The notes: a model not told the origin generated them from the letters alone. 64,000 bases of DNA from Rhodovibrionaceae bacterium (GCA_028282405.1 JANQIA010000001.1:5672-69671); one strand, 5' to 3'. Shown: positions 1 through 64,000, numbered from the stretch's first letter. Numbers and translations are program-made.

Positions 1-104
1 CGGCAGGGCCGCCGGCATCTCCGAAATCGTGAATAGTCCGACGCGTTGCTGCTCGTCCTGGGCAGCTCTCTTCGCGTCCCCGTTCAACAAGGGAGGCCAA
101 ATCC

Positions 105-1349
105 ATGACCATGAATAGACGAGATTTAATGAAAACTGCGGCCGCAAGCTCAGCGCTTTTGGCTGCGCCGGGAATCATCGGCCGCGCTTATGCATCGGAT
201 ACGATCAGGGTAGGCGCCCTCTATTCTCAAACCGGTGGCTTGTCGGTGGTGGAGAAATTGCTCTCTAGTGCCGTTCAGTTGGCGGTCGACGAGATCAACG
301 CCGATGGGGGTGTGTTGGGTCAACAGGTCGAGGTCGTCGTAGAAGACGGCGCATCGGATCCAAAGACCTTCAACGAGAAAGCGTCGAAGTTGATCCTGCG
401 CGACAGGATCTCGAACATCTTCGGTTGCCACACGTCTGCGAGCCGGAAGGCGGTTCTACCGATCTTCGAGCGCCGCAACGCGATGTTGTACTATCAGACT
501 CATTATGAGGGTTTTGAGTGCTCCCGAAACGTCCTCTACACGGGCGCGGTTCCCAACCAGCAACTGGGCAATTTGATCCCCTGGTTGGTCAATACCCACG
601 GCAGGAAGAAGATCTTCATCGTTGGGTCGAACTACGTCTATCCCAAAGAGATGGCCAAGGTGACAAAGAAGCTTTTGGCCGACAACGGCGCGGAATGGAT
701 CGCGGACGAGTATCTGGAGCTGGGCCATTCCGAATGGGCATCCATGGTCAAGAAGATCAAAGACTCGGGCTGTGATGCCGTGGTGTCGAATGTGGTCGGC
801 GATTCAATCATCGCCTTCTATCGCGAGTTCAAGAACCAGGGTATCTCGCAAGAGGACATTCCAATCTGCGCCACGGTGACGGGTGAGATCGAAATTCAGG
901 CAATGGGCGCGGAGTTTGCCGCAGGCAGCTTCACGTCCGTTCCCTATTTCCAATCGATCGACACCGATGCGAACCGCGCATTCGTCGAGAGCTTCCGCAA
1001 GAAAGTGAATGATCCGAAAGTGGTGACCTATCACTCCCTGGAAGCCGCTTACTTCCAGGTGTTCATCTGGAAACAGGCCGTTGAGGCAGCCGGCACCCTG
1101 GACATCGATGCTGTTCGGGAAAAGCTCGGCGGACAGAGCTATGACGCACCGGGCGGCACCGTCACGATCGATGGCGACAATCTGCACGCGGCGCTGACGC
1201 CCCGCATCGGTGAGTGGCAGGAAGACGGGCAAAGCAAGATCATCGTGGCGTCCGACGGCAACATCAAACCGCTGCCCTATTCCGCGTATGGTGAGACGGC
1301 GGACAACCTGTTCTGCACCTCCCAAGGGCTGCTGAGAGACAAGCTCTAA
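105..1349 (+). CDS. ABC transporter periplasmic substrate-binding protein, urea/short-chain-amide type (UrtA/FmdD/AmiC-like)
   Basis: 414-aa ORF with GGGAGG RBS upstream. Tat-like signal: RRDLMKTAAASSALLAAPG...AYA. Family-typical blocks: GGVLGQQVEVVVEDGASDP, FGCHTSASRKAVLPIFE, YEGFE, PNQQ. First gene of a five-gene ABC operon. Confidence 0.85.
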   Translation: MTMNRRDLMKTAAASSALLAAPGIIGRAYASDTIRVGALYSQTGGLSVVEKLLSSAVQLAVDEINADGGVLGQQVEVVVEDGASDPKTFNEKASKLILRDRISNIFGCHTSASRKAVLPIFERRNAMLYYQTHYEGFECSRNVLYTGAVPNQQLGNLIPWLVNTHGRKKIFIVGSNYVYPKEMAKVTKKLLADNGAEWIADEYLELGHSEWASMVKKIKDSGCDAVVSNVVGDSIIAFYREFKNQGISQEDIPICATVTGEIEIQAMGAEFAAGSFTSVPYFQSIDTDANRAFVESFRKKVNDPKVVTYHSLEAAYFQVFIWKQAVEAAGTLDIDAVREKLGGQSYDAPGGTVTIDGDNLHAALTPRIGEWQEDGQSKIIVASDGNIKPLPYSAYGETADNLFCTSQGLLRDKL

Positions 1350-1431
1350 GCTTGCGCCAAACCAGAGGGCGGCGTCGCGGTTCACGTTCGGATCGTGGCG
1401 CCGCTCTCTGGCGGCAGTCGGGGAGCAGTCA

Positions 1432-2325
1432 ATGGCGGAAGTTTTGTTCATAGGCCTGAGCCTGAGCTCGATCTTGCTGCTGATCGCGCTCGGGCTGGCG
1501 ATTACCTATGGCGCCATGGGCGTCATAAACATGGCCCACGGCGATATGGTCATGATCGGGGCCTACGTCACGGTCATGTCGAAGATCTGGCTCGATCTGA
1601 GTTTCTTTGCTGCAATCCCCATCGCTTTCTTTGTCACGGCCTTGATCGGTCTGGTCATCGAACGCCTGGTTGTCAGGCGCTTGTACGGCCGTCTTCTCGA
1701 TACGCTCCTTGCCACCTGGGGAATCTCGATACTGCTCCAGCAGTCCATTCGTCTGGAGTTCGGTCTGTCCTTCTTCGGCATCAACATCGAGGGCTTGGGC
1801 CCCGGCCTGCAAAACGTCTCGGTCCCGTCCGTGCTGCAGGGAACCGTTCACGTGGCGGGGACGGATTTGAACGCTTATCGCGTCTTCATCATCGCCGTAA
1901 CCGCGGTCCTCACTCTCGTCACATGGGCGATACTCTACCGAACGTCGTTTGGGGTTCAGGTGCGAGCCATCATTCGCAATCCTCAAATGGCAGCGGCCTG
2001 CGGGATCGACGTCAAACGAGTCAACGCGCTGACCTTCGCATTCGGCTCCGGACTTGCCGGTGTGGCGGGCGTCATGATGTCCGGGTTCAAGACGGTGTTC
2101 CCGGACATGGGGAGCACCTTGGTTGTCGACGGGTTCCTCGTCGTGGTTGCAGGTGGGGTTGGCAGCATCTACGGCACGATTCTGGCGTCGGGTCTTCTTG
2201 GCGAGATCAACGCGCTCGTGGCGCTGTTCAGCAATGACATCATTGCCCGTGCCGTCGTGTTCGCCGTGGTCATTGCAGTGATCGTTCTCAAGCCCAAAGG
2301 GCTCTTCTCCTTCAAAGGGCGCTGA
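1432..2325 (+). CDS. ABC transporter permease (UrtB/LivH family)
   Basis: 297-aa polytopic hydrophobic ORF with LivH-like N-terminus (LSLSSILLLIALGLAITYGAMGVINMAHGD). Operon position is after the binding protein. Confidence 0.85.
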   Translation: MAEVLFIGLSLSSILLLIALGLAITYGAMGVINMAHGDMVMIGAYVTVMSKIWLDLSFFAAIPIAFFVTALIGLVIERLVVRRLYGRLLDTLLATWGISILLQQSIRLEFGLSFFGINIEGLGPGLQNVSVPSVLQGTVHVAGTDLNAYRVFIIAVTAVLTLVTWAILYRTSFGVQVRAIIRNPQMAAACGIDVKRVNALTFAFGSGLAGVAGVMMSGFKTVFPDMGSTLVVDGFLVVVAGGVGSIYGTILASGLLGEINALVALFSNDIIARAVVFAVVIAVIVLKPKGLFSFKGR

Positions 2326-2326
2326 G

Positions 2327-3484
2327 ATGGATTTGAAAAGAAAACTGCAGCTCGCCGCCTATGCTCTGTTCATTCTGTCGCTGTTTGCCGTTCCCCTGTT
2401 CACGGACGATTTCGGGCTCAATCGCGCATCCAAGTATTTGGTCTATGGGATGCTTGGGCTCTCCATTGCTTTGACCTGGGGCTATGCGGGCGTGCTGAAT
2501 TTGGGGCAGGGGCTCTTCTTCGGACTCGGCGCCTACATGATGGCGATGTCCTTGAAGCTGATGAGCCCGACGAGCCTTGCGCAGGGTTCGGACAAACCAA
2601 TCCCCGACTTCATGCTTTGGAACGCGGAACCCGATGCGCCTATCGAGCTCTGCTGCATCACGCCCGGCTCCTATCTTTGGATACCTTTTCAGGACCAATG
2701 GTTCGGTGTGGCGATGGGGATAGTGGTTCCTGTCGTGGTGGCGGGACTGCTTGGCGCGCTCGTATTCAAGAACCGCATCTCCGGCGTTTTCGTATCGATC
2801 ATCACCTTGGCCCTCGTTCTTCTCGTCCGCCTGATCGTGATCGATGCCCAGCCTGTGACGAATGGGTTCAACGGGCTAACCGACCTGGGCTTCTTCACCG
2901 TCTTTGGCTACGAGTTCGACCCCTATAGTCGGGAGATGTACTATCTTGTCGCGGTTTCGCTGGCGTTCGTGTTGGTCGCGGGACGATTGCTGGCGGACAC
3001 CCGCGCAAGCCTGATTCTTCAAGCCATTCGCGATGATCAGCAACGCGCCCGTCATCTCGGGTTCGATGTTCCTCTGTATCAGACGTTTTTCTTTGTCGTG
3101 TCCGCAGCGATTGCAGGCTATGCGGGCATGCTGTTCGTGCTGGTTTCGGAATTTGCATCCCCAACATTCATGGACCTTTCGTTTTCGGTGACGATGGTCG
3201 TCTGGGCCGCGGTCGGTGGACGGTCTTCGCTGCTGGGCGCGTGTATCGGCGCGATACTCATCAATGTCATCGAATCTCAGGTGAGCGAGACGGAAGCGCT
3301 CGTTGACGCCTGGAAGGCGATCATCGGTCTGATCTTTGTGTTGGTCGTGCTGTTCCTTCCGAGAGGCCTTGGCGGACTTGCCCACGACTTTGTGGATTGG
3401 CTCGCCAGGCGCGATCGGGAGAAAGCCCACGGTCTCGCGGCATCCTCGTCATCTCCCGAACGGGAGGTGAAGCAAGATGTCTGA
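2327..3484 (+). CDS. ABC transporter permease (UrtC/LivM family)
   Basis: 385-aa polytopic ORF starting 2 nt after the previous stop. LivM-like block: GYAGVLNLGQGLFFGLGAY. Confidence 0.85.
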   Translation: MDLKRKLQLAAYALFILSLFAVPLFTDDFGLNRASKYLVYGMLGLSIALTWGYAGVLNLGQGLFFGLGAYMMAMSLKLMSPTSLAQGSDKPIPDFMLWNAEPDAPIELCCITPGSYLWIPFQDQWFGVAMGIVVPVVVAGLLGALVFKNRISGVFVSIITLALVLLVRLIVIDAQPVTNGFNGLTDLGFFTVFGYEFDPYSREMYYLVAVSLAFVLVAGRLLADTRASLILQAIRDDQQRARHLGFDVPLYQTFFFVVSAAIAGYAGMLFVLVSEFASPTFMDLSFSVTMVVWAAVGGRSSLLGACIGAILINVIESQVSETEALVDAWKAIIGLIFVLVVLFLPRGLGGLAHDFVDWLARRDREKAHGLAASSSSPEREVKQDV

Positions 3485-4223
3485 TGCACTGACCCTCGAC
3501 AGGCTGACCGTGAAATTCGGCGCGTTTGTCGCCGTGGACGACGTGACGATGTCAATCGCCGACGGCGAGCTGCGCGTTCTGCTTGGCGCGAATGGGGCCG
3601 GCAAGACGACGTTGATGGACATGATATCCGGCCGCGTCCCTTGTACCCAGGGACACGTTCGGGTCTTCGGCCGCGACATCACAAACTGGCAAGAGCACAA
3701 GATCGCGGCGGCGGGCGTGGGCCGCAAGTTTCAGATACCGAGCGTCTTTCGTAACCTGACGGTGAAGCAGAACATCGAAGTTGCCCGATGCCATGGCCAA
3801 TCTGTTTTCAAGAACCTTCGTTTCGGAATGTCCCCGAGCGATAGCGATCGGGTTGCAGAGATTGTCGAGCTGATCGGACTAGCGGCGGTTCAGTCCCTAG
3901 TTGCTGCCCATCTTAGCCACGGTCAGACGCAGTGGTTGGAGTTGGGCATCCTGGTCGCGCAAGATCCGAAGGTCGTTTTGCTCGATGAGCCGACAGCGGG
4001 CATGACCCACGATGAGACCTATAAGACAGCCGAGATAATCCGAAGACTACGCGGCAACCATACCTTGTTGGTCATCGAGCACGACATGAGCTTCGTGCGG
4101 GAAATCGCCGAGATCATCACGGTGATGCATCTAGGCAAGGTGATCGCCGAAGGATCGGTTTCGGACATAGAAACGAATGACGAAGTTCGCGCAGCCTATT
4201 TGGGATCGGCGGGAATTTCGTGA
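3477..4223 (+). CDS. ABC transporter ATP-binding protein (UrtD/LivG family)
   Basis: Walker A GANGAGKTT, signature-like LSHGQTQWLELG, Walker B VVLLDEPTAGM. Overlaps neighbours at both ends, which suggests translational coupling. Confidence 0.9.
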   Translation: MSDALTLDRLTVKFGAFVAVDDVTMSIADGELRVLLGANGAGKTTLMDMISGRVPCTQGHVRVFGRDITNWQEHKIAAAGVGRKFQIPSVFRNLTVKQNIEVARCHGQSVFKNLRFGMSPSDSDRVAEIVELIGLAAVQSLVAAHLSHGQTQWLELGILVAQDPKVVLLDEPTAGMTHDETYKTAEIIRRLRGNHTLLVIEHDMSFVREIAEIITVMHLGKVIAEGSVSDIETNDEVRAAYLGSAGIS

Positions 4224-4918
4224 TGCTATCGATCAAGGACCTCAACAGTTTTTTCGGTCGCAGCCATGTTCTGCATGACATCTCGCTGGAGGTCGGCAAG
4301 GGAGACGTAACGTCGATCTTGGGCCGAAACGGGGTCGGCAAAACCACGCTGCTCAAGACGCTGATGGGCCTGTCGGATCGGGTTACGGGTGAGATCAATC
4401 TACAGGGACGCGACATCGCATCGAGCGAGCCTTATGCCAGGGCGCGTTCGGGTATCGCCTACGTGCCTCAGGGCCGAGAGATCATTCCCGATTTCACGGT
4501 TAGAGAGAACATCCTCATGGGAGGATTTGCTCGCGCGAACGGGAAACCCACCATACCGGACATCGTAGTCGAACTTTTCCCCTATCTACGCGACAACCTG
4601 GAACGCTCAGGGGGGCTTCTCTCAGGCGGCCAGCAACAACAACTGGCGATTGCCCGGGCTCTTGCGGCCGACCCTGGACTGCTTCTTCTCGATGAACCGA
4701 ACGAGGGTATTCAGCCGTCGATCGTCGAAGAGATTGAACAGGTGATTTTCAAGCTCAATCGAGACCTAGGGCTGACCGTCATTCTGGTGGAACAGAATGT
4801 GCGCTTTGCTCGGGAGATCTCCCATCGTTTTGCGATGATGGAGAAGGGACGCATCGTTGCAGAGGGACCGACAGCAGAACTGACCGACGATCTCGTGCAC
4901 GAGCATATGACGGTCTGA
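4220..4918 (+). CDS. ABC transporter ATP-binding protein (UrtE/LivF family)
   Basis: Walker A GRNGVGKTT, signature LSGGQQQQLAIARAL, Walker B LLLLDEP. GTGATG stop/start overlap with the previous gene. Confidence 0.9.
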   Translation: MMLSIKDLNSFFGRSHVLHDISLEVGKGDVTSILGRNGVGKTTLLKTLMGLSDRVTGEINLQGRDIASSEPYARARSGIAYVPQGREIIPDFTVRENILMGGFARANGKPTIPDIVVELFPYLRDNLERSGGLLSGGQQQQLAIARALAADPGLLLLDEPNEGIQPSIVEEIEQVIFKLNRDLGLTVILVEQNVRFAREISHRFAMMEKGRIVAEGPTAELTDDLVHEHMTV

Positions 4919-4942
4919 CCCAAAAGGGAGGAGAACATCAGG

Positions 4943-6472
4943 ATGAGCGAAACACCGGACTTGGGAACTCTGAGCGTCAGGGAGGTCCGTGACGGGCTTT
5001 CAAACGGTCGTTTCACTGCCGAGGCTTTGACTTTGGCGGCCCTCGCTCAGGTCGAGGCCATGAATCCGAAGTACAACGCGATCATCTTTGCAAACGAGGC
5101 GGCGCTGGAGACAGCGCGGGATGTCGACAGACGCATTGCCGACGGCGAGCCCGTCGGTCCCTTGGCCGGTGTGCCGGTGGTGATCAAAGATCCGATGGAC
5201 ATGAAGGGGTTCCCGACGACCGCCGGGTGGAGAAGGCTCTATTCCGAAGCCGGCGGTGTTGACTTGATGCCGGAACGCGACAGCCCGGTTGTCGCGCGGA
5301 TGCGAGCCGCCGATGCGATCATCCTCGGGAAGACCAATGTTCCGATTCTCAGTTGGACGGGCACTCATGCCAACGACAGTTGGGCAGGCCCGACGAAGAA
5401 TCCCGCTCACACCGAGCGGGTTCCGGGTGGCTCGAGCGCCGGGACGGCGGCCGCGGTCGCGAGCCATATGGCAGTCCTGGGATTGGCGGAGGAAACCGGC
5501 GGGTCGATCCAGAACCCGGCCTCCGCGCAGGGGCTGGTCGGAATCAAACCGACGATTGGGCTTGTCCCAAACGCCGGGGTGGTTCCCTTGTCGGGAAACC
5601 GGGATGTGGTCGGTCCCATTGCCCGCACCGTGGAAGACGCGGCTCATGGTCTTGATGTCCTGGCGGGGTTCACAAGCGAGGATCCCAAGACGCTGGCCTG
5701 CGTCGACAAGATCCCCCGAGAGGGATATGCCGCAAACTTGTCGAGGGATGGTTTGAAGGGAAAGCGGCTGGGTCTCTACGGCCCAGGGTGGCGGCCATAC
5801 GAGCTATCGCCGGAGACCGTCGAGCACTACGAACGAGCGAAAGGCGAGTTGGTCGAGGCCGGCGCTGAGCTCATCGAGGATCCGTTCAGCGGGACCGATT
5901 TTGCGAGCTATCGTCAAGTCACACCCGGGACGCCCTTTTTCGACGGCCGGGGACTTGAGTCCATCGCCTACGACATGACGTGTTATCTGAGGCGACTGGG
6001 TGACAATGCCGCGATCAAAACCTGGGATGAGTTCGCTGCCGCCACCCAGATCGAAGAGGTTACCGGCAAGGGCGGTATCCTTGGGTATCTCTATGAGCTG
6101 CCGGACTTTGTCGAGGCCATCAAGGTGCCGAGCCAGCCGCCTGAGATGCCACAGTTCATCGAACTCAAGCGCCGCTATCTAGAGCTGCTCGCGGAGGTCT
6201 TTGCACGACACGAATTGGACGGCCTGGTGTATCCGCAGATGATCGAAGAACTGCCGGAGTTGCATTCCGGTGACGCCATTCGGGAAACGACGGTTGGCGA
6301 ACTCAACATCGCAGGTCTGCCTGGGGTTACGGTTCCGGCTGGATACTATCGGTCCGGCGCACCCTTTGAACTGATATTCCTGGGGCAGCAGTGGACAGAG
6401 TCCGCGCTCATTCAACAGGCCTACGCCTATGAACAGGCAACACTACATCGCCGGCCGGCGGACTTGATGTAA
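4943..6472 (+). CDS. amidase (amidase-signature family)
   Basis: 509-aa ORF. AS-family motifs: KDPMDMKGFPTTAG and VPGGSSAGTAAAVA (GGSS core). Immediately downstream of the amide/urea-type importer. Confidence 0.85.
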   Translation: MSETPDLGTLSVREVRDGLSNGRFTAEALTLAALAQVEAMNPKYNAIIFANEAALETARDVDRRIADGEPVGPLAGVPVVIKDPMDMKGFPTTAGWRRLYSEAGGVDLMPERDSPVVARMRAADAIILGKTNVPILSWTGTHANDSWAGPTKNPAHTERVPGGSSAGTAAAVASHMAVLGLAEETGGSIQNPASAQGLVGIKPTIGLVPNAGVVPLSGNRDVVGPIARTVEDAAHGLDVLAGFTSEDPKTLACVDKIPREGYAANLSRDGLKGKRLGLYGPGWRPYELSPETVEHYERAKGELVEAGAELIEDPFSGTDFASYRQVTPGTPFFDGRGLESIAYDMTCYLRRLGDNAAIKTWDEFAAATQIEEVTGKGGILGYLYELPDFVEAIKVPSQPPEMPQFIELKRRYLELLAEVFARHELDGLVYPQMIEELPELHSGDAIRETTVGELNIAGLPGVTVPAGYYRSGAPFELIFLGQQWTESALIQQAYAYEQATLHRRPADLM

Positions 6473-6842
6473 CAGGATATTCCGGCGGACCCGTTTGAAC
6501 CTGATTTCGCTTTCTCGGCTTGCCGGGTCCCTCCGCAGGAGGGCCGTGCCTAAGCCAAGCCTTCAGGTTATGAGCTGCTATGTCCGAATGGCGACTTTTG
6601 GATCCACAGGCAGACCCTTCTGGCAGCTCTAAGAAATGGTCGCTTCTGGCCGAATTCAGCCACTTAGTGATCTCATGGCTCAGCTTGGGCCATCATGCTA
6701 CTGCTTGGAAGAGGTTCTGCTGCTCACGGCGGTTGCGCGCCCCCGCAACCAAATTAGTCTGCTGAACAGACGGGCCGCTCTAGTCGAACGGCTTTTCTTT
6801 GTTTGCGGCCAGGCCCAGAATACCAGCGAGAGGCAGTGTCAG

Positions 6843-7245
6843 ACTAATCTTGTTCAAAGGCGATCATTGGCATCCGGCGATGTGGCATCCCTTCCATTAC
6901 TTCAACGAGTCGTCTGATACTATCCGCCTAACGATGATAATTTAGATCCGATATCTGCTGTCGCTGCATCAGGTCTAGGATCTGCTGTTCGAACGTGGCA
7001 TCGATGTTTGTCATGAGACGGTGTGGATCTGGTGAAACCAGTTTTCATTGGTCTGACAGCACCTTAGGCAGTAGATAGTCAAGCTTGTCTTTATACCATA
7101 GCGACTAAGGCGGGAATGCCACGCTTGACTGCTGCGGACTTCGGGACGCATCCTGAAACGCTGCCAACGCGTTAGCTGTCCGTAGGCTGGCAACACGGTG
7201 CGAAGCCTTCAGCCCCGATCTTTTGCCTGTGATAAGTAGATTGCT
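6843..7245 (-). pseudogene. decayed ORF remnant with in-frame stops, family unassigned (possibly mobile-element derived)
   Basis: One minus-strand frame reads LLITGKRSGLKASHRVASLRTANALAAFQDASRSPQQSSVAFPP*SLWYKDKLDYLLPKVLSDQ*KLVSPDPHRLMTNIDATFEQQILDLMQRQQISDLNYHR*ADSIRRLVEVMEGMPHRRMPMIAFEQD*. That is about 130 codons interrupted by 3 stops. It lies in the low-GC island and I could not name the family from memory. Confidence 0.3.
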
Positions 7246-7265
7246 GTCAATGCCGTTCTCTGCTG

Positions 7266-7293
7266 TTGACTAAAACCGAAGGTTGTATAAACT
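7266..7293 (+). promoter_or_regulatory. putative sigma70-type promoter for the 725-aa ATPase gene
   Basis: TTGACT (7266-7271), 16-nt spacer, TAAACT (7288-7293), about 55 nt upstream of the TTG start. Pattern match only. Confidence 0.3.
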
Positions 7294-7349
7294 TAAGCCA
7301 ACAACAATGCGGCTGAGAAAGAGATCTCAATTCAAGGGGAAACTCGCAA

Positions 7350-9527
7350 TTGACGCTTCCTGTGAATTTCTTCAACCACGATGCCCAAGCAGGAGGTTTC
7401 TACCCTCAAGCTCACGTTGGGTTTGATGTTGTAGGCATTGGCAATCGACAAAATACTCTTATTGAAGGCATACGCGGAACAGGGAAAACTCATATTCTGA
7501 AGATGATACAACGGTACCATCTGGAGAACTTCAAAAAGACGCGCGTCCTTCCAGCTTATGTATCCTTGGCCCAGTTGAGCGAATATGTGAAGCGCGATCC
7601 AGATGAGTTTCGAGTTCAATTGTATGCGCGCATTGTTGACGCTTGCATCGAAACACTTGAGGCGAATAGTGATTTTCGAGACAGGGACCAAGGCGTGCTT
7701 TTGGAAGCGGTCAGGGGGATGAAACGCGCGCTTGGTCTTGAAGCGACCCCTACGTTTGAGGATTTCACAAAAGAAATAATTCAAATACGCGCCTGTGCCG
7801 AAGAATTGCTATTTCAATTGAGTTATGACCTAACCGCCAAGAATCTGAAGCAGGTCTCCAGTGCCACTTTAAAAGAAAAAAAGGGAATCTCTTTTCTTGC
7901 GAGAGCTTCAAGTTTATTATTTTCAGGAAGTTTGTCTAGAGCCAAGGAAAGTGAATTTCAAGAATCGGGAATAAACGAAGGTACGGTGCAGATGTTGGGT
8001 TCGCGCTTGGTTCACAACAATGCTGCAGAATTCATTATTAGATTTCTTCAGGAAATACAAAAAATTCTCGATCTTGATTATACTTTGATTCTATTGGATG
8101 AGTGTTCAGAGGCAAGTGCCGATGCGCAAATAGAGATATTTCGTTTTTTTAAGGCACTGCGCGGCTGTACATCCACAGTGGCAGAGAAAGATGAGTGCGC
8201 TTTTTTTGTAGGCACTGTCTACCCAAGGGGTGAAACCAACTATCCAGATCGAGATACTTATGGGTTCAGCTTTGAACCGGGGCAAGACTGCACGGTCGAA
8301 TTCATCCAATGGGACGAAACTGACGTTGAATCTTATCTCGAGTTCTTCGAGAAAATGCTAATCAATCGCGCGCATGCGATATTGGGTTATGAGGGTGATG
8401 TTCACGCTTTTGTGCGCGAGTACTTCGACAGTGATAGCACCTTTCGGCTTGCAATTTTCTGCGCTAACGGAATTCCCAGGCGGTTTTGGGAAATTGTCAG
8501 GCGAGCATATGACGGTGGCACAAACAAGATCAGCAAGAACCGTCTTAAGATTGCTACACAAGAGGTTGTTAGCGAGCAGATTTTAAATCATCATTATCTT
8601 TCCGACGAAGATCAGTCAGTAGTTCAGTACATTGTTAAGATTATTACCCAAAGAAATGAAGAGTCCAGAGTAAAAAACAAAGAAAGCGGCCGTCAAATAT
8701 TACCACAAGGTGTGTATTTCAGCATATTGCCAAGAAATTCTGTCAAGTTGTCGAAGCTTATCATGCAAGGTGCCGTGCATGATAAGTCGAGGATGAAGGC
8801 TAGAAAGCATAGCCTCAGACCTCATCCCGTGTATGCGCTTGACGTTTCGCTAGCTTACGCATTCCGAGCAATACCTGAACGTGAGTTTGAGAAAGTAGCC
8901 GCTAGAGATTTTCCACGCGCCCCATCAAACGGATTCGCAAATGCAGCGTCATTTGAGCCGCCCAAATCGAAAAAGCAAGGCCAGAGCTGGCGAAAATCTC
9001 CAAACTTCGCCACTGTTGAATTGCCTAGGGCAGCTCCCGAAACCACTCTAGAAATGGATGAAACCAAAGAAGAACTCATTGGCTACATAAGCCAGATTCG
9101 AAAGAACGGCAGTGGAGCCGCTTTTGTAAATGATGGCGGGCCGTTTGGTTACATCCCGAAACATCTTTTAACCGCTCTTCTTGAGCAAGGGGCTGAGGAA
9201 GGAACCCCGGTGAGATTGACTCTTCGTACAAACCCAAAAGGTAGAGAGGCTACGAGTATTAAGGTTTTTGATGAACTCACGGCTAGCCTCACGCAAACTC
9301 GACGCGAAGAGATTGTGAAAATTATCGATGATCTTTTGGATGAGTCTGATCCTGTAATGCTGACAAAGCTCGCGGCACGACTTAGGAGTCACTTTGGTGA
9401 TGTGGTAACCGGTACCGTTTGGTTTGGATATGGAAGAATGTCCCGATTGCTTGTTGAACTGGATCTGGACAGCGTGAAAATGGACACCACCACGGCAAAT
9501 GCTTTTCTTACGAAGAAAAACCAATAA
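7350..9527 (+). CDS. ORC/Cdc6-like P-loop (AAA+) ATPase with C-terminal cold-shock-like OB and OST-HTH/LOTUS-like domains; function unknown
   Basis: 725-aa ORF with TTG start preceded by AAGGGGA.
- Walker A: GIRGTGKT (res 40-47).
- Walker B: LILLDE (res 246-251).
- Lid/sensor-2-like: ANGIPRRFWEIVRRAY (res 372-387), followed by a winged-helix-like stretch.
- CSD-like: IGYISQIRKNGSGAAFVNDGGPFGYIPKHLL...EEGTPVRLTLRTNPKGREATSIKV (res ~577-640).
- OST-HTH-like: VMLTKLAARLRSHFGDVVTGTVWFGYGRMSRLLVELD (res ~669-705).
GC is about 35-40% on hand-counted lines, versus ~65% in the flanks. Confidence 0.8.
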   Translation: MTLPVNFFNHDAQAGGFYPQAHVGFDVVGIGNRQNTLIEGIRGTGKTHILKMIQRYHLENFKKTRVLPAYVSLAQLSEYVKRDPDEFRVQLYARIVDACIETLEANSDFRDRDQGVLLEAVRGMKRALGLEATPTFEDFTKEIIQIRACAEELLFQLSYDLTAKNLKQVSSATLKEKKGISFLARASSLLFSGSLSRAKESEFQESGINEGTVQMLGSRLVHNNAAEFIIRFLQEIQKILDLDYTLILLDECSEASADAQIEIFRFFKALRGCTSTVAEKDECAFFVGTVYPRGETNYPDRDTYGFSFEPGQDCTVEFIQWDETDVESYLEFFEKMLINRAHAILGYEGDVHAFVREYFDSDSTFRLAIFCANGIPRRFWEIVRRAYDGGTNKISKNRLKIATQEVVSEQILNHHYLSDEDQSVVQYIVKIITQRNEESRVKNKESGRQILPQGVYFSILPRNSVKLSKLIMQGAVHDKSRMKARKHSLRPHPVYALDVSLAYAFRAIPEREFEKVAARDFPRAPSNGFANAASFEPPKSKKQGQSWRKSPNFATVELPRAAPETTLEMDETKEELIGYISQIRKNGSGAAFVNDGGPFGYIPKHLLTALLEQGAEEGTPVRLTLRTNPKGREATSIKVFDELTASLTQTRREEIVKIIDDLLDESDPVMLTKLAARLRSHFGDVVTGTVWFGYGRMSRLLVELDLDSVKMDTTTANAFLTKKNQ

Positions 9528-9694
9528 TCCCCTTTTTGAAAAACACTAACTAAGCGCAGTTAGCTGCCATAAAGGCGTGTGCATTGACGGTCGGCTCTGT
9601 CCGTATTCCTGTCGACTTACCTCGCCAAAGCGAGTGCTTACTTCGGGTCAGATCGGTCCTGACAGTCTGCTGATACGAGTGTCCTTTACACATA

Positions 9695-9929
9695 CGTGAA
9701 GATGCGGAGTACCCGCGGTCAGACGGAAAGACCCCGTGCACCTTTACTACAGCTTTGCAGTGACGCTAGGGCCGCCATGTGTAGGATAGGCGGGAGGCTT
9801 TGAAGCAGTGCCGCCAGGTACTGTGGAGCCAACCTTGAAATACCGCCCTTGGCTGTCTTAGCGCCTAACCGCGACGTAACCGCGTTCGGGACCCTGCATG
9901 GTGGGTAGTTTGACTGGGGCGGTCGCCTC
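9695..9929 (+). rRNA. partial 23S rRNA fragment (domain V segment only; non-functional, displaced)
   Basis: The sequence reads CGTGAAGATGCGGAGTACCCGCGGTCAGACGGAAAGACCCCGTGCACCTTTACTACAGC ... GTGTAGGATAGGCGGGAGGCTTTGAAG ... GGAGCCAACCTTGAAATACCGCCCTT ... GGTGGGTAGTTTGACTGGGGCGGTCGCCTC. These are universally conserved 23S blocks, running from the A2058-region strand to the P-loop strand (E. coli numbering from memory). No recognisable 23S sequence lies on either side. Confidence 0.8.
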
Positions 9930-10711
9930 TTTCAGCGTCCGGTTCATCCGCTCCACCTGGCCATTTGTCCAAGGGAGATTGGGCTTTGTAAGCCGGTGCT
10001 CGATGTCGTTCTGGGCATGGGCGTACTCGAAGGCATGCGCCCAGACCGGTTTCCGCTTGTCGAGGGCCTCCCGGTCAGTGGCGCTGCGGAAGCGGCATTG
10101 CCCGGCGTGGTGAACTGGGTACCGTTGTCGGTGAGCACCGTGTGGATCTTGTAAGGAACAGCCTCAATGAGGTGGTGCAGGAAGTTGCCAGCAACGCGCC
10201 GGGTGGCGTGCTCGTACAGTTTCGCAAAGGCAAACTTCGATGCACGGTCAATGGCTACGAACATGTGTAATTTGCCTTCGGCCGTGCGGACGTCGGCGAT
10301 GTCGATATGAAAGTAGCCGACCGGATAGACCTTGAACCTCTTCTTCGGCTTGTCACCATCGACCTGCGGTAGGCGCGAGATGCCATGACGCTGGAACAGT
10401 CGGTGCAGCGAGGAGCGCGTCAGATGGGGCACCGTCGCCTGCAGCGCGTAGAGACAGTCATCCAGTGGCAGCAAGGTGTGTTTGCGAAATGCGATGCAAA
10501 GCGCTTCTTCGGCCGTGCTCAAGACTGTGGAGCGAACATCCTTCGGCCCCATCGGCAGATCCTCCACCGAGGAACGGTTGCGCCACTTCATCACCGTCTT
10601 CGGGTTCACCCCGTATTGGGCGCTGAGCTCCGCGATCGTAGCTTTCGATCGCTGTAGTGCAGCTCTGACGGCGTGAGTGGTCGTGGCGCTGCCGTGTAAT
10701 ATCTGTCCCAT
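9930..10711 (-). pseudogene. IS481-family transposase, frameshifted and C-terminally truncated
   Basis: N-terminus: MGQILHGSATTTHAVRAALQRSKATIAELSAQYGVNPKTVMKWRNR (HTH). DDE core runs through ...VLTDNGTQFT. After about 10075-10085 the conserved continuation GEALDKRKPVWAHAFEYAHAQNDIEHRLTKPNLPWTNGQVERMNRTLKEAT is in a different frame from the ORF-track frame. It ends at the junction without the usual C-terminal ~50 residues. Confidence 0.8.
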
Positions 10712-10773
10712 AAAGCCTCCCGAAGTGATGAAATCTCTCTTAAACTGATTCCATCATACCGCGGGACTGAACA
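9930..10773 (-). mobile_element. IS481-family insertion sequence remnant (5' end present, 3' end deleted)
   Basis: Contains the transposase pseudogene. The putative terminal sequence TGTTCAGTCCCGCGG (minus strand) begins directly after a CTAG tetranucleotide (10775-10778). The opposite end is missing; the element stops abruptly at the 23S fragment. Confidence 0.7.
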
Positions 10774-10780
10774 GCTAGGG

Positions 10781-11179
10781 TCACGCTAAACGGATGTCGA
10801 CGGTACTGAGCGTCACGACTTCGGCGCCCGGACCGGCGACCGTGAAGTCACAGGTGACCAGGCGGCGGCCGTCGTCTTGCTGTCCGACCGAGGTCACGGC
10901 CCCCTCAATCGTGTAGGCGATGCCAACCGGCGCGACAGCGGTGTTCTTGAACTTGAGCCGGCATACCTCCGCGTCCGGGCCGAAAGCACGGCTGGCGGCT
11001 TCCAGACACCAGTTGCCCATGAGAAATCCGGGCACGATGACGCCGTCGAAGCCTTGCTCTTCGGTAAAGGCCTGATCGAAGTGCAGGCGGTGAAAGTTCC
11101 GGATCGCCGCGCAGAAGAGAACGACCTCGACCTGAGACGGGCACTTCGTCAACGTCGGCAGGCATGTGCCGACTGGCAC
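10781..11179 (-). CDS. MaoC-like (R)-specific enoyl-CoA hydratase/dehydratase, C-terminal-type hotdog subunit
   Basis: Hotdog motif region: EVVLFCAAIRNFHRLHFDQAFTEEQGFDGVIVPGFLMGNW. The ORF track extends to 11305, overlapping the upstream gene. I place the start at GTG 11179 (uncertain; TTG 11236 is also possible). Confidence 0.7.
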   Translation of the reverse strand: MPVGTCLPTLTKCPSQVEVVLFCAAIRNFHRLHFDQAFTEEQGFDGVIVPGFLMGNWCLEAASRAFGPDAEVCRLKFKNTAVAPVGIAYTIEGAVTSVGQQDDGRRLVTCDFTVAGPGAEVVTLSTVDIRLA

Positions 11180-11201
11180 CCTGTCGAGCGATAGCGGCTT
11201 C

Positions 11202-11675
11202 TCAGAACAGTATCTGTTCGTAGCGTTCTCGGACAACGAGCGCGCCCTCCCTATCCCAGTACTCGGTAATCCACTCGGCGACGACGAAGTCGCGACGGCG
11301 CCCACGCTTCTCGTTCAAGGAGGCGAGGGTTCGCACACCGCGCAGCCGGTCGTTCAGGGCCAGGGGACGCAGCCATTCCACCTCGACGCTGCCGCCCATC
11401 GTTTGCCCCGTGCCGATCATCGGCCGGTGCTCCTGCACCGTTCCGTCATCGGCCAGCTCCGAGGCCGGCACCAGCGGCCGGGTCACCGCGTAGTACAGCA
11501 TGGGGGGCACCGGGGTTCCTTCAGACCCCTCCGGGGTCTCGGGCAGCGCATAGCGCGGGTTGTCGTCTCCAGACGCGCTGACGAACCGACGCACCTCGGT
11601 GGCGGAGATCGGGTCGCTCCAGAACTCGATGGAGCGGCCGACCCACGACATGACCTCGGGCGTGAGAAGGCTCAT
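11202..11675 (-). CDS. MaoC_dehydrat_N / FAS1-like dehydratase, N-terminal-type hotdog subunit
   Basis: 157-aa ORF: MSLLTPEVMSWVGRSIEFWSDPISATEVRRFVSASGDDNPRY... This is typical of the N-terminal half of double-hotdog hydratases. 4-nt overlap with the upstream crotonase gene. Confidence 0.7.
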   Translation of the reverse strand: MSLLTPEVMSWVGRSIEFWSDPISATEVRRFVSASGDDNPRYALPETPEGSEGTPVPPMLYYAVTRPLVPASELADDGTVQEHRPMIGTGQTMGGSVEVEWLRPLALNDRLRGVRTLASLNEKRGRRRDFVVAEWITEYWDREGALVVRERYEQILF

Positions 11676-12466
11676 GCCTCCTCCTTGCGCGCCCTGAAGT
11701 TGGGCGGACGGCGCTCGCGAAAGGCGGCCAGGCCTTCCTGGACGTCCGCGCTTTGCCCGGCCGACATGGCGAGCCAGTACTCCATGGCGTCAGCCACCTG
11801 AACGTTCTCATAGAGCGTTGCCTGGGCAATGCGCTTGTAGGACTCGATCGCGAAGGGCGCCATGGCGGAGATCTCGGCGGCCATCGCCACAGCGCGCTCG
11901 ACAAGCTCTGCCGCGGGCACCACGGCATTCACGAACCCCAAGTGCTCGGCGCGGCTACTGGTGAGCGCTGTCCCCAGCATCACCATCTCGTTGGCGACCG
12001 CCGGCGGCAGCAGATGGGGTAGCCGCGACGACTGCCCGGCGATTGGCACGATGCCGAGCTTTGGGCCGGGGACGGCGAAGGTAGCCCCGGGGGTCGCCAG
12101 GCGCAGATCGCTGTTGAGGGCGAGGCAGAAGCCGCCGGCATAGGCGGCGCCATTGACCGCGGCGATCACCGGCTTCGTCGTCTTGCGCGGACTCAAGAAC
12201 ACCTGCATGTGCTCTTCCTCGTAGAGATGCCCGAGGTCGCCCGGCTCGATCGCTTTGATGTCGTGGCCGGCGCAGAAGGCGGTGTCGCCGGCGCCGGTCA
12301 GGACGATTGCGCTGATCGCTGTGTCGCCGCCGAAGTCCGCAAAGGCGTCCAGCATCTGTCGGATCATGTCCGGCGTCATGGCGTTTCGCTTGTGCGGCCG
12401 GTCGATGGTGATAAGGGCGACGCCCGCGTCGCGAACCTCCGTTCGTACGATCCCGTCCAAGATCAC
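11672..12466 (-). CDS. enoyl-CoA hydratase/isomerase (crotonase) family protein
   Basis: 264 aa. Crotonase blocks: ITIDRPHKRNAM, VLTGAGDTAFCAGHDIK, AAVNGAAYAGGFCLALNSDLRLA. Confidence 0.9.
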   Translation of the reverse strand: MILDGIVRTEVRDAGVALITIDRPHKRNAMTPDMIRQMLDAFADFGGDTAISAIVLTGAGDTAFCAGHDIKAIEPGDLGHLYEEEHMQVFLSPRKTTKPVIAAVNGAAYAGGFCLALNSDLRLATPGATFAVPGPKLGIVPIAGQSSRLPHLLPPAVANEMVMLGTALTSSRAEHLGFVNAVVPAAELVERAVAMAAEISAMAPFAIESYKRIAQATLYENVQVADAMEYWLAMSAGQSADVQEGLAAFRERRPPNFRARKEEA

Positions 12467-14055
12467 GCTCCTCTCTTCCCGCTTGACCCGTTGCTGCCGC
12501 CGCCGCCGTCTCTGTCCGACAGGAGCTGCCTGCGCAGGATCTTGCCGCCGGCATTGCGCGGGATTTCGTCTACGAACAGCACCTGCGCCGGAACCTTGGG
12601 CGGCGACAGCACGTTGCGGCAGTGCTCCGTGAGCCTTTCTTGGAGGTGCGCGCCAGGCTCAGATGCGCGCACCACAACGAAGGCCCAAACCGTCTGTCCC
12701 AGAACCGCGTGGGGGGCGCCGACGACGGCGACGTCGAGAACATCGGGATGTGTGGAAAGGGCGTTCTCGACCTCGAGGGGAGAGATGTTGAGGCCGCCGC
12801 GCATGATCATGTCCGAGCGGCGCCCGGAGAGATAGATGTTGCCGGTTGGGTCGAGGCGGCCGAGGTCCTGCGAATGGATCCAGCCGTTGCGGATGCGCTC
12901 CGCCGTCTGCGCCGCATCGCCGAGATAGCCCTGCATCAAGGTCGGGCCCCGCATGGTGATCTCGCCGGTCTCGCCGATCGGCAGGGGCCTTCCCTCGGCG
13001 TCGCGGACGACCACCTCGAAACCGGGGCTGACCCGCCCGACGGACCCCGCGTGATGCGGCACATCCGCAGGTTCGACCGCGGCGCCGGGAATCTCCGTCA
13101 TGCCGTAGTTGGCGATCACGGAGGCGCCGCTGAAGGCGCGAAAGCGCTCGATGTCCGACTCGCTGATCGGCGCCGAGGCCGTGTAGACCGCTCTCAGCGA
13201 AGACAGGTCATAGCCCTCCTTGCCTTCGGCAGTCCGCATCATGATCAGCATGGCGGGCACCAGGGCCGCCGTCGTGATGCGATGGCGTTCGATGGCGGCC
13301 AAGGCATCCTCGGGACGAAAGCGCTCGAGTAGAACCAGCGTTGCACCCGAATGAACGGCGGAGGCTGCGCTGAAGATCAGCCCGTAGATGGTATGGAAGG
13401 GGAGCGCGCCCAGGACGATGTCGCCGGGGGAGAGCTTCCAGGTTTCCAATAGAACCTGGTGCAGCGCCGCTATGGAGGCTTTGCTATGGACGATCGCTTT
13501 TGGCTTGCCCGTGGTGCCGGAGCTGAACAGCACCACGGCGGCATCGCCCGCCGCTTCGAACGTGTCGTCCGGCATTGCCGTAGCGTTGGAGCTGGGCGTC
13601 AGGACCCAATGACGAAGCGCGCCGTCAGTGCCGCCTGCCAAGATGTGCCAGGCGGCACTGTCCGGCGGTTCCAGTGCCTCGGCCGCCCGTCGACCTGCCA
13701 GCACATGCTGTGCACCCGTCACCTGAAGATAGTGCGCCAAGTCGGCGTTCTTGCCGGTCGGATCGCCCACCACCACGACGGCCTCGATTGCCCGAAGCGC
13801 CCAATAGGCCACCACGGACTCCGCGCAGACATCGAACAGGACCAGCACCGGCTCGCCCGCGCGAATGCCATGGTCGCGGAGTGCGCGCGCGAGTGCCTCG
13901 ACGTCCGAGCGCAGCTCTTCGAACGTCTGCGACACGCGTGGGTCGATCACGGCCTGTTGCCCGGGCCGGTGGCGGGCATGCTCCCACAGCGCGCCGACGG
14001 CAGGCGAAGGCGTGAAGGTCTCGTCGACGAGGCCGGCTGTCGTGTCCTGCCGCAT
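12463..14055 (-). CDS. acyl-CoA synthetase / AMP-dependent ligase (class I adenylate-forming)
   Basis: 530 aa. AMP-binding motif FSSGTTGKPKAIVHS, plus YGMTE, SQDLGRLDPTGNIYLSGRRSDMI and GGKILRRQL. The start overlaps the upstream stop (TGATG). Confidence 0.9.
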   Translation of the reverse strand: MRQDTTAGLVDETFTPSPAVGALWEHARHRPGQQAVIDPRVSQTFEELRSDVEALARALRDHGIRAGEPVLVLFDVCAESVVAYWALRAIEAVVVVGDPTGKNADLAHYLQVTGAQHVLAGRRAAEALEPPDSAAWHILAGGTDGALRHWVLTPSSNATAMPDDTFEAAGDAAVVLFSSGTTGKPKAIVHSKASIAALHQVLLETWKLSPGDIVLGALPFHTIYGLIFSAASAVHSGATLVLLERFRPEDALAAIERHRITTAALVPAMLIMMRTAEGKEGYDLSSLRAVYTASAPISESDIERFRAFSGASVIANYGMTEIPGAAVEPADVPHHAGSVGRVSPGFEVVVRDAEGRPLPIGETGEITMRGPTLMQGYLGDAAQTAERIRNGWIHSQDLGRLDPTGNIYLSGRRSDMIMRGGLNISPLEVENALSTHPDVLDVAVVGAPHAVLGQTVWAFVVVRASEPGAHLQERLTEHCRNVLSPPKVPAQVLFVDEIPRNAGGKILRRQLLSDRDGGGGSNGSSGKRGA

Positions 14056-14798
14056 CAGTCGCCTTCGCCGAGGTAGGCGAGACGTATCCGCTCGTCGTCC
14101 ATGACCTGGTCGGAGGGGGCGTCGAAGTCGTTGGCGCCCATGCTCAGCACGTAGGTTCTCTGCGAGACCTCCAGGACGCCGTGGACGTCCTGCTCGACGA
14201 TGAGCACCGACATGCCGAGCCGCTCGGGCAAGCCGACGATGTTGCCGTACATGTCGTGCGTCGCCTTGGGCGACAGGCCGGCGGAGGGCTCGTCCAGCAG
14301 GATCAGCTTCGGCGAAGTCATCAGTGCCATGGCCAAGGCAAGCGTCTGGCGCTCGCCGCCGCTCATGGTTCCGGCGGCCTGGGCGCGCCTGTCCTTGAAC
14401 ACCGGAAACAGCTCGTAGGATCGCTCTATCTGTGTTTTGCGCTCAGCCCTGGAGAGCAGGTAGCCGCCGATCTGCAGGTTCTCGGTGACGGTCATGCCCG
14501 AGAAGACGTTCTCGAGCTGCGGAACGTAGCCGATGCCGCCGGCAACGATACGGCTGCTGTCGATGCCTCGGATATCGGCGCCTTGAAACAGGATTTGTCC
14601 GGCGCTCCACTGGGTCAGCCCCATGATCGCGCGCAAGACCGTGGACTTGCCGCAGCCGTTCGGCCCGATAACGGACACGATCTCTTCCGTATCGACGTGA
14701 AGATTGATGCCGTGCAGGATCTCGCTGGCGTCGTAGCCGGCCTTGAGATCCTGGATCTCAAGCGTCCTGTGGCGTCCCAAGGTAAACCTCCAATACAC
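14055..14798 (-). CDS. branched-chain-type ABC transporter ATP-binding protein (LivF family)
   Basis: Walker A GPNGCGKST, signature MSGGERQTLALAMAL, Walker B LILLDEP. The true start may be slightly downstream of the ORF-track start, which overlaps the LivG-like gene. Confidence 0.85.
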   Translation of the reverse strand: MYWRFTLGRHRTLEIQDLKAGYDASEILHGINLHVDTEEIVSVIGPNGCGKSTVLRAIMGLTQWSAGQILFQGADIRGIDSSRIVAGGIGYVPQLENVFSGMTVTENLQIGGYLLSRAERKTQIERSYELFPVFKDRRAQAAGTMSGGERQTLALAMALMTSPKLILLDEPSAGLSPKATHDMYGNIVGLPERLGMSVLIVEQDVHGVLEVSQRTYVLSMGANDFDAPSDQVMDDERIRLAYLGEGD

Positions 14799-15537
14799 GC
14801 GGATCGTTGTGGATGACGTTGGGCGGCCCCGACGCCAGGTTGGTTCCCGCGTCCAGCACGACGACGTTGTCGCAGACGCTGCTGATGAAATGCATGTTGT
14901 GCTCGATGATCAGAAAGGGCTTGCCGCGCTCCTCCCGGATGCGGTTGACCATGGCGATGAACTCCACGACGAGGTCGGGATGAACGCCCGCCGCGGGCTC
15001 GTCCAGCAGGATCACGTCCGGGTCCCGGATCAGCACCAGGGCGATGGACAGGAGCCGCTGCTGCCCGCCCGAGAGGACGCCGGCGTAGTCGTTCTCCAGA
15101 TGCGACAGCTTGACGATCTCAAGCAGCTCTCGCGCCCGGTCGAGCAGCTGGGGCTGGCGCCGGGCGAAGGTGCCGCGCCCGAAGATCGTCGCGAAGAGGC
15201 TCTCGTCGTCCGCCTTCTGGGCGGCCAGAAGGAGATTCTCGATCAGGGTCATGCGGCGGGCCAGCTTGGTCACCTGAAAGGTGCGCATGAGGCCCCGATT
15301 GGCGACCTCCGCCGGCGACTGCCCGGTGATGTCCTCGCCCTTGAAGCGGATGACGCCCGCATCCGGCTTGAGAAAGCCCGACAGGCAATTGAGCGCCGTG
15401 GTCTTGCCCGAGCCGTTCGGGCCGATCAGTCCGACGATCTCTCCGCTGTTGAGCGCGAAGCAGACGTCTTGCAGGGCCTTGATCCCCCGAAACGAAATGG
15501 ACAGGCCGGAGACGTCGATGATGGGGTTCGCCGCCAT
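14758..15537 (-). CDS. branched-chain-type ABC transporter ATP-binding protein (LivG family)
   Basis: Walker A GPNGSGKTT, signature LSGGQQRLLSIALVL, Walker B VILLDEP. Confidence 0.9.
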   Translation of the reverse strand: MAANPIIDVSGLSISFRGIKALQDVCFALNSGEIVGLIGPNGSGKTTALNCLSGFLKPDAGVIRFKGEDITGQSPAEVANRGLMRTFQVTKLARRMTLIENLLLAAQKADDESLFATIFGRGTFARRQPQLLDRARELLEIVKLSHLENDYAGVLSGGQQRLLSIALVLIRDPDVILLDEPAAGVHPDLVVEFIAMVNRIREERGKPFLIIEHNMHFISSVCDNVVVLDAGTNLASGPPNVIHNDPRVLEVYLGTPQDA

Positions 15538-15538
15538 G

Positions 15539-16426
15539 TCAGAAGACCTGCTTACGCTCAGGCAGAATGCCGTTGGGCCGCAGCAGCACGGTCAGCATGA
15601 TCAGCAGTCCGATCAAAGCCAGACGGATATTCGCGAGCGTCACGGCCGACAGCTCGACGTAGTCGCCGATGAAGCGGGTGCTGTTGTAGAGGAGGACGAT
15701 GACGGTCGCGCCGAGCAGCGAGCCGAGCAGGTTGCCCTTGCCGCCTAGGATGACGGCCGCCCAGATGATAAAGGTGACGATGGGCTCGAAGGCCTGCGGC
15801 GTGATGTAGGTGGTGAAGTGCGTATAGAGCGCGCCGGCCAGCCCCACCATTGCGGCGCCGACGACCATCGTCCGCAGCTTGAAGCTCGCGACATCCTTTC
15901 CGAGCGATTGGCCGAAGTCCTCGTCTTCGCGGATGACCTTGAGGACCCTGCCGTAGGGCGAATGAACCAGGGCGGACGAGAAAAGGTAGCAGGCAACCAC
16001 GAGCACCAAGGTGAAGCCGGCGAAGAAAAGAGGGTAGGACTCGAGCGGCACCAGCGTCGCCAAGGGCTGAGGAATGTCACCGAGGCCGAAGGTCCCACCG
16101 GTCAGCCATTCCTCGTTGGTGCTGATCACACGGATGAGCTCGGCGATGGAGATGGTGACGATGGCCCAGTAGTGGACCGATAGCTTCATGGTCGGGATCG
16201 CGATCAGCGCTCCCACGACGGCCGAGATCACCGCTGCGATCGCCATGGCGATCAGGACCGGCACGCCGCTCAGCGACAGAAGCGCCGAGGCGTAGGCGCC
16301 GATCGCGAAGAACGCGACGAGGCCGAAGTTCAAGAGCCCCGCGTAGCCGTACTGAAGATTCAGGGCCAGAGCCATGATGGCGTAGATGCCGATCAAGACG
16401 CTGAAGAACAGAGCCAGCTCGATCAT
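15539..16426 (-). CDS. branched-chain-type ABC transporter permease (LivM family)
   Basis: 295-aa polytopic ORF containing NLQYGYAGLLNFGLVAFFAIGAY. Confidence 0.85.
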   Translation of the reverse strand: MIELALFFSVLIGIYAIMALALNLQYGYAGLLNFGLVAFFAIGAYASALLSLSGVPVLIAMAIAAVISAVVGALIAIPTMKLSVHYWAIVTISIAELIRVISTNEEWLTGGTFGLGDIPQPLATLVPLESYPLFFAGFTLVLVVACYLFSSALVHSPYGRVLKVIREDEDFGQSLGKDVASFKLRTMVVGAAMVGLAGALYTHFTTYITPQAFEPIVTFIIWAAVILGGKGNLLGSLLGATVIVLLYNSTRFIGDYVELSAVTLANIRLALIGLLIMLTVLLRPNGILPERKQVF

Positions 16427-16430
16427 GGCG

Positions 16431-17411
16431 TCAGTCCCCCTTGCTGCCTTTCATGATGCCCTTGGGGAAGAGCAGCATGACGATGATGAGCACGGCGAAG
16501 GAGACCGCGAACTTATACCCGGTCGGGATATAGACGCTTCCTTCGACGCCGAACGGTGCGAACAGAAAGGCCCAATCGATCGCCAGCGAGGCGTTCTCCA
16601 GGAAAGCGATCAGAAAGGAGCCGATGACCGCGCCGTAGACGTTGCCGATGCCCCCCAGGATCGTCGCGGCGAAGACCACCAGTATGATATGAACTCCCAT
16701 CTCGGGCCAAAGCTGCGTGTCCATGGCGATCAGCGTGCCGCCGAGCGCGGCGTAGCTGCCGACGATGAACCAGATCCAGCGAATGGTGACTTCGATATTA
16801 ATGCCGCGTGCCTTCGCCAGCGCCATGTTGTCCGACATGGCGCGCATGGCGCGCCCGAGCTGCGTATGGTTCAGCAGCAGATAGAACAGGGCCATCGCGG
16901 TGAAGGAAACGATGACGATGATCACCTGCGTGTGGGTGATCACGGCCTCGCCGATACGATAGATGGTTTCCAGCTCGTCGCTGTAGGTGTGACCTTCCAC
17001 GCCCCAGATGCCGGCAACGACCGCGCGCAGGAAGATCGACAGTCCGAGCGAGGCGATGAGCAACACCACGCCGGGCGAACTTCGCAGCCGGCTGAACAGG
17101 GCGACGTCGCTCGACAGCGCGACGGCGCCGCCCAGAACGGCGCCCAAGACGGCGGCAACCCACAGGTTGATCTCGAGAACCGAGACGAAGAAGTAGGTGA
17201 AGTAAGCGCCCAAGAGAGCGAACTCGCCATGGGCAAAGTTGGCGAAGCGGAGCAGCGAAAAGAGTATCGTCACCCCGATCGCCAGGGAGGCGATCTCCGA
17301 CCCGCGGATCACCGAGTTCAAAAGGACTTGCTCTAGCACGATGGATGTCTCGCCGATTGGCAGCAGAGCCGCTGCGCCGTCAGGTCGCGTCGCAGGCGCA
17401 ACGGCTCCCAA
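16431..17411 (-). CDS. branched-chain-type ABC transporter permease (LivH family)
   Basis: Polytopic ORF containing RFANFAHGEFALLGAY. An alternative GTG start lies near 17339. Confidence 0.85.
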   Translation of the reverse strand: MGAVAPATRPDGAAALLPIGETSIVLEQVLLNSVIRGSEIASLAIGVTILFSLLRFANFAHGEFALLGAYFTYFFVSVLEINLWVAAVLGAVLGGAVALSSDVALFSRLRSSPGVVLLIASLGLSIFLRAVVAGIWGVEGHTYSDELETIYRIGEAVITHTQVIIVIVSFTAMALFYLLLNHTQLGRAMRAMSDNMALAKARGINIEVTIRWIWFIVGSYAALGGTLIAMDTQLWPEMGVHIILVVFAATILGGIGNVYGAVIGSFLIAFLENASLAIDWAFLFAPFGVEGSVYIPTGYKFAVSFAVLIIVMLLFPKGIMKGSKGD

Positions 17412-17434
17412 ACACTCTGTTCTTGGGTGAAGAC

Positions 17435-18583
17435 CTACTCGACGAGATAGTCGACGAGAGCGCCGTCCTCATAGATCCGCCGCCCGAACCGCTGGCTCAC
17501 CTGCACGCCATCCGCATCGACCGAGAAATCGGATTTGGTGATGCCGCGGTAGACCTCCATGGCTTTCGGGATCGCGGCCCTGATCTTCGCAGGGTCGGTC
17601 GAGTTGGCCAGGTTTATGGCCAGCGCGGCGACCCAGACGACGTCGTAGCCGACAGAGGTGAACCAATCGAGCTGAACGTCCTCTCCGGCGGACTCGGCGA
17701 TTTTGGCAAGGATGCTGTCATAGCGCGGGCCGGGCTCGGCAGCGATGTCGACGCCCTTGATCCCTTCGCAAACCTCAGGAATGCAGCGGCCGGCCGGGTT
17801 TGCGATGTAGGGCTGATACCATTTCCCGCGTACCTTATCCATCAAGCCGAGCTCGTAGGCCTGCTTGAAGATCACCCGCGCCGTCTCGCCGAAGGATACG
17901 GCGACGATCGCATCCGGGTTCGATTGCGCGAGACGCTGCAGCTCCGCGCGGTAGTCGGTTTTCGCCGGTTCGTAGGCAAGGTCGGCGGCGATCTCGATGT
18001 TCTGTGTCTTTAAGGCATCGCCGGTCGCTCGCGCCATGCCGACGCCGAACGGATCGTTCATGTAGAACAGCGCCACCCGCTGGGGCTTGGCATCTTCCGC
18101 GACAAACTCAGCCAGGCCTCGGCCGAGCACGCTGTTGGTCGCGAGCATGGTGAACAGCCCATCGCCGATTTCGCGCTGCGCTTCGGAAGTGGCTGCGATG
18201 GTGATCTGGTTCTTGTCCTTGCTGACCGTGTATTTGCCGGTGGGAATCGTGACCGCCGAGGAGATGGCGCCGAGAACCAGCGGCACGTCGTTCACGTCGA
18301 CAAGTTTGCGCACCGCCTCGATGCCGGCCTGCGGCTTGGACTCCGTATCTTCGATGATGAGCTTGAGCTCTCTGCCGCCCAGCACGCCGCCGAAGGCATT
18401 GATCTCGGCCAGGCCGGCGTCGACGCCGTGCAGGGCCTTGGCGCCAGCCGAAGCGTTCGCGCCGCTGAGCGGAAGCAGAACGCCTACCTCGACCGCCTCT
18501 TCAGCCGAGACCGACGCAGCGCCGCTCCAGATGATGGTCATCGCGACCGCGGCCACGCTTGTCAGTTTTCCCAGACGATACAT
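17435..18583 (-). CDS. ABC transporter substrate-binding protein (LivK-like, type 1 periplasmic binding fold)
   Basis: I place the start at ATG 18583 (MYRLGKLTSVAAVAMTIIWSGAASVSAEE signal peptide, GGAGGA RBS upstream) rather than the ORF-track 18778. Body contains GVLLPLSGANASAG...INAFGGVLGGRELKLIIEDTESKP. Confidence 0.85.
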   Translation of the reverse strand: MYRLGKLTSVAAVAMTIIWSGAASVSAEEAVEVGVLLPLSGANASAGAKALHGVDAGLAEINAFGGVLGGRELKLIIEDTESKPQAGIEAVRKLVDVNDVPLVLGAISSAVTIPTGKYTVSKDKNQITIAATSEAQREIGDGLFTMLATNSVLGRGLAEFVAEDAKPQRVALFYMNDPFGVGMARATGDALKTQNIEIAADLAYEPAKTDYRAELQRLAQSNPDAIVAVSFGETARVIFKQAYELGLMDKVRGKWYQPYIANPAGRCIPEVCEGIKGVDIAAEPGPRYDSILAKIAESAGEDVQLDWFTSVGYDVVWVAALAINLANSTDPAKIRAAIPKAMEVYRGITKSDFSVDADGVQVSQRFGRRIYEDGALVDYLVE

Positions 18584-18700
18584 TCCCTTTGTCCTCCGTG
18601 CCTTGGTGCGCTGCGGGTTTATGTCTTTGGATGATGGGGGCTGATGCCGTCGTTCCGCAGCGATAACAAAAAGCCAACAGCACCCTAGCGCCGCGCGGTT

Positions 18701-18734
18701 CAGAAAACAAGCAGGCATGACTGTTTGTTTTCTG
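18701..18734. promoter_or_regulatory. 14-bp-arm inverted repeat, candidate TetR operator
   Basis: CAGAAAACAAGCAG-gcatga-CTGTTTGTTTTCTG, with one mismatch between the arms. It sits in the divergent intergenic region between the SBP operon (start 18583, minus) and the TetR gene (start 18974, plus). Confidence 0.5.
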
Positions 18735-18973
18735 CTATTGTTGACAAGGGTCGCAGCCTTTGGAGAAAGGGCCTTCAAGGTTTGAATCGGCCAGGAGAGG
18801 AGTCGTGGCTCGCCCTGGCCACGGCAGCCGCTCCTGTGACGGCGATCGTCGACTCAGCGCGCGTGTATCCGCTTGACAATGTCGACGCCGCGACCTGCGG
18901 CGATGGTGCTGATCGATGCGAAGGGGGCAGTCGATTGGCAGGGCTGAAGCGCCACGACGGTGAGGGACAGGCG

Positions 18974-19600
18974 ATGAAGCAAGCAAAGCTATCGAACAAG
19001 AACGAGTTGCGCTCCGCGAGGATGCGACAGCGCGTCTTGGAAGAAACGCTCGAGTGCATCTTCGCTCTTGGATATCAGAACGCATCGACCGTCGAGATTG
19101 CCAGAAGGGCAGGAATCTCGCGCGGCGCAATGCTGCATCACTACCCTTCGAAGGAGGAACTGGTCTGCGCGGCCTATGAGAGCCTCCTGAAACAGGAGAG
19201 CGATCAGCTTCGTGCCATCGCCGGCAGCTATGCGGAGGGCGAAGTATCGTTGGACGATTTCGTCGACTACCTTTGGTCGCGGTTTTCCGGCCGCTCCTTC
19301 ATGATCAACATCGATTTTATTGCCGCTGCGCGCACGACCCCGAACCTGAAGGAGCGCGTCGAGAGGGTGCGGCAAGAGTATCACGAGTCGTTGGACTCTA
19401 TCTGGCGGCAGTTCTTCGCCGACAAAAATCTGCCCGAGCATGAGGCGCAGGTGATCCTCAACTTGACGCTCTGCTTCTTGCGCGGGATGGGCGTGCAATG
19501 TGCCGTGCAGGAGGATCGGGCCAACCTCGATGCGCTTGCATCCCATTGGAAGGCTCATCTGAAAGGGCTGATTTCAATCAAGGCCGATGGACGAGAGTAG
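18974..19600 (+). CDS. TetR/AcrR family transcriptional regulator
   Basis: I place the start at ATG 18974 (MKQAKLSNKNE...). HTH region: ASTVEIARRAGISRGAMLHHYPSKEELV. The ORF-track start at 18725 is unlikely. Confidence 0.85.
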   Translation: MKQAKLSNKNELRSARMRQRVLEETLECIFALGYQNASTVEIARRAGISRGAMLHHYPSKEELVCAAYESLLKQESDQLRAIAGSYAEGEVSLDDFVDYLWSRFSGRSFMINIDFIAAARTTPNLKERVERVRQEYHESLDSIWRQFFADKNLPEHEAQVILNLTLCFLRGMGVQCAVQEDRANLDALASHWKAHLKGLISIKADGRE

Positions 19601-19825
19601 CCTCCTGCTTTTCTCGCTGATCAGGGTCGGAACGCACCGAAACGATACAATTTTTAGTATGTTAGTTGAAAGATGAAAACGCTTTAAATAGCATAACTTT
19701 GTCTTATACAAGCAGTTCGCTGATTTATTCGACTATATAGGTCTCGGCTGATTAATCTTGAAACCGAGCGAGCATAGGGCGCGAATAGCCCCTCATTGCG
19801 ATCTCACGAGAAGAATGGAGGCGAG

Positions 19826-21301
19826 GTGACCGACTTCGATCTTGTTATCCGGCAGGGCACGGTCGTGACCGCGGCCTCCAAAATGAAATGCGATGTCGGC
19901 ATTGCCGACGGTCAGATCGTGGCGCTGGGCCGCAACCTCGGCGAGGGGCGGCAGGAAATCGATGCCACGGACCTGCTCGTCCTGCCTGGCGGCGTTGAAG
20001 CGCATTGTCATATCGAACAGCGGTCCGCCTTTGGGCTGATGACGGCTGACGACTTTGACAGCGCCACGGTCTCCGCTGCGTTTGGCGGGAACACGACCGT
20101 CATTCCCTTTGCCGCACAGCACAAGGGCGACTCCTTGCGCGATGTGGTCAAAGACTACCACGCGCGCGCCAGCAGCAAGTCCGTCATCGACTATGGCTTT
20201 CATCTGATTGTGTCGGACCCGAGGCCTGAAGTTCTGGGGCAGGAGCTGCCGGCGCTGATCCGGGACGGCTTCACCTCCTTCAAGGTCTATATGACCTATG
20301 AGATGTTGCGGCTCGACGACCGGCAGATGCTGGACGTGCTTTACACGGCGAGACGCGAAGGCGCCCTGGTCATGGTCCATGCGGAGAATCACGAGATGAT
20401 CCGCTGGCTGACCGACAAGCTGGTCGACGCCAATCGGGTCGAGCCCAAGTTCCATGCCATCAGCCACAGCCGCACGGCGGAAAGCGAAGCCACGCATCGC
20501 GCCATCATGCTCTCGCGGCTGGTGGATACGCCGATGCTGATCGTGCATGTGTCAAGCGAAGAGGCGATGGCGGAGATTCGTCGAGCGCAGAGCGCCGGCT
20601 TCAAGATCTATGGCGAGACCTGCCCGCAATACCTCTTCCTGACTGCGGAGGATCTCGATCGCCACGGTATGGAGGGCGCCAAGTTCTGCTGCAGCCCGCC
20701 ACCGCGGGATGCGAGCGCCCAGGAGGCGATCTGGCGGGGCATCCAAAACGGAACGTTTCAGGTCGTCTCCTCCGACCATGCGCCCTACAGCTACGACGAA
20801 CACGGCAAGCTCTACGCCGGCCCCAACCCGCCTTTCACGAAGATCGCCAATGGCGTCCCGGGTATCGAGCTGCGCTTGCCCTTGTTGTTCTCCGAAGGGG
20901 TCGTCAAGGGGCGCATCGACATCCACAAGTTCGTGGAGCTGACGTCCACGAACGCGGCGCGGCTCTACGGTCTCTTCCCGCGCAAGGGCACGATCGCGAT
21001 CGGTGCGGACGCCGACTTGGCTCTCTGGGATGTGAACTGCGAGCGGGAGGTTCGCTATGCCGATCTCCACGATCGCGCCGGCTACAGCCCCTATGAAGGC
21101 AGGCAGATCAAGGGCTGGCCGGTCACGGTGATCAACCGCGGCCGCGTGGTCGTCAGCGATGGCGAACTCCACGTGGACAGAGGCTCCGGCCAATTCCTTC
21201 CGAGAGAAACGTCGGAATTCGCCAGTCCGACCGGGCGACTGCAGCCGGAGCTCGACCCCGGACGCAACTTCGGCGTCGAGATCCTACCCGGGGCAGAGTG
21301 A
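19826..21301 (+). CDS. D-hydantoinase / dihydropyrimidinase (cyclic amidohydrolase)
   Basis: GTG start at 19826 after GGAGG. The protein is collinear with Agrobacterium-type D-hydantoinase as I remember it: LPGGVEAHCH, FKVYMTY (carbamylated-Lys region), VMVHAEN, IVHVS, VSSDHAP, GTIAIGADADLALWD. Confidence 0.85.
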   Translation: MTDFDLVIRQGTVVTAASKMKCDVGIADGQIVALGRNLGEGRQEIDATDLLVLPGGVEAHCHIEQRSAFGLMTADDFDSATVSAAFGGNTTVIPFAAQHKGDSLRDVVKDYHARASSKSVIDYGFHLIVSDPRPEVLGQELPALIRDGFTSFKVYMTYEMLRLDDRQMLDVLYTARREGALVMVHAENHEMIRWLTDKLVDANRVEPKFHAISHSRTAESEATHRAIMLSRLVDTPMLIVHVSSEEAMAEIRRAQSAGFKIYGETCPQYLFLTAEDLDRHGMEGAKFCCSPPPRDASAQEAIWRGIQNGTFQVVSSDHAPYSYDEHGKLYAGPNPPFTKIANGVPGIELRLPLLFSEGVVKGRIDIHKFVELTSTNAARLYGLFPRKGTIAIGADADLALWDVNCEREVRYADLHDRAGYSPYEGRQIKGWPVTVINRGRVVVSDGELHVDRGSGQFLPRETSEFASPTGRLQPELDPGRNFGVEILPGAE

Positions 21302-21360
21302 TCCGGGAAAAAGACGCGACGGTCCGGCGCCGCGAAATCTGGTCAGCCAGGAGAAGGTGA

Positions 21361-22314
21361 ATGTCGAGAGTCATCCGTGTTGGAGCCGCTCAACTTGGGC
21401 CCTTGCACAAGTCCGACAATCGAAAGATCGCCGTGGACCGCATGGTTGCGCTTCTCGAACAAGCCGGGCGGGATGGCTGCAATCTGGTCGTCTATCCTGA
21501 GCTTGCCCTGACGACCTTCTTTCCGCGCTGGGACATCGACGACCCTACAGAGGTCGAGCGCTACTTCGAGCCCGAGATGCCCAACGCCGCGGTGCAGCCC
21601 TTGTTCGACCGCGCGCGTGAGCTGGGGATCGCCTTCTATCTCGGCTATGCGGAGCTTGCGAAGGAGGGAGGAAACACGCGGCACTTCAATACCTCCGTTT
21701 TGGTCGGCCCGGATGGCCAGACGATCGGCAAGTACCGCAAAGTGCATCTGCCCGGGCACGCAACGTTCGACCCGAAGCGAAGCTTCCAGCACCTCGAGAA
21801 GAAGTACTTCGAGCCGGGCGACCTCGGCTTCCCTGTCTGGCCTGCGATGGACGGCTTGTTGGGTATGTGCATCTGCAACGACCGCCGCTGGCCGGAAACC
21901 TATCGGGTGATGGGGCTGCAGGGTGTGGAGATGGTCCTGCTTGGCTTCAACACGCCGGCCACCAACTCCCAACGGCCTGAAGAGCAAGACGAGCTGCGCG
22001 GATTTCACCACGAGCTTTCGGTGCAGGCCGGCGCGTATCAGAACGGGACCTGGGTCGTTGCCGTCGCGAAGGCCGGAGAGGAAGACGGGCACAAGCTGCT
22101 TGGCGATTCGATGATCGTGTCGCCGGCCGGTCTGATCGTTGCTCGAACGAAAACCCTGGATGACGAACTGGCCGTTGCGGACTGCGACTTGGACGAATGC
22201 GTCTTCTACAAGGAGACGGTCTTCGATTTCGCCCGTCACAGGCGGATTGAGCACTACGAGCGCATCACCAAACAGGTTGGGGTGATCAGGCCAGACTCCA
22301 CCATGGCAGTTTAG
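21361..22314 (+). CDS. N-carbamoyl-D-amino-acid hydrolase (D-carbamoylase, nitrilase superfamily)
   Basis: Close by-eye match to Agrobacterium DCase: YPELALTTFFPRW (Glu), GKYRKVHLPG (Lys), MCICNDRRWPETYRVMGLQG (Cys), FHHELSVQAGAYQNG. Confidence 0.85.
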   Translation: MSRVIRVGAAQLGPLHKSDNRKIAVDRMVALLEQAGRDGCNLVVYPELALTTFFPRWDIDDPTEVERYFEPEMPNAAVQPLFDRARELGIAFYLGYAELAKEGGNTRHFNTSVLVGPDGQTIGKYRKVHLPGHATFDPKRSFQHLEKKYFEPGDLGFPVWPAMDGLLGMCICNDRRWPETYRVMGLQGVEMVLLGFNTPATNSQRPEEQDELRGFHHELSVQAGAYQNGTWVVAVAKAGEEDGHKLLGDSMIVSPAGLIVARTKTLDDELAVADCDLDECVFYKETVFDFARHRRIEHYERITKQVGVIRPDSTMAV

Positions 22315-22315
22315 C

Positions 22316-22984
22316 GTGTCCCCTCGAATCCTGGTCATCAATCCGAACAGCAACGTCGAGGTCACTGCGGCGATCGACCGGGCGATGGCGCCGCTGCGGA
22401 CAGTCGATGCGCCGACGATCGACTGCATCACCCTGACGGACGGCCCGCCCGGCATCGAGTCCCAGCGGAGTTGCGACCTTGCGGCCACGCTCGTGTCGAC
22501 GCACATCGCGGCGGCCTCGGACGAAGCCGATGCCTTCGTCGTCGCCTGCTATTCGGACCCCGGTGTCAGCGCATCGCGAGAAGTGACCGCCAAGCCGATC
22601 TTCGGCGCGGCCGAGTCGGCGATGGCCACGGCTGCGTCGCTCGGCGTCCGGGCCGGCGTGATCTCGATCCTCGACGTGGCGGTCGCCCGCCACTGGCGGC
22701 ACGCACGCAGCGTGATGCTCGCCCCCTTCGTCGTTGCCGATCTCCCGATCGGGCTTCCCGTTTCAGAATTGGCGGATGAGACGCAGTGTCGCGCTCGCAT
22801 GCTCGACGTCGGCCGGCGGCTGAAGGAGGCGCATGAGGCCGAGGCCATCATTCTCGGCTGTGCCGGCATGGCGCGTTACAGGGCGGCGCTGGAAGCCGAA
22901 CTCGGCATCGTCGTCATCGACCCCACGCAGGCCGCCGCTGCCATGGCGATCTCGGCCTTGCGGCTGGGCTACCGGGCCGCCTAG
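22316..22984 (+). CDS. Asp/Glu/hydantoin racemase family protein (hydantoin racemase-like)
   Basis: 222 aa. N-terminus RILVINPNSNVEVTAAI, the two Cys-containing blocks FVVACYSDPG and IILGCAGM, and its position after the hydantoinase and carbamoylase genes. Confidence 0.8.
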   Translation: MSPRILVINPNSNVEVTAAIDRAMAPLRTVDAPTIDCITLTDGPPGIESQRSCDLAATLVSTHIAAASDEADAFVVACYSDPGVSASREVTAKPIFGAAESAMATAASLGVRAGVISILDVAVARHWRHARSVMLAPFVVADLPIGLPVSELADETQCRARMLDVGRRLKEAHEAEAIILGCAGMARYRAALEAELGIVVIDPTQAAAAMAISALRLGYRAA

Positions 22985-23034
22985 CGATCCATCGCCATCC
23001 GTCTCGTCCGAGGGATACTGCGGCACGATGCGAA

Positions 23035-23072
23035 TAACCAAAAGTTATAGAATGCCCTGCCCTTTTAATTTC
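23035..23072 (+). promoter_or_regulatory. conserved promoter-region motif, copy 1 (candidate LysR-type operator)
   Basis: TAACCaaaagTTATAGAatgccctgcccTTTTAATTTC. It contains a T-N11-A dyad (TAAC-N5-GTTA). 28 of 38 positions are identical to 30184-30221 in my hand alignment. It lies about 95 nt upstream of the ABC ATPase gene. Confidence 0.5.
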
Positions 23073-23165
23073 CATGTTCGCGCCTGCCGTGGCTGACTTG
23101 AGGGCAGTCCGAAGTGTCGGAACAGACACGATTCCAAGAAAGCGCGGGGGCCTGAAAAGCAGCCC

Positions 23166-24257
23166 ATGACAGCATCCGGTAGACTCGAGCCTGTTCTTTC
23201 GGTTCGCGGTGCCAAGAAGCACTACGGCGACGTTCGCGCGCTAGATGGCATCGATCTGGACATCGGAGACGGCGAGTTCCTGACCCTGCTCGGCCCGTCA
23301 GGGTCGGGAAAGACGACGCTGCTCATGGCCATTGCCGGGTTCACCACCTTGGATGCCGGGGCCTTCAAATTGCGCGGGCAGGACATCACCGACCTGCCGC
23401 CCGACCGACGAAGCTTCGGCATGGTGTTTCAGGGCTATGCCCTGTTCCCGAACATGACGGTCGCGGGCAACATTTCCTTTCCTCTCAAGCTCCGCAAGTG
23501 GTCGAAGGCCGAGATCGAAGCCCGGGTTCGTGAATGCCTGGAGCTTGTCCAGATGGAAAGCTATGCCGACCGCATGCCCAACCAGTTGTCCGGCGGTCAG
23601 CAGCAGCGCGTTGCGCTGGCTCGGGCGCTCTCTTTCAAACCATCCATCCTGCTCTTGGATGAGCCGCTGTCAGCGCTCGACAAGAAGCTGCGCGCAGACT
23701 TGCAGTGGGAGCTGAAGGACCTTCACCGGCAACTGGCGGTCACGTTTATCTACGTGACGCACGATCAGGATGAGGCGCTGTCCATGTCCGATCGGATCGT
23801 GATTCTGGACCATGGCAAGATCCAGCAAATCGGCTTGCCGGACCAGCTCTACAACCGGCCCGATACGCGCTTCGTCGCCGACTTCCTGGGAAAGAGCAAC
23901 TTCCTGAAAGCGACGGTGCACGAGCACCTCGATGGAGCCTTGGCGTGCGAGAGCGGCGGCGAACGCTTCAACGTGGCTGGAGACAAGCCCTCCAGCAACG
24001 GCGCCGACAGCGTGCTGCTGGCGTTGCGTCCGGAACGCATCCGGATTGGCGCTCATGGAACGGAGCGATTTCACGGCGTCGTTCGGCAGACGTCTTACTT
24101 GGGTGAGCGCTGTCACCTGATCGTCGATCACCCCGGATTCGGCGGCATTCTCGTGTCTGCGCCGACGTGGCGGATGAAAGTGCATCCGGAGGCGGGGGGA
24201 GAGGTGTCTTTCGGGTGGGACGACGACGCCTGCGTCGTCCTGGCCGAAGATCAGTGA
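23166..24257 (+). CDS. ABC transporter ATP-binding protein (PotA/spermidine-putrescine-type family)
   Basis: Walker A GPSGSGKTT, signature LSGGQQQRVALARAL, Walker B ILLLDEP, and a C-terminal TOBE-like extension. Confidence 0.9.
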   Translation: MTASGRLEPVLSVRGAKKHYGDVRALDGIDLDIGDGEFLTLLGPSGSGKTTLLMAIAGFTTLDAGAFKLRGQDITDLPPDRRSFGMVFQGYALFPNMTVAGNISFPLKLRKWSKAEIEARVRECLELVQMESYADRMPNQLSGGQQQRVALARALSFKPSILLLDEPLSALDKKLRADLQWELKDLHRQLAVTFIYVTHDQDEALSMSDRIVILDHGKIQQIGLPDQLYNRPDTRFVADFLGKSNFLKATVHEHLDGALACESGGERFNVAGDKPSSNGADSVLLALRPERIRIGAHGTERFHGVVRQTSYLGERCHLIVDHPGFGGILVSAPTWRMKVHPEAGGEVSFGWDDDACVVLAEDQ

Positions 24258-24298
24258 ACAGCGTTGCGTTGAAACCACCTGTGAAAGGGAGAACGACA

Positions 24299-25447
24299 AT
24301 GTCAGGAGATAGCTTCAAGTTCGGGCAAGACGACATCGCGTTTAAGCAGGACCTCGGGGACATCGCGCTCGAGCGTTATAGGGCCGGAAAGATTGATCGC
24401 CGATCTGCGCTGGCCATGCTGGGCGCGCTCGGCCTCGTGCCGCTGTTGGGGGACAAGGCTCTCGCGAATGCCAAGGAGCTGGTGCTGGTCAACTGGGGCG
24501 GCAAGGCGAAGGACGTCCTGCAGGAGATCATGGGCGACACCTATGCGAAGGAGGCCGGCATCAAGGTCGTCGTCGACGGCGCCGGCCCCTCTGCCGGCAA
24601 GATCCGCGCCATGGTGGAAAGCGGCGCGGTCGTCTGGGACGTCTGCGACAGCGGGCCCGGCTCGGCCATCATTCTTGGCGAGCGCGGCATCACGCAGCCG
24701 ATCGACTACAGCATCGTCGACAAGGCGAACATCATTGAACCTTTCACCTGGGAGTTCGGCTGCGCCAACTACTTCTATAGCTACACGCTGTGCTGCAATC
24801 CGACGATGCTGGAGGCCGTGCCGCAGAACTGGGCGGACGTCTGGAACGTGAAGGATTTTCCCGGCAAGCGGACCTTCCGGAAGTCTGTCCGTGGCATGTT
24901 GGAACCGGCTGCCATGGCGATGGGTGCGGCGCCGAGTGAGGTCTACGAGTTTCTCGGCGACGAAGCCGGGATCAAGGCGGCGATCGAGAAGTTCCGAGAG
25001 ATTCGCGAGCACATCATCGTTTGGCCGTCGGGCTCGATGAGCCAGCAGCTCTTCCTGCAAAAGGAAGTGGCGATCGGCTGTATCTGGAGCACCAGGGCGC
25101 ATCTGCTCAAGGACGAGATGCCCGACGGCAGCTTCACGACGACGTTCAACCAAGGCGTCCTGTCGCCTGGCGCCTGGGTGGTGCCGAAGCACAATCCGGC
25201 CGGGACCGAACAGGCCATGAGGTTCATCGCCCACACCGCCGATCCGGAGCTGCAGGTGAAGTGGCTGGAGGCGATGGGCCCCGGGCCGGCCAACCCGGCG
25301 GCCGCCGCTCTGGTTCCCGATGACTTGAAGGCCTGGAATCCTTCGTCTCCCGAGAACCGGGCGACGCAGACCGTCTACAACGACGCCTGGTACGCCAAGA
25401 ACCAGGTCTGGGCGGAAGAACTCTATGTCGATGCCTTGATCAACTAG
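24299..25447 (+). CDS. ABC transporter substrate-binding protein (extracellular solute-binding family 1, PotD/PotF-like)
   Basis: I place the start at ATG 24299 (RBS GGGAGA). Tat-like signal: IDRRSALAMLGALGLVPLLGDKALA. Body contains LVLVNWGGKAKDV. Confidence 0.8.
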   Translation: MSGDSFKFGQDDIAFKQDLGDIALERYRAGKIDRRSALAMLGALGLVPLLGDKALANAKELVLVNWGGKAKDVLQEIMGDTYAKEAGIKVVVDGAGPSAGKIRAMVESGAVVWDVCDSGPGSAIILGERGITQPIDYSIVDKANIIEPFTWEFGCANYFYSYTLCCNPTMLEAVPQNWADVWNVKDFPGKRTFRKSVRGMLEPAAMAMGAAPSEVYEFLGDEAGIKAAIEKFREIREHIIVWPSGSMSQQLFLQKEVAIGCIWSTRAHLLKDEMPDGSFTTTFNQGVLSPGAWVVPKHNPAGTEQAMRFIAHTADPELQVKWLEAMGPGPANPAAAALVPDDLKAWNPSSPENRATQTVYNDAWYAKNQVWAEELYVDALIN

Positions 25448-25482
25448 CCCTAACGGCACTGAGGCATAGGGAACAACTCGGC

Positions 25483-26331
25483 ATGATCGCCAGGTCGCTC
25501 ACGGATAAGGGCCGCTATTGGATTCTCATCCTGCCGGCCCTGGCGATCATGCTGACCTTTTACATCTGGCCGCTGGTCGAGATCTTCGGCATCAGCTTTT
25601 CCGAGCCCAAGCCCGGCTTCGAAAACTACGTCAGCATGTTCGACAGCCGGCCGATCCGGACCAGCTTCGTCATCACGTTCCGGGTTGCCGCGATCACGAC
25701 GATCTGGTGCCTGGTGCTGGGCTACATCGTCTCCTACGCGATCTACAACACGGCGCCGAGGTACGTCGGGCTGATGATCGCGCTGGTCCTCTTGCCGTTC
25801 TGGCTTTCCGTTCTGATCCGCAGCTTTGCATGGATTGTCCTGTTGGGCCGCTCCGGGGTGGTGAATGACAGCCTCGGCGCAGTCGGACTGATCAATGAAC
25901 CTCTACCGCTGATGCACAACGAGTTCGGCGTCATCCTCTCGATGGTCCACGTCATGCTGCCCTTCGCGATTCTGCCGATCATGGCGAACATGAAGGGGAT
26001 CAGTCGGGCCTACGTCGACGCGGCCCGCGGTCTCGGCGCTTCGGAGCTTCGCGCTTTTGTGTCGGTCTACTTCCCCCAGACCCTGCCCGGCGTTCTGTCT
26101 GCAGCGCTTCTCGTGTTCGTTCTCGCGCTCGGCTTCTACATCACGCCCGCTCTGTTGGGCGGCGGTCGCGTGCTGATGATCTCCGAGTACATCACCTATC
26201 AGATCCAGGAGCTTCTGAACTGGGGCGTGGGCACGTCCCTGTCGGTCGCGCTGCTCTTGGCCACCGCGGCGGTCATCCTCGCCGCGGGACGCTTCGTGAA
26301 CCTGCGCCGCACCCTGTTGGAGCGCCGCTGA
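25483..26331 (+). CDS. ABC transporter permease (PotB-like)
   Basis: 282-aa polytopic ORF with an EAA-like loop: AARGLGASELRAFVSVYFPQTLPG. Confidence 0.85.
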   Translation: MIARSLTDKGRYWILILPALAIMLTFYIWPLVEIFGISFSEPKPGFENYVSMFDSRPIRTSFVITFRVAAITTIWCLVLGYIVSYAIYNTAPRYVGLMIALVLLPFWLSVLIRSFAWIVLLGRSGVVNDSLGAVGLINEPLPLMHNEFGVILSMVHVMLPFAILPIMANMKGISRAYVDAARGLGASELRAFVSVYFPQTLPGVLSAALLVFVLALGFYITPALLGGGRVLMISEYITYQIQELLNWGVGTSLSVALLLATAAVILAAGRFVNLRRTLLERR

Positions 26332-27116
26332 TGCGACGGAAAACGACCTTTCAGTTGCTGATGCAGACCGGCGCTTGGATGGTGCTGGCGTTCCTTCTCT
26401 TGCCGATGCTCGTCGTTCTGCCGGTGTCGCTGACGCCGAACGAGTACATCTCCTTGCCGTCGGACGGCTTCTCTCTGAAGCACTACGAAAACTACTTCAC
26501 CGATCCCGAGTGGCTGTCCGCGACCTGGACCAGCATTGTCATCGCCCTGTCGGTCGCGGTTATCGCCACGATCTTGGGCACTGCCTTTGCGATCGGCTGC
26601 TGGCTGCTCTCTGACGTCTGGGCCATGGTGGCGCGTTGGGTGCTTATCGTGCCTATTCTGGTGCCGCCCGTCGTCCAGGCCCTCGGCTTCTACAGATTCT
26701 GGGTCAAGCTCGGGCTGATCGATTCCATGACCGGCGTGATCCTAGCCCACACCTTGCTGGCGCTGCCTTATGTCTCGATTGCGGTTTTCGCGGCCTTGGC
26801 GAACCTGGACCGACGGATCGTCCAGGCGGCGCGAAGCCTCGGCGCATCCGTCTGGCGCACGGTCATCGCGGTCATCGTACCGGCGGCCCGGCCCGGAATG
26901 ATCGCGGGCGCTGTCTTCGCCTTCATCGTCTCCTTCGATGAAATCGTCGGCGTGCTGTTCATCACCGTCAGGAACGTTCAAACCCTGCCGAAGATGATCT
27001 GGCAGGGCATCAATGAGAGCATCGATCCCACAATCGCCGCCGTGGCGACCGTTCTGACGGTCGTGACCATCCTAATCATGGTTGCAGTCACCTGGCGGTG
27101 GAAAGCGCGACCATAG
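26331..27116 (+). CDS. ABC transporter permease (PotC-like)
   Basis: 261-aa polytopic ORF with an EAA-like loop: AARSLGASVWRTVIAVIVPAARPG. ATGA-type overlap with the previous gene. Confidence 0.85.
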   Translation: MRRKTTFQLLMQTGAWMVLAFLLLPMLVVLPVSLTPNEYISLPSDGFSLKHYENYFTDPEWLSATWTSIVIALSVAVIATILGTAFAIGCWLLSDVWAMVARWVLIVPILVPPVVQALGFYRFWVKLGLIDSMTGVILAHTLLALPYVSIAVFAALANLDRRIVQAARSLGASVWRTVIAVIVPAARPGMIAGAVFAFIVSFDEIVGVLFITVRNVQTLPKMIWQGINESIDPTIAAVATVLTVVTILIMVAVTWRWKARP

Positions 27117-28489
27117 TGAAGCGGTACCTGTTCGAGAATGCCCTCTATTTGGGGGTCGACGACAACAAGCTCCCCGTAGTTAGGCGGGGGCATGTCGCCG
27201 TCGAAGCCGACAAGATCGTTGCCATCTCGGAGGACGCGCCGAACGGAAGCCAGTTTGCCGACTTCGAGCGTATCGATGCGTCGGACAAGGTCCTCTCGCC
27301 CGGTCTGATCAACGCGCACAACCATGCGGTCCTCATGGTGCTGCGCGGTACCGTCGAGGACATCGAAGGCAATCTCGTCTACCAGTACATGGTGCCGGCG
27401 AGCTATCTCTTGACCGCCGAGGAACGCGCCGCGATGGCGCAGCTTGCCTGCCTGGAAGCGATACGCTGTGGCACGACGACCATCGTCGATCCTCTGCGAC
27501 ACGTGGGGGACTACGCCCAGGCGATGGCGGACAGCGGGCTGCGGCTCTATCTCTGCGAAAGCGCGGCCGACGCCGTGACCACGAAGGTGAGCCGCGAGGG
27601 CTATCGGTTCGACCGCGACTGGGGAGAGACCTTCCTGACGCGGACTCGCGATCTGATCGAGCGCTACCACGGCGCCGAGGACGGTCGGGTACAAGCCATG
27701 ATCGCCGCGCACGCGCCGGACAACTGTTCGCCCTGGATGCTGAAGGAACTGAACGCGCTGGCGCAGCGTCACGGTCTGCGCCGCACCATTCATCTCAGCC
27801 AGATCGTCTCCGAAGTGCGGCAGGTGGAAGCCCTGCACGGAAAGACCTCGACCGAATACCTGCGGGACAACGACTGGCTTGGCGACGATCTCCTAGCGGT
27901 CCACTGGACGTTCTGCACCGAAGACGACGTCGCGATCCTCGCGGAGCACGACGTCCATTTCATCCATAGTCCGGCCAGTATGTCGGCCAAGGGGCCGCAT
28001 CAATTGCCGATGCGGGCGATCCTGGATGCGGGCATCAACATCGCGCTGGCAACGGACAACATGACCACCGACATCTTCCAGTCGATGAAGATGGCGCTGG
28101 TCCTGCACCGCGGCGCCTATGGTCGTTCGGTCGAACCGAGCCCCCGCAAGGTCTTTCGCTATGCGACGCGGAATGCGGCCAAGGCTTTGGGGCGCGTCGA
28201 TCTGGGATGCATCGCCATCGGAGCCAAAGCAGACCTGGTGCTCTTCGATTTGCATGCACCCGCGCTGGTGCCGCGGGTGTCGCTCGTCTCCAACATCGTC
28301 CACTACGGCCATCCCGGCGTCGTCACTGACGTCATGGTCGACGGCCGCTTCCTGATGCGGGACCGGGAGGTGCTGACCCTGGACGAACGCGCCGTCACCC
28401 GGGCCGCGCAAGACGTCACCGATGCGATGTGGTCCCGCTTCCACGAGCAGGAAAAGGGCGTCGAGATGCCGTATTCCGACGGCCATTGA
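27098..28489 (+). CDS. amidohydrolase-superfamily deaminase/chlorohydrolase-like protein (ATZ/TRZ, SsnA/MTA-SAH deaminase-like)
   Basis: 463 aa. Metal-binding HxH in SPGLINAHNHAV, then IHLSQ, VHWTF..., ATDNM. Last-but-one gene of the ABC operon. Confidence 0.75.
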   Translation: MESATIVKRYLFENALYLGVDDNKLPVVRRGHVAVEADKIVAISEDAPNGSQFADFERIDASDKVLSPGLINAHNHAVLMVLRGTVEDIEGNLVYQYMVPASYLLTAEERAAMAQLACLEAIRCGTTTIVDPLRHVGDYAQAMADSGLRLYLCESAADAVTTKVSREGYRFDRDWGETFLTRTRDLIERYHGAEDGRVQAMIAAHAPDNCSPWMLKELNALAQRHGLRRTIHLSQIVSEVRQVEALHGKTSTEYLRDNDWLGDDLLAVHWTFCTEDDVAILAEHDVHFIHSPASMSAKGPHQLPMRAILDAGINIALATDNMTTDIFQSMKMALVLHRGAYGRSVEPSPRKVFRYATRNAAKALGRVDLGCIAIGAKADLVLFDLHAPALVPRVSLVSNIVHYGHPGVVTDVMVDGRFLMRDREVLTLDERAVTRAAQDVTDAMWSRFHEQEKGVEMPYSDGH

Positions 28490-28530
28490 AGCAACCGAGC
28501 AGCCGCAGAGAGTCCGGCAGGAGAGATTGC

Positions 28531-29289
28531 ATGACCTATTCGATGATTGGGCGCTGCCCGGAAACCGGCGCATTCGGCGGGGTGGTCGGAACCTCCGCTC
28601 TCGGCGTTGGCAATCGCTGCTTGAAGGTCTGCCATGGAAGAGGCGCCTTCCTCAGCCAACACCGAACCGACACCCGCTTGGCGGAGCTTGGCATCGCCTA
28701 TCTGGCGGAGGGTGTGACTGCGCAGGACGCGATGGACAAGGTCGTCAACGGCGCGCGCAACATCGATTGGCGCCAGCTCGCGGCGTTGGACGCAACCGGC
28801 GCCGCCGCCACGTTTCATGGCAAGAAGATGTACTCGATCTACACCGGGACCGAGGGCCAGGACTGCGTGGCCATCGGCAACATCCTGGCCAATCACCAGA
28901 TCACCGATGCGATGGTCGCGGCCTTCGAGGCGGGCCGAGGCGCCGCCTTGGCGGAACGTTTGCTGCAGGGCTTGGAAGCCGGCCGGGAAGCCGGTGGCGA
29001 GATACTGGAACCCCTTCGGTCGGCGGCATTGCTCGTCAGCGGGGAAGATGGCATCGCGCAGTACGACTTGCGTGTCGACAGCAGCCCCGAGGCAGCGGCC
29101 GGGTTGCGCGATCTCTTTACGGAGTATGGCGAGCAGCACGCGCTGATCAGGGCCGTTGCGCTGACCCCGGAGAGTATCCCCGTGTCGCGGACCTTGTTCG
29201 AGGCCTCGATCCAGCGGATCGGCGAGCTCGGCCTCGAGTCCCGCTTTCCCACAGAGAAGAACAGGACCGCCTGGCAACTCCGGGACTAG
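28531..29289 (+). CDS. DUF1028 family protein (Ntn-hydrolase fold, function unknown), paralog 1
   Basis: I place the start at ATG 28531, giving MTYSMIGRCPETGAFGGVVGTSALGVGNRC. The Met-Thr N-terminus, the later ...WRQLAALDATG... and ...ERLLQGLEAGREAGGE... blocks match my memory of the DUF1028 consensus. Confidence 0.75.
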   Translation: MTYSMIGRCPETGAFGGVVGTSALGVGNRCLKVCHGRGAFLSQHRTDTRLAELGIAYLAEGVTAQDAMDKVVNGARNIDWRQLAALDATGAAATFHGKKMYSIYTGTEGQDCVAIGNILANHQITDAMVAAFEAGRGAALAERLLQGLEAGREAGGEILEPLRSAALLVSGEDGIAQYDLRVDSSPEAAAGLRDLFTEYGEQHALIRAVALTPESIPVSRTLFEASIQRIGELGLESRFPTEKNRTAWQLRD

Positions 29290-30182
29290 GACGTTTCGGA
29301 CTCCTCGAAGTAGCCTTGGAAGAAGGTGAGAAAGGTCGAGGCAAGCTGCGAGGTTGGAAAGACCTTCGGTGTCAGCGACGAGATACGGATGGGGAGGGTC
29401 GGCTCCGTTTCCTTGACGACCACGCGCCTGTCGTCGCGGCCGATCATTGCGAAGTTGTCGATCAGTGCCGGGCCGAAGCCGCCGGCGGCCATCTCAAGGG
29501 CCGTTGCCGTGTGGCGCACCTCGCAGGCGTAGCGGCGCTCCAGCCCCTCCTTCGAGAAGACGCGATCGATCAACTGGCCGAGCTGCGTCATCGAGGAGTA
29601 GGAGATCGAGGGGACGCTGTTCAGATCGACGATCCGAACTTTCGACAAGGTGGTGAAGGGATGGTCGAGGGGCACGACGCACACGAAACGTCCTTCTGCG
29701 ATCGGGGTCGCTGAGACGGAGGGGTGACGGGCCGTCGTGATGGAGAAGCCCAACTCGGCCCGGCCGCTGGAGATCAAGTCCGTGATCTCGTCGATGGAGC
29801 CCAGCTCCAGCGACATCCGGAGGCCGGGTCGGTGTTTGGCGAAACTGGCCATCGCTTTCGATAGAACCCCAAGTCCAAGGCTTGGGGAGGCGGCGATGTG
29901 CAGCGTTCCCGCCGAGCCGTCGCGCAACTGATCGACGATCGTGCGAATGCGCTGCTGCTGAAAAAAGAGGTGCTTTGCCTCGTTGGCGATGTGCACGGCT
30001 TCTGGCGTAGGGATGAGCCGGCCGCGATCGCGCTTGAACAGGGTCAGGCCGGTGACGCTCTCCGTGTGGCGGAGCATGTTGCTGATGGCAGGCTGCGAGA
30101 CGTTGAGGAGTTCGGCGGCGCGGGCCGTGGTTCCGACCTCGATGACGGTGCTCAGCACTTCGAGCTGGCGTGCGTTGATCAT
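29286..30182 (-). CDS. LysR family transcriptional regulator
   Basis: N-terminal wHTH: MINARQLEVLSTVIEVGTTARAAELLNVSQPAISNMLRHTE. 298 aa. Divergent from the second DUF1028 gene. Confidence 0.9.
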   Translation of the reverse strand: MINARQLEVLSTVIEVGTTARAAELLNVSQPAISNMLRHTESVTGLTLFKRDRGRLIPTPEAVHIANEAKHLFFQQQRIRTIVDQLRDGSAGTLHIAASPSLGLGVLSKAMASFAKHRPGLRMSLELGSIDEITDLISSGRAELGFSITTARHPSVSATPIAEGRFVCVVPLDHPFTTLSKVRIVDLNSVPSISYSSMTQLGQLIDRVFSKEGLERRYACEVRHTATALEMAAGGFGPALIDNFAMIGRDDRRVVVKETEPTLPIRISSLTPKVFPTSQLASTFLTFFQGYFEESETS

Positions 30183-30183
30183 C

Positions 30184-30221
30184 TAACCTTACCTTATAGA
30201 GTGCGCCTCCTATTTAATTTC
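30184..30221 (+). promoter_or_regulatory. conserved promoter-region motif, copy 2 (candidate LysR operator in the divergent intergenic region)
   Basis: TAACCttaccTTATAGAgtgcgcctcctATTTAATTTC, starting 2 nt beyond the LysR start codon and about 58 nt upstream of the DUF1028-2 start. T-N11-A (TAACCTTACCTTA). See copy 1 at 23035-23072. Confidence 0.55.
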
Positions 30222-30278
30222 AGGTTCTTCGCTTTGTCTCGTAGATATGCTTCCAGGTCGTCACAGGAGGCTGAAATC

Positions 30279-30959
30279 ATGACCTTCGCAATCGCCGGAG
30301 TGTGTGAAGAGACGGGGCAACTTGGCTGCGCGGTGACCACGTCGAGCGTCTGCGTCGGCGCGCGTTGCGGCCAGGTCGGCGCCAATTGCGTCGTGTTCTC
30401 CCAGGCGCGCACCGATCCTAGGCTGCATCGTTTCGGTCTCGAAGCCCATGAACGCAGCGGCGATGCGGCTCTTGCGCTCGAGGCGATGAAGCAGGCCGCC
30501 ACGTCGTTGCATTGGCGGCAGTTGGGCGTTCTCGACCGCGACGGGCGCTCCGTCCACTACACCGGAGAGTCTTGTCTGCCGTCCTGCGGCGGGCTGTCCG
30601 GTACGAACTGCTTGGCGCTTGGCAACTACCTGGCGAACGACGCGGTTCTTCCGGCGATGACGCGGAGCTTCGAAGCCGCGAGCGGACCGCTGGCAGCGCG
30701 GCTGATCGCTGCGCTGGATGCCGGGTTGGAGGCAGGCGGGGAGCGCGATCCGCTGCTGTCCGCGTCGCTCAAGGTCTATGCGGGCATGGCGTTCGCCTAT
30801 GCCGATCTGCGGATCGACAAGAGCGCCGAGCCGCTTTCCGATCTCCGACTCCTCTGGGAAGACTGGGCGCCCAAAGCGGACAGCTATGTCGTCCGCGCGC
30901 TCGATCCGGATGCCGCACCCCCCTCATCGCTCGTCGAAGGACATCAGCCCTCGCGGTGA
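30279..30959 (+). CDS. DUF1028 family protein (Ntn-hydrolase fold, function unknown), paralog 2
   Basis: ATG 30279 after AGGAGG. MTFAIAGVCEETGQLGCAVTTSSVCVGARC..., WRQLGVLDRDG, ARLIAALDAGLEAGGERD. Clearly paralogous to 28531-29289. Confidence 0.75.
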   Translation: MTFAIAGVCEETGQLGCAVTTSSVCVGARCGQVGANCVVFSQARTDPRLHRFGLEAHERSGDAALALEAMKQAATSLHWRQLGVLDRDGRSVHYTGESCLPSCGGLSGTNCLALGNYLANDAVLPAMTRSFEAASGPLAARLIAALDAGLEAGGERDPLLSASLKVYAGMAFAYADLRIDKSAEPLSDLRLLWEDWAPKADSYVVRALDPDAAPPSSLVEGHQPSR

Positions 30960-30988
30960 GCGTTCGGCAGCTTTCTTCCTTTATCGTC

Positions 30989-31015
30989 CGGACGGCCTGG
31001 GCAGCGGGCCGTCCG
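30989..31015 (+). terminator. GC-rich hairpin (9-bp stem, 9-nt loop) without U-tract; possible terminator or attenuator
   Basis: CGGACGGCC-tgggcagcg-GGCCGTCCG, between DUF1028-2 and the MFS gene. Confidence 0.25.
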
Positions 31016-31076
31016 CTCGCCCCTGTTCACTCGTGATGCCTCCGTGCTATTGAGGTCGGGTGGGGAGCTTAGGCGC

Positions 31077-32669
31077 ATGTCATCATCCGACCCGATAGAA
31101 ACGCCGGGGCGTTCCGGCACCCGTGTCGTTCTGGCACTGACGGCGATCTGCATGATGGTCGTTGGTTTCAACACCACGGCCGTCGCGACGATCCTGCCCA
31201 ATCTCAAGGCCGAGTTCGATCTCACGCCTTCCCAGCTTCAATGGGTGATGGCGATCTATACGGTGACCGGCGCCACGCTGGTTTCGATACTCAGCCGCCT
31301 GGGCGACATCTCCGGCAAGATGGGCGTCTTCTTTTTCGGCATGCTGGTGTTCGCACTCGGGTCGGCGTCGGTGCTGTTCTCCGAAAACGCGACCATGCTG
31401 CTGGTCGGGCGCTGCGCCCAGGGCGCCGGCGCGGCGGCCTTGTTCGGGACGTCGCTCTCCTTGCTCACGGCGGCCACACCGGAGGACCAGCGCGCGGGGG
31501 TGGTGGGAATCTGGGGCGCGATCGTGGGCCTGGCGATCAGCGTCGGGCCCATCGTGGGCGGCGCCTTTGCAAACTATCTGAGCTGGCGGGGAGTCTTCGC
31601 CGCGGACCTGGTGCTGCTTGCCATCGCCTTCGTGATCGGCCTGCAGGTGAGCCGGCGAAAGTACGTCCCAGATACGCGCATGCCAGGGGCCAAGTTCGAC
31701 ATAACCGGGGCCATCGCGCTGTTGCTGCTTCTGGGCCCGCTGTCCTTTGCTTTGAGCAACAGCGAGAGCCACGGCTGGGCGAATGCGCGAACGCTCATTC
31801 CGCTGGTCGTGGCCGTCTTTGCGGCGGTCGCATTGTTTTTGACCGCGCGAAGAAACGACGACCCCTTGGTCGAGATGCGCTACTTCCGGCATCCCCGTTA
31901 CGTCATGGCGGCCGCGGGCATGTTCATCACCGGGTTCACGCTCTTTTGCTTCTTCGTCTTCTTCAACGTCTTCGTCCAATCGCCCGATGCCTTCGGATAC
32001 AACGCGATCCATGCGGGGCTCGCGATTCTGCCGACGAGCGTCAGCATGTTCATTGTCTCGGTCGTGGCGCCCCGTGTGCTGGCGCCCTACAGCTTTCACT
32101 GGCCGCTTGTTTTTGCCATGGCGGCCATGACCGTCGGCTTCTTTCTGCTCTCCACGACCAGCAACACAGCGAGCTACTCCGATATCTGGTGGAAGCTGGT
32201 CATCGTCGGGGTCGGGATCGGGCTGTGCTTCTCCCTCCTCCCACGGCTCGGCCTGCGACTCTTGCCCGATGAGCATGCCGGCCAGGGCTCCGGCGTGATC
32301 AACACATGCCTCTACTTCGGCGCAACCTTGGGTGCCGTGGTCGGCGGTGTCGCAGAGGCCGTTACGACGCGATCAGGGCTGTCCGAAGTCATCGCCGCGC
32401 TCCCGACAGGCTCGACGCAACGTGCCGATCTGGCGCACGCCCTGGCCCACGGGTCGCCCAGCAGAGTGCAGGAGCTGCTCGCCGAGCTGGAGCCGCCGGC
32501 CGGCGAAGCGCTCGCCAGGGCTCTGCGCGATCTCCAGGACAATGCCTTCGACAGTGCCATGCTGGTCGCCGCCGTTGGCGCCACCGTTGGATTGCTCATT
32601 GCGCTCTGGCTGCTCAGAGGCGCCGTGCCGCCCGTCCATGACGCCACGAAGTTCACGCAAAAGCGCTAG
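31077..32669 (+). CDS. MFS transporter (DHA2/EmrB-like, about 14 TMS)
   Basis: I place the start at ATG 31077. Many hydrophobic segments. MFS motifs: LSRLGDISGKMGVFFFG and CAQGAGAAALF. Confidence 0.8.
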   Translation: MSSSDPIETPGRSGTRVVLALTAICMMVVGFNTTAVATILPNLKAEFDLTPSQLQWVMAIYTVTGATLVSILSRLGDISGKMGVFFFGMLVFALGSASVLFSENATMLLVGRCAQGAGAAALFGTSLSLLTAATPEDQRAGVVGIWGAIVGLAISVGPIVGGAFANYLSWRGVFAADLVLLAIAFVIGLQVSRRKYVPDTRMPGAKFDITGAIALLLLLGPLSFALSNSESHGWANARTLIPLVVAVFAAVALFLTARRNDDPLVEMRYFRHPRYVMAAAGMFITGFTLFCFFVFFNVFVQSPDAFGYNAIHAGLAILPTSVSMFIVSVVAPRVLAPYSFHWPLVFAMAAMTVGFFLLSTTSNTASYSDIWWKLVIVGVGIGLCFSLLPRLGLRLLPDEHAGQGSGVINTCLYFGATLGAVVGGVAEAVTTRSGLSEVIAALPTGSTQRADLAHALAHGSPSRVQELLAELEPPAGEALARALRDLQDNAFDSAMLVAAVGATVGLLIALWLLRGAVPPVHDATKFTQKR

Positions 32670-32702
32670 TGGCGCTTCCCATCAGGCACATCGACGCCGC
32701 TG

Positions 32703-33248
32703 GTGCTTTCGCCTAGAGTTGAGCCCACCATGCCAGGAGGCCGTCAGATCCTCGTGCGATCGCAGGATGCGCTGAGCGACGAAGAGCGCCGGCGCCACGA
32801 GCGCTACATGCAGATGGCCATCGACCTGCTGGACGGGTGCGCTCCCTTCAGTGCCGTGATCGTCGATCACGAGAGCGGCGAGGTACTCTGCCACGGTGTG
32901 AACCGTGGCCGGGAAAACCGCATCTATCACGGCGAGATCGACGCCATGATCAACTGCCGCAACCAGCATCCGGACGTCGACTGGTCCAAGCTAACGCTCT
33001 ACTCGACGGCAGAACCCTGCCCAATATGCATGAGCGCGCTGATTTGGAATGGCATTCCCAGGCTGATCTACGGCACGTCGATCCAAACGCTCACCAGCTT
33101 CGGCGTCATTCAGATCGGTCTCGACACGGCGACGGTTGCCGACGCGGCGCCGTTCTACAGCGGCGAGATCATCGGCGGCATTCTGCACGAGCGCACCGAC
33201 GAGATGCTCAAGACTTGGTGGGACGCCCGCATGTCGGGGCAGGGGTAG
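32703..33248 (+). CDS. CMP/dCMP-type zinc deaminase (nucleoside/nucleobase deaminase family)
   Basis: Zinc motifs HGEIDAM and PCPICMSAL (H-x-E ... PCxxC). An alternative ATG start lies at 32730. Confidence 0.8.
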   Translation: MLSPRVEPTMPGGRQILVRSQDALSDEERRRHERYMQMAIDLLDGCAPFSAVIVDHESGEVLCHGVNRGRENRIYHGEIDAMINCRNQHPDVDWSKLTLYSTAEPCPICMSALIWNGIPRLIYGTSIQTLTSFGVIQIGLDTATVADAAPFYSGEIIGGILHERTDEMLKTWWDARMSGQG

Positions 33249-33253
33249 GGTCG

Positions 33254-35026
33254 TCACAGCCCCGCGAAGGGCCAGAGGATCAACGCAGCACCGACGAGCA
33301 CGAGCCCAAATCTGAAGATTGGTTTGGACGTTCCGATGATGCCGTAGGACAGCGCCGTGAGACCGAGGCCGATCTTGGCAGCGGAGAGCAGCGCCGAGAG
33401 CGGTTCGCTCGAGAGCTCGATGACCGTCGGGTTGGAAATCATGCCGAGCGGGATGACGTAGAGCCCGACACCGAGCGCCATGGCATAGAGCGCCACCCGC
33501 AGCCAGTTCTCGCCCACCATCCCGGCGGCGATGAAGACCGCGCCGCAGACCGGCGGGGTGATGGTGCTGAGCAGCGCGAACCAGAAGACGAAGAGGTGCG
33601 CCTGCAGCGGGTCGAGCCCGAGCGAGATTAGCGCCGGCCCGGCCACCGAGACGCAGATCACGTAGGCCGCCGTCGTCGGCACCTCCATACCGAGAATGAG
33701 GCAGGCGAACGCCGTCAGCAGCAAGGACGGCCAGAGCAATCCCCCGGAGCCAGAGAGGATCAGCGAAGTGATTTTCACCCCCAGTCCGGTGATCGAGAGC
33801 ACGCCGATCACGAGAGAGGCGCAGAGGATGATCGAGGCGATCATTGCGATCTGGCGGCCGGAGGTCAGGAAGGCCTGCTCGAAGCGCAAAAGAGTGCGCC
33901 GCGCATCGAAGCTGAACCTTGCGTCGACAAAGAGCATGACGGCCCCGGTTAGGATCGCCAGCGCGGCAGAGTATTGCGGGGTCAGGGCCGCGCCGAACAT
34001 GCCCCACATCAAGACCGAGAAGGGCACCAGGAAGAAGGCCGAGGTGATGGCGACCGCGCGCCCGCCTGGCCGGTCCTTGGGGTCGACCGGGGGCAGATGG
34101 TGGCGATCTGCGAAGGCGTTGATGCCGACCCAGACCGCGAGAAAGTAGAGGATGGCCGGCAAGAGGGCGGCGGCCATGATCTCGACGTAGGGAACGCCGG
34201 TCAGCTCGACCATGACGAAGGCGCCGGCGCCCATCAGTGGCGGCATGATCTGCCCGCCGGAGGAGGCCACCGCCTCGACGGCGCCGGCCATCCGCTTGGG
34301 ATAGCCCAGCCGGGTCATGGCCGGCAGGGTGATTGCCCCGGTGGAAGCCACGTTGGCCGAGGCCGAGCCGGAGATCGATCCGAAAAAGGCGGAGGACAGG
34401 ACCGAGACCTTGGCCGCCCCGCCCTTGAGACGCCCGGCCGCCGCCATGGCGATGTTCATGAAGCCCTGGCCCGCTTCGCCGGCATTAAGCACCGCACCGA
34501 AGATCACGAAGACCGCGACGACATTGACCGAAACCCCGGTGAGGCTGCCCCAGAGCCCGCCCTCGGCGATCGTCAGTGTCCCGAGGAAGGAGGCAAGCGG
34601 CGTGCCGGAATGCCCGAACTCGCCGGGGATGTGCTGGCCCCAAAGCGCATAGGCCAGCGCCAGGGCCGCGATCAGGGGCAGGGGCCAACCGATGGCCCGG
34701 CGCGCAGCCTCCAGCACGACGAGGATCAGAACGATCGCTAGGCCGAGCTGAAAGTCGCCTTCGAGAAAGCCGTACTGGTCGCCCAGCGCATCGTGGTTCC
34801 AGGCGATCCAGCCGCAAGCGGCGACGCCGATCGCCGTCAGGGCCCATCCCGTGGCAAGCGCCGCCCGGCTCTCGGCGGCATAGATCAGCACCCAGGGCAG
34901 GGCCAGGGCGAGATGGATCGGCCGGGCGACCAGGTTCGGAACCAGTCCCGAAAAGATCAGGCCAAGGTGAAAGACGATGGAGGCGAGGCCGAGCGCCGCC
35001 CAGAGATAACGCGCCATGCAGTGCAA
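33254..35026 (-). CDS. TRAP transporter fused permease subunit (TAXI-associated)
   Basis: 590-aa highly polytopic ORF directly downstream of a TAXI-type receptor gene. Confidence 0.8.
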   Translation of the reverse strand: MHCMARYLWAALGLASIVFHLGLIFSGLVPNLVARPIHLALALPWVLIYAAESRAALATGWALTAIGVAACGWIAWNHDALGDQYGFLEGDFQLGLAIVLILVVLEAARRAIGWPLPLIAALALAYALWGQHIPGEFGHSGTPLASFLGTLTIAEGGLWGSLTGVSVNVVAVFVIFGAVLNAGEAGQGFMNIAMAAAGRLKGGAAKVSVLSSAFFGSISGSASANVASTGAITLPAMTRLGYPKRMAGAVEAVASSGGQIMPPLMGAGAFVMVELTGVPYVEIMAAALLPAILYFLAVWVGINAFADRHHLPPVDPKDRPGGRAVAITSAFFLVPFSVLMWGMFGAALTPQYSAALAILTGAVMLFVDARFSFDARRTLLRFEQAFLTSGRQIAMIASIILCASLVIGVLSITGLGVKITSLILSGSGGLLWPSLLLTAFACLILGMEVPTTAAYVICVSVAGPALISLGLDPLQAHLFVFWFALLSTITPPVCGAVFIAAGMVGENWLRVALYAMALGVGLYVIPLGMISNPTVIELSSEPLSALLSAAKIGLGLTALSYGIIGTSKPIFRFGLVLVGAALILWPFAGL

Positions 35027-35061
35027 TCAGATGTTGGGCAGACGCGCTTGGCCCCCGCCAA

Positions 35062-36021
35062 TCACATTTGCGCGTCGGTTAGCGGAAAGCCGGCTTCCTT
35101 GTAGTAGCGGAGCGCGCCCGGGTGAATTTGTCCGGTGATGTTCTCCATCAGGCCTTCGTTCACTCCGTTCCACCAGGCCGCGCCTTCGCCCATGGCGGCC
35201 TTCTGCTCCCAGAAGGTCTTCGTGAGCTGATAGGCGGTGTCGTCGTCCATCGCGGTGGTCGTATAGGCGACCACGGGCAGAGATGTCGTGGTGATCGGCG
35301 CGTCCTGACCCGTGTAGGTGCCCGCCGGGATGACCAGCTTGGTCCGCTTGGTTTTGGCGATCTGATCGTCGTTGAGCGACAGGACGGTGACCCCGGTCGA
35401 GGCCGCCGCCTCGATGACGTTGGGTGCGGGGAACGACCCGGCGGTGACGAAACCGTCGATCTGCCCGTTCTTCAAGGCTGGCACAGCGTTGGAGAGCTCC
35501 ACGTCGGCGAGCTCAACCTTGCCCTCAAGCCCGAAGAGACCGAGGTACTTCTCGCCCTCGCGCGCGCCGAAGGAGCCCTTGCCGAGCAAGATCTTCTTGC
35601 CCTCGAGATCCGCAAATTCGCTCACGCCGCTGTCCGCGCGCACCACGAAGTGCATCGTCAGCGAGGGAATCGGGAAGAGGGCGCGGATCTCGTCGAACTT
35701 GGGGTCCCCCTTGCCCTCGAACATCGCCTTTCCGCCCTGGGCCAGCCGGACCAGCACGGGGGGCGTGGTGAAGACATAGTCACCGCCGCGGGCGCGCACC
35801 TCCATCACGTTCTGCACGGAGCCCTGGCTTTCTTCCACGGTGACGATAATGTCGCCATCCGTCCCGGCCTTGATCGCTTCGGCGATCTGGACGGCCATCT
35901 GATAGTAGGAAGACGCGGTTTTCGCCGATTTGTAAGTCACCTTGGTCTCGGCAAGGGCCGGCCCCAAGGCCAAGGCCGCGGTGAACGTCCCGATGGCCAG
36001 CGCACGCACAAAGCTGTTCAT
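35062..36021 (-). CDS. TAXI-family TRAP transporter solute receptor
   Basis: I place the start at ATG 36021 (MNSFVRALAIGTFTAALALGPALA signal). Body contains SSYYQMAVQIAEAI...FTTPPVLV...AGTYTGQD...YYKEAG, typical of TAXI receptors. Confidence 0.8.
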   Translation of the reverse strand: MNSFVRALAIGTFTAALALGPALAETKVTYKSAKTASSYYQMAVQIAEAIKAGTDGDIIVTVEESQGSVQNVMEVRARGGDYVFTTPPVLVRLAQGGKAMFEGKGDPKFDEIRALFPIPSLTMHFVVRADSGVSEFADLEGKKILLGKGSFGAREGEKYLGLFGLEGKVELADVELSNAVPALKNGQIDGFVTAGSFPAPNVIEAAASTGVTVLSLNDDQIAKTKRTKLVIPAGTYTGQDAPITTTSLPVVAYTTTAMDDDTAYQLTKTFWEQKAAMGEGAAWWNGVNEGLMENITGQIHPGALRYYKEAGFPLTDAQM

Positions 36022-36219
36022 TCTCGTCTCCCTCGCACCTGCCTGGTGCTCTGTTGGATCCCTCCGGCAACGCATCGCGTCACACCGCGGCAACCTATCC
36101 ACTGATCGACAGCCCGGCAACGCCTCGAAGAGAATGAGCGCGGTGGCTCAGCAGGCTTTGACGCCTGCGTCGAAGTCTGGATCGATGCCGACGCTCTATA
36201 GCCTGAGGAGGCGCGTCCT

Positions 36220-36945
36220 ATGCGTGATGCCGTGCCGGTCGAGTTCGACCAAGCCGACGTCGAGATCATCGCCTACGTCATGGAGAAAAAGCTGACCAAG
36301 ACCTCGATCGAACGAGTGGTGGCGACCATCAATGCCTGCAAGCACGCTGTCACCGCGCAGATCGAGGGAGATTTCGTCGAGTGCGGTGTCTGGCGTGGCG
36401 GCAACGCAATTGTGGCGAAAAAGACCCTTGAGCGGCTCGGCTCCGACAAGAAGGTCTATCTGTTCGATACCTTCACCGGCATGACGGCGCCGGGAGATCA
36501 TGACAAGACGGTCTACAATCCCAAGTCGGCCGACGAGCGCTATCAAGAGGCAGGCCGGGACGGCTATCGGGATTGGAACTACGCCTCGCTCGAAGACGTC
36601 AAAGCCAACTTCGCAAACGCCGGTGTCGACGGGAGCGGGCTGCGATACATCGAAGGGGATGTGCTGCAGACCTTGGCGGTCGAAGAGAACCTGCCCGAGC
36701 GCATCTCCGTCCTGCGGCTGGATACGGATTGGTACGAGTCCACCAAGGCCGAGCTTGAGCGGCTCTATCCTCGGCTGAGCCTTGGCGGAAGCATCCTGAT
36801 CGACGACTACGGCCACTGGGAGGGGGCCAGAAAGGCCGTCGACGAGTACTTCTCCAAGATGGACGCCAAGCAGCGTCCCCTCCTGCACTTCACCGACTAC
36901 ACCGGCCGCATGGGCGTTAAGTGCTGGTCGACTGATGATCGGTAA
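36220..36945 (+). CDS. TylF/MycF-family class I SAM-dependent O-methyltransferase
   Basis: GDFVECGVWRGGNAIV, LFDTFTGMT, VLRLDTDWYESTKAELERLYPRLSLGGSILIDDYGHWEGARKAVDEYF. Confidence 0.8.
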   Translation: MRDAVPVEFDQADVEIIAYVMEKKLTKTSIERVVATINACKHAVTAQIEGDFVECGVWRGGNAIVAKKTLERLGSDKKVYLFDTFTGMTAPGDHDKTVYNPKSADERYQEAGRDGYRDWNYASLEDVKANFANAGVDGSGLRYIEGDVLQTLAVEENLPERISVLRLDTDWYESTKAELERLYPRLSLGGSILIDDYGHWEGARKAVDEYFSKMDAKQRPLLHFTDYTGRMGVKCWSTDDR

Positions 36946-36954
36946 AAGCAGAGC

Positions 36955-38196
36955 ATGCGCATTATCCTGCATATCGGCATGCACAAGACCGGCAGCTCCT
37001 CGCTGCAGGGGGCGCTCAAGGGCTATGACGACGGGACGACCGTCTATGCGACTCTGCGGGCGGTCAATCACTCCATCCCCTTCTTCTCCGCCTTCAGCTC
37101 CGACTACCTGACCTACCGGGTCTTCAAGCGGCAGGGCCTGTCGCCCGCCGAGATCGAGGCGCTACGGGTACGGGATCGCTCGGATATCGAGACGATGCTG
37201 ACGACCACGAAGCGCGAGCGGGTGATCTTCTCCGGCGAGGACATCTCGCTGCTGAGCGATGCGGACAAGCAGGCGATGTTGAGCGCCCTGCAACAGTATG
37301 CGGAGGGCATCCTGGTGGTCGGCTACTTTCGCGACCCGATCGGCTTTGCCCGCAGCGCCCTGCAGCAGGACCTTCAGGGCGGTCTGTCAGGTCCTAAGCT
37401 GGTGCAAAGGCCGAAGTATCGCCGCCGCTTCGAGACCTTCATGCGCGTTTTGGGACCGGACCATGTCGTCCTGCGGCCGTTCCGGCGCGACGCGCTCGCC
37501 GGCGGCGATGTGGTCGACGACTTTGTCGCGACCTGCGACCTCGACCCGGCAAGGGTGGCTCAACAGCGGCAGAACGAAGGCCTCTCGTTGCAGGCGCAGC
37601 AGTGCATCTTCGCCCTCAACCGAAGCAATCCGCTGACCAGCGGCGATGCCGAGACCTTTCGCGCGCGGCAGCGTTTCGTCAGGGTGGTCGATAGCCTGTT
37701 CGACGGGCCGGAGCAGGTGCCGGCGGACTATCTCTCCGACTGTATCGATCTAGAGGATGTGGCCTGGATCGAGTCCGCAACGGGCGTCGACTTCTCGACG
37801 GAACTGGCCGGCATCGCGCCGAAATCCGCACACCTGGCTGACTTCCTGTCGGAGGCCGAACCGGACACGCTCGCGTCGCTCGCCTCGCTCTTGAAGCGAA
37901 ACGCTGTGTCCGGCAGCTACAACGAAAGCTTGGAGGGGCTCGTCAACAGAGTCTACTATCTCTGTCTGTCTCATCACTATAATCCGGCGAGCCGGACCTT
38001 CCTGGACATGCGTGTCACGGGCGCCGATGCGGAGGCCCTGCAAGCCATTGCCCTGAAGCACGAGAGCGGCGAGCCGCTGGACGGGAAAGACGCGCTCTAT
38101 CTCATGGGATTGGCCAGGAAAGGCAATCCCTGGAGCCGGCTTGTGCGCGACAAAATCAAGGCCTGGCGGCAGGGCGGCGGAGAGGGGTCAGGCTAG
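36955..38196 (+). CDS. sulfotransferase-like P-loop protein (hypothetical)
   Basis: 413 aa. 5'-PSB-like loop HIGMHKTGSSSLQ at the N-terminus and 3'-PB-like YFRDPIGFARSALQ. The remainder is unassigned. Confidence 0.45.
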   Translation: MRIILHIGMHKTGSSSLQGALKGYDDGTTVYATLRAVNHSIPFFSAFSSDYLTYRVFKRQGLSPAEIEALRVRDRSDIETMLTTTKRERVIFSGEDISLLSDADKQAMLSALQQYAEGILVVGYFRDPIGFARSALQQDLQGGLSGPKLVQRPKYRRRFETFMRVLGPDHVVLRPFRRDALAGGDVVDDFVATCDLDPARVAQQRQNEGLSLQAQQCIFALNRSNPLTSGDAETFRARQRFVRVVDSLFDGPEQVPADYLSDCIDLEDVAWIESATGVDFSTELAGIAPKSAHLADFLSEAEPDTLASLASLLKRNAVSGSYNESLEGLVNRVYYLCLSHHYNPASRTFLDMRVTGADAEALQAIALKHESGEPLDGKDALYLMGLARKGNPWSRLVRDKIKAWRQGGGEGSG

Positions 38197-38197
38197 A

Positions 38198-39352
38198 TTA
38201 GTCCAGCCGCTCCAACAGTTTGACCCACATCTTCGTCCGCGGCACGAGCGATGAGACAAGAATGTACTCATCGAGGGTGTGAGCGCCCGCGCCGTCGGCG
38301 CCCATGCCGTCGAGGGTGGGGATGCCCATCGCGCCTGAGAAGTTCCCATCGGAGCCGCCGCCGGTGAGAGAGGTGTATTGCAGGTCAAGGCCGTGTTCGA
38401 GGCAGGCCTCGCGCGCGAACTCAAAGAGCGTTCTTCCGCCCTCGGACATTTGATAGGGCGGGCGGTTCATGCCTCCGCTGATCTCGAGCGTGACGTCGGG
38501 GTCGTACGAGGTCCGATTAAGGATCTTCTGGCAAAACTCCTCGCCATCCTCCGCCGTGATCACACGGAGGTCGATTTGAGCTTCGCATTCGCGCGGCACC
38601 ACGTTGGTCCCGGTCCCCCCTTTGATGGTCCCCACGTTACAGGTGACGCCCCGTTCGTAGTCCGTCATCGCCTCGATCTCCAAGACGTGGCGGGCGATCT
38701 CCTTGATCGCGCTGCGCCCATTGGCATGGCTTGCCCCGGCATGCGCGGGTCGGCCTGTCGCGCGGAGGGTGAAGAAAGCCGCGCCTTTCCGTGCCACGAC
38801 GACCCTGCCGCCATCGCGCGCAGGTTCTCCAACCAGCACGTACTTCGCTTTGGCGGCTTCCGCCTCGATGTACTTGCGGGTGAAGGGGCTTCCCACTTCC
38901 TCTTCCGGAATGAACATGAAGGTGACCGGAAGATTCGGCTGGCGGTCGAGCCGCCGAAGATGGCGATAGGCGTATAGGCCCATGAAGGTGCCGGCCTTCA
39001 TGTCGTAGATGCCGGGCCCGTAAAGCCGGTCGCCCTCTCGCCGAAGCGGGTTGTCGCCCTCCTTCGTGCCGATGGGATGAACGGTGTCGATATGGCCTAG
39101 AACCAGAATACCGGGCCCATCTGCATCGTTGTCTCCGCTGCGAGCGATGACCAGGTCAGCCCAACCCTCCTCGCCAGGGATGCGTTCGACCGAAAGCTCG
39201 ACCTCCTCGCACTCGGACACGACCCTATCGGCCATACGGTTCACGGCCTCTCGGTCGTCGCTCGGGCTCTCGATCGCAACCCATTCGCTAATGCCATCGA
39301 CCAGCTCTTCGGCATCGATTTGCGGCTCGTTGGGAAGACTGTCCGGCGGCAT
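38198..39352 (-). CDS. M20/M25/M40 family metallopeptidase (carboxypeptidase G2 / ArgE-DapE-like)
   Basis: 384 aa. ILVLGHIDTVHP, YGPGIYDMKAG, FMFIPEEEVGS and HTLDEYI blocks are typical of M20 dinuclear hydrolases. Confidence 0.85.
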   Translation of the reverse strand: MPPDSLPNEPQIDAEELVDGISEWVAIESPSDDREAVNRMADRVVSECEEVELSVERIPGEEGWADLVIARSGDNDADGPGILVLGHIDTVHPIGTKEGDNPLRREGDRLYGPGIYDMKAGTFMGLYAYRHLRRLDRQPNLPVTFMFIPEEEVGSPFTRKYIEAEAAKAKYVLVGEPARDGGRVVVARKGAAFFTLRATGRPAHAGASHANGRSAIKEIARHVLEIEAMTDYERGVTCNVGTIKGGTGTNVVPRECEAQIDLRVITAEDGEEFCQKILNRTSYDPDVTLEISGGMNRPPYQMSEGGRTLFEFAREACLEHGLDLQYTSLTGGGSDGNFSGAMGIPTLDGMGADGAGAHTLDEYILVSSLVPRTKMWVKLLERLD

Positions 39353-39614
39353 TGCGTGCTCCTTCTCGTTACATCTGAGTGGACAGGGTCAATCGGGCAG
39401 AGGCCTGCGCGGCCATGTTCTCAAGAGTCATAGCCTCCGACAAACGCAGAGCAGTTGACCCTGACCCTGGCTTGACATCGGCCGGTTGGCCCTTTGGCGA
39501 AAGGGCCGAGCGTCCACGTATGCCCAAGACCGGTATCTCAGGAGTCTGGAGTTGCCGACCGGGCCGGGTCGTCTGCTCATGCCCCGGACCGGCCAAGCCG
39601 ACATCGAGCGGGCA

Positions 39615-39640
39615 CTAAAAAAACCGCCTCGGCGGTCGCT
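39615..39640 (-). terminator. rho-independent terminator of the DUF2794 gene
   Basis: Minus strand reads ACCGC-cgag-GCGGT followed by seven U, beginning a few nt after the stop at 39641. Confidence 0.5.
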
Positions 39641-39994
39641 TCAGGAGACGGGGTGGAGCTTCTTTTCCACCACCTTGAGCGCCTCACCCAGATTCTGCGC
39701 CCGGGCGAGGCGCTGGAGCCCGCTGAATACGAGATACTCCGTGGACTTGTTCCCGCCCGTGCCGGACCGCTTGGCGATGGAGTAAAGCGGTGGCCGCTCG
39801 TGGGTATGACGGAAGACGGAAAAGACGGCGGCATCGGAGTGATGGTCGATGGCGTAGTCCTTCCAATCGCCGGAGGCGACGCGCTGACTGTACATGGAAA
39901 GGAGCGAATTGAGCTCCGCTCGGCTGAAAAAGGTCGGCTTCCCCTTACGACGCTTCGACCGACGATACGTCTCGAACCAAAGCAGGTCGGCCAT
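39641..39994 (-). CDS. DUF2794 domain-containing protein (conserved alphaproteobacterial)
   Basis: 117 aa. FFSRAELNSLLSMYSQRVASGDWKDYAIDH matches my memory of the DUF2794 core. Confidence 0.7.
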   Translation of the reverse strand: MADLLWFETYRRSKRRKGKPTFFSRAELNSLLSMYSQRVASGDWKDYAIDHHSDAAVFSVFRHTHERPPLYSIAKRSGTGGNKSTEYLVFSGLQRLARAQNLGEALKVVEKKLHPVS

Positions 39995-40131
39995 ATGCCC
40001 TCCGCGACAGTCGAAATATTGTTATCGTTTGATGAAAGCCTAACCGATTTGGCGACCCGGGCCAATCGGAAAGCGTGCCGAGGGGGAGGGCGCAGGACAG
40101 CAACAGAAGCTGATGTATTGCAGAAGAATTG

Positions 40132-40458
40132 TCAGTTAATCATTTGAGAAGACGATGCTTTCGGGTCTTCCTGCAGATAGCAGTCGATGCCGCCGAGGGT
40201 GCGGTAGCAATAGGTCTGCTGAGTGACTGACGCGTCCCCCGCACCCTTGTTCTCATCGTGGCAGTACTCCCCACCGTCCTGCGTGTGGAGGATCGAACAG
40301 TCCTCCCCAGACACGTAGCTGACGACGTGGTCCGTCATGGTCTTGTCGGTCTGCACGAAGGTCGCAATGCTGGCGCTCGCCAACATCGCTTCCGTCATGG
40401 TGCAGCCGCTCAGCAGCAAGGCGCTGAGGGCTATCCCGGCCATGGACTTGCCAAACAT
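40132..40458 (-). CDS. small lipoprotein, function unknown
   Basis: I place the start at ATG 40458. MFGKSMAGIALSALLLSGC has a lipobox (LSGC). Four further Cys residues. Confidence 0.6.
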   Translation of the reverse strand: MFGKSMAGIALSALLLSGCTMTEAMLASASIATFVQTDKTMTDHVVSYVSGEDCSILHTQDGGEYCHDENKGAGDASVTQQTYCYRTLGGIDCYLQEDPKASSSQMIN

Positions 40459-40567
40459 CTCTCTAACCCTTTGCGGAACAGTCCAAGAGCAGGATGATCG
40501 CGCAGGATTAACAAGGACCTGACGACCGCGGTTAACCTTTGCTTTCGCCTGAAGAGTCCGGCTTTGC

Positions 40568-41329
40568 TTGGCTTGCATGGCCTGCGCCGAGACCGTATCA
40601 CATCCGCAGCGTGGGGCATTTGCACGGCGACGGTCGGTCGCCAGCGCGTGGCAACAGAAGAGGCTTGGTTTGGCCGATATTTTCCGCGAGGTCGACGAGG
40701 AGATCCGGCAGCAGCGCTACCGTGAGCTCTGGCAGAAATATGGCGTCTACGTCATCGCTTTCGTCGTCGTCGTCATTCTCTCCGTCGCTGGTCACCAGAT
40801 CTGGCAGAGCCAGAGCCGGTCCGCGAAGGCCGAGTCGTCGGACCGCTACGTCGCCATGATGGAGACCCTGCAGAGCAACGAAGAGGCCGGCCTGGACGAG
40901 CTCTTCGCCTTCGCCGATCCGGGTGCCGACGGCTACGCCCTGCTGGCAGCCTTCGAGGAGGCGGCGGTCCGGGCACGGCGCAACGATCTGGAGGGGGCTT
41001 CGGAGATCTGGCGGCGCATCGCGTCGAATCCCTCGGCGGGGCCGGCGTTGCAGGGCGCAGCCGAGCTGATGGACATCGTCCACCAGGTCGATAGCGCTGA
41101 CCCCGATGCGCTGCAGACCCGGCTGTCCAGCCTGATGGCAAGCAACGCAGCCTACGCGCCCCTGGCGCAGGAGCTCTCCGCCCTCGTGGCCATCCGGAGC
41201 GGAGACAAGGAGCTCGCCATCGATCAGCTTCGTGAGCTAAGCGCCGATCTCTCGGCTCCGGAGAGCATTCGTTTGCGAGCCGGTCGCTTGCTCAACGTTC
41301 TGGAGGACCCGGAAAGCGGCGAATGGTAG
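40568..41329 (+). CDS. YfgM-like membrane-anchored TPR-like protein
   Basis: LADIFREVDEEIRQQRYRELWQKYGVYVIAFVVVVIL (N-terminal anchor), upstream of bamB and der as in many proteobacteria. The true start is possibly TTG 40670. Confidence 0.7.
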   Translation: MACMACAETVSHPQRGAFARRRSVASAWQQKRLGLADIFREVDEEIRQQRYRELWQKYGVYVIAFVVVVILSVAGHQIWQSQSRSAKAESSDRYVAMMETLQSNEEAGLDELFAFADPGADGYALLAAFEEAAVRARRNDLEGASEIWRRIASNPSAGPALQGAAELMDIVHQVDSADPDALQTRLSSLMASNAAYAPLAQELSALVAIRSGDKELAIDQLRELSADLSAPESIRLRAGRLLNVLEDPESGEW

Positions 41330-42657
41330 CCAGGTTTTTTCGGCGCGGTAGCCCTGCAGCTTGGCTGCTTGCTGCGCTCCTCCCGCTCAGTGCGTGCGAC
41401 ATATTCGGCGGTGACGACGAGCCGCCACTGCCGGGCGAGCGTATTCCCGTCTTGACCCAAGAGCAGGCCTTGGCCGCCTCCTCGGAGTTGCGCGACGTGC
41501 CCGTCGTGCTGCCGCGCCCCTATGTCAACGACAATTGGCCGCAGGTCGGCGGTAGCCCGACCCACGCCAGCTATCATCTGGCGTTGGCGCCCGATCCTCA
41601 GATTATCTGGCGCCGCGATGTCGGCAGCGGCACCTCCGACTCGCAGCCACTTCTGGCCCAGCCGGTGGTCGCCTCCGGCGTGGTCTTCACGCTGGACTCC
41701 GATACCCAGGTGACGGCCGTCAGTATCCAAACCGGGGACGTCCTCTGGGAAAGCGAGCTCGACCCCGGCGATGAAGACGACGGCTTCTTCGGCGGCGGGC
41801 TGGCGGTCGCCGGCAACCGGCTGTTCGCGACGACGGGCTACGGCGCCATCTACGCGCTCTCGACCGAGAACGGAGAGGTGGTCTGGGAGGCGCGGATCGA
41901 TGCGCCCATTCGCGCCAGCCCGACGGTCTACGAGGGGCGGGTTTTCGTCATCTCCCTGGACAACAGCACCACGGCGTTTTCGGCCGCGGACGGCAGTGTT
42001 CTGTGGGAGCACAACGGCATTCAGGAGATCGCCAGCTTTCTTGGCGGCGCCAGTCCGGCAGTTGCCGACAAGGTGGTGATCGTCCCTTATTCCTCCGGCG
42101 AGGTCTTCGCCCTGAGGACCAACAATGGGCGACAGATCTGGAGCGACTCCCTGACCGCCATCGCGGTTGCAGCGCGGAGCGCCGAGCTGGCGCATATTCG
42201 CGCTCAGCCCGTCGTCGACCGCGACCTGGTCTTCGCCGTCAGCCTGGCAGGGCGCATGGCGGCGATCGATCTAAGGCGCGGGCTTCGCTTGTGGGAGGCT
42301 GACATCGGCGGTGCCGAGATGCCCTGGGCCGCCGGGCCCTTCCTCTTTGCCATCACCGAGGACTCCCAGCTTGTCGCGTTGGACCGCCGCAGCGGGCGCA
42401 TTCGCTGGGTCGTGCGGCTGCAGCGCTACGAGGATGAAGAGGATCAGGAAGACCCCTTGATTTGGGTCGGCCCGCTCCTGGCCGGCGACCGTTTGATCGT
42501 CGGCAGCTCGGAGGGCCGGGTCGAGGCCTATTCGCCCTATGACGGGGCATACCTTGGCGAGATCGAGGTTTCCGGTGGCGTCGCCGTCGCTCCGATCATC
42601 GCCGAGGAGACGTTGCTGCTTCTCACGGACAACGCTGAGCTTATCGCTCTACGATAG
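41323..42657 (+). CDS. bamB: outer membrane protein assembly factor BamB (PQQ-like beta-propeller lipoprotein)
   Basis: Lipobox LPLSAC, repeated PQQ-like blades (VFTLD..., LFATTGYGAIYALS, VFVISLDNSTTAFS...), and synteny with der. Confidence 0.85.
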   Translation: MVARFFRRGSPAAWLLAALLPLSACDIFGGDDEPPLPGERIPVLTQEQALAASSELRDVPVVLPRPYVNDNWPQVGGSPTHASYHLALAPDPQIIWRRDVGSGTSDSQPLLAQPVVASGVVFTLDSDTQVTAVSIQTGDVLWESELDPGDEDDGFFGGGLAVAGNRLFATTGYGAIYALSTENGEVVWEARIDAPIRASPTVYEGRVFVISLDNSTTAFSAADGSVLWEHNGIQEIASFLGGASPAVADKVVIVPYSSGEVFALRTNNGRQIWSDSLTAIAVAARSAELAHIRAQPVVDRDLVFAVSLAGRMAAIDLRRGLRLWEADIGGAEMPWAAGPFLFAITEDSQLVALDRRSGRIRWVVRLQRYEDEEDQEDPLIWVGPLLAGDRLIVGSSEGRVEAYSPYDGAYLGEIEVSGGVAVAPIIAEETLLLLTDNAELIALR

Positions 42658-42694
42658 CCGCGCGACGGCGCAGGCTGCTTTCGGGTGAATTGAA

Positions 42695-44035
42695 ATGGCT
42701 TCCACCGTGGCCTTGATCGGCCGCCCCAACGTCGGCAAGTCGACGCTCTTCAACCGCCTGGTGGGGCGGCGCTTGGCCATCGTCGACGAGATGCCCGGCG
42801 TCACCCGGGACCGGCGAGAGGGGGAAGGCCGGCTCTTCGATCTCAACTTCTGCGTCATTGACACGGCGGGCCTGGAGGAGACGGCGGCGGAGAGCCTCGA
42901 AGGCCGCATGCGCCAGCAGACCGAGCGTGCCGTTGAAGAGGCGGAGGCGGTGCTCTTCCTCATCGACGCCCGCGCCGGCGTCACGCCGCTCGACGAGCAC
43001 TTCGCCAACTGGCTGCGGCGCAGCGGCAAGCCCATCGTGCTGGTTGCCAACAAATGCGAAGGGGCGGCGGCCCAAGGCGGCCTGCTGGAGGCCCACGGGC
43101 TGGGCTTTGGCGAGCCTGTCGCCCTATCGGGCGAGCACGGCTTGGGCCTGGACGAGCTGCACGAGCGGCTGACCCCATTGCTTGCAGGGGAAGACCAGGA
43201 TGACGATGACGAGGAGCCGGCGGACGACAGCCTGCAGCTCGCCATCGTGGGCCGCCCCAATGTGGGCAAGTCCACCCTGGTCAATCAGCTCTTGGGCGAG
43301 GAGCGCATGCTGACCGGTCCGGAAGCCGGCATCACGCGGGACTCGATCGCCATCCCCTGGTCCTACAAGGGGCGCCCCATTCGGCTGGTCGATACGGCCG
43401 GGCTCCGGCGCCGCGCCAAGGTGACCGACAAGCTCGAACGGCTCTCGGCGGCGGATACCCTGCGGGTGGTCGACTTCGCCCAGGTCGTGGTGCTCTTGCT
43501 GGATGCGGATCTCGGGCTGGAGAAGCAGGACCTGACTATCGCCCGCCGCGTGGTGGAAGAGGGGCGGGCGCTGGTGATCGGCGTCAACAAGTGGGACGCC
43601 TGTGCCGACCGGCAGGCGGCGATGGGCGCCATCCGCGATCGATTGGAGCGCTCCTTCCCGCAAACCCGCGGCATCCCGGTCGTGACCCTATCGGCGTTGG
43701 ACGGCAAGGGGGTGGATAAGCTGATGAAGGCGGTCATCTCCGCCTACGAGGTCTGGAATAAGCGGGTGCCGACGGCCGCGCTCAACCGCTGGCTGGAAGA
43801 GATCGTCGCCGCCCATCCGCCGCCGGCGCCTGGCGGGCGTCGCGTGCGCCTGAAGTACATTACCCAGGCCCGCAACCGGCCGCCGACCTTCGCCGTGGCC
43901 TGCTCGCGGCCGGACGCCCTGCCGGACTCCTACCTGCGCTATCTGGAAAACGCGCTGCGCCAGGACTTCGACCTGCCGGGCACGCCGATCCGCATCCACA
44001 TGCGCCGCACCCGCAATCCCTACGTCGAGGAGTAG
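42695..44035 (+). CDS. der: ribosome biogenesis GTPase Der (EngA)
   Basis: Two tandem GTPase domains: GRPNVGKST twice, DTAG twice, NKCE and NKWD. C-terminal KH-like domain. Confidence 0.95.
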   Translation: MASTVALIGRPNVGKSTLFNRLVGRRLAIVDEMPGVTRDRREGEGRLFDLNFCVIDTAGLEETAAESLEGRMRQQTERAVEEAEAVLFLIDARAGVTPLDEHFANWLRRSGKPIVLVANKCEGAAAQGGLLEAHGLGFGEPVALSGEHGLGLDELHERLTPLLAGEDQDDDDEEPADDSLQLAIVGRPNVGKSTLVNQLLGEERMLTGPEAGITRDSIAIPWSYKGRPIRLVDTAGLRRRAKVTDKLERLSAADTLRVVDFAQVVVLLLDADLGLEKQDLTIARRVVEEGRALVIGVNKWDACADRQAAMGAIRDRLERSFPQTRGIPVVTLSALDGKGVDKLMKAVISAYEVWNKRVPTAALNRWLEEIVAAHPPPAPGGRRVRLKYITQARNRPPTFAVACSRPDALPDSYLRYLENALRQDFDLPGTPIRIHMRRTRNPYVEE

Positions 44036-44042
44036 CGTCGGC

Positions 44043-44771
44043 TCAGCCCAAGCTGACGGTCGTGCCGTTGGCCTCGCAGTCTGCCGCCGCCAACTCCACG
44101 AAAGCGTCGGTGACCTCGTCGGGCGCGCGAAGGCTGAGCGGGTCCTCTCCGGGAAAGGCCTGGGCCCGCATCTTGGTGCGTACCGGGCCGGGCGAGACCA
44201 GGTTGACCTTGCCGCCGAAGGTCTCGACTTCGGCGGCATAGCACTTAACGAGCATGTCGAGCCCTGCCTTGCTGGCGCCGTAGATGCCCCAGAAGGCCGC
44301 CGGCTTCGCGCCCGCACCCGACGTCACGAAGATCGCCCGTCCGGCCTCAGAGCGGCGCAGTAGGGGATCGAAGCTGCGGATCAGGCGGTAGTTGGCGGTC
44401 AGGTTGACCGCCAAGGCATCGTCCCAGGTCTTGGGCTCGATATGCCCAACGGGGGAGAGGCTGCCGAGCAGGCCGGCGTTGCCGACCAGGATGTCGATCT
44501 TGCCATAGCGCTGATAGAGCACGCCGCCGAGCTCATCGATCTTGGCGCCGTCGCGCAAGTCGAGCGGGACCAGCACCGGCGGCAGGCCACCCCGCTCGCG
44601 AATCAGATCGTCTGCCTCTTCCAGGCCGCCGACCGTGCGGGCGATCAAGACCGTCTGCGCCCCTTCCGCGGCGAAGCGCAGCGCGACGGCGCGCCCGATA
44701 CCGCGAGACGCGCCGGTGATCACGGCGATACGTCCGGCTAGGCGGCCGGCAGGAAGATCTGGGCTGGTCAT
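44043..44771 (-). CDS. SDR family oxidoreductase
   Basis: TGASRGIGRAVA cofactor motif and YGASKAGL catalytic motif. Confidence 0.85.
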   Translation of the reverse strand: MTSPDLPAGRLAGRIAVITGASRGIGRAVALRFAAEGAQTVLIARTVGGLEEADDLIRERGGLPPVLVPLDLRDGAKIDELGGVLYQRYGKIDILVGNAGLLGSLSPVGHIEPKTWDDALAVNLTANYRLIRSFDPLLRRSEAGRAIFVTSGAGAKPAAFWGIYGASKAGLDMLVKCYAAEVETFGGKVNLVSPGPVRTKMRAQAFPGEDPLSLRAPDEVTDAFVELAAADCEANGTTVSLG

Positions 44772-44828
44772 GGTCGTCGGTCCGGTAAGGCGCTTGCAAA
44801 GGGCTGCGCGACAGAGAGAGGTGAAAAG

Positions 44829-45347
44829 TCAGCGCGCGTTTCGGTCCGCTGTCTTGGCCGTTGCCGACCGGCGGGTCAAGCGGGAGGGCAAGAGAACCAG
44901 CGCCAGCCCCAAGAGGGCGCCGGAGCCAGCGTAGACCGCGCCGCCGAGGCCGAGCGGTAGGTTGGGCTGATAGTGCTCGGCGGTAACCGTCGCCGTGGTC
45001 AGATCGAGTCCGCCGATCATCGCCAAGGGACGGGTGAAGGCGGTTGCCGACGCCAGAGACTTCTGCGCCCGTTCCAGCCGGTCGAGACGGTCAAGAGTCC
45101 GCAGGCTGTCGTCGACCGCGGCGCGGCTGAAGGCGCCGCTGTCGGCAAGGGCGGTCTCCAGATAGTCGCGCAGCGACAGCTCCTGCTCGTCAGCACGACG
45201 CGAAACCTCTTCCAAGCTATAGCGGGCCTGGGTGATCTGCCCGGCCAGGTTCTGCCGGTAGTGGTCGGCGAAGGCCGGGAGCTGGCTGAAGCAGGCTGCG
45301 CCGAGGAGAGCGGCCAGCAGCCGCATGGAGCGGGCTGCGAGGGCCAT
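44829..45347 (-). CDS. DUF2937 family protein
   Basis: 172 aa. The N-terminal LLAALLGAACFSQLPAFADHYRQNLAGQ pattern is typical of DUF2937 as I recall it. Confidence 0.6.
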   Translation of the reverse strand: MALAARSMRLLAALLGAACFSQLPAFADHYRQNLAGQITQARYSLEEVSRRADEQELSLRDYLETALADSGAFSRAAVDDSLRTLDRLDRLERAQKSLASATAFTRPLAMIGGLDLTTATVTAEHYQPNLPLGLGGAVYAGSGALLGLALVLLPSRLTRRSATAKTADRNAR

Positions 45348-45353
45348 GAGCCG

Positions 45354-46841
45354 CTAGGCGCTTTTCAGCATACTCAAGAGCGAGAGCTGCCCCACGTCGC
45401 CGTCGGTCAGGTCGCTGAGGGCGGTCGGGTAGTCGCCGGTAAAGCAGGCGTCGCAGAACTGCGGCTGTTGAGGGTTGCGCGCCTGCTGGCCCATGGCGCG
45501 ATAGAGGCCGTCCATGGAGATGAAGGCGAGGCTGTCGACGCCGATATAGCTGCGCATGTCCTCGACGGTCATCTTGTGGGCGAGGAGCTGCTCGCGCTCC
45601 GGCGTGTCGACGCCGTAGAAGCAGGAATGCGTCGTCGGCGGGGACGCGATGCGCATATGCACTTCGCTGGCGCCGGCGCTGCGCACCATCTCGACGATCT
45701 TGACCGAGGTGGTGCCGCGCACGATGGAATCGTCGACGAGAACCACGCGCTTGCCGGCCAGCTTGGCCCGATTGGCGTTGTGCTTCAGCTTGACGCCGAG
45801 ATGGCGGATCTCCTGCGCCGGCTCGATGAAGGTGCGGCCGACATAGTGGTTGCGGATGATGCCGAGCTCGAAGGGGATGCTGGCTTCCTCCGAATAGCCG
45901 AGGGCGGAGGGGACGCCTGAGTCCGGGACCGGCACCACAACGTCGGCCGGTACGCCGCTTTCCCTGGCCAGCTCGCGGCCGATCTGCTTGCGCGCCTCGT
46001 AGATGCTGACGCCCGCCGACTCGGAGTCGGGCCGCGAGAAATAGATGTACTCGAAGATGCAGGGCTTGCTCGGTTGCTTCGGAAAGATGCGGTAGGACTT
46101 CAGGCCCTCGGAGGTGACCACCACCATCTCTCCCGGCTCGACGTCGCGCACATGCTCGGCACCGATGATGTCCAGGGCGCAGGTTTCCGACGTCAGGATG
46201 TAGGACTCCCCAAGGCGCCCCAGCACAAGGGGCCTGACGCCGAGGGCGTCGCGCACGCCGATGACACCCTCCGCCGTCAGGGCAACCAGGGAGAAGGCCC
46301 CCTCAACCTGCTGCAAGGCATCGACGACACGGTCATAGACCGTGCCGGCGGTCGAGGTCGCGATCAGGTGGATGATGACCTCGGTATCCATGGTCGACTG
46401 GAACAGCGAGCCACGTTTGACCAACGAGCGACGCAGCAGATAGGCGTTGGTGAGATTGCCGTTGTGCGCCAGGGCGAAGCCCCCGAAGTCGAGATCGGCG
46501 AACAGCGGCTGCACGTTGCGGATCAGCGTATCTCCGGTGGTCGAATAGCGGTTGTGACCGATGGCGGCATAGCCCTTGAGCCGCGTCATGACGGCCGGGC
46601 TGGCAAAGATGTCGCCGACCTGGCCCAGGTCCCGGTGGGCATTGAAGTGTTGGCCATCGAAGGCGACGATTCCGGCCGCCTCCTGGCCCCGGTGCTGCAG
46701 GGCATGGAGGCCCAGCACGGTGTGGGCGGCGGCGTCGCTGTGACCGTAGATGGCGAAGACGCCGCATTCTTCATGCAGCTTGTCGTCATCCAAGGGATGG
46801 GTGGTCAGCGGGCAGGCCTGCCTATCGGTACAGCCTGTCAT
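45354..46841 (-). CDS. purF: amidophosphoribosyltransferase
   Basis: Ntn Cys in ECGVFAIYGH. PRPP motif VVLVDDSIVRGTTS. C-terminal Fe-S Cys residues. Confidence 0.95.
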   Translation of the reverse strand: MTGCTDRQACPLTTHPLDDDKLHEECGVFAIYGHSDAAAHTVLGLHALQHRGQEAAGIVAFDGQHFNAHRDLGQVGDIFASPAVMTRLKGYAAIGHNRYSTTGDTLIRNVQPLFADLDFGGFALAHNGNLTNAYLLRRSLVKRGSLFQSTMDTEVIIHLIATSTAGTVYDRVVDALQQVEGAFSLVALTAEGVIGVRDALGVRPLVLGRLGESYILTSETCALDIIGAEHVRDVEPGEMVVVTSEGLKSYRIFPKQPSKPCIFEYIYFSRPDSESAGVSIYEARKQIGRELARESGVPADVVVPVPDSGVPSALGYSEEASIPFELGIIRNHYVGRTFIEPAQEIRHLGVKLKHNANRAKLAGKRVVLVDDSIVRGTTSVKIVEMVRSAGASEVHMRIASPPTTHSCFYGVDTPEREQLLAHKMTVEDMRSYIGVDSLAFISMDGLYRAMGQQARNPQQPQFCDACFTGDYPTALSDLTDGDVGQLSLLSMLKSA

Positions 46842-47509
46842 TGATTGCCGCCTTGGCGTTCGATCAAGCGCTCCAAAGCGTCTCTCTCCTTTTCCTCATA
46901 GCCTTGCGCCGGCGCATCCGACTGCGGTTGAGCGGTCCCCTGGTTGAGGAGCCGGCCGGCGTCCAAGGCCCTGGTGGTCGTATCCGACAAATCCTGTACG
47001 GCTTGCTCGGTCTGGCCGCGCATGCCTGCCGGCGCCAGGTCCCAAAGCAGCTCAGCGCCACGGTCCATCAGGGGCCTGGCGCGCGCTTCTAGGATCCAAG
47101 GTGGATAGTTTTCTTCCGGTATCAATCGGGTCAAGGCAATCCAGGCCAGACTGACGATCACGGCGCCGCGCAGCAGCCCGAAGAGGAAGCCGAGGGATCG
47201 GTTGAGCGGTCCGAGCGCTCCGTCGCCGATGCGGCCGGCCAAGAGACGGGAGAGAATGGTGAGAAGGATCAGGACGACAATGAAGATGGTCCCGGCGGCG
47301 ACGATGTCGGCAACCAGCTCGATACCGATGTATTGCCGGGCAATCTGCCGTCCCGCTTCGAAGCCGTAGAGTGCCGCGAAAGCCGCACCGACCCAGGAGG
47401 CGATACCCAGCACCTCCAGCACGAAGCCGCGCACGAAAGCGAGGCCGGCCGAGAGCAGCAGGATGGCGATAACCCCCAAATCGATTGGATTGAGTGGCAG
47501 TTGTTCCAT
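46838..47509 (-). CDS. cvpA: CvpA family protein
   Basis: Polytopic N-terminus (IDLGVIAILLLSAGLAFVRGFVLEVLGIASWV) and conserved radA-cvpA-purF synteny. Confidence 0.8.
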   Translation of the reverse strand: MEQLPLNPIDLGVIAILLLSAGLAFVRGFVLEVLGIASWVGAAFAALYGFEAGRQIARQYIGIELVADIVAAGTIFIVVLILLTILSRLLAGRIGDGALGPLNRSLGFLFGLLRGAVIVSLAWIALTRLIPEENYPPWILEARARPLMDRGAELLWDLAPAGMRGQTEQAVQDLSDTTTRALDAGRLLNQGTAQPQSDAPAQGYEEKERDALERLIERQGGNQ

Positions 47510-47539
47510 ATCGTTCGGTTTCGCCCGCTCTTCCCCGTG

Positions 47540-48937
47540 CTACTGGGGAACGGCGCGGACCGGTCCATCCTGCGTCGGCGCTAGCTGTCTTAGCAGATCT
47601 TGGAGATGAGTCACTTCGGTCAGGCCGATGCTCGGTCCGGGCCCGCCGCGCCGCTTCAGCGGCGGCAGGAAGGCGCGACGAAAACCGAGCTTTTCTGCCT
47701 CTTTCAGGCGCAAGTTGGTCTGGCTGACGGCGCGGATCTCGCCGCCCAGGCCGATCTCGCCGAAGACTACGCTGTCGTCCGGCACCGGGCGGTCGGAGCT
47801 GGCCGAGATCAACGCCGCCGCTACCGCGAGGTCGGCCCCCGGCTCAGACACCCGCAGGCCGCCGGCCACGTTCAGGTACACATCGCGCCCCGCAAGGCTG
47901 AGCCCGCAGCGCGCCTCGAGCACGGCGAGCACCATGGCCAGGCGGGCGCTGTCCCAGCCGACCACCGAGCGGCGCGGCGTGCCGAAAGGCGAGGGGCTGA
48001 CCAGCGCCTGAACCTCGACGAGAACCGGGCGCGTCCCTTCGATGCCGGCAAAGACGGCAGCCCCGGCGGTGTCGGCCTGGCGGTGCGAGAGAAAGAGCGC
48101 GGAGGGGTTTGCGACCTCGCTCAGGCCGCCATCGGTCATTTCGAAGACGCCGATCTCGTCGGTGGGGCCGAAGCGGTTCTTGTTGGCGCGCAGCACGCGG
48201 AACTGATGGCCGCGCTCGCCTTCGAAGGCCAGCACGGCGTCGACCATGTGCTCCAGAACCTTCGGTCCCGCGATCATCCCCTCCTTGGTCACATGACCGA
48301 CGAGCAGCAACGTAAAGCCTCGCGCCTTGGCGAGGCGAACCAGCTCCTGCGCGCTGCCGCGCACCTGCGCCACGGTTCCCGGCGCGGAATCCAGATTGTC
48401 TAGATACATCGTCTGGATCGAGTCGATCACCACCACGTCGGGTGCATCGGGCGTATCCAGGGTGGCGAGGATGTCGCGGACCGAGGTGGCCACGGCCAGA
48501 GCCACGGGTGCGTCCGAGAGACCGAGGCGCCGGGCTCGAAGCCGGATCTGGGCCACGGCTTCCTCGCCCGAGATGTAGGCGGCGCGCACGCCCTGTCCGG
48601 TGAGCGAGGCGAGGACCTGTAGCAGCAGGGTCGACTTGCCGACACCGGGGTCGCCGCCGATCAGCACCGCCGAGCCTGGGACGAGGCCGCCCCCCGTCAC
48701 CCGATCGAACTCGGCCAGGCCGCTGGCGCGCCGCGGTGGCTCGTCGCCCACTTCGGCCAGACCGGAGAAAGCGATGCGGCGGCTGGCGCTGCGTCCCTTG
48801 AGGCCGCCCGGCGTGGCCGCAGGTCTCAGTTCCTCAACGATCGAGTTCCACTCGCCGCAGGCCTCGCAGCGTCCGATCCAGCGGCCGTAGCTGGCGCCAC
48901 AGGATTGGCAGACGTATGCGGCCTGGTTCTTCGCCAT
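47540..48937 (-). CDS. radA: DNA repair protein RadA
   Basis: Zinc finger CQSCGASYGRWIGRCEACGEWN, Walker A GDPGVGKST, KNRFG motif, Lon-like C-terminal domain. Confidence 0.95.
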   Translation of the reverse strand: MAKNQAAYVCQSCGASYGRWIGRCEACGEWNSIVEELRPAATPGGLKGRSASRRIAFSGLAEVGDEPPRRASGLAEFDRVTGGGLVPGSAVLIGGDPGVGKSTLLLQVLASLTGQGVRAAYISGEEAVAQIRLRARRLGLSDAPVALAVATSVRDILATLDTPDAPDVVVIDSIQTMYLDNLDSAPGTVAQVRGSAQELVRLAKARGFTLLLVGHVTKEGMIAGPKVLEHMVDAVLAFEGERGHQFRVLRANKNRFGPTDEIGVFEMTDGGLSEVANPSALFLSHRQADTAGAAVFAGIEGTRPVLVEVQALVSPSPFGTPRRSVVGWDSARLAMVLAVLEARCGLSLAGRDVYLNVAGGLRVSEPGADLAVAAALISASSDRPVPDDSVVFGEIGLGGEIRAVSQTNLRLKEAEKLGFRRAFLPPLKRRGGPGPSIGLTEVTHLQDLLRQLAPTQDGPVRAVPQ

Positions 48938-48941
48938 TATC

Positions 48942-49742
48942 TCAGCCGGGGTGGCCTTCGAAGTGGTCCTGAATCTGCATCTGGATGGGTCCGTCGGCGC
49001 GGCCGTTGATGAACTGCTGGACGTAGGCGTTATCGGTTTGATCGATCTCGTCGGTGGAGCCGTCCCAGATGATCTTGCCTTCGAACACCATGGCGATGCG
49101 GCTGGAGATGCGCTTGGCGCTGGCCATGTCGTGGGTGATCGACAGGGCGGTGGCGCCCAGCTCTTTGACGCATTTGACGATCAGGTTGTCGATGACGCTG
49201 CCCATGATCGGGTCCAGGCCGGTCGTCGGCTCGTCGAAGAAGATGATCTCAGGCTGGGAGGCGATCGCACGGGCCAGGCCGACGCGCTTGCGCATGCCGC
49301 CCGAGAGCTCGGCCGGATAGAGCGTGGCGACCTCCTGGCGCAGCCCGACGTCGCCCAGTCTGGCCATGGCTGTCCGCTGTGCTTCCTCGCGGGCCATGCC
49401 CTGGCCCTGGATCAGGGCGAAGGCGATATTCTCCCAGACGTTCAGGGAATCGAACAGGGCCGCCGACTGGAACAGCATGCCGATCTTGCGGCGCACGGCT
49501 TCGAGCTCCGAGCCACGCAGATTGGTGATCTCCTCGCCGTCGATCTTGATCGAGCCCTGCTCCGGATGAATCAGCCCGAGGATGCACTTCAAGAGCACCG
49601 ACTTGCCGCTGCCGGAGCCGCCGATGATCACCACGGATTCGCCGGGCATGATGGTCAGGTTGACGCCCTGCAATACTCGGTTTCTGCCGAACGACTTGTG
49701 CAGGTCGCGGATCTCGATCTTCGGTGTGCCGGCCGTGCTCAT
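48942..49742 (-). CDS. mlaF: ABC transporter ATP-binding protein (MlaF family)
   Basis: Walker A GGSGSGKSV, signature LSGGMRKRVGLARAI, Walker B IIFFDEP. Follows a MlaE-type permease gene. Confidence 0.8.
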   Translation of the reverse strand: MSTAGTPKIEIRDLHKSFGRNRVLQGVNLTIMPGESVVIIGGSGSGKSVLLKCILGLIHPEQGSIKIDGEEITNLRGSELEAVRRKIGMLFQSAALFDSLNVWENIAFALIQGQGMAREEAQRTAMARLGDVGLRQEVATLYPAELSGGMRKRVGLARAIASQPEIIFFDEPTTGLDPIMGSVIDNLIVKCVKELGATALSITHDMASAKRISSRIAMVFEGKIIWDGSTDEIDQTDNAYVQQFINGRADGPIQMQIQDHFEGHPG

Positions 49743-50521
49743 CGGGAGAAGAAGATCTCCGTAATGAAGTAGTTGCTGCAGAGAATGAGGATGGAGGCCG
49801 AGACCACGGCGTTGGTGGTGGCAGCACCGACGCCCTGCGCCCCGCCGCGCGAGTGATAGCCGTGATAGCAGCCCATCAGGGTGATGATGAAGCCGAAGAC
49901 CGCGGCCTTGACCAGGCCCGAGAGGACGTCCTGGACCTGCAGGAAGTCGATCGTGTTCGTGATGTAGGTCGTCGGATTGAAGCCGAGCTTGTAGATGCTG
50001 ACCAGATAGCCGCCGAAGACCCCGATCGAGATGGCGACGAGGGTGAGCAGCGGCAGCATGGTCAGGCCGGCGATGAGCCGCGGCGCGATGAGGTACTTGA
50101 ATGGATTGGTCGCAAGGGTGGTCAGCGCGTCGATCTGCTCGGTCACCCGCATTGTGCCGATCTCCGCCGCCATGGCCGCGCCGATTCGGCCGGCGACCAT
50201 CAAGCCGCCCAGAACCGGACCGAGCTCGCGGGTGATGGACACGACGACGACGTTGGGGATGGCGCTTTCCGCCGAAAAGCGCGCGAAGCCGGTATAGCTC
50301 TGCAGCGCTAGGACCATGCCGGTGAAGATGGCGGTCAGGCCAACGACGGGAAGGGAGTAGTAGCCGATCTCCACCATCTGGCGGCCGATCAGTCGGAAAT
50401 AGAACGGTGGTCGGACGCAGTGGGAGAGGGAAACGGCGGTAAAGAGCGCAATACGACCCGTCGCCCCCAGGAAGTTCAAGAACGTACGCCCGAGGGCTTG
50501 AATCAGCGAGAGCAAGGTCAC
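49739..50521 (-). CDS. mlaE: MlaE family ABC transporter permease
   Basis: 260-aa polytopic ORF with MlaE-like blocks: ITRELGPVLGGLMVAGRIGAAMAAEIGTMRVTEQIDAL. Confidence 0.8.
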   Translation of the reverse strand: MTLLSLIQALGRTFLNFLGATGRIALFTAVSLSHCVRPPFYFRLIGRQMVEIGYYSLPVVGLTAIFTGMVLALQSYTGFARFSAESAIPNVVVVSITRELGPVLGGLMVAGRIGAAMAAEIGTMRVTEQIDALTTLATNPFKYLIAPRLIAGLTMLPLLTLVAISIGVFGGYLVSIYKLGFNPTTYITNTIDFLQVQDVLSGLVKAAVFGFIITLMGCYHGYHSRGGAQGVGAATTNAVVSASILILCSNYFITEIFFSR

Positions 50522-51678
50522 GCCTCTTTGTAAGTCCTATGAAAACGTCCGCCGAGCGAAGTCAGAACCTCATAGGGAATGGTTCCGGCCCTCTCGGCGA
50601 GATCGTCGACCGTCTCCCGATCGCCGATCAGATCGACCAAAGCACCGGGCATGCTTATGTCCGCTGGCAACTCGCTTACGTCAAGGGTGATCAGGTCCAT
50701 CGATATGCGCCCAACGATTGGGGCGCAGTAATCAGCCAGCCAGAGCTTCCCGATGTTCGAAAGATATCGCGAGTAGCCATCGGCGTAGCCCATGGCGAGG
50801 GTGGCGATTCGGGTCGGCCGGGTGGCGGTGAAGGTGGCCCCGTATCCCACGCTTTCGCCGCGGGCGATGTCCCGAACCTGCAGGATGCGGCTGCGCAGGC
50901 GAATGCAGGACGTCATGGGGTTCTCGCGGCCCGGTGTCGGATTTCCGCCGTAGAGCGCCACGCCCGGCCGCGCGATGTCGAAGTGGTAATCCGGTCCTAG
51001 AAAGATACCGGAGGAATTGGCGAAGCTGCGCCGCAGGTGCGGGAAACGGCGGCAAAACTCGGAAAAGGCCTGCCGTTGTCGGGAATTGAGCGGGTGCTCC
51101 TGCTCATCTGCGCAAGCGAGGTGTGAAATCAAGCAGCCGATCTCGATACCCTTGAGCCGCGAGGGCTCCTCGATCAGTCGCCTGGCTTCGTTCGCGGGGA
51201 GACCAAGCCGCGACAGGCCGCTGTCGAAGTGGATGGCGGCCGGCGGTCGCTCTGCGGGCGGCAGGGCGCGCCAGGCGTCGATCTCCGCCAGGGAGTTGAG
51301 CACCGGGCAGATGCCGTGCGCCAGGTAATCGCGCTCAGCACCCCCGAAGAGCCCGCCCAGAACATAGACCTGGGCGGTTGGCAGCACCTTGCGCAGCGCG
51401 ATGGCTTCATCGGGAAGCGCGACGAAAAAGCGCCGTGCACCCGCGGCCCACAGGGCCGGTGCGACCTGCGCGACGCCCAGGCCATAGGCATCCGCCTTGA
51501 CCACGGCCGCGCACTCCGCTCGGCCGAGCCGAGCGCTCAGGCGGCTGTAGTTCTCGCGGACTGCCGCAAGATCGACCTCCAGATAGGCGCCGGCGCGGGC
51601 GTTGGCGGCCGCGCGCTCAGTGGGCATCCGGGTAGTGGTCGGGGGGAGAGTAGTTGGAGAATTCAGTCGTATCGGCAT
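50518..51678 (-). CDS. alr: alanine racemase
   Basis: PLP-Lys motif AVVKADAYGLG and C-terminal IPYEVLTSLGGR. An alternative start lies at ATG 51627; either start overlaps the dnaB stop. Confidence 0.9.
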   Translation of the reverse strand: MPIRLNSPTTLPPTTTRMPTERAAANARAGAYLEVDLAAVRENYSRLSARLGRAECAAVVKADAYGLGVAQVAPALWAAGARRFFVALPDEAIALRKVLPTAQVYVLGGLFGGAERDYLAHGICPVLNSLAEIDAWRALPPAERPPAAIHFDSGLSRLGLPANEARRLIEEPSRLKGIEIGCLISHLACADEQEHPLNSRQRQAFSEFCRRFPHLRRSFANSSGIFLGPDYHFDIARPGVALYGGNPTPGRENPMTSCIRLRSRILQVRDIARGESVGYGATFTATRPTRIATLAMGYADGYSRYLSNIGKLWLADYCAPIVGRISMDLITLDVSELPADISMPGALVDLIGDRETVDDLAERAGTIPYEVLTSLGGRFHRTYKEA

Positions 51679-53128
51679 TGAACATCAGGGTCACTTTGCC
51701 GGTCGGGCCGTGGCGCTGCTTGGCCACGATCACTTCCGCCAGTCCCTTTACCTTCTCCATATGCTCGTTCCAACGAACGACCCGCTCGTCGAACTTGTCT
51801 TGCGACTCCTCCGGCCGGCGGATGGGTTCCGAGCGGGAATGATAGTAGTCGTCCCTATAGATGAACATAACGATATCGGCGTCCTGTTCGATGGAGCCGG
51901 ATTCGCGCAGGTCGGCGAGCTGCGGGCGCTTGTCCTCGCGCTGCTCGACGGCGCGGGAGAGCTGGGACAGGGCCACGACCGGCACGTCCAGCTCCTTGGC
52001 GATGGCCTTCAGGCCGCGCGTGATCTCAGAGACCTCCTGCACGCGGCCATCGCTGCGCGAGTTGTTGGCTGGCCGCATGAGCTGCAGGTAATCGACGACG
52101 ATCAAGCTCAGGCCCTCTTGGCGCTTCAGGCGGCGCGCCCGCGTGCGCAGCGCCGGCACGGTAATCGCCGGCGTATCGTCGATGTAGAGGCGGAGCGTCT
52201 CAAGCTCTCGGCTGGCGACCATGACCAATTGCATATCGTCTTGGCTCAGCTCACCGCGCCGCATGGAATCCGACCGGACGCCCGAGCGCGTGGAGAGAAT
52301 GCGCGAGGCGAGCTGCTCCGCGCTCATCTCCAGCGAAAAGAAGGCGGCCAGCTCTGGCGTTTCCCGCTCTTGGCCGGTTGCATCCCGTTCCCGCCGTCGC
52401 GCGGAAGCGACACTGTAGGCGATGTTGGTGGCCAGCGACGTCTTACCCATGGCCGGTCTGGCAGCTAGAATGACCAGGTCGGACTTGTGCAGACCGCCCA
52501 ACAGCTTGTCGAGGTCGATGAGGCCTGTCGACACGCCGACCAGTCGGCCGTCGCGCTTGTAAGCCGCTTCAGTCGCCTCGATGCTCTCGGTTAGGGCGCG
52601 TACGAAGGGCTGTAGCCCACCCTCGGTCTGGCCCGACTCGGCGAGTTTGAACAGGCGCTGCTCAGCGTCTTCGATCTGCTCCACTGCGCCGTTCTCGAAG
52701 TCGAAGTCGAAGGCCTCGTTGACCATGTCTTCGCCGACATCGATCAACTGGCGGCGCAGAAAGAGGTCATAGATGATGCGGCCGAAATGCCGGGCGTCGA
52801 CGATGCCGGCGCTCGCCTCCTGCAGCTCGTCGAGGTAACGCACGCCGCCGACGTCGGCCAAATCCTCGTCGTTCTGAAAGGCGTTGCGGATGGTGACCGC
52901 GCTGGCCAGTTGGCCGCGCTCGATCAGCTTGCCGCAGGCCTCGTAGATGCGGGCATGCGCCCGATCGGCGAAATGCTCCGGACGCAGGAAGTCGGAGACT
53001 TTCTCGTAGGAGAGGTTGTTGGCCAGCAGGTTGGCGAGCAGGGCCTGCTCGGCCTCCATGTTGGCCGGTGGCAGACGGGGCTCGCGCGGTTCCGACGAGT
53101 CCGGGAAGTTGGCAATTTCAGCGCACAT
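51617..53128 (-). CDS. dnaB: replicative DNA helicase DnaB
   Basis: PPANMEAEQALLANLL N-terminus, Walker A AARPAMGKTS, LIVVDYLQLM, SQLSRAVEQR. Confidence 0.95.
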   Translation of the reverse strand: MCAEIANFPDSSEPREPRLPPANMEAEQALLANLLANNLSYEKVSDFLRPEHFADRAHARIYEACGKLIERGQLASAVTIRNAFQNDEDLADVGGVRYLDELQEASAGIVDARHFGRIIYDLFLRRQLIDVGEDMVNEAFDFDFENGAVEQIEDAEQRLFKLAESGQTEGGLQPFVRALTESIEATEAAYKRDGRLVGVSTGLIDLDKLLGGLHKSDLVILAARPAMGKTSLATNIAYSVASARRRERDATGQERETPELAAFFSLEMSAEQLASRILSTRSGVRSDSMRRGELSQDDMQLVMVASRELETLRLYIDDTPAITVPALRTRARRLKRQEGLSLIVVDYLQLMRPANNSRSDGRVQEVSEITRGLKAIAKELDVPVVALSQLSRAVEQREDKRPQLADLRESGSIEQDADIVMFIYRDDYYHSRSEPIRRPEESQDKFDERVVRWNEHMEKVKGLAEVIVAKQRHGPTGKVTLMFNADTTEFSNYSPPDHYPDAH

Positions 53129-53273
53129 GCCACCAAGATATCGGGACAGCCCAACTCCGCCAGTGTGGAAGGCTGGGCTGTCGGGGATAAGCGATTGCCT
53201 CGCTTACGATTTCCAGCTTGACCGAGAGGCAGGTTATCGGCAGTCGCCGAGTCGCGCCGATTGGCGGGGATGT

Positions 53274-54506
53274 CTACTCCGCCGCTTGCATGACGCGTGC
53301 CTCGACGGTTTTGTCGGGGGCGTAGATGTAGTCGCGCGTCAAGGGCACCGTCTCGCGTTGCTTGGCCAGTTGGACTTGGAAGACCACCTGGTGGCCGGCG
53401 CGGAAGGAGGCTTCGCAACCGGCAAGATAGAACTCCCACATGCGGCAGAAGCGCTCGTCGTAGAGCGCCTTGGCCTTGTCCCGATTGGCCATGAAGCGCT
53501 CAGTCCAGTGCTTCAGGGTTTCCGCGTAGTGCAGGCGCCAAACCTCGATATCGGTGACCCACAGCCCCTCGCGCTCAATGGCACGTAGGACCTCGGAGAG
53601 AGAAGGCGTGTAGCCGCCGGGGAAGATGTACTTCCGTATCCAGGCGTTTTGGCCGGCCGGTGGCCCAGCGCCGCCGATCGAGTGCACGACGGCGACACCG
53701 TCGTCGGTCAGCAGGTCCCGGATCTTGCCGAAATACTCGCGATAGTGAGCCGGGCCGACATGCTCGAACATGCCAACCGAAACGATGCGATTGAAGCGCT
53801 CATCGAGCGTTCTGTAGTCCTGCAGGCGGAAGTCCACCTTGCCGGAAAGCCCGTCTTCCTCCACGCGCTCGCGGCTGCGTTGGTGCTGCTCGCTGGACAG
53901 GGTGACACCGGTCACCTTGACCCCGGCGGACTTGGCCAGATAGAGGCCGAGGCCGCCCCATCCCGAGCCGATGTCGAGCACGGAGAGCTCCGGCCGGTCG
54001 AGCAGTAGCTTGGCGGCCACGTGACGCTTCTTGTTGGCTTGCGCCGCTTCCAAATCGTCGTTTGCGCTGCGGAAGTAGGCGCAGGAGTATTGCCTGTCCT
54101 CGTCCAGAAAGAGGTCGTAGAGATCGTCGGACAGGTCGTAGTGATGCGCCACGTTGCGCCGAGACTTCCGGATCGGATTGTGTCCGTGCAGGTAGCGCAG
54201 CGGTCTTTGCACCGCCTCCAGGGCCTTGAGGAAGGGACCGACGTCCGCCTGCTCCAAATTGTCCAGGCATAGGCAGAGCAACTGGAGCAAGGTGCCGTCT
54301 TCAAGCGTCAGCCGGCCGTTCATATAGGCTTCGCCGAAAGCCAGCTTCGGATTGAGGGCCATGCGCCGCTCGGTCGCTTTGTCTTGGATGCGCGCGACAA
54401 TCGCGGGACCTTGGCCGTCGCCGTAGGTGCGCCTTTCACCGTCGCCGAAGACAACCGTAAGGTTGCCTTTTTTGATAACCCGACTGAAGAGGCGATCTGC
54501 CAACAT
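53274..54506 (-). CDS. cfa: cyclopropane-fatty-acyl-phospholipid synthase family methyltransferase
   Basis: I place the start at ATG 54506 after GGAGG. HYDLSDDLYDLFLDEDRQYSCAYF, SAM motif VLDIGSGWGGL, FEHVG. Confidence 0.85.
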   Translation of the reverse strand: MLADRLFSRVIKKGNLTVVFGDGERRTYGDGQGPAIVARIQDKATERRMALNPKLAFGEAYMNGRLTLEDGTLLQLLCLCLDNLEQADVGPFLKALEAVQRPLRYLHGHNPIRKSRRNVAHHYDLSDDLYDLFLDEDRQYSCAYFRSANDDLEAAQANKKRHVAAKLLLDRPELSVLDIGSGWGGLGLYLAKSAGVKVTGVTLSSEQHQRSRERVEEDGLSGKVDFRLQDYRTLDERFNRIVSVGMFEHVGPAHYREYFGKIRDLLTDDGVAVVHSIGGAGPPAGQNAWIRKYIFPGGYTPSLSEVLRAIEREGLWVTDIEVWRLHYAETLKHWTERFMANRDKAKALYDERFCRMWEFYLAGCEASFRAGHQVVFQVQLAKQRETVPLTRDYIYAPDKTVEARVMQAAE

Positions 54507-54696
54507 GGCGCGTCCTCCCCGCATTCTTATCCCTAAGCTGGCCGGGATTAGCCCCGACCACGCGTATTTAACCTTATTTAATCAAAGTCTAAGTGCAATT
54601 TCCAGATTCCTCTGGGTGCATGACAGATTTGTTTCTAAATCATGGGTCAATCGCGCGTGCCGTGCAAGCGTCTGGTGGCAACCGGTTTTCGGCCGC

Positions 54697-54731
54697 ACGG
54701 AAAAGAAAACGGCCCCAAAGCGGGGCCGTTT
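54697..54731 (-). terminator. rho-independent terminator downstream of rplI
   Basis: 10-bp stem AAACGGCCCC / GGGGCCGTTT with a 5-nt loop. On the minus strand it is followed by UUCUUUUCC. It lies about 25 nt after the rplI stop. Confidence 0.6.
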
Positions 54732-54756
54732 CAAAAGCAATCGAAGCTGTAGAGAG

Positions 54757-55395
54757 CTAGGCTTCCGTCTTTTTCTCTCCTTCATCCGAGGCCGCTTCGG
54801 TGGTCTCGGTCTCTCCGCCCTCGACCGCCGGCGCTTCCTCCCCGGTCGGGGTTTCGAGCAGCTCCTCGGTCAGGGCTTCGGCTTCGGTTTCGTCCTCGTC
54901 GGTCTGACCCGTGACGGCCTGGCCGGTGCTTGCCTGCATCTCGGCTTCCGCCTCGGACCGGGCGATGTTGCAGCTAATGCCGATGCTCACTTCCGGATGG
55001 AGGCGAACGCGGACCGCATGAATGCCCAGCGCCTTGATGGGACGGTCGAGCACCACCTGGCCACGCTGGATGGTGGCGCCGGCCTCCGTCACCGCCTCGG
55101 CGATGTCGCGCGAGGAGACGGAGCCATAGAGCTGTCCGGAGTCGCCCGCCTGGCGGATGATCACCACGCTGAGCCCTTCGATCTTGCCGGCGACGGCCTC
55201 GGCCTCCTGGCGTCGGGCCAGATTGTCGGCTTCGAGCTGTGTCCGCTGGTTCTCGAAGACCGAGAGGTTCTCTTTCGTCGCCCGCAGGGCTTTGCGCTGC
55301 GGGATGAGATAGTTGCGCGCGAAGCCCGGCTTGACGGTGACGACGTCGCCCATCTGGCCGAGCTTTTCGATGCGCTCGAGAAGAATGACTTCCAT
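54757..55395 (-). CDS. rplI: 50S ribosomal protein L9 (with acidic C-terminal extension)
   Basis: [36 protein letters not shown]. Confidence 0.95.
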
Positions 55396-55405
55396 GGCTC
55401 GCTTC

Positions 55406-55663
55406 CTACTTGATCACGTAGGGCAGGATCGCGAGGTAGCGGGCGCGCTTGATCGCCCGGGCCAGCTCGCGCTGCTTTTTGGCCGACACGGCGGTAATCC
55501 GGCTGGGGACGATCTTGCCGCGCTCAGAGATGAAGCGCTGCAAGAGACGCACGTCCTTGTAGTCGATCTTCGGCGAGTTGGGGCCGGAGAAGGGGCAGCT
55601 TTTGCGGCGCCGGAAGAAAGGGCGCCGGCGGCCGCCGCCGGTGCTGACGATTTCGATAGACAT
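55406..55663 (-). CDS. rpsR: 30S ribosomal protein S18
   Basis: [50 protein letters not shown]. Confidence 0.95.
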
Positions 55664-55689
55664 GTCTCGATCTCCTGGGTCGGCGCGCT

Positions 55690-56064
55690 TTAGTCGCGGT
55701 GATGACGGCCGCGACCGCCCCGGCCACGGTCATCGCCGCGGCCCTTTGCCTGCATCATGGCCGAGGGCTCGCCGCTCAGCTCGTTCACGCGCACCGTGAG
55801 ATAGCGAAGAACGTCTTCGTTGTAGCGCATGGTCCGCTCGAACTCCTGGACCGCAGCGGCCGGAGCGTCGAGGTTGAACAGCATGTAGTGGCCCTTGCGG
55901 TTCTTCTTGATGCGGTAGGTGAGGCTCTTGAGCCCCCAATACTCGCGGCTGGCCACTTCCCCGCCGTTGGTTTTGATCTGCTCCGCCAACTCGTCGGCCA
56001 AGGCTTCGACTTGGCTGGCGGAAATGTCCTGGCGTGCGATCCACACGCTTTCGTAAAAAGCCAT
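55690..56064 (-). CDS. rpsF: 30S ribosomal protein S6
   Basis: [22 protein letters not shown]...[25 protein letters not shown]. Confidence 0.95.
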
Positions 56065-56319
56065 CGTTGCTCCTTCCGGCTTGCGGCGACAGGCCTATGG
56101 GCCGGCCGCCATAGCCGAACACGTTGACGGGTTGCGCCGTCTGCGGCGTTCGGCAAGGAGTTATGAAAAGCCCCCTAAGGGGAAGGCCGAGATATTATGC
56201 AGCCGGCCCCAAAGCTCAAGCCCCTATCGCAAGAGAAATTGCGAGCTGCTTGACAGAGAGGACAGCCATCGGCAACTCCCCCCACCACTAGCAAACATGG
56301 CGGCAAAAAAGGGTTAAGG

Positions 56320-57261
56320 ATGGAACGGGCGTTCGTTTTCCCCGGACAGGGCAGCCAGGCCGTCGGCATGGGGCGCGAGTTGAGCGCCGCCTTTCCCGTC
56401 GCCCGCGAGGTCTTCGAGGAAGTCGATGACGCCCTTTCCCAGTCCTTGAGCCGGTTGATGTTCGAAGGACCGGACGAGACGCTGACCCTCACCGAGAACG
56501 CGCAGCCCGCCCTGATGGCGGTTAGCCTGGCCGTGGTCCGGGTCTTGGAGAGCGAAGGCAAGATCTCCCTCGCCGAGGTGGGTGGCGCCGTGGCGGGGCA
56601 CTCCCTCGGCGAATACTCCGCACTGGCCGCGGCCGGCACGCTGAGCTTGGCTGACGCGGCCCGACTGCTGAAGCGCCGCGGCCAAGCCATGCAGGAAGCC
56701 GTGCCGGTGGGCGAAGGGGCGATGGCCGCCGTGCTGGGGCTCTCCGTCGAAGACGCGGAAGCCTTGGCCAAAGAGGCGGCGGACGCGGATATCTGCGTCG
56801 TCGCCAACGACAACGCGCCGGGGCAGGTTGTGCTGAGCGGCCATGCTGCCGCCATCGAGCGCGCGACGGCCTTGGCGCCGGAGAAGGGCGCCAAGCGCTG
56901 CATCCCGCTCAGTGTGTCCGCGCCCTTCCACTGCCCGCTGATGGCGCCGGCCGCCGAGGTCATGGAAGAGGCTTTGGCGAAGGTCGCTTTCGCACCTCCG
57001 GCCCTGCCGGTCGTGACCAACGTTACGGCGGCGCAAGAGAGCGACCCGACCCGCCTGCGCGGGCTCCTGGTCGAGCAGGTCACGGGGCGAGTACGCTGGC
57101 GCGAGAGCGTCGAAGCCATGCGTGGCGACGGCATTGAGATGCTGGTGGAGCTGGGAGCCGGCAAGGTGCTCAGTGGCTTGGCCCGCCGCATCGATCCGGA
57201 TCTGAAAGCCTCGGTGTTGGGCAGCCCGGAAGAGATCGAGGCCTTTCTGACCACCCTCTGA
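56320..57261 (+). CDS. fabD: ACP S-malonyltransferase
   Basis: FPGQGSQAVGMG and GHSLGEYSAL motifs. First gene of the fab cluster. Confidence 0.95.
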   Translation: MERAFVFPGQGSQAVGMGRELSAAFPVAREVFEEVDDALSQSLSRLMFEGPDETLTLTENAQPALMAVSLAVVRVLESEGKISLAEVGGAVAGHSLGEYSALAAAGTLSLADAARLLKRRGQAMQEAVPVGEGAMAAVLGLSVEDAEALAKEAADADICVVANDNAPGQVVLSGHAAAIERATALAPEKGAKRCIPLSVSAPFHCPLMAPAAEVMEEALAKVAFAPPALPVVTNVTAAQESDPTRLRGLLVEQVTGRVRWRESVEAMRGDGIEMLVELGAGKVLSGLARRIDPDLKASVLGSPEEIEAFLTTL

Positions 57262-57326
57262 GCAGGGCCGCGGGGAGGCAGGAAAAACCGCAGCTTCCGC
57301 AAGCTGCCGAGATCGAGGGGAGAACG

Positions 57327-58064
57327 ATGTTCGATCTGAGCGGAAAGAGGGTGCTCGTGACAGGCGCGAGCGGCGGCATCGGCGCCGCAATCGCGCGGGC
57401 GCTGTATGATCAAGGCGCTGCCGTTGCGCTTTCCGGCACCCGCGAGGCGGCTCTGCGCGAGCTCGCCGAGTCCCTTGGCGATCGCACGCACGTGGCGCCT
57501 TGTGTGCTGAGCGACCGGGTGGCGGTCGCCGCACTGCCTGCCGCCGTGGAAGAAGCGCTCGGCGGTCTCGATGTGCTGGTGAACAATGCCGGCGTCACGC
57601 GCGACACCCTGGCCATGCGCATGCGCGACGAGGACTGGGATGACGTGCTGGAGATCAATCTCACGGCCGCCTTCCGGCTCAGCCGTGCGTGCTTGCGCGG
57701 GATGATGAAGCAGCGCAATGGCCGCATCATCAACATCACCTCGATCGTCGGCGTGGTCGGCAACCCCGGACAAGCCAACTACGTGGCCTCCAAAGCCGGC
57801 ATGATCGGCCTGACCAAGTCCATGGCCGCCGAGGTGGCGTCGCGTGGAATCACCGTCAACGCGGTCGCGCCCGGCTACATTGAAACGCCGATGACCGACG
57901 CTTTGAATGCGGATCAGCGGGAGAAGATTCTCTCTTCCATTCCAAGCGGACGTATCGGACAGCCGGCCGAGGTCGCGGGCGCTTGCGCCTTTCTGGCCTC
58001 GGACGAAGCCGCCTACATCACCGGACAGACGTTGCACGTGAACGGTGGGATGGCGATGATATAG
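57327..58064 (+). CDS. fabG: 3-oxoacyl-ACP reductase
   Basis: VTGASGGIGAAIA, NNAGVTRD, YVASKAG. Synteny between fabD and acpP. Confidence 0.95.
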   Translation: MFDLSGKRVLVTGASGGIGAAIARALYDQGAAVALSGTREAALRELAESLGDRTHVAPCVLSDRVAVAALPAAVEEALGGLDVLVNNAGVTRDTLAMRMRDEDWDDVLEINLTAAFRLSRACLRGMMKQRNGRIINITSIVGVVGNPGQANYVASKAGMIGLTKSMAAEVASRGITVNAVAPGYIETPMTDALNADQREKILSSIPSGRIGQPAEVAGACAFLASDEAAYITGQTLHVNGGMAMI

Positions 58065-58266
58065 ACCGTGGGGCTGCATGCGAAGATGGCCGGTTGAAGG
58101 CGTTGGCAAAGCGAAATCGCCATGCTAAGAGCCGTCGCTTGCAAAACGACCCGCAGACGGCTGGTCGGACACTTTGGTGTCGGACGCCTTTTCTTCGTTG
58201 GAAGCGTGCGTTCGAACCATATATGAAGCCGTTATTGCATCTCGGGCAAATCTAAAGGTCACAGGA

Positions 58267-58500
58267 ATGAGCGATATCGCCGATCGGGTAAAAAAGATTG
58301 TCGTCGAGCACCTTGGCGTCGAGGAAGACAAGGTCAGCGACTCCGCCAGCTTCATCGACGATCTCGGGGCGGACAGCCTCGACACCGTTGAGTTGGTCAT
58401 GGCGTTCGAAGAAGAGTTCGGGTGCGAGATCCCCGACGACGCCGCGGAGAAGATCACCACCGTTGGTGATGCTATCAATTTCATCCAGGACAACGCCTGA
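58267..58500 (+). CDS. acpP: acyl carrier protein
   Basis: I place the start at ATG 58267 ([18 protein letters not shown]). Phosphopantetheine site [19 protein letters not shown]. Confidence 0.95.
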
Positions 58501-58571
58501 CCCCAGACGTCGCCGTGGGTGCGAATGCGAAGGTCGGTTGCCGTTCACTGTTTGAGGTTTGATGGCCGTTG

Positions 58572-59837
58572 ATGCGACGGGTTGTCATTACGGGACTTGG
58601 TTTGGTTTCGCCGCTCGGCGCCGGCGTCGAGCATAGCTGGCGGCGGCTGCTGGACGGTCGCTCCGGCATCTCTGCGATCCAGAGCTTCGACGTCTCCGAT
58701 CTTCCGGCGAAGATCGCGGGCCAGCCGCCGCTCGGCGACCTGGCCGATGGCGGCTTCAATCCCGACGACTTCATGGAGATGAAAGATCGCCGCAAGGTCG
58801 ATCGCTTCATCGTCTACGCCATGGCGGCTGCGCAGATGGCGATCGAAGACTCCGGATGGACGCCGACCGACGAGGAAGAGCAGGAACGCACCGGCGTCAT
58901 GATCGGCTCCGGCATCGGCGGTCTGGAGACGATCTACGACGGGGCCATCACGGTGCATGAGCGGGGGCCGCGTCGCCTGTCTCCCTTCTTTATTCCGGCG
59001 GCCCTGATCAATCTCGCCTCCGGCCAGGTGTCGATTCGCTACGGCTTTCGCGGCCCCAACCACGCCGCGGTGACGGCCTGCTCGACAGGTGCTCACTGCA
59101 TCGGCGATGCCGCGCGGCTGATTCAGCTCGGCGATGCCGATGTCATGGTGGCCGGCGGCGCGGAAGCTGCGATCAACCGCATCGGCGTGGCCGGCTTTTC
59201 GGCGGCACGGGCGCTCTCGACCAACTTCAACGACACGCCGGAGCGGGCCTCGCGACCCTGGGACAAAGATCGGGACGGCTTCGTCATGGGCGAGGGCGCC
59301 GGCATCGTCGTCCTCGAGGAGTACGAGCAGGCCAAGAAGCGGGGCGCGACGATCTATGCCGAGGTCGTCGGCTATGGCTTGTCCGGCGACGCCCATCACA
59401 TCACCGCGCCGGCGGACGACGGCAACGGCGGCTATCGCTCCATGAAGGCGGCCATGCGGCGGGCTGGCGTCGACTACTCCGAGATCGACTACGTCAATGC
59501 CCACGGGACCTCCACGCCGTTGGGTGACGAGATCGAGCTGAACGCCGTAAGACGCCTCTTCGGCAACGCGGCCGATCAGATGTCCATGTCGTCCACCAAG
59601 TCGGCCATCGGCCATCTGCTGGGCGCCGCCGGGGCGGTCGAAGCGATCTTCTGCGTGCTGGCCATCCGCGACGATGTCGTGCCGCCGACGCTGAATCTCG
59701 ACAATCCCTCCGAGAGCTGCAACGGCATCGATCTGGTGCCGCATCAGGCCAGGGAGCGGAAGGTGAGACGCGCCCTGTCGAACTCCTTCGGCTTCGGTGG
59801 GACGAACGCGAGCCTGGTGCTCGCAGAGGTCAACTGA
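58572..59837 (+). CDS. fabF: beta-ketoacyl-ACP synthase II
   Basis: MRRVVITGLG, active-site ACSTGAHCIGDA, HGTSTPLGD, NSFGFGGTNASLV. The ORF-track start is TTG 58569. Confidence 0.95.
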   Translation: MRRVVITGLGLVSPLGAGVEHSWRRLLDGRSGISAIQSFDVSDLPAKIAGQPPLGDLADGGFNPDDFMEMKDRRKVDRFIVYAMAAAQMAIEDSGWTPTDEEEQERTGVMIGSGIGGLETIYDGAITVHERGPRRLSPFFIPAALINLASGQVSIRYGFRGPNHAAVTACSTGAHCIGDAARLIQLGDADVMVAGGAEAAINRIGVAGFSAARALSTNFNDTPERASRPWDKDRDGFVMGEGAGIVVLEEYEQAKKRGATIYAEVVGYGLSGDAHHITAPADDGNGGYRSMKAAMRRAGVDYSEIDYVNAHGTSTPLGDEIELNAVRRLFGNAADQMSMSSTKSAIGHLLGAAGAVEAIFCVLAIRDDVVPPTLNLDNPSESCNGIDLVPHQARERKVRRALSNSFGFGGTNASLVLAEVN

Positions 59838-59851
59838 GCAGGCCGGCGCCC

Positions 59852-60832
59852 GTGCGCCGCGCGATCCTATCCACTTTTCTTGTCGTGCTGCTGGCTGTCG
59901 GCCTCGTGCTGGCCGGCTTGGCGTACTACGGATATCAGACCTTCCAGGCGCCGGGCGTGACCGAGGAGGAGACGCTGGTCCTGATCCCGCGCGGCAGCAG
60001 CCTGGAGGGCATCGCCGAGGTCTTGACCGAAGCAGGCGTCATCTCCGACCCGATGGTCTTCGGGGTCGCCGCCCGCTTGAGCGAGAAGGCGCGGCGCCTG
60101 AAGGCCGGCGAGTATCTCATTCCCGCCGGTGCATCCATGGAGACGGTGCTGGTCATCCTGGAGAGCGGGCGCACCATCGCGCGCAGCTTGACCGTGCCGG
60201 AGGGGCTGACGTCGCTGGAGATTGTCCAGCTGATCGAGGAGGCTCCGGCGCTGGTCGGAGAGATTGCCGAGGTGCCGCCGCAGGGAGGCCTCCTGCCGGA
60301 GACCTATCACTACTCCTTCGGCGACGACCGCGCGGAGCTCTTGCAGCGTATGACGGACGCCATGCAGCGAACCCTCGATGAGCTCTGGGAAGAGCGCCAG
60401 GAGGGCTTGCCTCTCGAGTCACCCCAAGAGGCGCTCGCCTTGGCGTCGATCGTCGAGAAGGAAACCGGTGTCGCGGACGAGAGGCCGTTGGTGGCCAGCG
60501 TCTTCATCAATCGTCTGCGCCGAGGCATGCCGCTGCAGTCGGACCCGACGGTGATCTTCGCGCTCACCGAGGGGCAGGCGCCGCTCGGCAGAGCCCTGAC
60601 CCGGCGCGACTGGCGGGTCGAGCACCCCTACAACACCTATGTCATCCCGGCCTTGCCACCGGGCCCCATCGCCAATCCCGGCCGCGCGGCCATCGCCGCC
60701 GTGCTGCAGCCAGCCGAAAGCGAATACCTCTACTTCGTGGCGGCGGGGGATGGGGGGCATGCCTTTGCCAAGACCCTGCGGGAGCACAACCGGAACGTCC
60801 GCGCTTGGCGACGCATCCGGGACAGCAACTGA
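59852..60832 (+). CDS. mltG: endolytic transglycosylase MltG (YceG family)
   Basis: N-terminal anchor, YceG-like blocks LASIVEKETG, VFINRLRRGMPLQSDPTV, YNTY, PGPIANPG. Conserved position after fabF. Confidence 0.9.
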   Translation: MRRAILSTFLVVLLAVGLVLAGLAYYGYQTFQAPGVTEEETLVLIPRGSSLEGIAEVLTEAGVISDPMVFGVAARLSEKARRLKAGEYLIPAGASMETVLVILESGRTIARSLTVPEGLTSLEIVQLIEEAPALVGEIAEVPPQGGLLPETYHYSFGDDRAELLQRMTDAMQRTLDELWEERQEGLPLESPQEALALASIVEKETGVADERPLVASVFINRLRRGMPLQSDPTVIFALTEGQAPLGRALTRRDWRVEHPYNTYVIPALPPGPIANPGRAAIAAVLQPAESEYLYFVAAGDGGHAFAKTLREHNRNVRAWRRIRDSN

Positions 60833-60837
60833 ACGCT

Positions 60838-61599
60838 CTAGACTTTCTTCGGTAGACGACGCGTCAGCCAGTCGCTGACAGGCACCGGGATCCCTCCGAG
60901 AACCCGGACCATCGCATAGGTCGGCCAGGGAAAGGCGATGCGCCCGCGATTGCGGGCCAAGCCTTTGGCGATGATGCGGGCCGCCCGGTCGCTATCCATC
61001 AGAAACGGCATCGTATACTTGTTGCTGTCGGTCATCGGGCTTTTGACGAAGCCCGGGCAGATCACGCTGACTCCGACGCCGCGGCGGCGCAGTTCGCCGC
61101 GCAGGCCTTCGCCGTAAACCCGCACCGCTGCCTTGCTGCCGCAATAGGCGGGCGCGCCGGCAAAGCCAACGAACGACGCAATGGAGGACATGATACCGAT
61201 CTGCCCTCGGCCGCGGGCGATCATCAGCGGCATCGCCGGCGCGATGGTATTGATCACCCCCTCGACGTTGACGGCGAAGATGCGGCGCGCCTTCTCCTCT
61301 TTCTCTCCCTTGGGCCCACCGGTGCCGCCTGAGATACCTGCGTTGGCGATCAGGACGTCGATGGGGGCCGCAGCGTCGCGCACCTGGATCCAGTCACGCA
61401 GGGCCTCTCGTTCCCGCACGTCGAGCAGCCCTTCCTCGACCTCGGCGCCGGCCTCCCGGCAAGCCGCAGCCACCGCAGCCAAGCGCTCCGCGTCACGTCC
61501 AGTCAGAGAGAGCCGCGCGCCCAAGTGGGCGTAGTGCAACGCCAGCGCTCGCCCAATGCCGCTCGATGCGCCGGTGATCAAGACATGCTGCGGCGCCAT
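60838..61599 (-). CDS. SDR family oxidoreductase
   Basis: ITGASSGIGRALA and YCGSKAAV motifs. Confidence 0.85.
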   Translation of the reverse strand: MAPQHVLITGASSGIGRALALHYAHLGARLSLTGRDAERLAAVAAACREAGAEVEEGLLDVREREALRDWIQVRDAAAPIDVLIANAGISGGTGGPKGEKEEKARRIFAVNVEGVINTIAPAMPLMIARGRGQIGIMSSIASFVGFAGAPAYCGSKAAVRVYGEGLRGELRRRGVGVSVICPGFVKSPMTDSNKYTMPFLMDSDRAARIIAKGLARNRGRIAFPWPTYAMVRVLGGIPVPVSDWLTRRLPKKV

Positions 61600-61739
61600 A
61601 GCGATTCCTTAGCCTCATTCCCTCTGCCGCGTTGCCCGCTGCCGGGCTGCCCGTCTATAACAGCGCGGCGCCGGGCGGCGCCAGACATGCCCCTTCCTTG
61701 TCTTTCGATGGTAGAGCCTTGTCGAGCACACTCCATTCC

Positions 61740-62603
61740 ATGACCGGTTTCGGTCGCGGCGACGGCGGCGACTCTCAGTATGTCTGGAGCTGGGAGCTGA
61801 AGAGCGTCAACGGTCGCGGCTTCGATCTGCGTTGCCGTCTGCCTTCAGGCTGGGAAGGCCTCGAGCAGAAGCTACGGGTGGCGATCACCGAGCGCTGCCG
61901 GCGCGGCAGCTTTCAATGCGCTTTGAGTCTCAGAACCTTGCCCGGGTCGGCTGGCGTTCAGGTCAATCGCGCGCTGCTGGAGGAGCTGATCGCCTTGGCG
62001 CGCGATCTGCGCGGCGGCGACCGCGAAGTCGATGTGGAGAGCCTGCTGGGTATCCGCGGTGTCGTCGAGCCGGGCGAGCCGGAAGACGAGGCGCTGCGCG
62101 AGCGGCGGCAAGCCGCGGTCCTGGCCAGCTTCACGACGGCCTTGGACGAGTTAGTCCAGGCGCGGGCCGCGGAAGGGGAGAAGCTCCTCGCGCTCATCCA
62201 ATCGTTTCTCAAAGAGATTGGGCGCCTGGTGGATGAGGCCGACAAGGTCGCTGCAACGCAGCCTGCGGCCCTCCAGGCCCGCCTGACGGCGCAGCTCGAG
62301 GAGCTGCTGCAGGCCAGTCCGCCGTTGGCGCCGGAGCGCCTGGCGCAGGAGTGCGCGCTCCTGGCGAACAAGGCTGACGTGAGGGAGGAGCTGGACCGCC
62401 TGCGGGCTCATTGCGAAGCGGCGTTGGAACTTCTGAAACAAGGCGGGGCCGTCGGGCGCAAGCTCGATTTCCTCTGCCAAGAGTTCAACCGCGAAGCCAA
62501 CAGCCTCTGCTCGAAGTCCTCCGATATCGAGCTCACCCGTTTGGGACTCGAGCTGAAGAGCCAGATCGAGCAACTGCGCGAGCAGGTGCAGAACCTTGAG
62601 TAG
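61740..62603 (+). CDS. YicC/YloC family stress-induced protein
   Basis: I place the start at ATG 61740 (MTGFGRG...). WELKSVNGRGFDL and C-terminal DFLCQEFNREANSLCSKS. Upstream of gmk, as is usual. Confidence 0.85.
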   Translation: MTGFGRGDGGDSQYVWSWELKSVNGRGFDLRCRLPSGWEGLEQKLRVAITERCRRGSFQCALSLRTLPGSAGVQVNRALLEELIALARDLRGGDREVDVESLLGIRGVVEPGEPEDEALRERRQAAVLASFTTALDELVQARAAEGEKLLALIQSFLKEIGRLVDEADKVAATQPAALQARLTAQLEELLQASPPLAPERLAQECALLANKADVREELDRLRAHCEAALELLKQGGAVGRKLDFLCQEFNREANSLCSKSSDIELTRLGLELKSQIEQLREQVQNLE

Positions 62604-63276
62604 CCCGGCTGCCGGGTCGGAGGGCGTCGGGACCGGGCACGAGCGGCCGGCCGTTCATCGCCGCGGTCTCCTGTTGGTGCTCTCATCGCCTTCGGGGGCC
62701 GGCAAGAGCACGATCTCCCGCGCGCTGCTCGAGCAGGAAGACAACCTCACGCTCTCGATTTCCGTGACGACCCGGCCTAAGCGGCCGGCGGAAACCGACG
62801 GCGTGCACTATCACTTTATCGACAAGGCCCGCTTTGCCGAGCTCGCGGCTCAGGACGCTCTGCTCGAGCATGCGGAGGTTTTCGGCAACCGCTACGGCAC
62901 ACCGCGGGCGACGGTGGAGGCGGCCTTGGAACAAGGCCGCGATGTGCTGTTCGACATCGACTGGCAGGGCACTCAGCAAATTGCCGAAAAGCTGCCGGGG
63001 GACTTGGTGCGCGTCTTCATCCTGCCACCCTCGCTGGAGGAGCTGGAGGCGCGGCTCAAGCGGCGGGCGCAGGACACGGACGAAGAGGTACGCCGCCGCA
63101 TGTCCGAGGCGGCCAGCGAGATGAGTCACTGGCCCGAATACGACTACATCCTGGTCAACCATGACATCGAGGATAGCGTCGCCAAGGTGCGGGCCATCGT
63201 CGCCGCAGAACGCCTGCGCCGTGAGCGGCAGATCGGCCTGGCCGACTTCGTCGGCAGCCTGAAGCCACGCTCTTAA
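62596..63276 (+). CDS. gmk: guanylate kinase
   Basis: P-loop SSPSGAGKSTI, TTRPKRPAETDGVHYHF, DIDWQG. Confidence 0.95.
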   Translation: MSSPAAGSEGVGTGHERPAVHRRGLLLVLSSPSGAGKSTISRALLEQEDNLTLSISVTTRPKRPAETDGVHYHFIDKARFAELAAQDALLEHAEVFGNRYGTPRATVEAALEQGRDVLFDIDWQGTQQIAEKLPGDLVRVFILPPSLEELEARLKRRAQDTDEEVRRRMSEAASEMSHWPEYDYILVNHDIEDSVAKVRAIVAAERLRRERQIGLADFVGSLKPRS

Positions 63277-64000
63277 GCGTTCTCTTCGAGCCTATCGAGC
63301 ACCTCAGCGAGGGTGCAGAACTCTTCCACCGTCAAGGTTTCGCCCCGTCGGCCGCCGTCGATCTCGGCTTGGCTCAAGAGTTCCTGAGCCGGCACGTCGA
63401 GCGGCTTCAACGCCTGGCGCAGGGTCTTGCGGCGCTGTCCGAAGGCGGCCGCGGTGACGCGTTCCAGGGTCGGCAGCTTGGCGGCCGCCCGCGGTTCGGC
63501 GAGGGGAACGAGCTGCACCACGGCGGAGGTGACCTTGGGCGGCGGCACGAAGGCGCTGGGGGCGATGAGAAACAGCGGCCGGCAATCGCAAAGCCACTGA
63601 GTCAGGACGCTAAGCCTGCCGTAAGTCTTCGTGCCCGGGGCCGCGTGCAGGCGTTCGGCAACCTCCTGCTGAAACATCAAGGTCAGCGAGTCGAGCGCCC
63701 GCGGATCTTCGGCAATATTGCTGAGCCAACCGATCAGCAGCGGCGTGGCGATGTTGTAGGGCAGGTTGGCGACGATGTGCCGGGGGGCATCGCCAAGCTC
63801 CGTGAAGCGGGTCTCAAGCGCATCGGCCTCCATCACGTGCAGGCGTCCGTCGCTTGCGTCGGCCAGCTCGGCAAGGGCGGCGAGACAACGCAGGTCCTTC
63901 TCGATGGCTATGACCTTGGCGGCGCCCTCCAGCAAGAGCGCGCGGGTCAAGCCGCCGGGCCCTGGTCCCACCTCGATCGTAGTTCCGCTGCCCAGATCGC
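63273..64000 (-). CDS. rsmA: 16S rRNA (adenine1518/1519-N6)-dimethyltransferase RsmA/KsgA (partial; N-terminus beyond window edge)
   Basis: The frame stays open to the window end (…GSGTTIEVGPGPGGLTRALL SAM motif). NLPYNIATPLL motif present. Confidence 0.9.
   Translation of the reverse strand, partial: DLGSGTTIEVGPGPGGLTRALLLEGAAKVIAIEKDLRCLAALAELADASDGRLHVMEADALETRFTELGDAPRHIVANLPYNIATPLLIGWLSNIAEDPRALDSLTLMFQQEVAERLHAAPGTKTYGRLSVLTQWLCDCRPLFLIAPSAFVPPPKVTSAVVQLVPLAEPRAAAKLPTLERVTAAAFGQRRKTLRQALKPLDVPAQELLSQAEIDGGRRGETLTVEEFCTLAEVLDRLEENA

What the first reader, a model, noticed from the sequence alone, without database searches (positions are those of the whole stretch)
7350..9527. Orphan 725-aa ORC/Cdc6-like ATPase fused to cold-shock-like and OST-HTH/LOTUS-like modules: candidate undescribed single-gene sensor or defence system
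**Seen in the sequence**
- One long, clean ORF sits alone in a strongly AT-shifted island.
- Walker A is GIRGTGKT (res 40-47) and Walker B is LILLDE (res 246-251). They are separated by about 200 residues of E/K/L-rich sequence, far more than the 60-80 residues I expect in ORC/Cdc6-type AAA+ cores.
- Next come a lid/sensor-2-like ANGIPRRFWEIVRRAY and a winged-helix-like stretch (res ~415-505).
- A low-complexity linker follows, then an OB/cold-shock-like segment (nt ~9078-9269) and an OST-HTH/LOTUS-like segment (nt ~9297-9479).
- I recognise no nuclease, protease, TIR, Sir2 or transmembrane effector motif.

**Inference**
- A horizontally acquired NTPase with nucleic-acid (likely RNA) binding modules, next to IS debris, fits the general pattern of STAND/ORC-like antiphage or mobile-element sensors.
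- I cannot match this domain combination to any named system.
- A partner or effector gene may have been lost where the rRNA fragment and IS now sit.
Basis: partly seen in the sequence, partly recalled or inferred. Interest (0 to 1): 0.8.

Follow-up and report, generated by a model that had tools for sequence, protein, structure and literature searches.

The report
Orphan ORC-like ATPase with RNA-binding tail
A lone, horizontally acquired gene encodes an ORC/Cdc6-type ATPase ending in a cold-shock-fold domain and a LOTUS-like domain; it belongs to a rare protein family that databases list but nobody has studied, and an anti-invader role is plausible but unproven.

Summary
Bases 7350-9527 (+) are an intact 725-codon gene in the only AT-rich islet of the window (GC 0.45 against 0.63).

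An AlphaFold model (pLDDT 80.8) matches archaeal Orc1/Cdc6 best. The protein is a branch of Pfam PF24389 "ORC-CDC6-like", a family with no papers found on it. The tight family is rare: 48 clusters among 1.84 billion representatives.

- **Architecture:** a constant ~545-residue core, with the C-terminus absent or carrying one or two cold-shock domains (CSD), with or without LOTUS.
- **Context:** the gene is always solo. About 37 loci show no conserved partner, so the "lost effector" idea is not supported.
- **Mobility:** it is AT-shifted in all 23 loci tested, patchy across bacteria and archaea, and sometimes broken. No relative was found in the plasmid or phage collections.
- **Defence link:** about a quarter to a third of loci adjoin defence or mobile-element genes; the rest are housekeeping. 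No PADLOC or NCBIfam defence model matches.

Best reading (~0.4): a stand-alone, ATP-switched nucleic-acid-binding conflict protein. In this copy the cold-shock domain has lost its usual RNA-stacking aromatic residues.

The parts
6950..9700 (.). AT-rich islet carrying the single gene. Boundaries are approximate, read from the GC profile.
   Evidence: GC is 0.45-0.48 here against a window mean of 0.628. No flanking direct repeats or att-like repeats were found.
7266..7293 (+). Promoter-like site (TTGACT, 16 nt spacer, TAAACT) 57 nt upstream of the start codon. Weak evidence.
   Evidence: Consensus scan matches 9 of 12 positions. Seven such sites were found in the region against 3.7 expected by chance.
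7350..9527 (+). 725-aa ORF with a TTG start: ORC/Cdc6-like AAA+ ATPase, winged helix, CSD, LOTUS-like domain.
7350..7421 (+). Family-specific N-terminal motif FFNHDAQAGGFxPxxHVG (residues 1-24).
   Evidence: F7, F8, H10, D11, A12, Q13, F17, P19, H22 and G24 are at least 90% conserved across 45 sequences. Its role is unknown.
7467..7490 (+). Walker A motif GIRGTGKT (residues 40-47).
   Evidence: G40, R42, G43, T44, G45, K46 and T47 are invariant in the core alignment.
7566..8069 (+). Six-helix insert between strand 2 and Walker B (residues 73-240), with a disordered loop at 172-207.
   Evidence: From the AF2 secondary structure and pLDDT. It lies at the position of the initiator-specific helical insert of ORC/DnaA-type AAA+ proteins; that placement is an inference.
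8085..8102 (+). Walker B motif LILLDE (residues 246-251), followed by invariant C252 and S253.
8220..8288 (+). Conserved insert between strands 4 and 5, YPxxxTxYP...FEPGQD (residues 291-313).
   Evidence: Y291, P292, T296, Y298, P299, F308, G311 and D313 are invariant. Its function is unknown.
8463..8510 (+). Lid helix with ANGIPRRFWEI (residues 372-387), the candidate sensor-2 arginines.
   Evidence: G374, R377 and R378 are invariant. The segment is helical in the model.
8535..8939 (+). Helical plus winged-helix region (residues ~396-530), with the conserved QGAxHDKSR motif and a basic wing.
   Evidence: From the AF2 model. Foldseek alignments to A. pernix ORC2 and ORC1 span about 534 columns. 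H477, D478, K479 and D498 are conserved.
8970..9062 (+). Disordered linker (residues 541-571).
   Evidence: pLDDT is below 50.
9063..9272 (+). Cold-shock (OB) fold domain (residues 572-641). The RNP1 aromatic residues are degenerate in this copy.
   Evidence: Foldseek gives TM 0.7-0.78 to CspA and YB-1. Pfam CSD passes its cut-off in homologues. Aligned to CspA, W11 becomes Q, F18 becomes S and F20 becomes A.
9288..9521 (+). LOTUS/OST-HTH-like winged helix (residues 647-724) with the invariant W-x-G motif.

Best explanation
The gene encodes a stand-alone, ATP-switched nucleic-acid-binding protein of the ORC/Cdc6 type. It spreads horizontally as a single-gene cassette and most likely acts in genetic conflict, restricting or sensing phages, plasmids or other invading nucleic acids.

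**Proposed mechanism**
- The ATP-bound AAA+ core oligomerises. Its enlarged helical insert and the basic wing of the winged helix grip DNA, as Orc1/Cdc6 does.
- The flexible C-terminal cold-shock and LOTUS modules tether single-stranded or G-rich RNA, or ssDNA.
- The assembly therefore forms on a transcription or replication intermediate of the invader and blocks it. Alternatively, it signals to an unlinked host factor. ATP hydrolysis resets the switch.

**Shown here**
- The domain composition and intact ATPase motifs.
- The solo-gene organisation.
- Recurrent horizontal acquisition.
- The modular C-terminus.

**Inferred**
- Oligomerisation, the ligands, the conflict role and the blocking mechanism.
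For: **Fold**
- The AF2 model (pLDDT 80.8) has A. pernix ORC2 and ORC1 as its best PDB matches (probability 1.0, about 534 aligned columns), followed by RFC and the RADAR ATPase RdrA.

**Active-site residues**
- Walker A, Walker B and the lid arginines are invariant across the family.

**Modular C-terminus on a constant core**
- Variants seen are: none, one CSD, two CSDs, CSD plus LOTUS, two CSDs plus LOTUS plus a tail, and two CSDs plus two LOTUS.
- In the wider PF24389 family the C-terminus carries zinc ribbons or the RNA polymerase alpha C-terminal domain.

**Solo organisation**
- No conserved neighbour appears in 25 genome loci, nor in 10 further annotated contexts.

**Signs of horizontal transfer and turnover**
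- The gene has lower GC than its flanks in 23 of 23 loci.
- It is rare and patchy: 48 clusters at E <= 1e-30 among 1.84 billion representatives, spread over Proteobacteria, Campylobacterota, Verrucomicrobiota, Bacillota, CPR, methanogens and DPANN.
- Four loci carry broken or split copies: L021, L023, L025 and L070.

**Defence or mobile-element neighbours**
- AbiK/DRT reverse transcriptase immediately upstream (L016), a type I HsdR (L008), a type IV restriction enzyme (L019), a BrxHI/SngC-like helicase (L006) and a DpdF-like protein (L021).
- PIN-TPR-GreABC genes, an integrase, ParB and RES (L033). PMC8195603 predicts PIN-TPR-GreA/B-C proteins to be a conflict system.
- A Pycsar-like cyclase with PycTM and a DUF3375 fragment (L032).
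- A reverse transcriptase, an integrase and a resolvase (L068).
- A DUF6538 protein (a domain that accompanies Phage_integrase in the L068 protein) plus a weak, sub-cut-off Mob_Pre hit (L035).

**Ligands**
- Cold-shock domains recur in defence proteins predicted to target RNA (PMC11090510).
Against: - No recognisable effector domain is present, and no experimental datum exists for any family member.
- No PADLOC v2 or NCBIfam antiphage model matches beyond the P-loop.
- In the CSD/LOTUS clade most loci lie between ordinary housekeeping genes: L002, L003, L027-L030, L069 and the P0051 contig.
- The defence-neighbour fraction, about a quarter to a third of loci, is far below what defence-island screens usually require. 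I could not compute a genome-wide background for comparison.
- No relative was found in 72,556 plasmids, 50,697 phage records or IMG/VR.
- The query's own cold-shock domain lacks the aromatic residues that stack on bases in CspA.
- LOTUS identity rests on family-level HMM hits, not on the query itself.
Confidence: 0.4

Rival explanations
1. It is a cellular regulator or chaperone of RNA or DNA metabolism. One example would be stress or cold adaptation, or handling of structured or G-rich RNA. On this reading it is an accessory gene but is not involved in conflict with invaders.
For: - CSD and LOTUS are classic RNA-handling modules (PMC7498356).
- Many CSD-clade loci sit among housekeeping genes. 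Examples are beside pnp in Alteromonas and between ileS and uvrB.
- Several hosts are cold-adapted or marine by name: Colwellia, Methanolobus psychrotolerans and Clostridium gelidum.
- The protein has no toxic effector domain.
Against: - The family is extremely rare and patchy.
- The gene is always AT-shifted relative to its host.
- Four copies are broken or split.
- Some copies sit inside integrative elements or defence islands.
- The core exists without any RNA-binding module in most members.
- None of these features is typical of a physiological regulator.
Confidence: 0.22
2. It is a maintenance, replication-initiation or transposition-helper ATPase of a mobile element. In the window it would be a stranded remnant next to IS debris.
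For: - The ORC/Cdc6 fold with a winged helix is the architecture of archaeal replication initiators.
- Related ATPase clades serve transposons, according to the review text in PMC8195603.
- The window copy abuts a truncated HTH_23 + rve transposase.
- L035, L068 and L033 lie in elements with integrase, resolvase, ParB or relaxase-like genes.
Against: - No transposase, integrase or replication gene is consistently adjacent. Only 2 of 123 neighbouring proteins carry an rve domain.
- Most copies are solo between housekeeping genes.
- No terminal or direct repeats flank the islet, and the flanking DNA is not conserved between loci.
- No homologue was found in the plasmid, phage or IMG/VR collections.
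Confidence: 0.12
3. The core is really a degenerate UvrD/Rep-type superfamily-1 helicase 1A domain with a 1B-like insert, not an AAA+ ORC-like ATPase.
For: - The ~200-residue helical insert between Walker A and Walker B is the UvrD arrangement.
- Pfam UvrD-helicase reaches 29.5 bits (cut-off 23) in the short homologue P0109, over residues 39-258.
- AAA_19 and GajB give weak hits.
- UvrD (PDB) and a phage Rep helicase appear among the fold hits.
Against: - The helicase fold hits have TM of 0.18 or less and rmsd of 24-28 A. ORC2 and ORC1 have probability 1.0 and TM 0.37-0.42 normalised to target length.
- After the core comes a helical lid and a winged helix, not a second RecA-like domain. No helicase motifs IV-VI are present.
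Confidence: 0.05

Closest known systems
Pfam PF24389 'ORC-CDC6-like' (named by NCBI 'ORC-CDC6 family AAA ATPase'), an uncharacterised prokaryotic family
   Same: - Same constant ~540-residue core.
- Relatives of the query at 40-55% identity pass the Pfam cut-off: P0005 28.8 bits, P0014 37.7 bits and P0038 39.0 bits, against a cut-off of 27.
- The wider family is likewise made of 530-620-aa proteins with small, variable C-terminal nucleic-acid-binding modules.
   Different: - The query itself scores 24.0 bits, below the cut-off, and only over residues 30-61.
- The CSD/LOTUS-bearing branch is a small, divergent clade.
- I found no published function for the family.
Archaeal Orc1/Cdc6 replication initiators (PDB 1w5s, 1w5t, 2v1u)
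   Same: - Best structural matches.
- Same order of AAA+ core, helical lid with arginine motif, and C-terminal winged helix.
   Different: - About 10-12% sequence identity, and no sequence-profile hit to any PDB chain.
- A family-specific N-terminal motif and the CSD/LOTUS tail are present.
- The gene is a rare accessory gene in bacteria, so a role as chromosomal replication initiator is implausible.
RdrA of the RADAR defence system (PDB 8hr8; PMC9994260)
   Same: It is an ORC-like AAA+ ATPase of a defence system and appears among the fold hits (E 5.7e-3, probability 0.98).
   Different: - RdrA works with the RdrB deaminase encoded next to it. Here there is no partner gene.
- No PADLOC RdrA hit was obtained.
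BrxC/DUF499-type ORC/Cdc6-clade ATPases of BREX and related systems (PMC12839542)
   Same: An ORC/Cdc6-clade AAA+ followed by a wHTH. DUF499 proteins end in variable RNA-recognition-type (RRM) domains, a comparable 'constant ATPase plus variable nucleic-acid module' logic.
   Different: Those proteins are 1200 aa or longer and sit in multi-gene operons with PglZ and methyltransferases. None of that is present here, and no PADLOC BrxC hit was obtained.
Bacterial NYN-LOTUS (MARF1-like) proteins and animal LOTUS proteins (TDRD5/7, Oskar, MARF1)
   Same: They share a LOTUS/OST-HTH module with three helices and two strands. Such modules have been shown to bind G-rich and G4 RNA (PMC7498356).
   Different: There the LOTUS domain accompanies a NYN RNase or Tudor domains, not an AAA+ ATPase. 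The query's LOTUS assignment is at family level only.

Membership tests
Pfam PF24389 ORC-CDC6-like | HMM score at or above the gathering cut-off (27 bits). | tested here: inconclusive
   The query scores 24.0 bits over residues 30-61 only. Full-length homologues pass: P0005 28.8 bits, P0014 37.7 bits, P0038 39.0 bits and P0163 59.5 bits. Membership therefore rests on transitive homology.
[quoted passage not shown] | AAA+ core with Walker A and Walker B, plus a helical lid carrying a sensor-2 arginine. | tested here: met
   GIRGTGKT, LILLDE and GIPRR are invariant. The predicted strand and helix order fits an AAA+ core plus lid. ORC2 and ORC1 are the top fold hits.
[quoted passage not shown] | C-terminal winged-helix DNA-binding domain. 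| tested here: met
   The model shows a helix/beta-hairpin region at about residues 396-530 with a basic wing. It falls within the roughly 534-column alignments to Orc proteins.
[quoted passage not shown] | Short helical (initiator-specific) insert after strand 2, and an arginine finger. | tested here: inconclusive
   An insert is present at that position, but it is about 170 residues and six helices long.
[quoted passage not shown] | Origin binding and replication initiation. | not testable with these tools
   Only context is available. The gene is a rare, horizontally moving accessory gene, which argues against a chromosomal initiator role.
Cold-shock domain (PF00313) | HMM match at or above the cut-off. 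| tested here: not met
   The query gives no CSD hit at E <= 1. Homologues pass at the aligned position: P0005 29.9 bits, P0014 28.0 bits and P0038 30.0 bits, against a cut-off of 27.
Cold-shock domain (PF00313) | Five-stranded OB barrel of the CspA type. | tested here: met
   The model has strands at 574-583, 589-593, 600-602, 620-628 and 631-639. TM is 0.69-0.78 and rmsd 1.6-3.0 A to the bacterial Csp and YBX1/YB1 chains listed.
Cold-shock domain (PF00313) | RNP1 and RNP2 aromatic residues that stack on bases. | tested here: not met
   Aligned to E. coli CspA (sequence supplied from my own knowledge), W11 becomes Q, F18 becomes S, F20 becomes A and H33 becomes P. Only the F31 position is kept, as Y. 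The sister proteins P0004 and P0005 keep Y or F at these positions.
OST-HTH/LOTUS (PF12872) | HMM match at or above the cut-off (23.8 bits). | tested here: inconclusive
   The query segment gives no hit. 13 of 22 homologous segments hit at E <= 0.1, best 7.2e-6. P0123 carries this domain type followed by a canonical OST-HTH of 42.7 bits.
OST-HTH/LOTUS (PF12872) | Winged helix of three helices plus two strands. | tested here: met
   The model of the segment alone has pLDDT 83.4, helices at segment positions 7-23, 29-43 and 52-62, and strands at 67-70 and 77-80. Marf1 LOTUS (5yad) gives TM 0.63 but ranks only 17th among generic winged helices.
Known anti-phage defence systems (PADLOC-DB v2.0; NCBIfam antiphage models) | Significant match of the whole protein to a system component model. 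| tested here: not met
   Only weak matches were found, mostly over the P-loop region: PDC-S60 at 3.4e-5 over residues 32-78, and mad8, AriA, GajB and DS41_1 at E of 0.006 or higher. The same holds for nine relatives.
STAND NTPases (NLR-like sensors) | NTPase followed by superstructure-forming repeats (TPR, WD40 or LRR) and, usually, an effector domain. | tested here: not met
   No repeats and no effector were found in Pfam or in the model. Only a weak nSTAND3 hit appears, in one relative.
Transposition ATPases (IstB, TniB, MuB type) | Encoded beside its cognate transposase. | tested here: not met
   No conserved neighbour exists. An rve domain appears in 2 of 123 neighbouring proteins. The window's rve ORF is a truncated fragment on the opposite strand.

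The most novel reading that the evidence does not exclude
This is an effector-less, single-polypeptide immune protein. An ORC-like AAA+ switch, guided by cold-shock and LOTUS modules, assembles on invader RNA, ssDNA or transcription/replication intermediates and neutralises them by ATP-dependent clamping or filament formation. It would also be the first prokaryotic case of a LOTUS domain working in genome defence, echoing the transposon-silencing role of LOTUS proteins in animal germlines.
Probability: 0.2. Interest if true: 0.75.

Novelty: new variant of a known kind. Interest (0 to 1): 0.45.

Why it matters
**If it is a defence or conflict protein**
- It would add a mechanistically unusual class: a one-gene system with no nuclease, NADase or pore, built on the replication-initiator fold.
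- Its swappable RNA/ssDNA-binding heads would link LOTUS and cold-shock modules to prokaryotic immunity.

**If it is a physiological RNA or DNA regulator**
- It would still be the first function assigned to Pfam PF24389.

**Why it is tractable**
- The family is small, with a clean constant-core and variable-tail design. That suits biochemistry: ATPase stimulation by defined nucleic acids, and cryo-EM of the oligomers.

**As it stands**
- It is an uncharacterised but already catalogued family, with suggestive, not decisive, context evidence.

Tried and rejected
**Searches for a known relative that found nothing useful**
- Sequence searches against PDB with the single protein and with the core profile gave no meaningful hit. 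The LOTUS profile against PDB found nothing either.
- PADLOC and NCBIfam gave only weak hits on the query and nine relatives, mostly over the P-loop region.
- The viral structure library gave only generic clamp-loader, Rep-helicase and CSD matches.
- Literature searches on ORC-CDC6, GreA/B-C, OST-HTH plus cold shock, and CSD plus anti-phage found no description of this family. The BREX, CoCoNuT and Kaur 2020/2021 papers do not describe it.

**Looking for a partner gene or flanking element**
- All-against-all clustering of neighbouring ORFs in 25 loci found no conserved partner.
- Upstream and downstream DNA is not alignable between loci, so there is no conserved non-coding element.
- Rfam found no shared RNA at seven other loci.
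- No flanking repeats or att sites were found around the islet.

**Other lines that did not work out**
- Plasmid, phage and IMG/VR collections hold no homologue.
- I tried to find an 'empty site' through relatives of the flanking amidase, but synteny is not conserved.
- The UvrD-like helicase classification was considered and rejected, because the fold scores are poor and there is no second RecA-like domain.
- The 23S rRNA fragment was considered as a functional partner and rejected, because it occurs only in this window.
Full report
**1.

Bases 7350-9527 (+) are an uninterrupted 725-codon ORF with a TTG start. An identical 725-aa product is on record as P0001. The start matches homologues, which begin M-x-L-P-x-x-FFNHDAQ.

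The gene sits in the only AT-rich islet of the 64-kb window:
- GC is 0.45-0.48 over 7000-9500, against 0.55-0.69 around it.
- GC is at least 0.594 in every 1-kb bin of 20-64 kb.
- Gene GC is 0.452 and flank GC 0.636.

The surrounding genes are as follows:
- Upstream is an ABC-transporter and amidase operon (105-6472).
- Downstream are a 179-nt 23S rRNA fragment (9746-9924) and a truncated HTH_23/rve transposase ORF on the opposite strand (9944-10711), then housekeeping genes.
- The host is a Rhodobacterales-like alphaproteobacterium. Its amidase is 79% identical to those of Celeribacter and Thioclava.

**2.

GIRGTGKT is residues 40-47, LILLDE is 246-251 and ANGIPRRFWEI begins at 372. K46, T47, D250, E251, G374, R377 and R378 are invariant or nearly so in 45- and 31-sequence alignments.

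An AlphaFold2 model built on the family alignment is good (mean pLDDT 80.8, pTM 0.71). In order, it shows:
- strand 1, the P-loop, helix 1 and strand 2;
- a six-helix insert (residues 73-240) with a disordered loop at 172-207;
- the Walker B strand, strands 4 and 5 with a conserved YPxxxTxYP...FEPGQD insert between them, and a helical lid;
- a winged-helix region (about 396-530) with a basic wing and a conserved QGAxHDKSR motif;
- a disordered linker (541-571);
- a five-stranded barrel (574-639);
- a terminal module of three helices and two strands (649-722).

Foldseek against the PDB puts Aeropyrum pernix ORC2 and ORC1 first (1w5s, 1w5t, 2v1u; probability 1.0, about 534 aligned columns). Clamp-loader subunits and the RADAR ATPase RdrA follow. 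The barrel matches CspA and YB-1 cold-shock domains at TM 0.7-0.78.

Sequence-only searches of the PDB find nothing.

**3. The three domain assignments rest on evidence of different strength.**

- **ORC-like core.** The query scores only 24.0 bits for Pfam PF24389, below the cut-off of 27, and only around the P-loop. Relatives at 40-55% identity pass the cut-off.
- **Cold-shock domain (CSD).** The query gives no Pfam hit. The aligned domain of P0005, P0014 and P0038 passes the cut-off, and the fold is unambiguous. However, aligned to CspA, the query and its closest relative P0002 have lost the base-stacking aromatic residues (W11 to Q, F18 to S, F20 to A). The sister proteins P0004 and P0005 keep them. 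Nucleic-acid binding by this particular copy is therefore uncertain.
- **LOTUS.** The query segment gives no Pfam hit. Of 22 homologous segments, 13 hit OST-HTH, best E 7.2e-6. P0123 carries this domain type followed by a canonical OST-HTH of 42.7 bits. The topology matches the three-helix, two-strand LOTUS description in PMC7498356. By fold alone the domain is a generic winged helix; Marf1 LOTUS ranks 17th with TM 0.63.

It resembles the UvrD/Rep arrangement:
- one short homologue even passes the Pfam UvrD-helicase cut-off;
- helicases appear among the weak fold hits.

Those fold hits have rmsd of 24-28 A, and the protein has a lid plus a winged helix rather than a second RecA-like domain. 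I therefore keep the ORC-like assignment, with an enlarged insert at the initiator-specific position.

**4. The family is small and modular.**

The word-indexed search found 123 clusters. An exhaustive profile search of 1.84 billion representatives found only 48 hits at E <= 1e-30, 76 at E <= 1e-10 and 275 at E <= 1e-3.

The constant part is a ~545-residue core. It occurs alone in Bacillus cereus, Paenibacillus, Lysinibacillus, Clostridium, Methanolobus, Methanosarcina, Methanothrix, Methanoperedens, Parcubacteria and DPANN archaea.

A clade in Proteobacteria, Campylobacterota, Verrucomicrobiota and Rhodothermales adds one of these tails:
- one CSD;
- two CSDs;
- CSD plus LOTUS (the window's 725-aa type);
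- two CSDs, LOTUS and a ~150-residue tail;
- two CSDs and two LOTUS.

More distant PF24389 proteins (530-620 aa) end in zinc ribbons or an RNA polymerase alpha C-terminal domain. No enzymatic effector fusion was seen. One protein (P0130) has an N-terminal extension that looks kinase-like by eye but has no Pfam hit.

**5. The gene is always solo, and its genomic context is mixed.**

Clustering of all neighbouring ORFs in 25 genome loci found no conserved partner. Flanking DNA is not alignable even between the closest loci. No shared RNA element exists, and the rRNA fragment is unique to the window. No repeats bracket the islet. The suggestion that a partner gene was lost at the IS/rRNA site is therefore not supported.

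Signs of horizontal transfer and turnover are consistent:
- The gene has lower GC than its flanks in all 23 loci tested, by 0.02 to 0.29.
- Four loci have broken or split copies: L021, L023, L025 and L070.

Loci with defence or mobile-element neighbours:

| Locus | Neighbouring genes |
|---|---|
| L016 | AbiK/DRT reverse transcriptase immediately upstream |
| L008 | type I HsdR |
| L019 | type IV restriction enzyme |
| L006 | BrxHI/SngC-like helicase |
| L021 | DpdF-like protein |
| L033 | PIN-TPR-GreABC genes, integrase, ParB, RES |
| L032 | Pycsar-like genes and a DUF3375 fragment |
| L068 | reverse transcriptase, integrase, resolvase |
| L035 | DUF6538 protein (domain seen with Phage_integrase in L068) and a weak, sub-cut-off Mob_Pre hit |
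| L070 | HTH and M78 peptidase genes |

The other loci of the CSD/LOTUS clade lie between ordinary housekeeping genes. These are L002, L003, L027-L030, L069 and the P0051 contig.

So roughly 10 of about 37 loci touch defence or mobile genes. By rough reasoning that is above background, but I could not compute a formal defence score. Plasmid, phage and IMG/VR collections contain no homologue.

**6. The gene most likely encodes a stand-alone conflict protein, and three rivals remain.**

Three facts fit a stand-alone, horizontally mobile conflict protein best:
- the ATPase is intact and invariant;
- the nucleic-acid-binding tail is constant in position but variable in content;
- the gene is solo, AT-shifted, rare, patchy and occasionally decayed.

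I propose an ATP-dependent assembly on nucleic acid. The helical insert and the winged helix would hold DNA, as in Orc1/Cdc6. The tethered CSD/LOTUS tail would bind ssRNA, ssDNA or G-rich RNA, as shown for some LOTUS domains in PMC7498356. The assembly would block or flag an invader's transcription or replication intermediate. Only the architecture, motif integrity, solo organisation and mobility are shown here; the rest is inference. Confidence is about 0.4.

The rivals are:
- an accessory RNA or DNA-metabolism regulator (0.22);
- a maintenance or transposition helper of a mobile element (0.12);
- a degenerate SF1-helicase-like protein (0.05).

**7. It is a variant of a catalogued but unstudied family.**

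The closest entries are listed below.

| Entry | Relation to this protein |
|---|---|
| Pfam PF24389 | Family-level membership by transitive homology. Proteins with the same architecture are already deposited as 'ORC-CDC6 family AAA ATPase', 'cold shock domain-containing protein' and 'OST-HTH/LOTUS domain-containing protein'. |
| Archaeal Orc1/Cdc6 | Same fold, not the same role. |
| RdrA | ORC-like defence ATPase, but with a partner gene. |
| BrxC/DUF499 | ORC-like defence ATPases, but inside multi-gene operons. |

No characterised system matches, and I found no paper on the family.

I rate it a new variant of a known kind, of moderate interest. It is a clean candidate for experiment, but it is not uncatalogued, and the defence link is suggestive only.

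Noticed in passing
window 9746-9924 (+), with adjoining sequence from about 9720: A 179-nt fragment of bacterial 23S rRNA (Rfam RF02541, 146.8 bits, model positions 2103-2284). It begins near GACGGAAAGACC and abuts a truncated transposase ORF. No complete rRNA gene is in the window. Seven homologous loci have no such fragment, so it appears incidental, possibly IS-mediated debris.
   Followed up: partly
window 9944-10711 (-): A truncated IS transposase ORF of 255 aa with HTH_23 and a partial rve domain (profile positions 6-79 of 102). It is followed by a 174-aa ORF (10781-11305, minus strand) with no Pfam hit.
   Followed up: partly
window 7350-9527 and 22 other loci (L002-L070): The ATPase gene has lower GC than its flanks in every one of 23 loci, by 0.02 to 0.29. 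This holds in hosts from 30% to 68% GC. The uniformity of the shift is striking.
   Followed up: yes
window 8778-8786 (residues 477-479) and 8469-8483 (residues 374-378): The conserved QGAxHDK[SG]R motif in the winged helix and GIPRR in the lid recall the MHD and GxP motifs of STAND NTPases. If the histidine faces the nucleotide, the family would sit between the ORC/Cdc6 and STAND clades.
   Followed up: no
L033 3188-8942 (Cerasicoccus fimbriatus contig): A homologue lies beside a gene pair with the domains HTH_upst_double_PIN, PIN-TPR-GreABC and Permuted_GreAB-C. PMC8195603 predicts PIN-TPR-GreA/B-C proteins to be a conflict system. An integrase, ParB and a RES toxin domain protein are also in the locus.
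   Followed up: partly
L016 8045-9745 (Cohnella sp. 56): An AbiK-type defence reverse transcriptase (PADLOC E 1.3e-181) is encoded divergently, immediately upstream of a short-form homologue. A 2268-aa ORF lies downstream.
   Followed up: partly
P0130 (782 aa, metagenomic): This family member has a ~265-residue N-terminal extension that resembles the C-lobe of a protein kinase plus a CxxC motif by eye. It has no Pfam hit, and the protein may be truncated at its 5' end.
   Followed up: no
window 39083-39177 (-): ARAGORN calls a tRNA-Ala(cgc) of 95 nt, which is unusually long for a bacterial tRNA-Ala. A tRNA-Leu(caa) is called at 37840-37926.
   Followed up: no
window 6472-7349: About 880 bp between the amidase stop codon and the ATPase start has no convincing gene. 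A 93-aa ORF at 6636-6917 has no Pfam hit. GC falls stepwise from 0.54 to 0.48 across it. The left boundary of the acquired DNA probably lies here but could not be mapped.
   Followed up: partly
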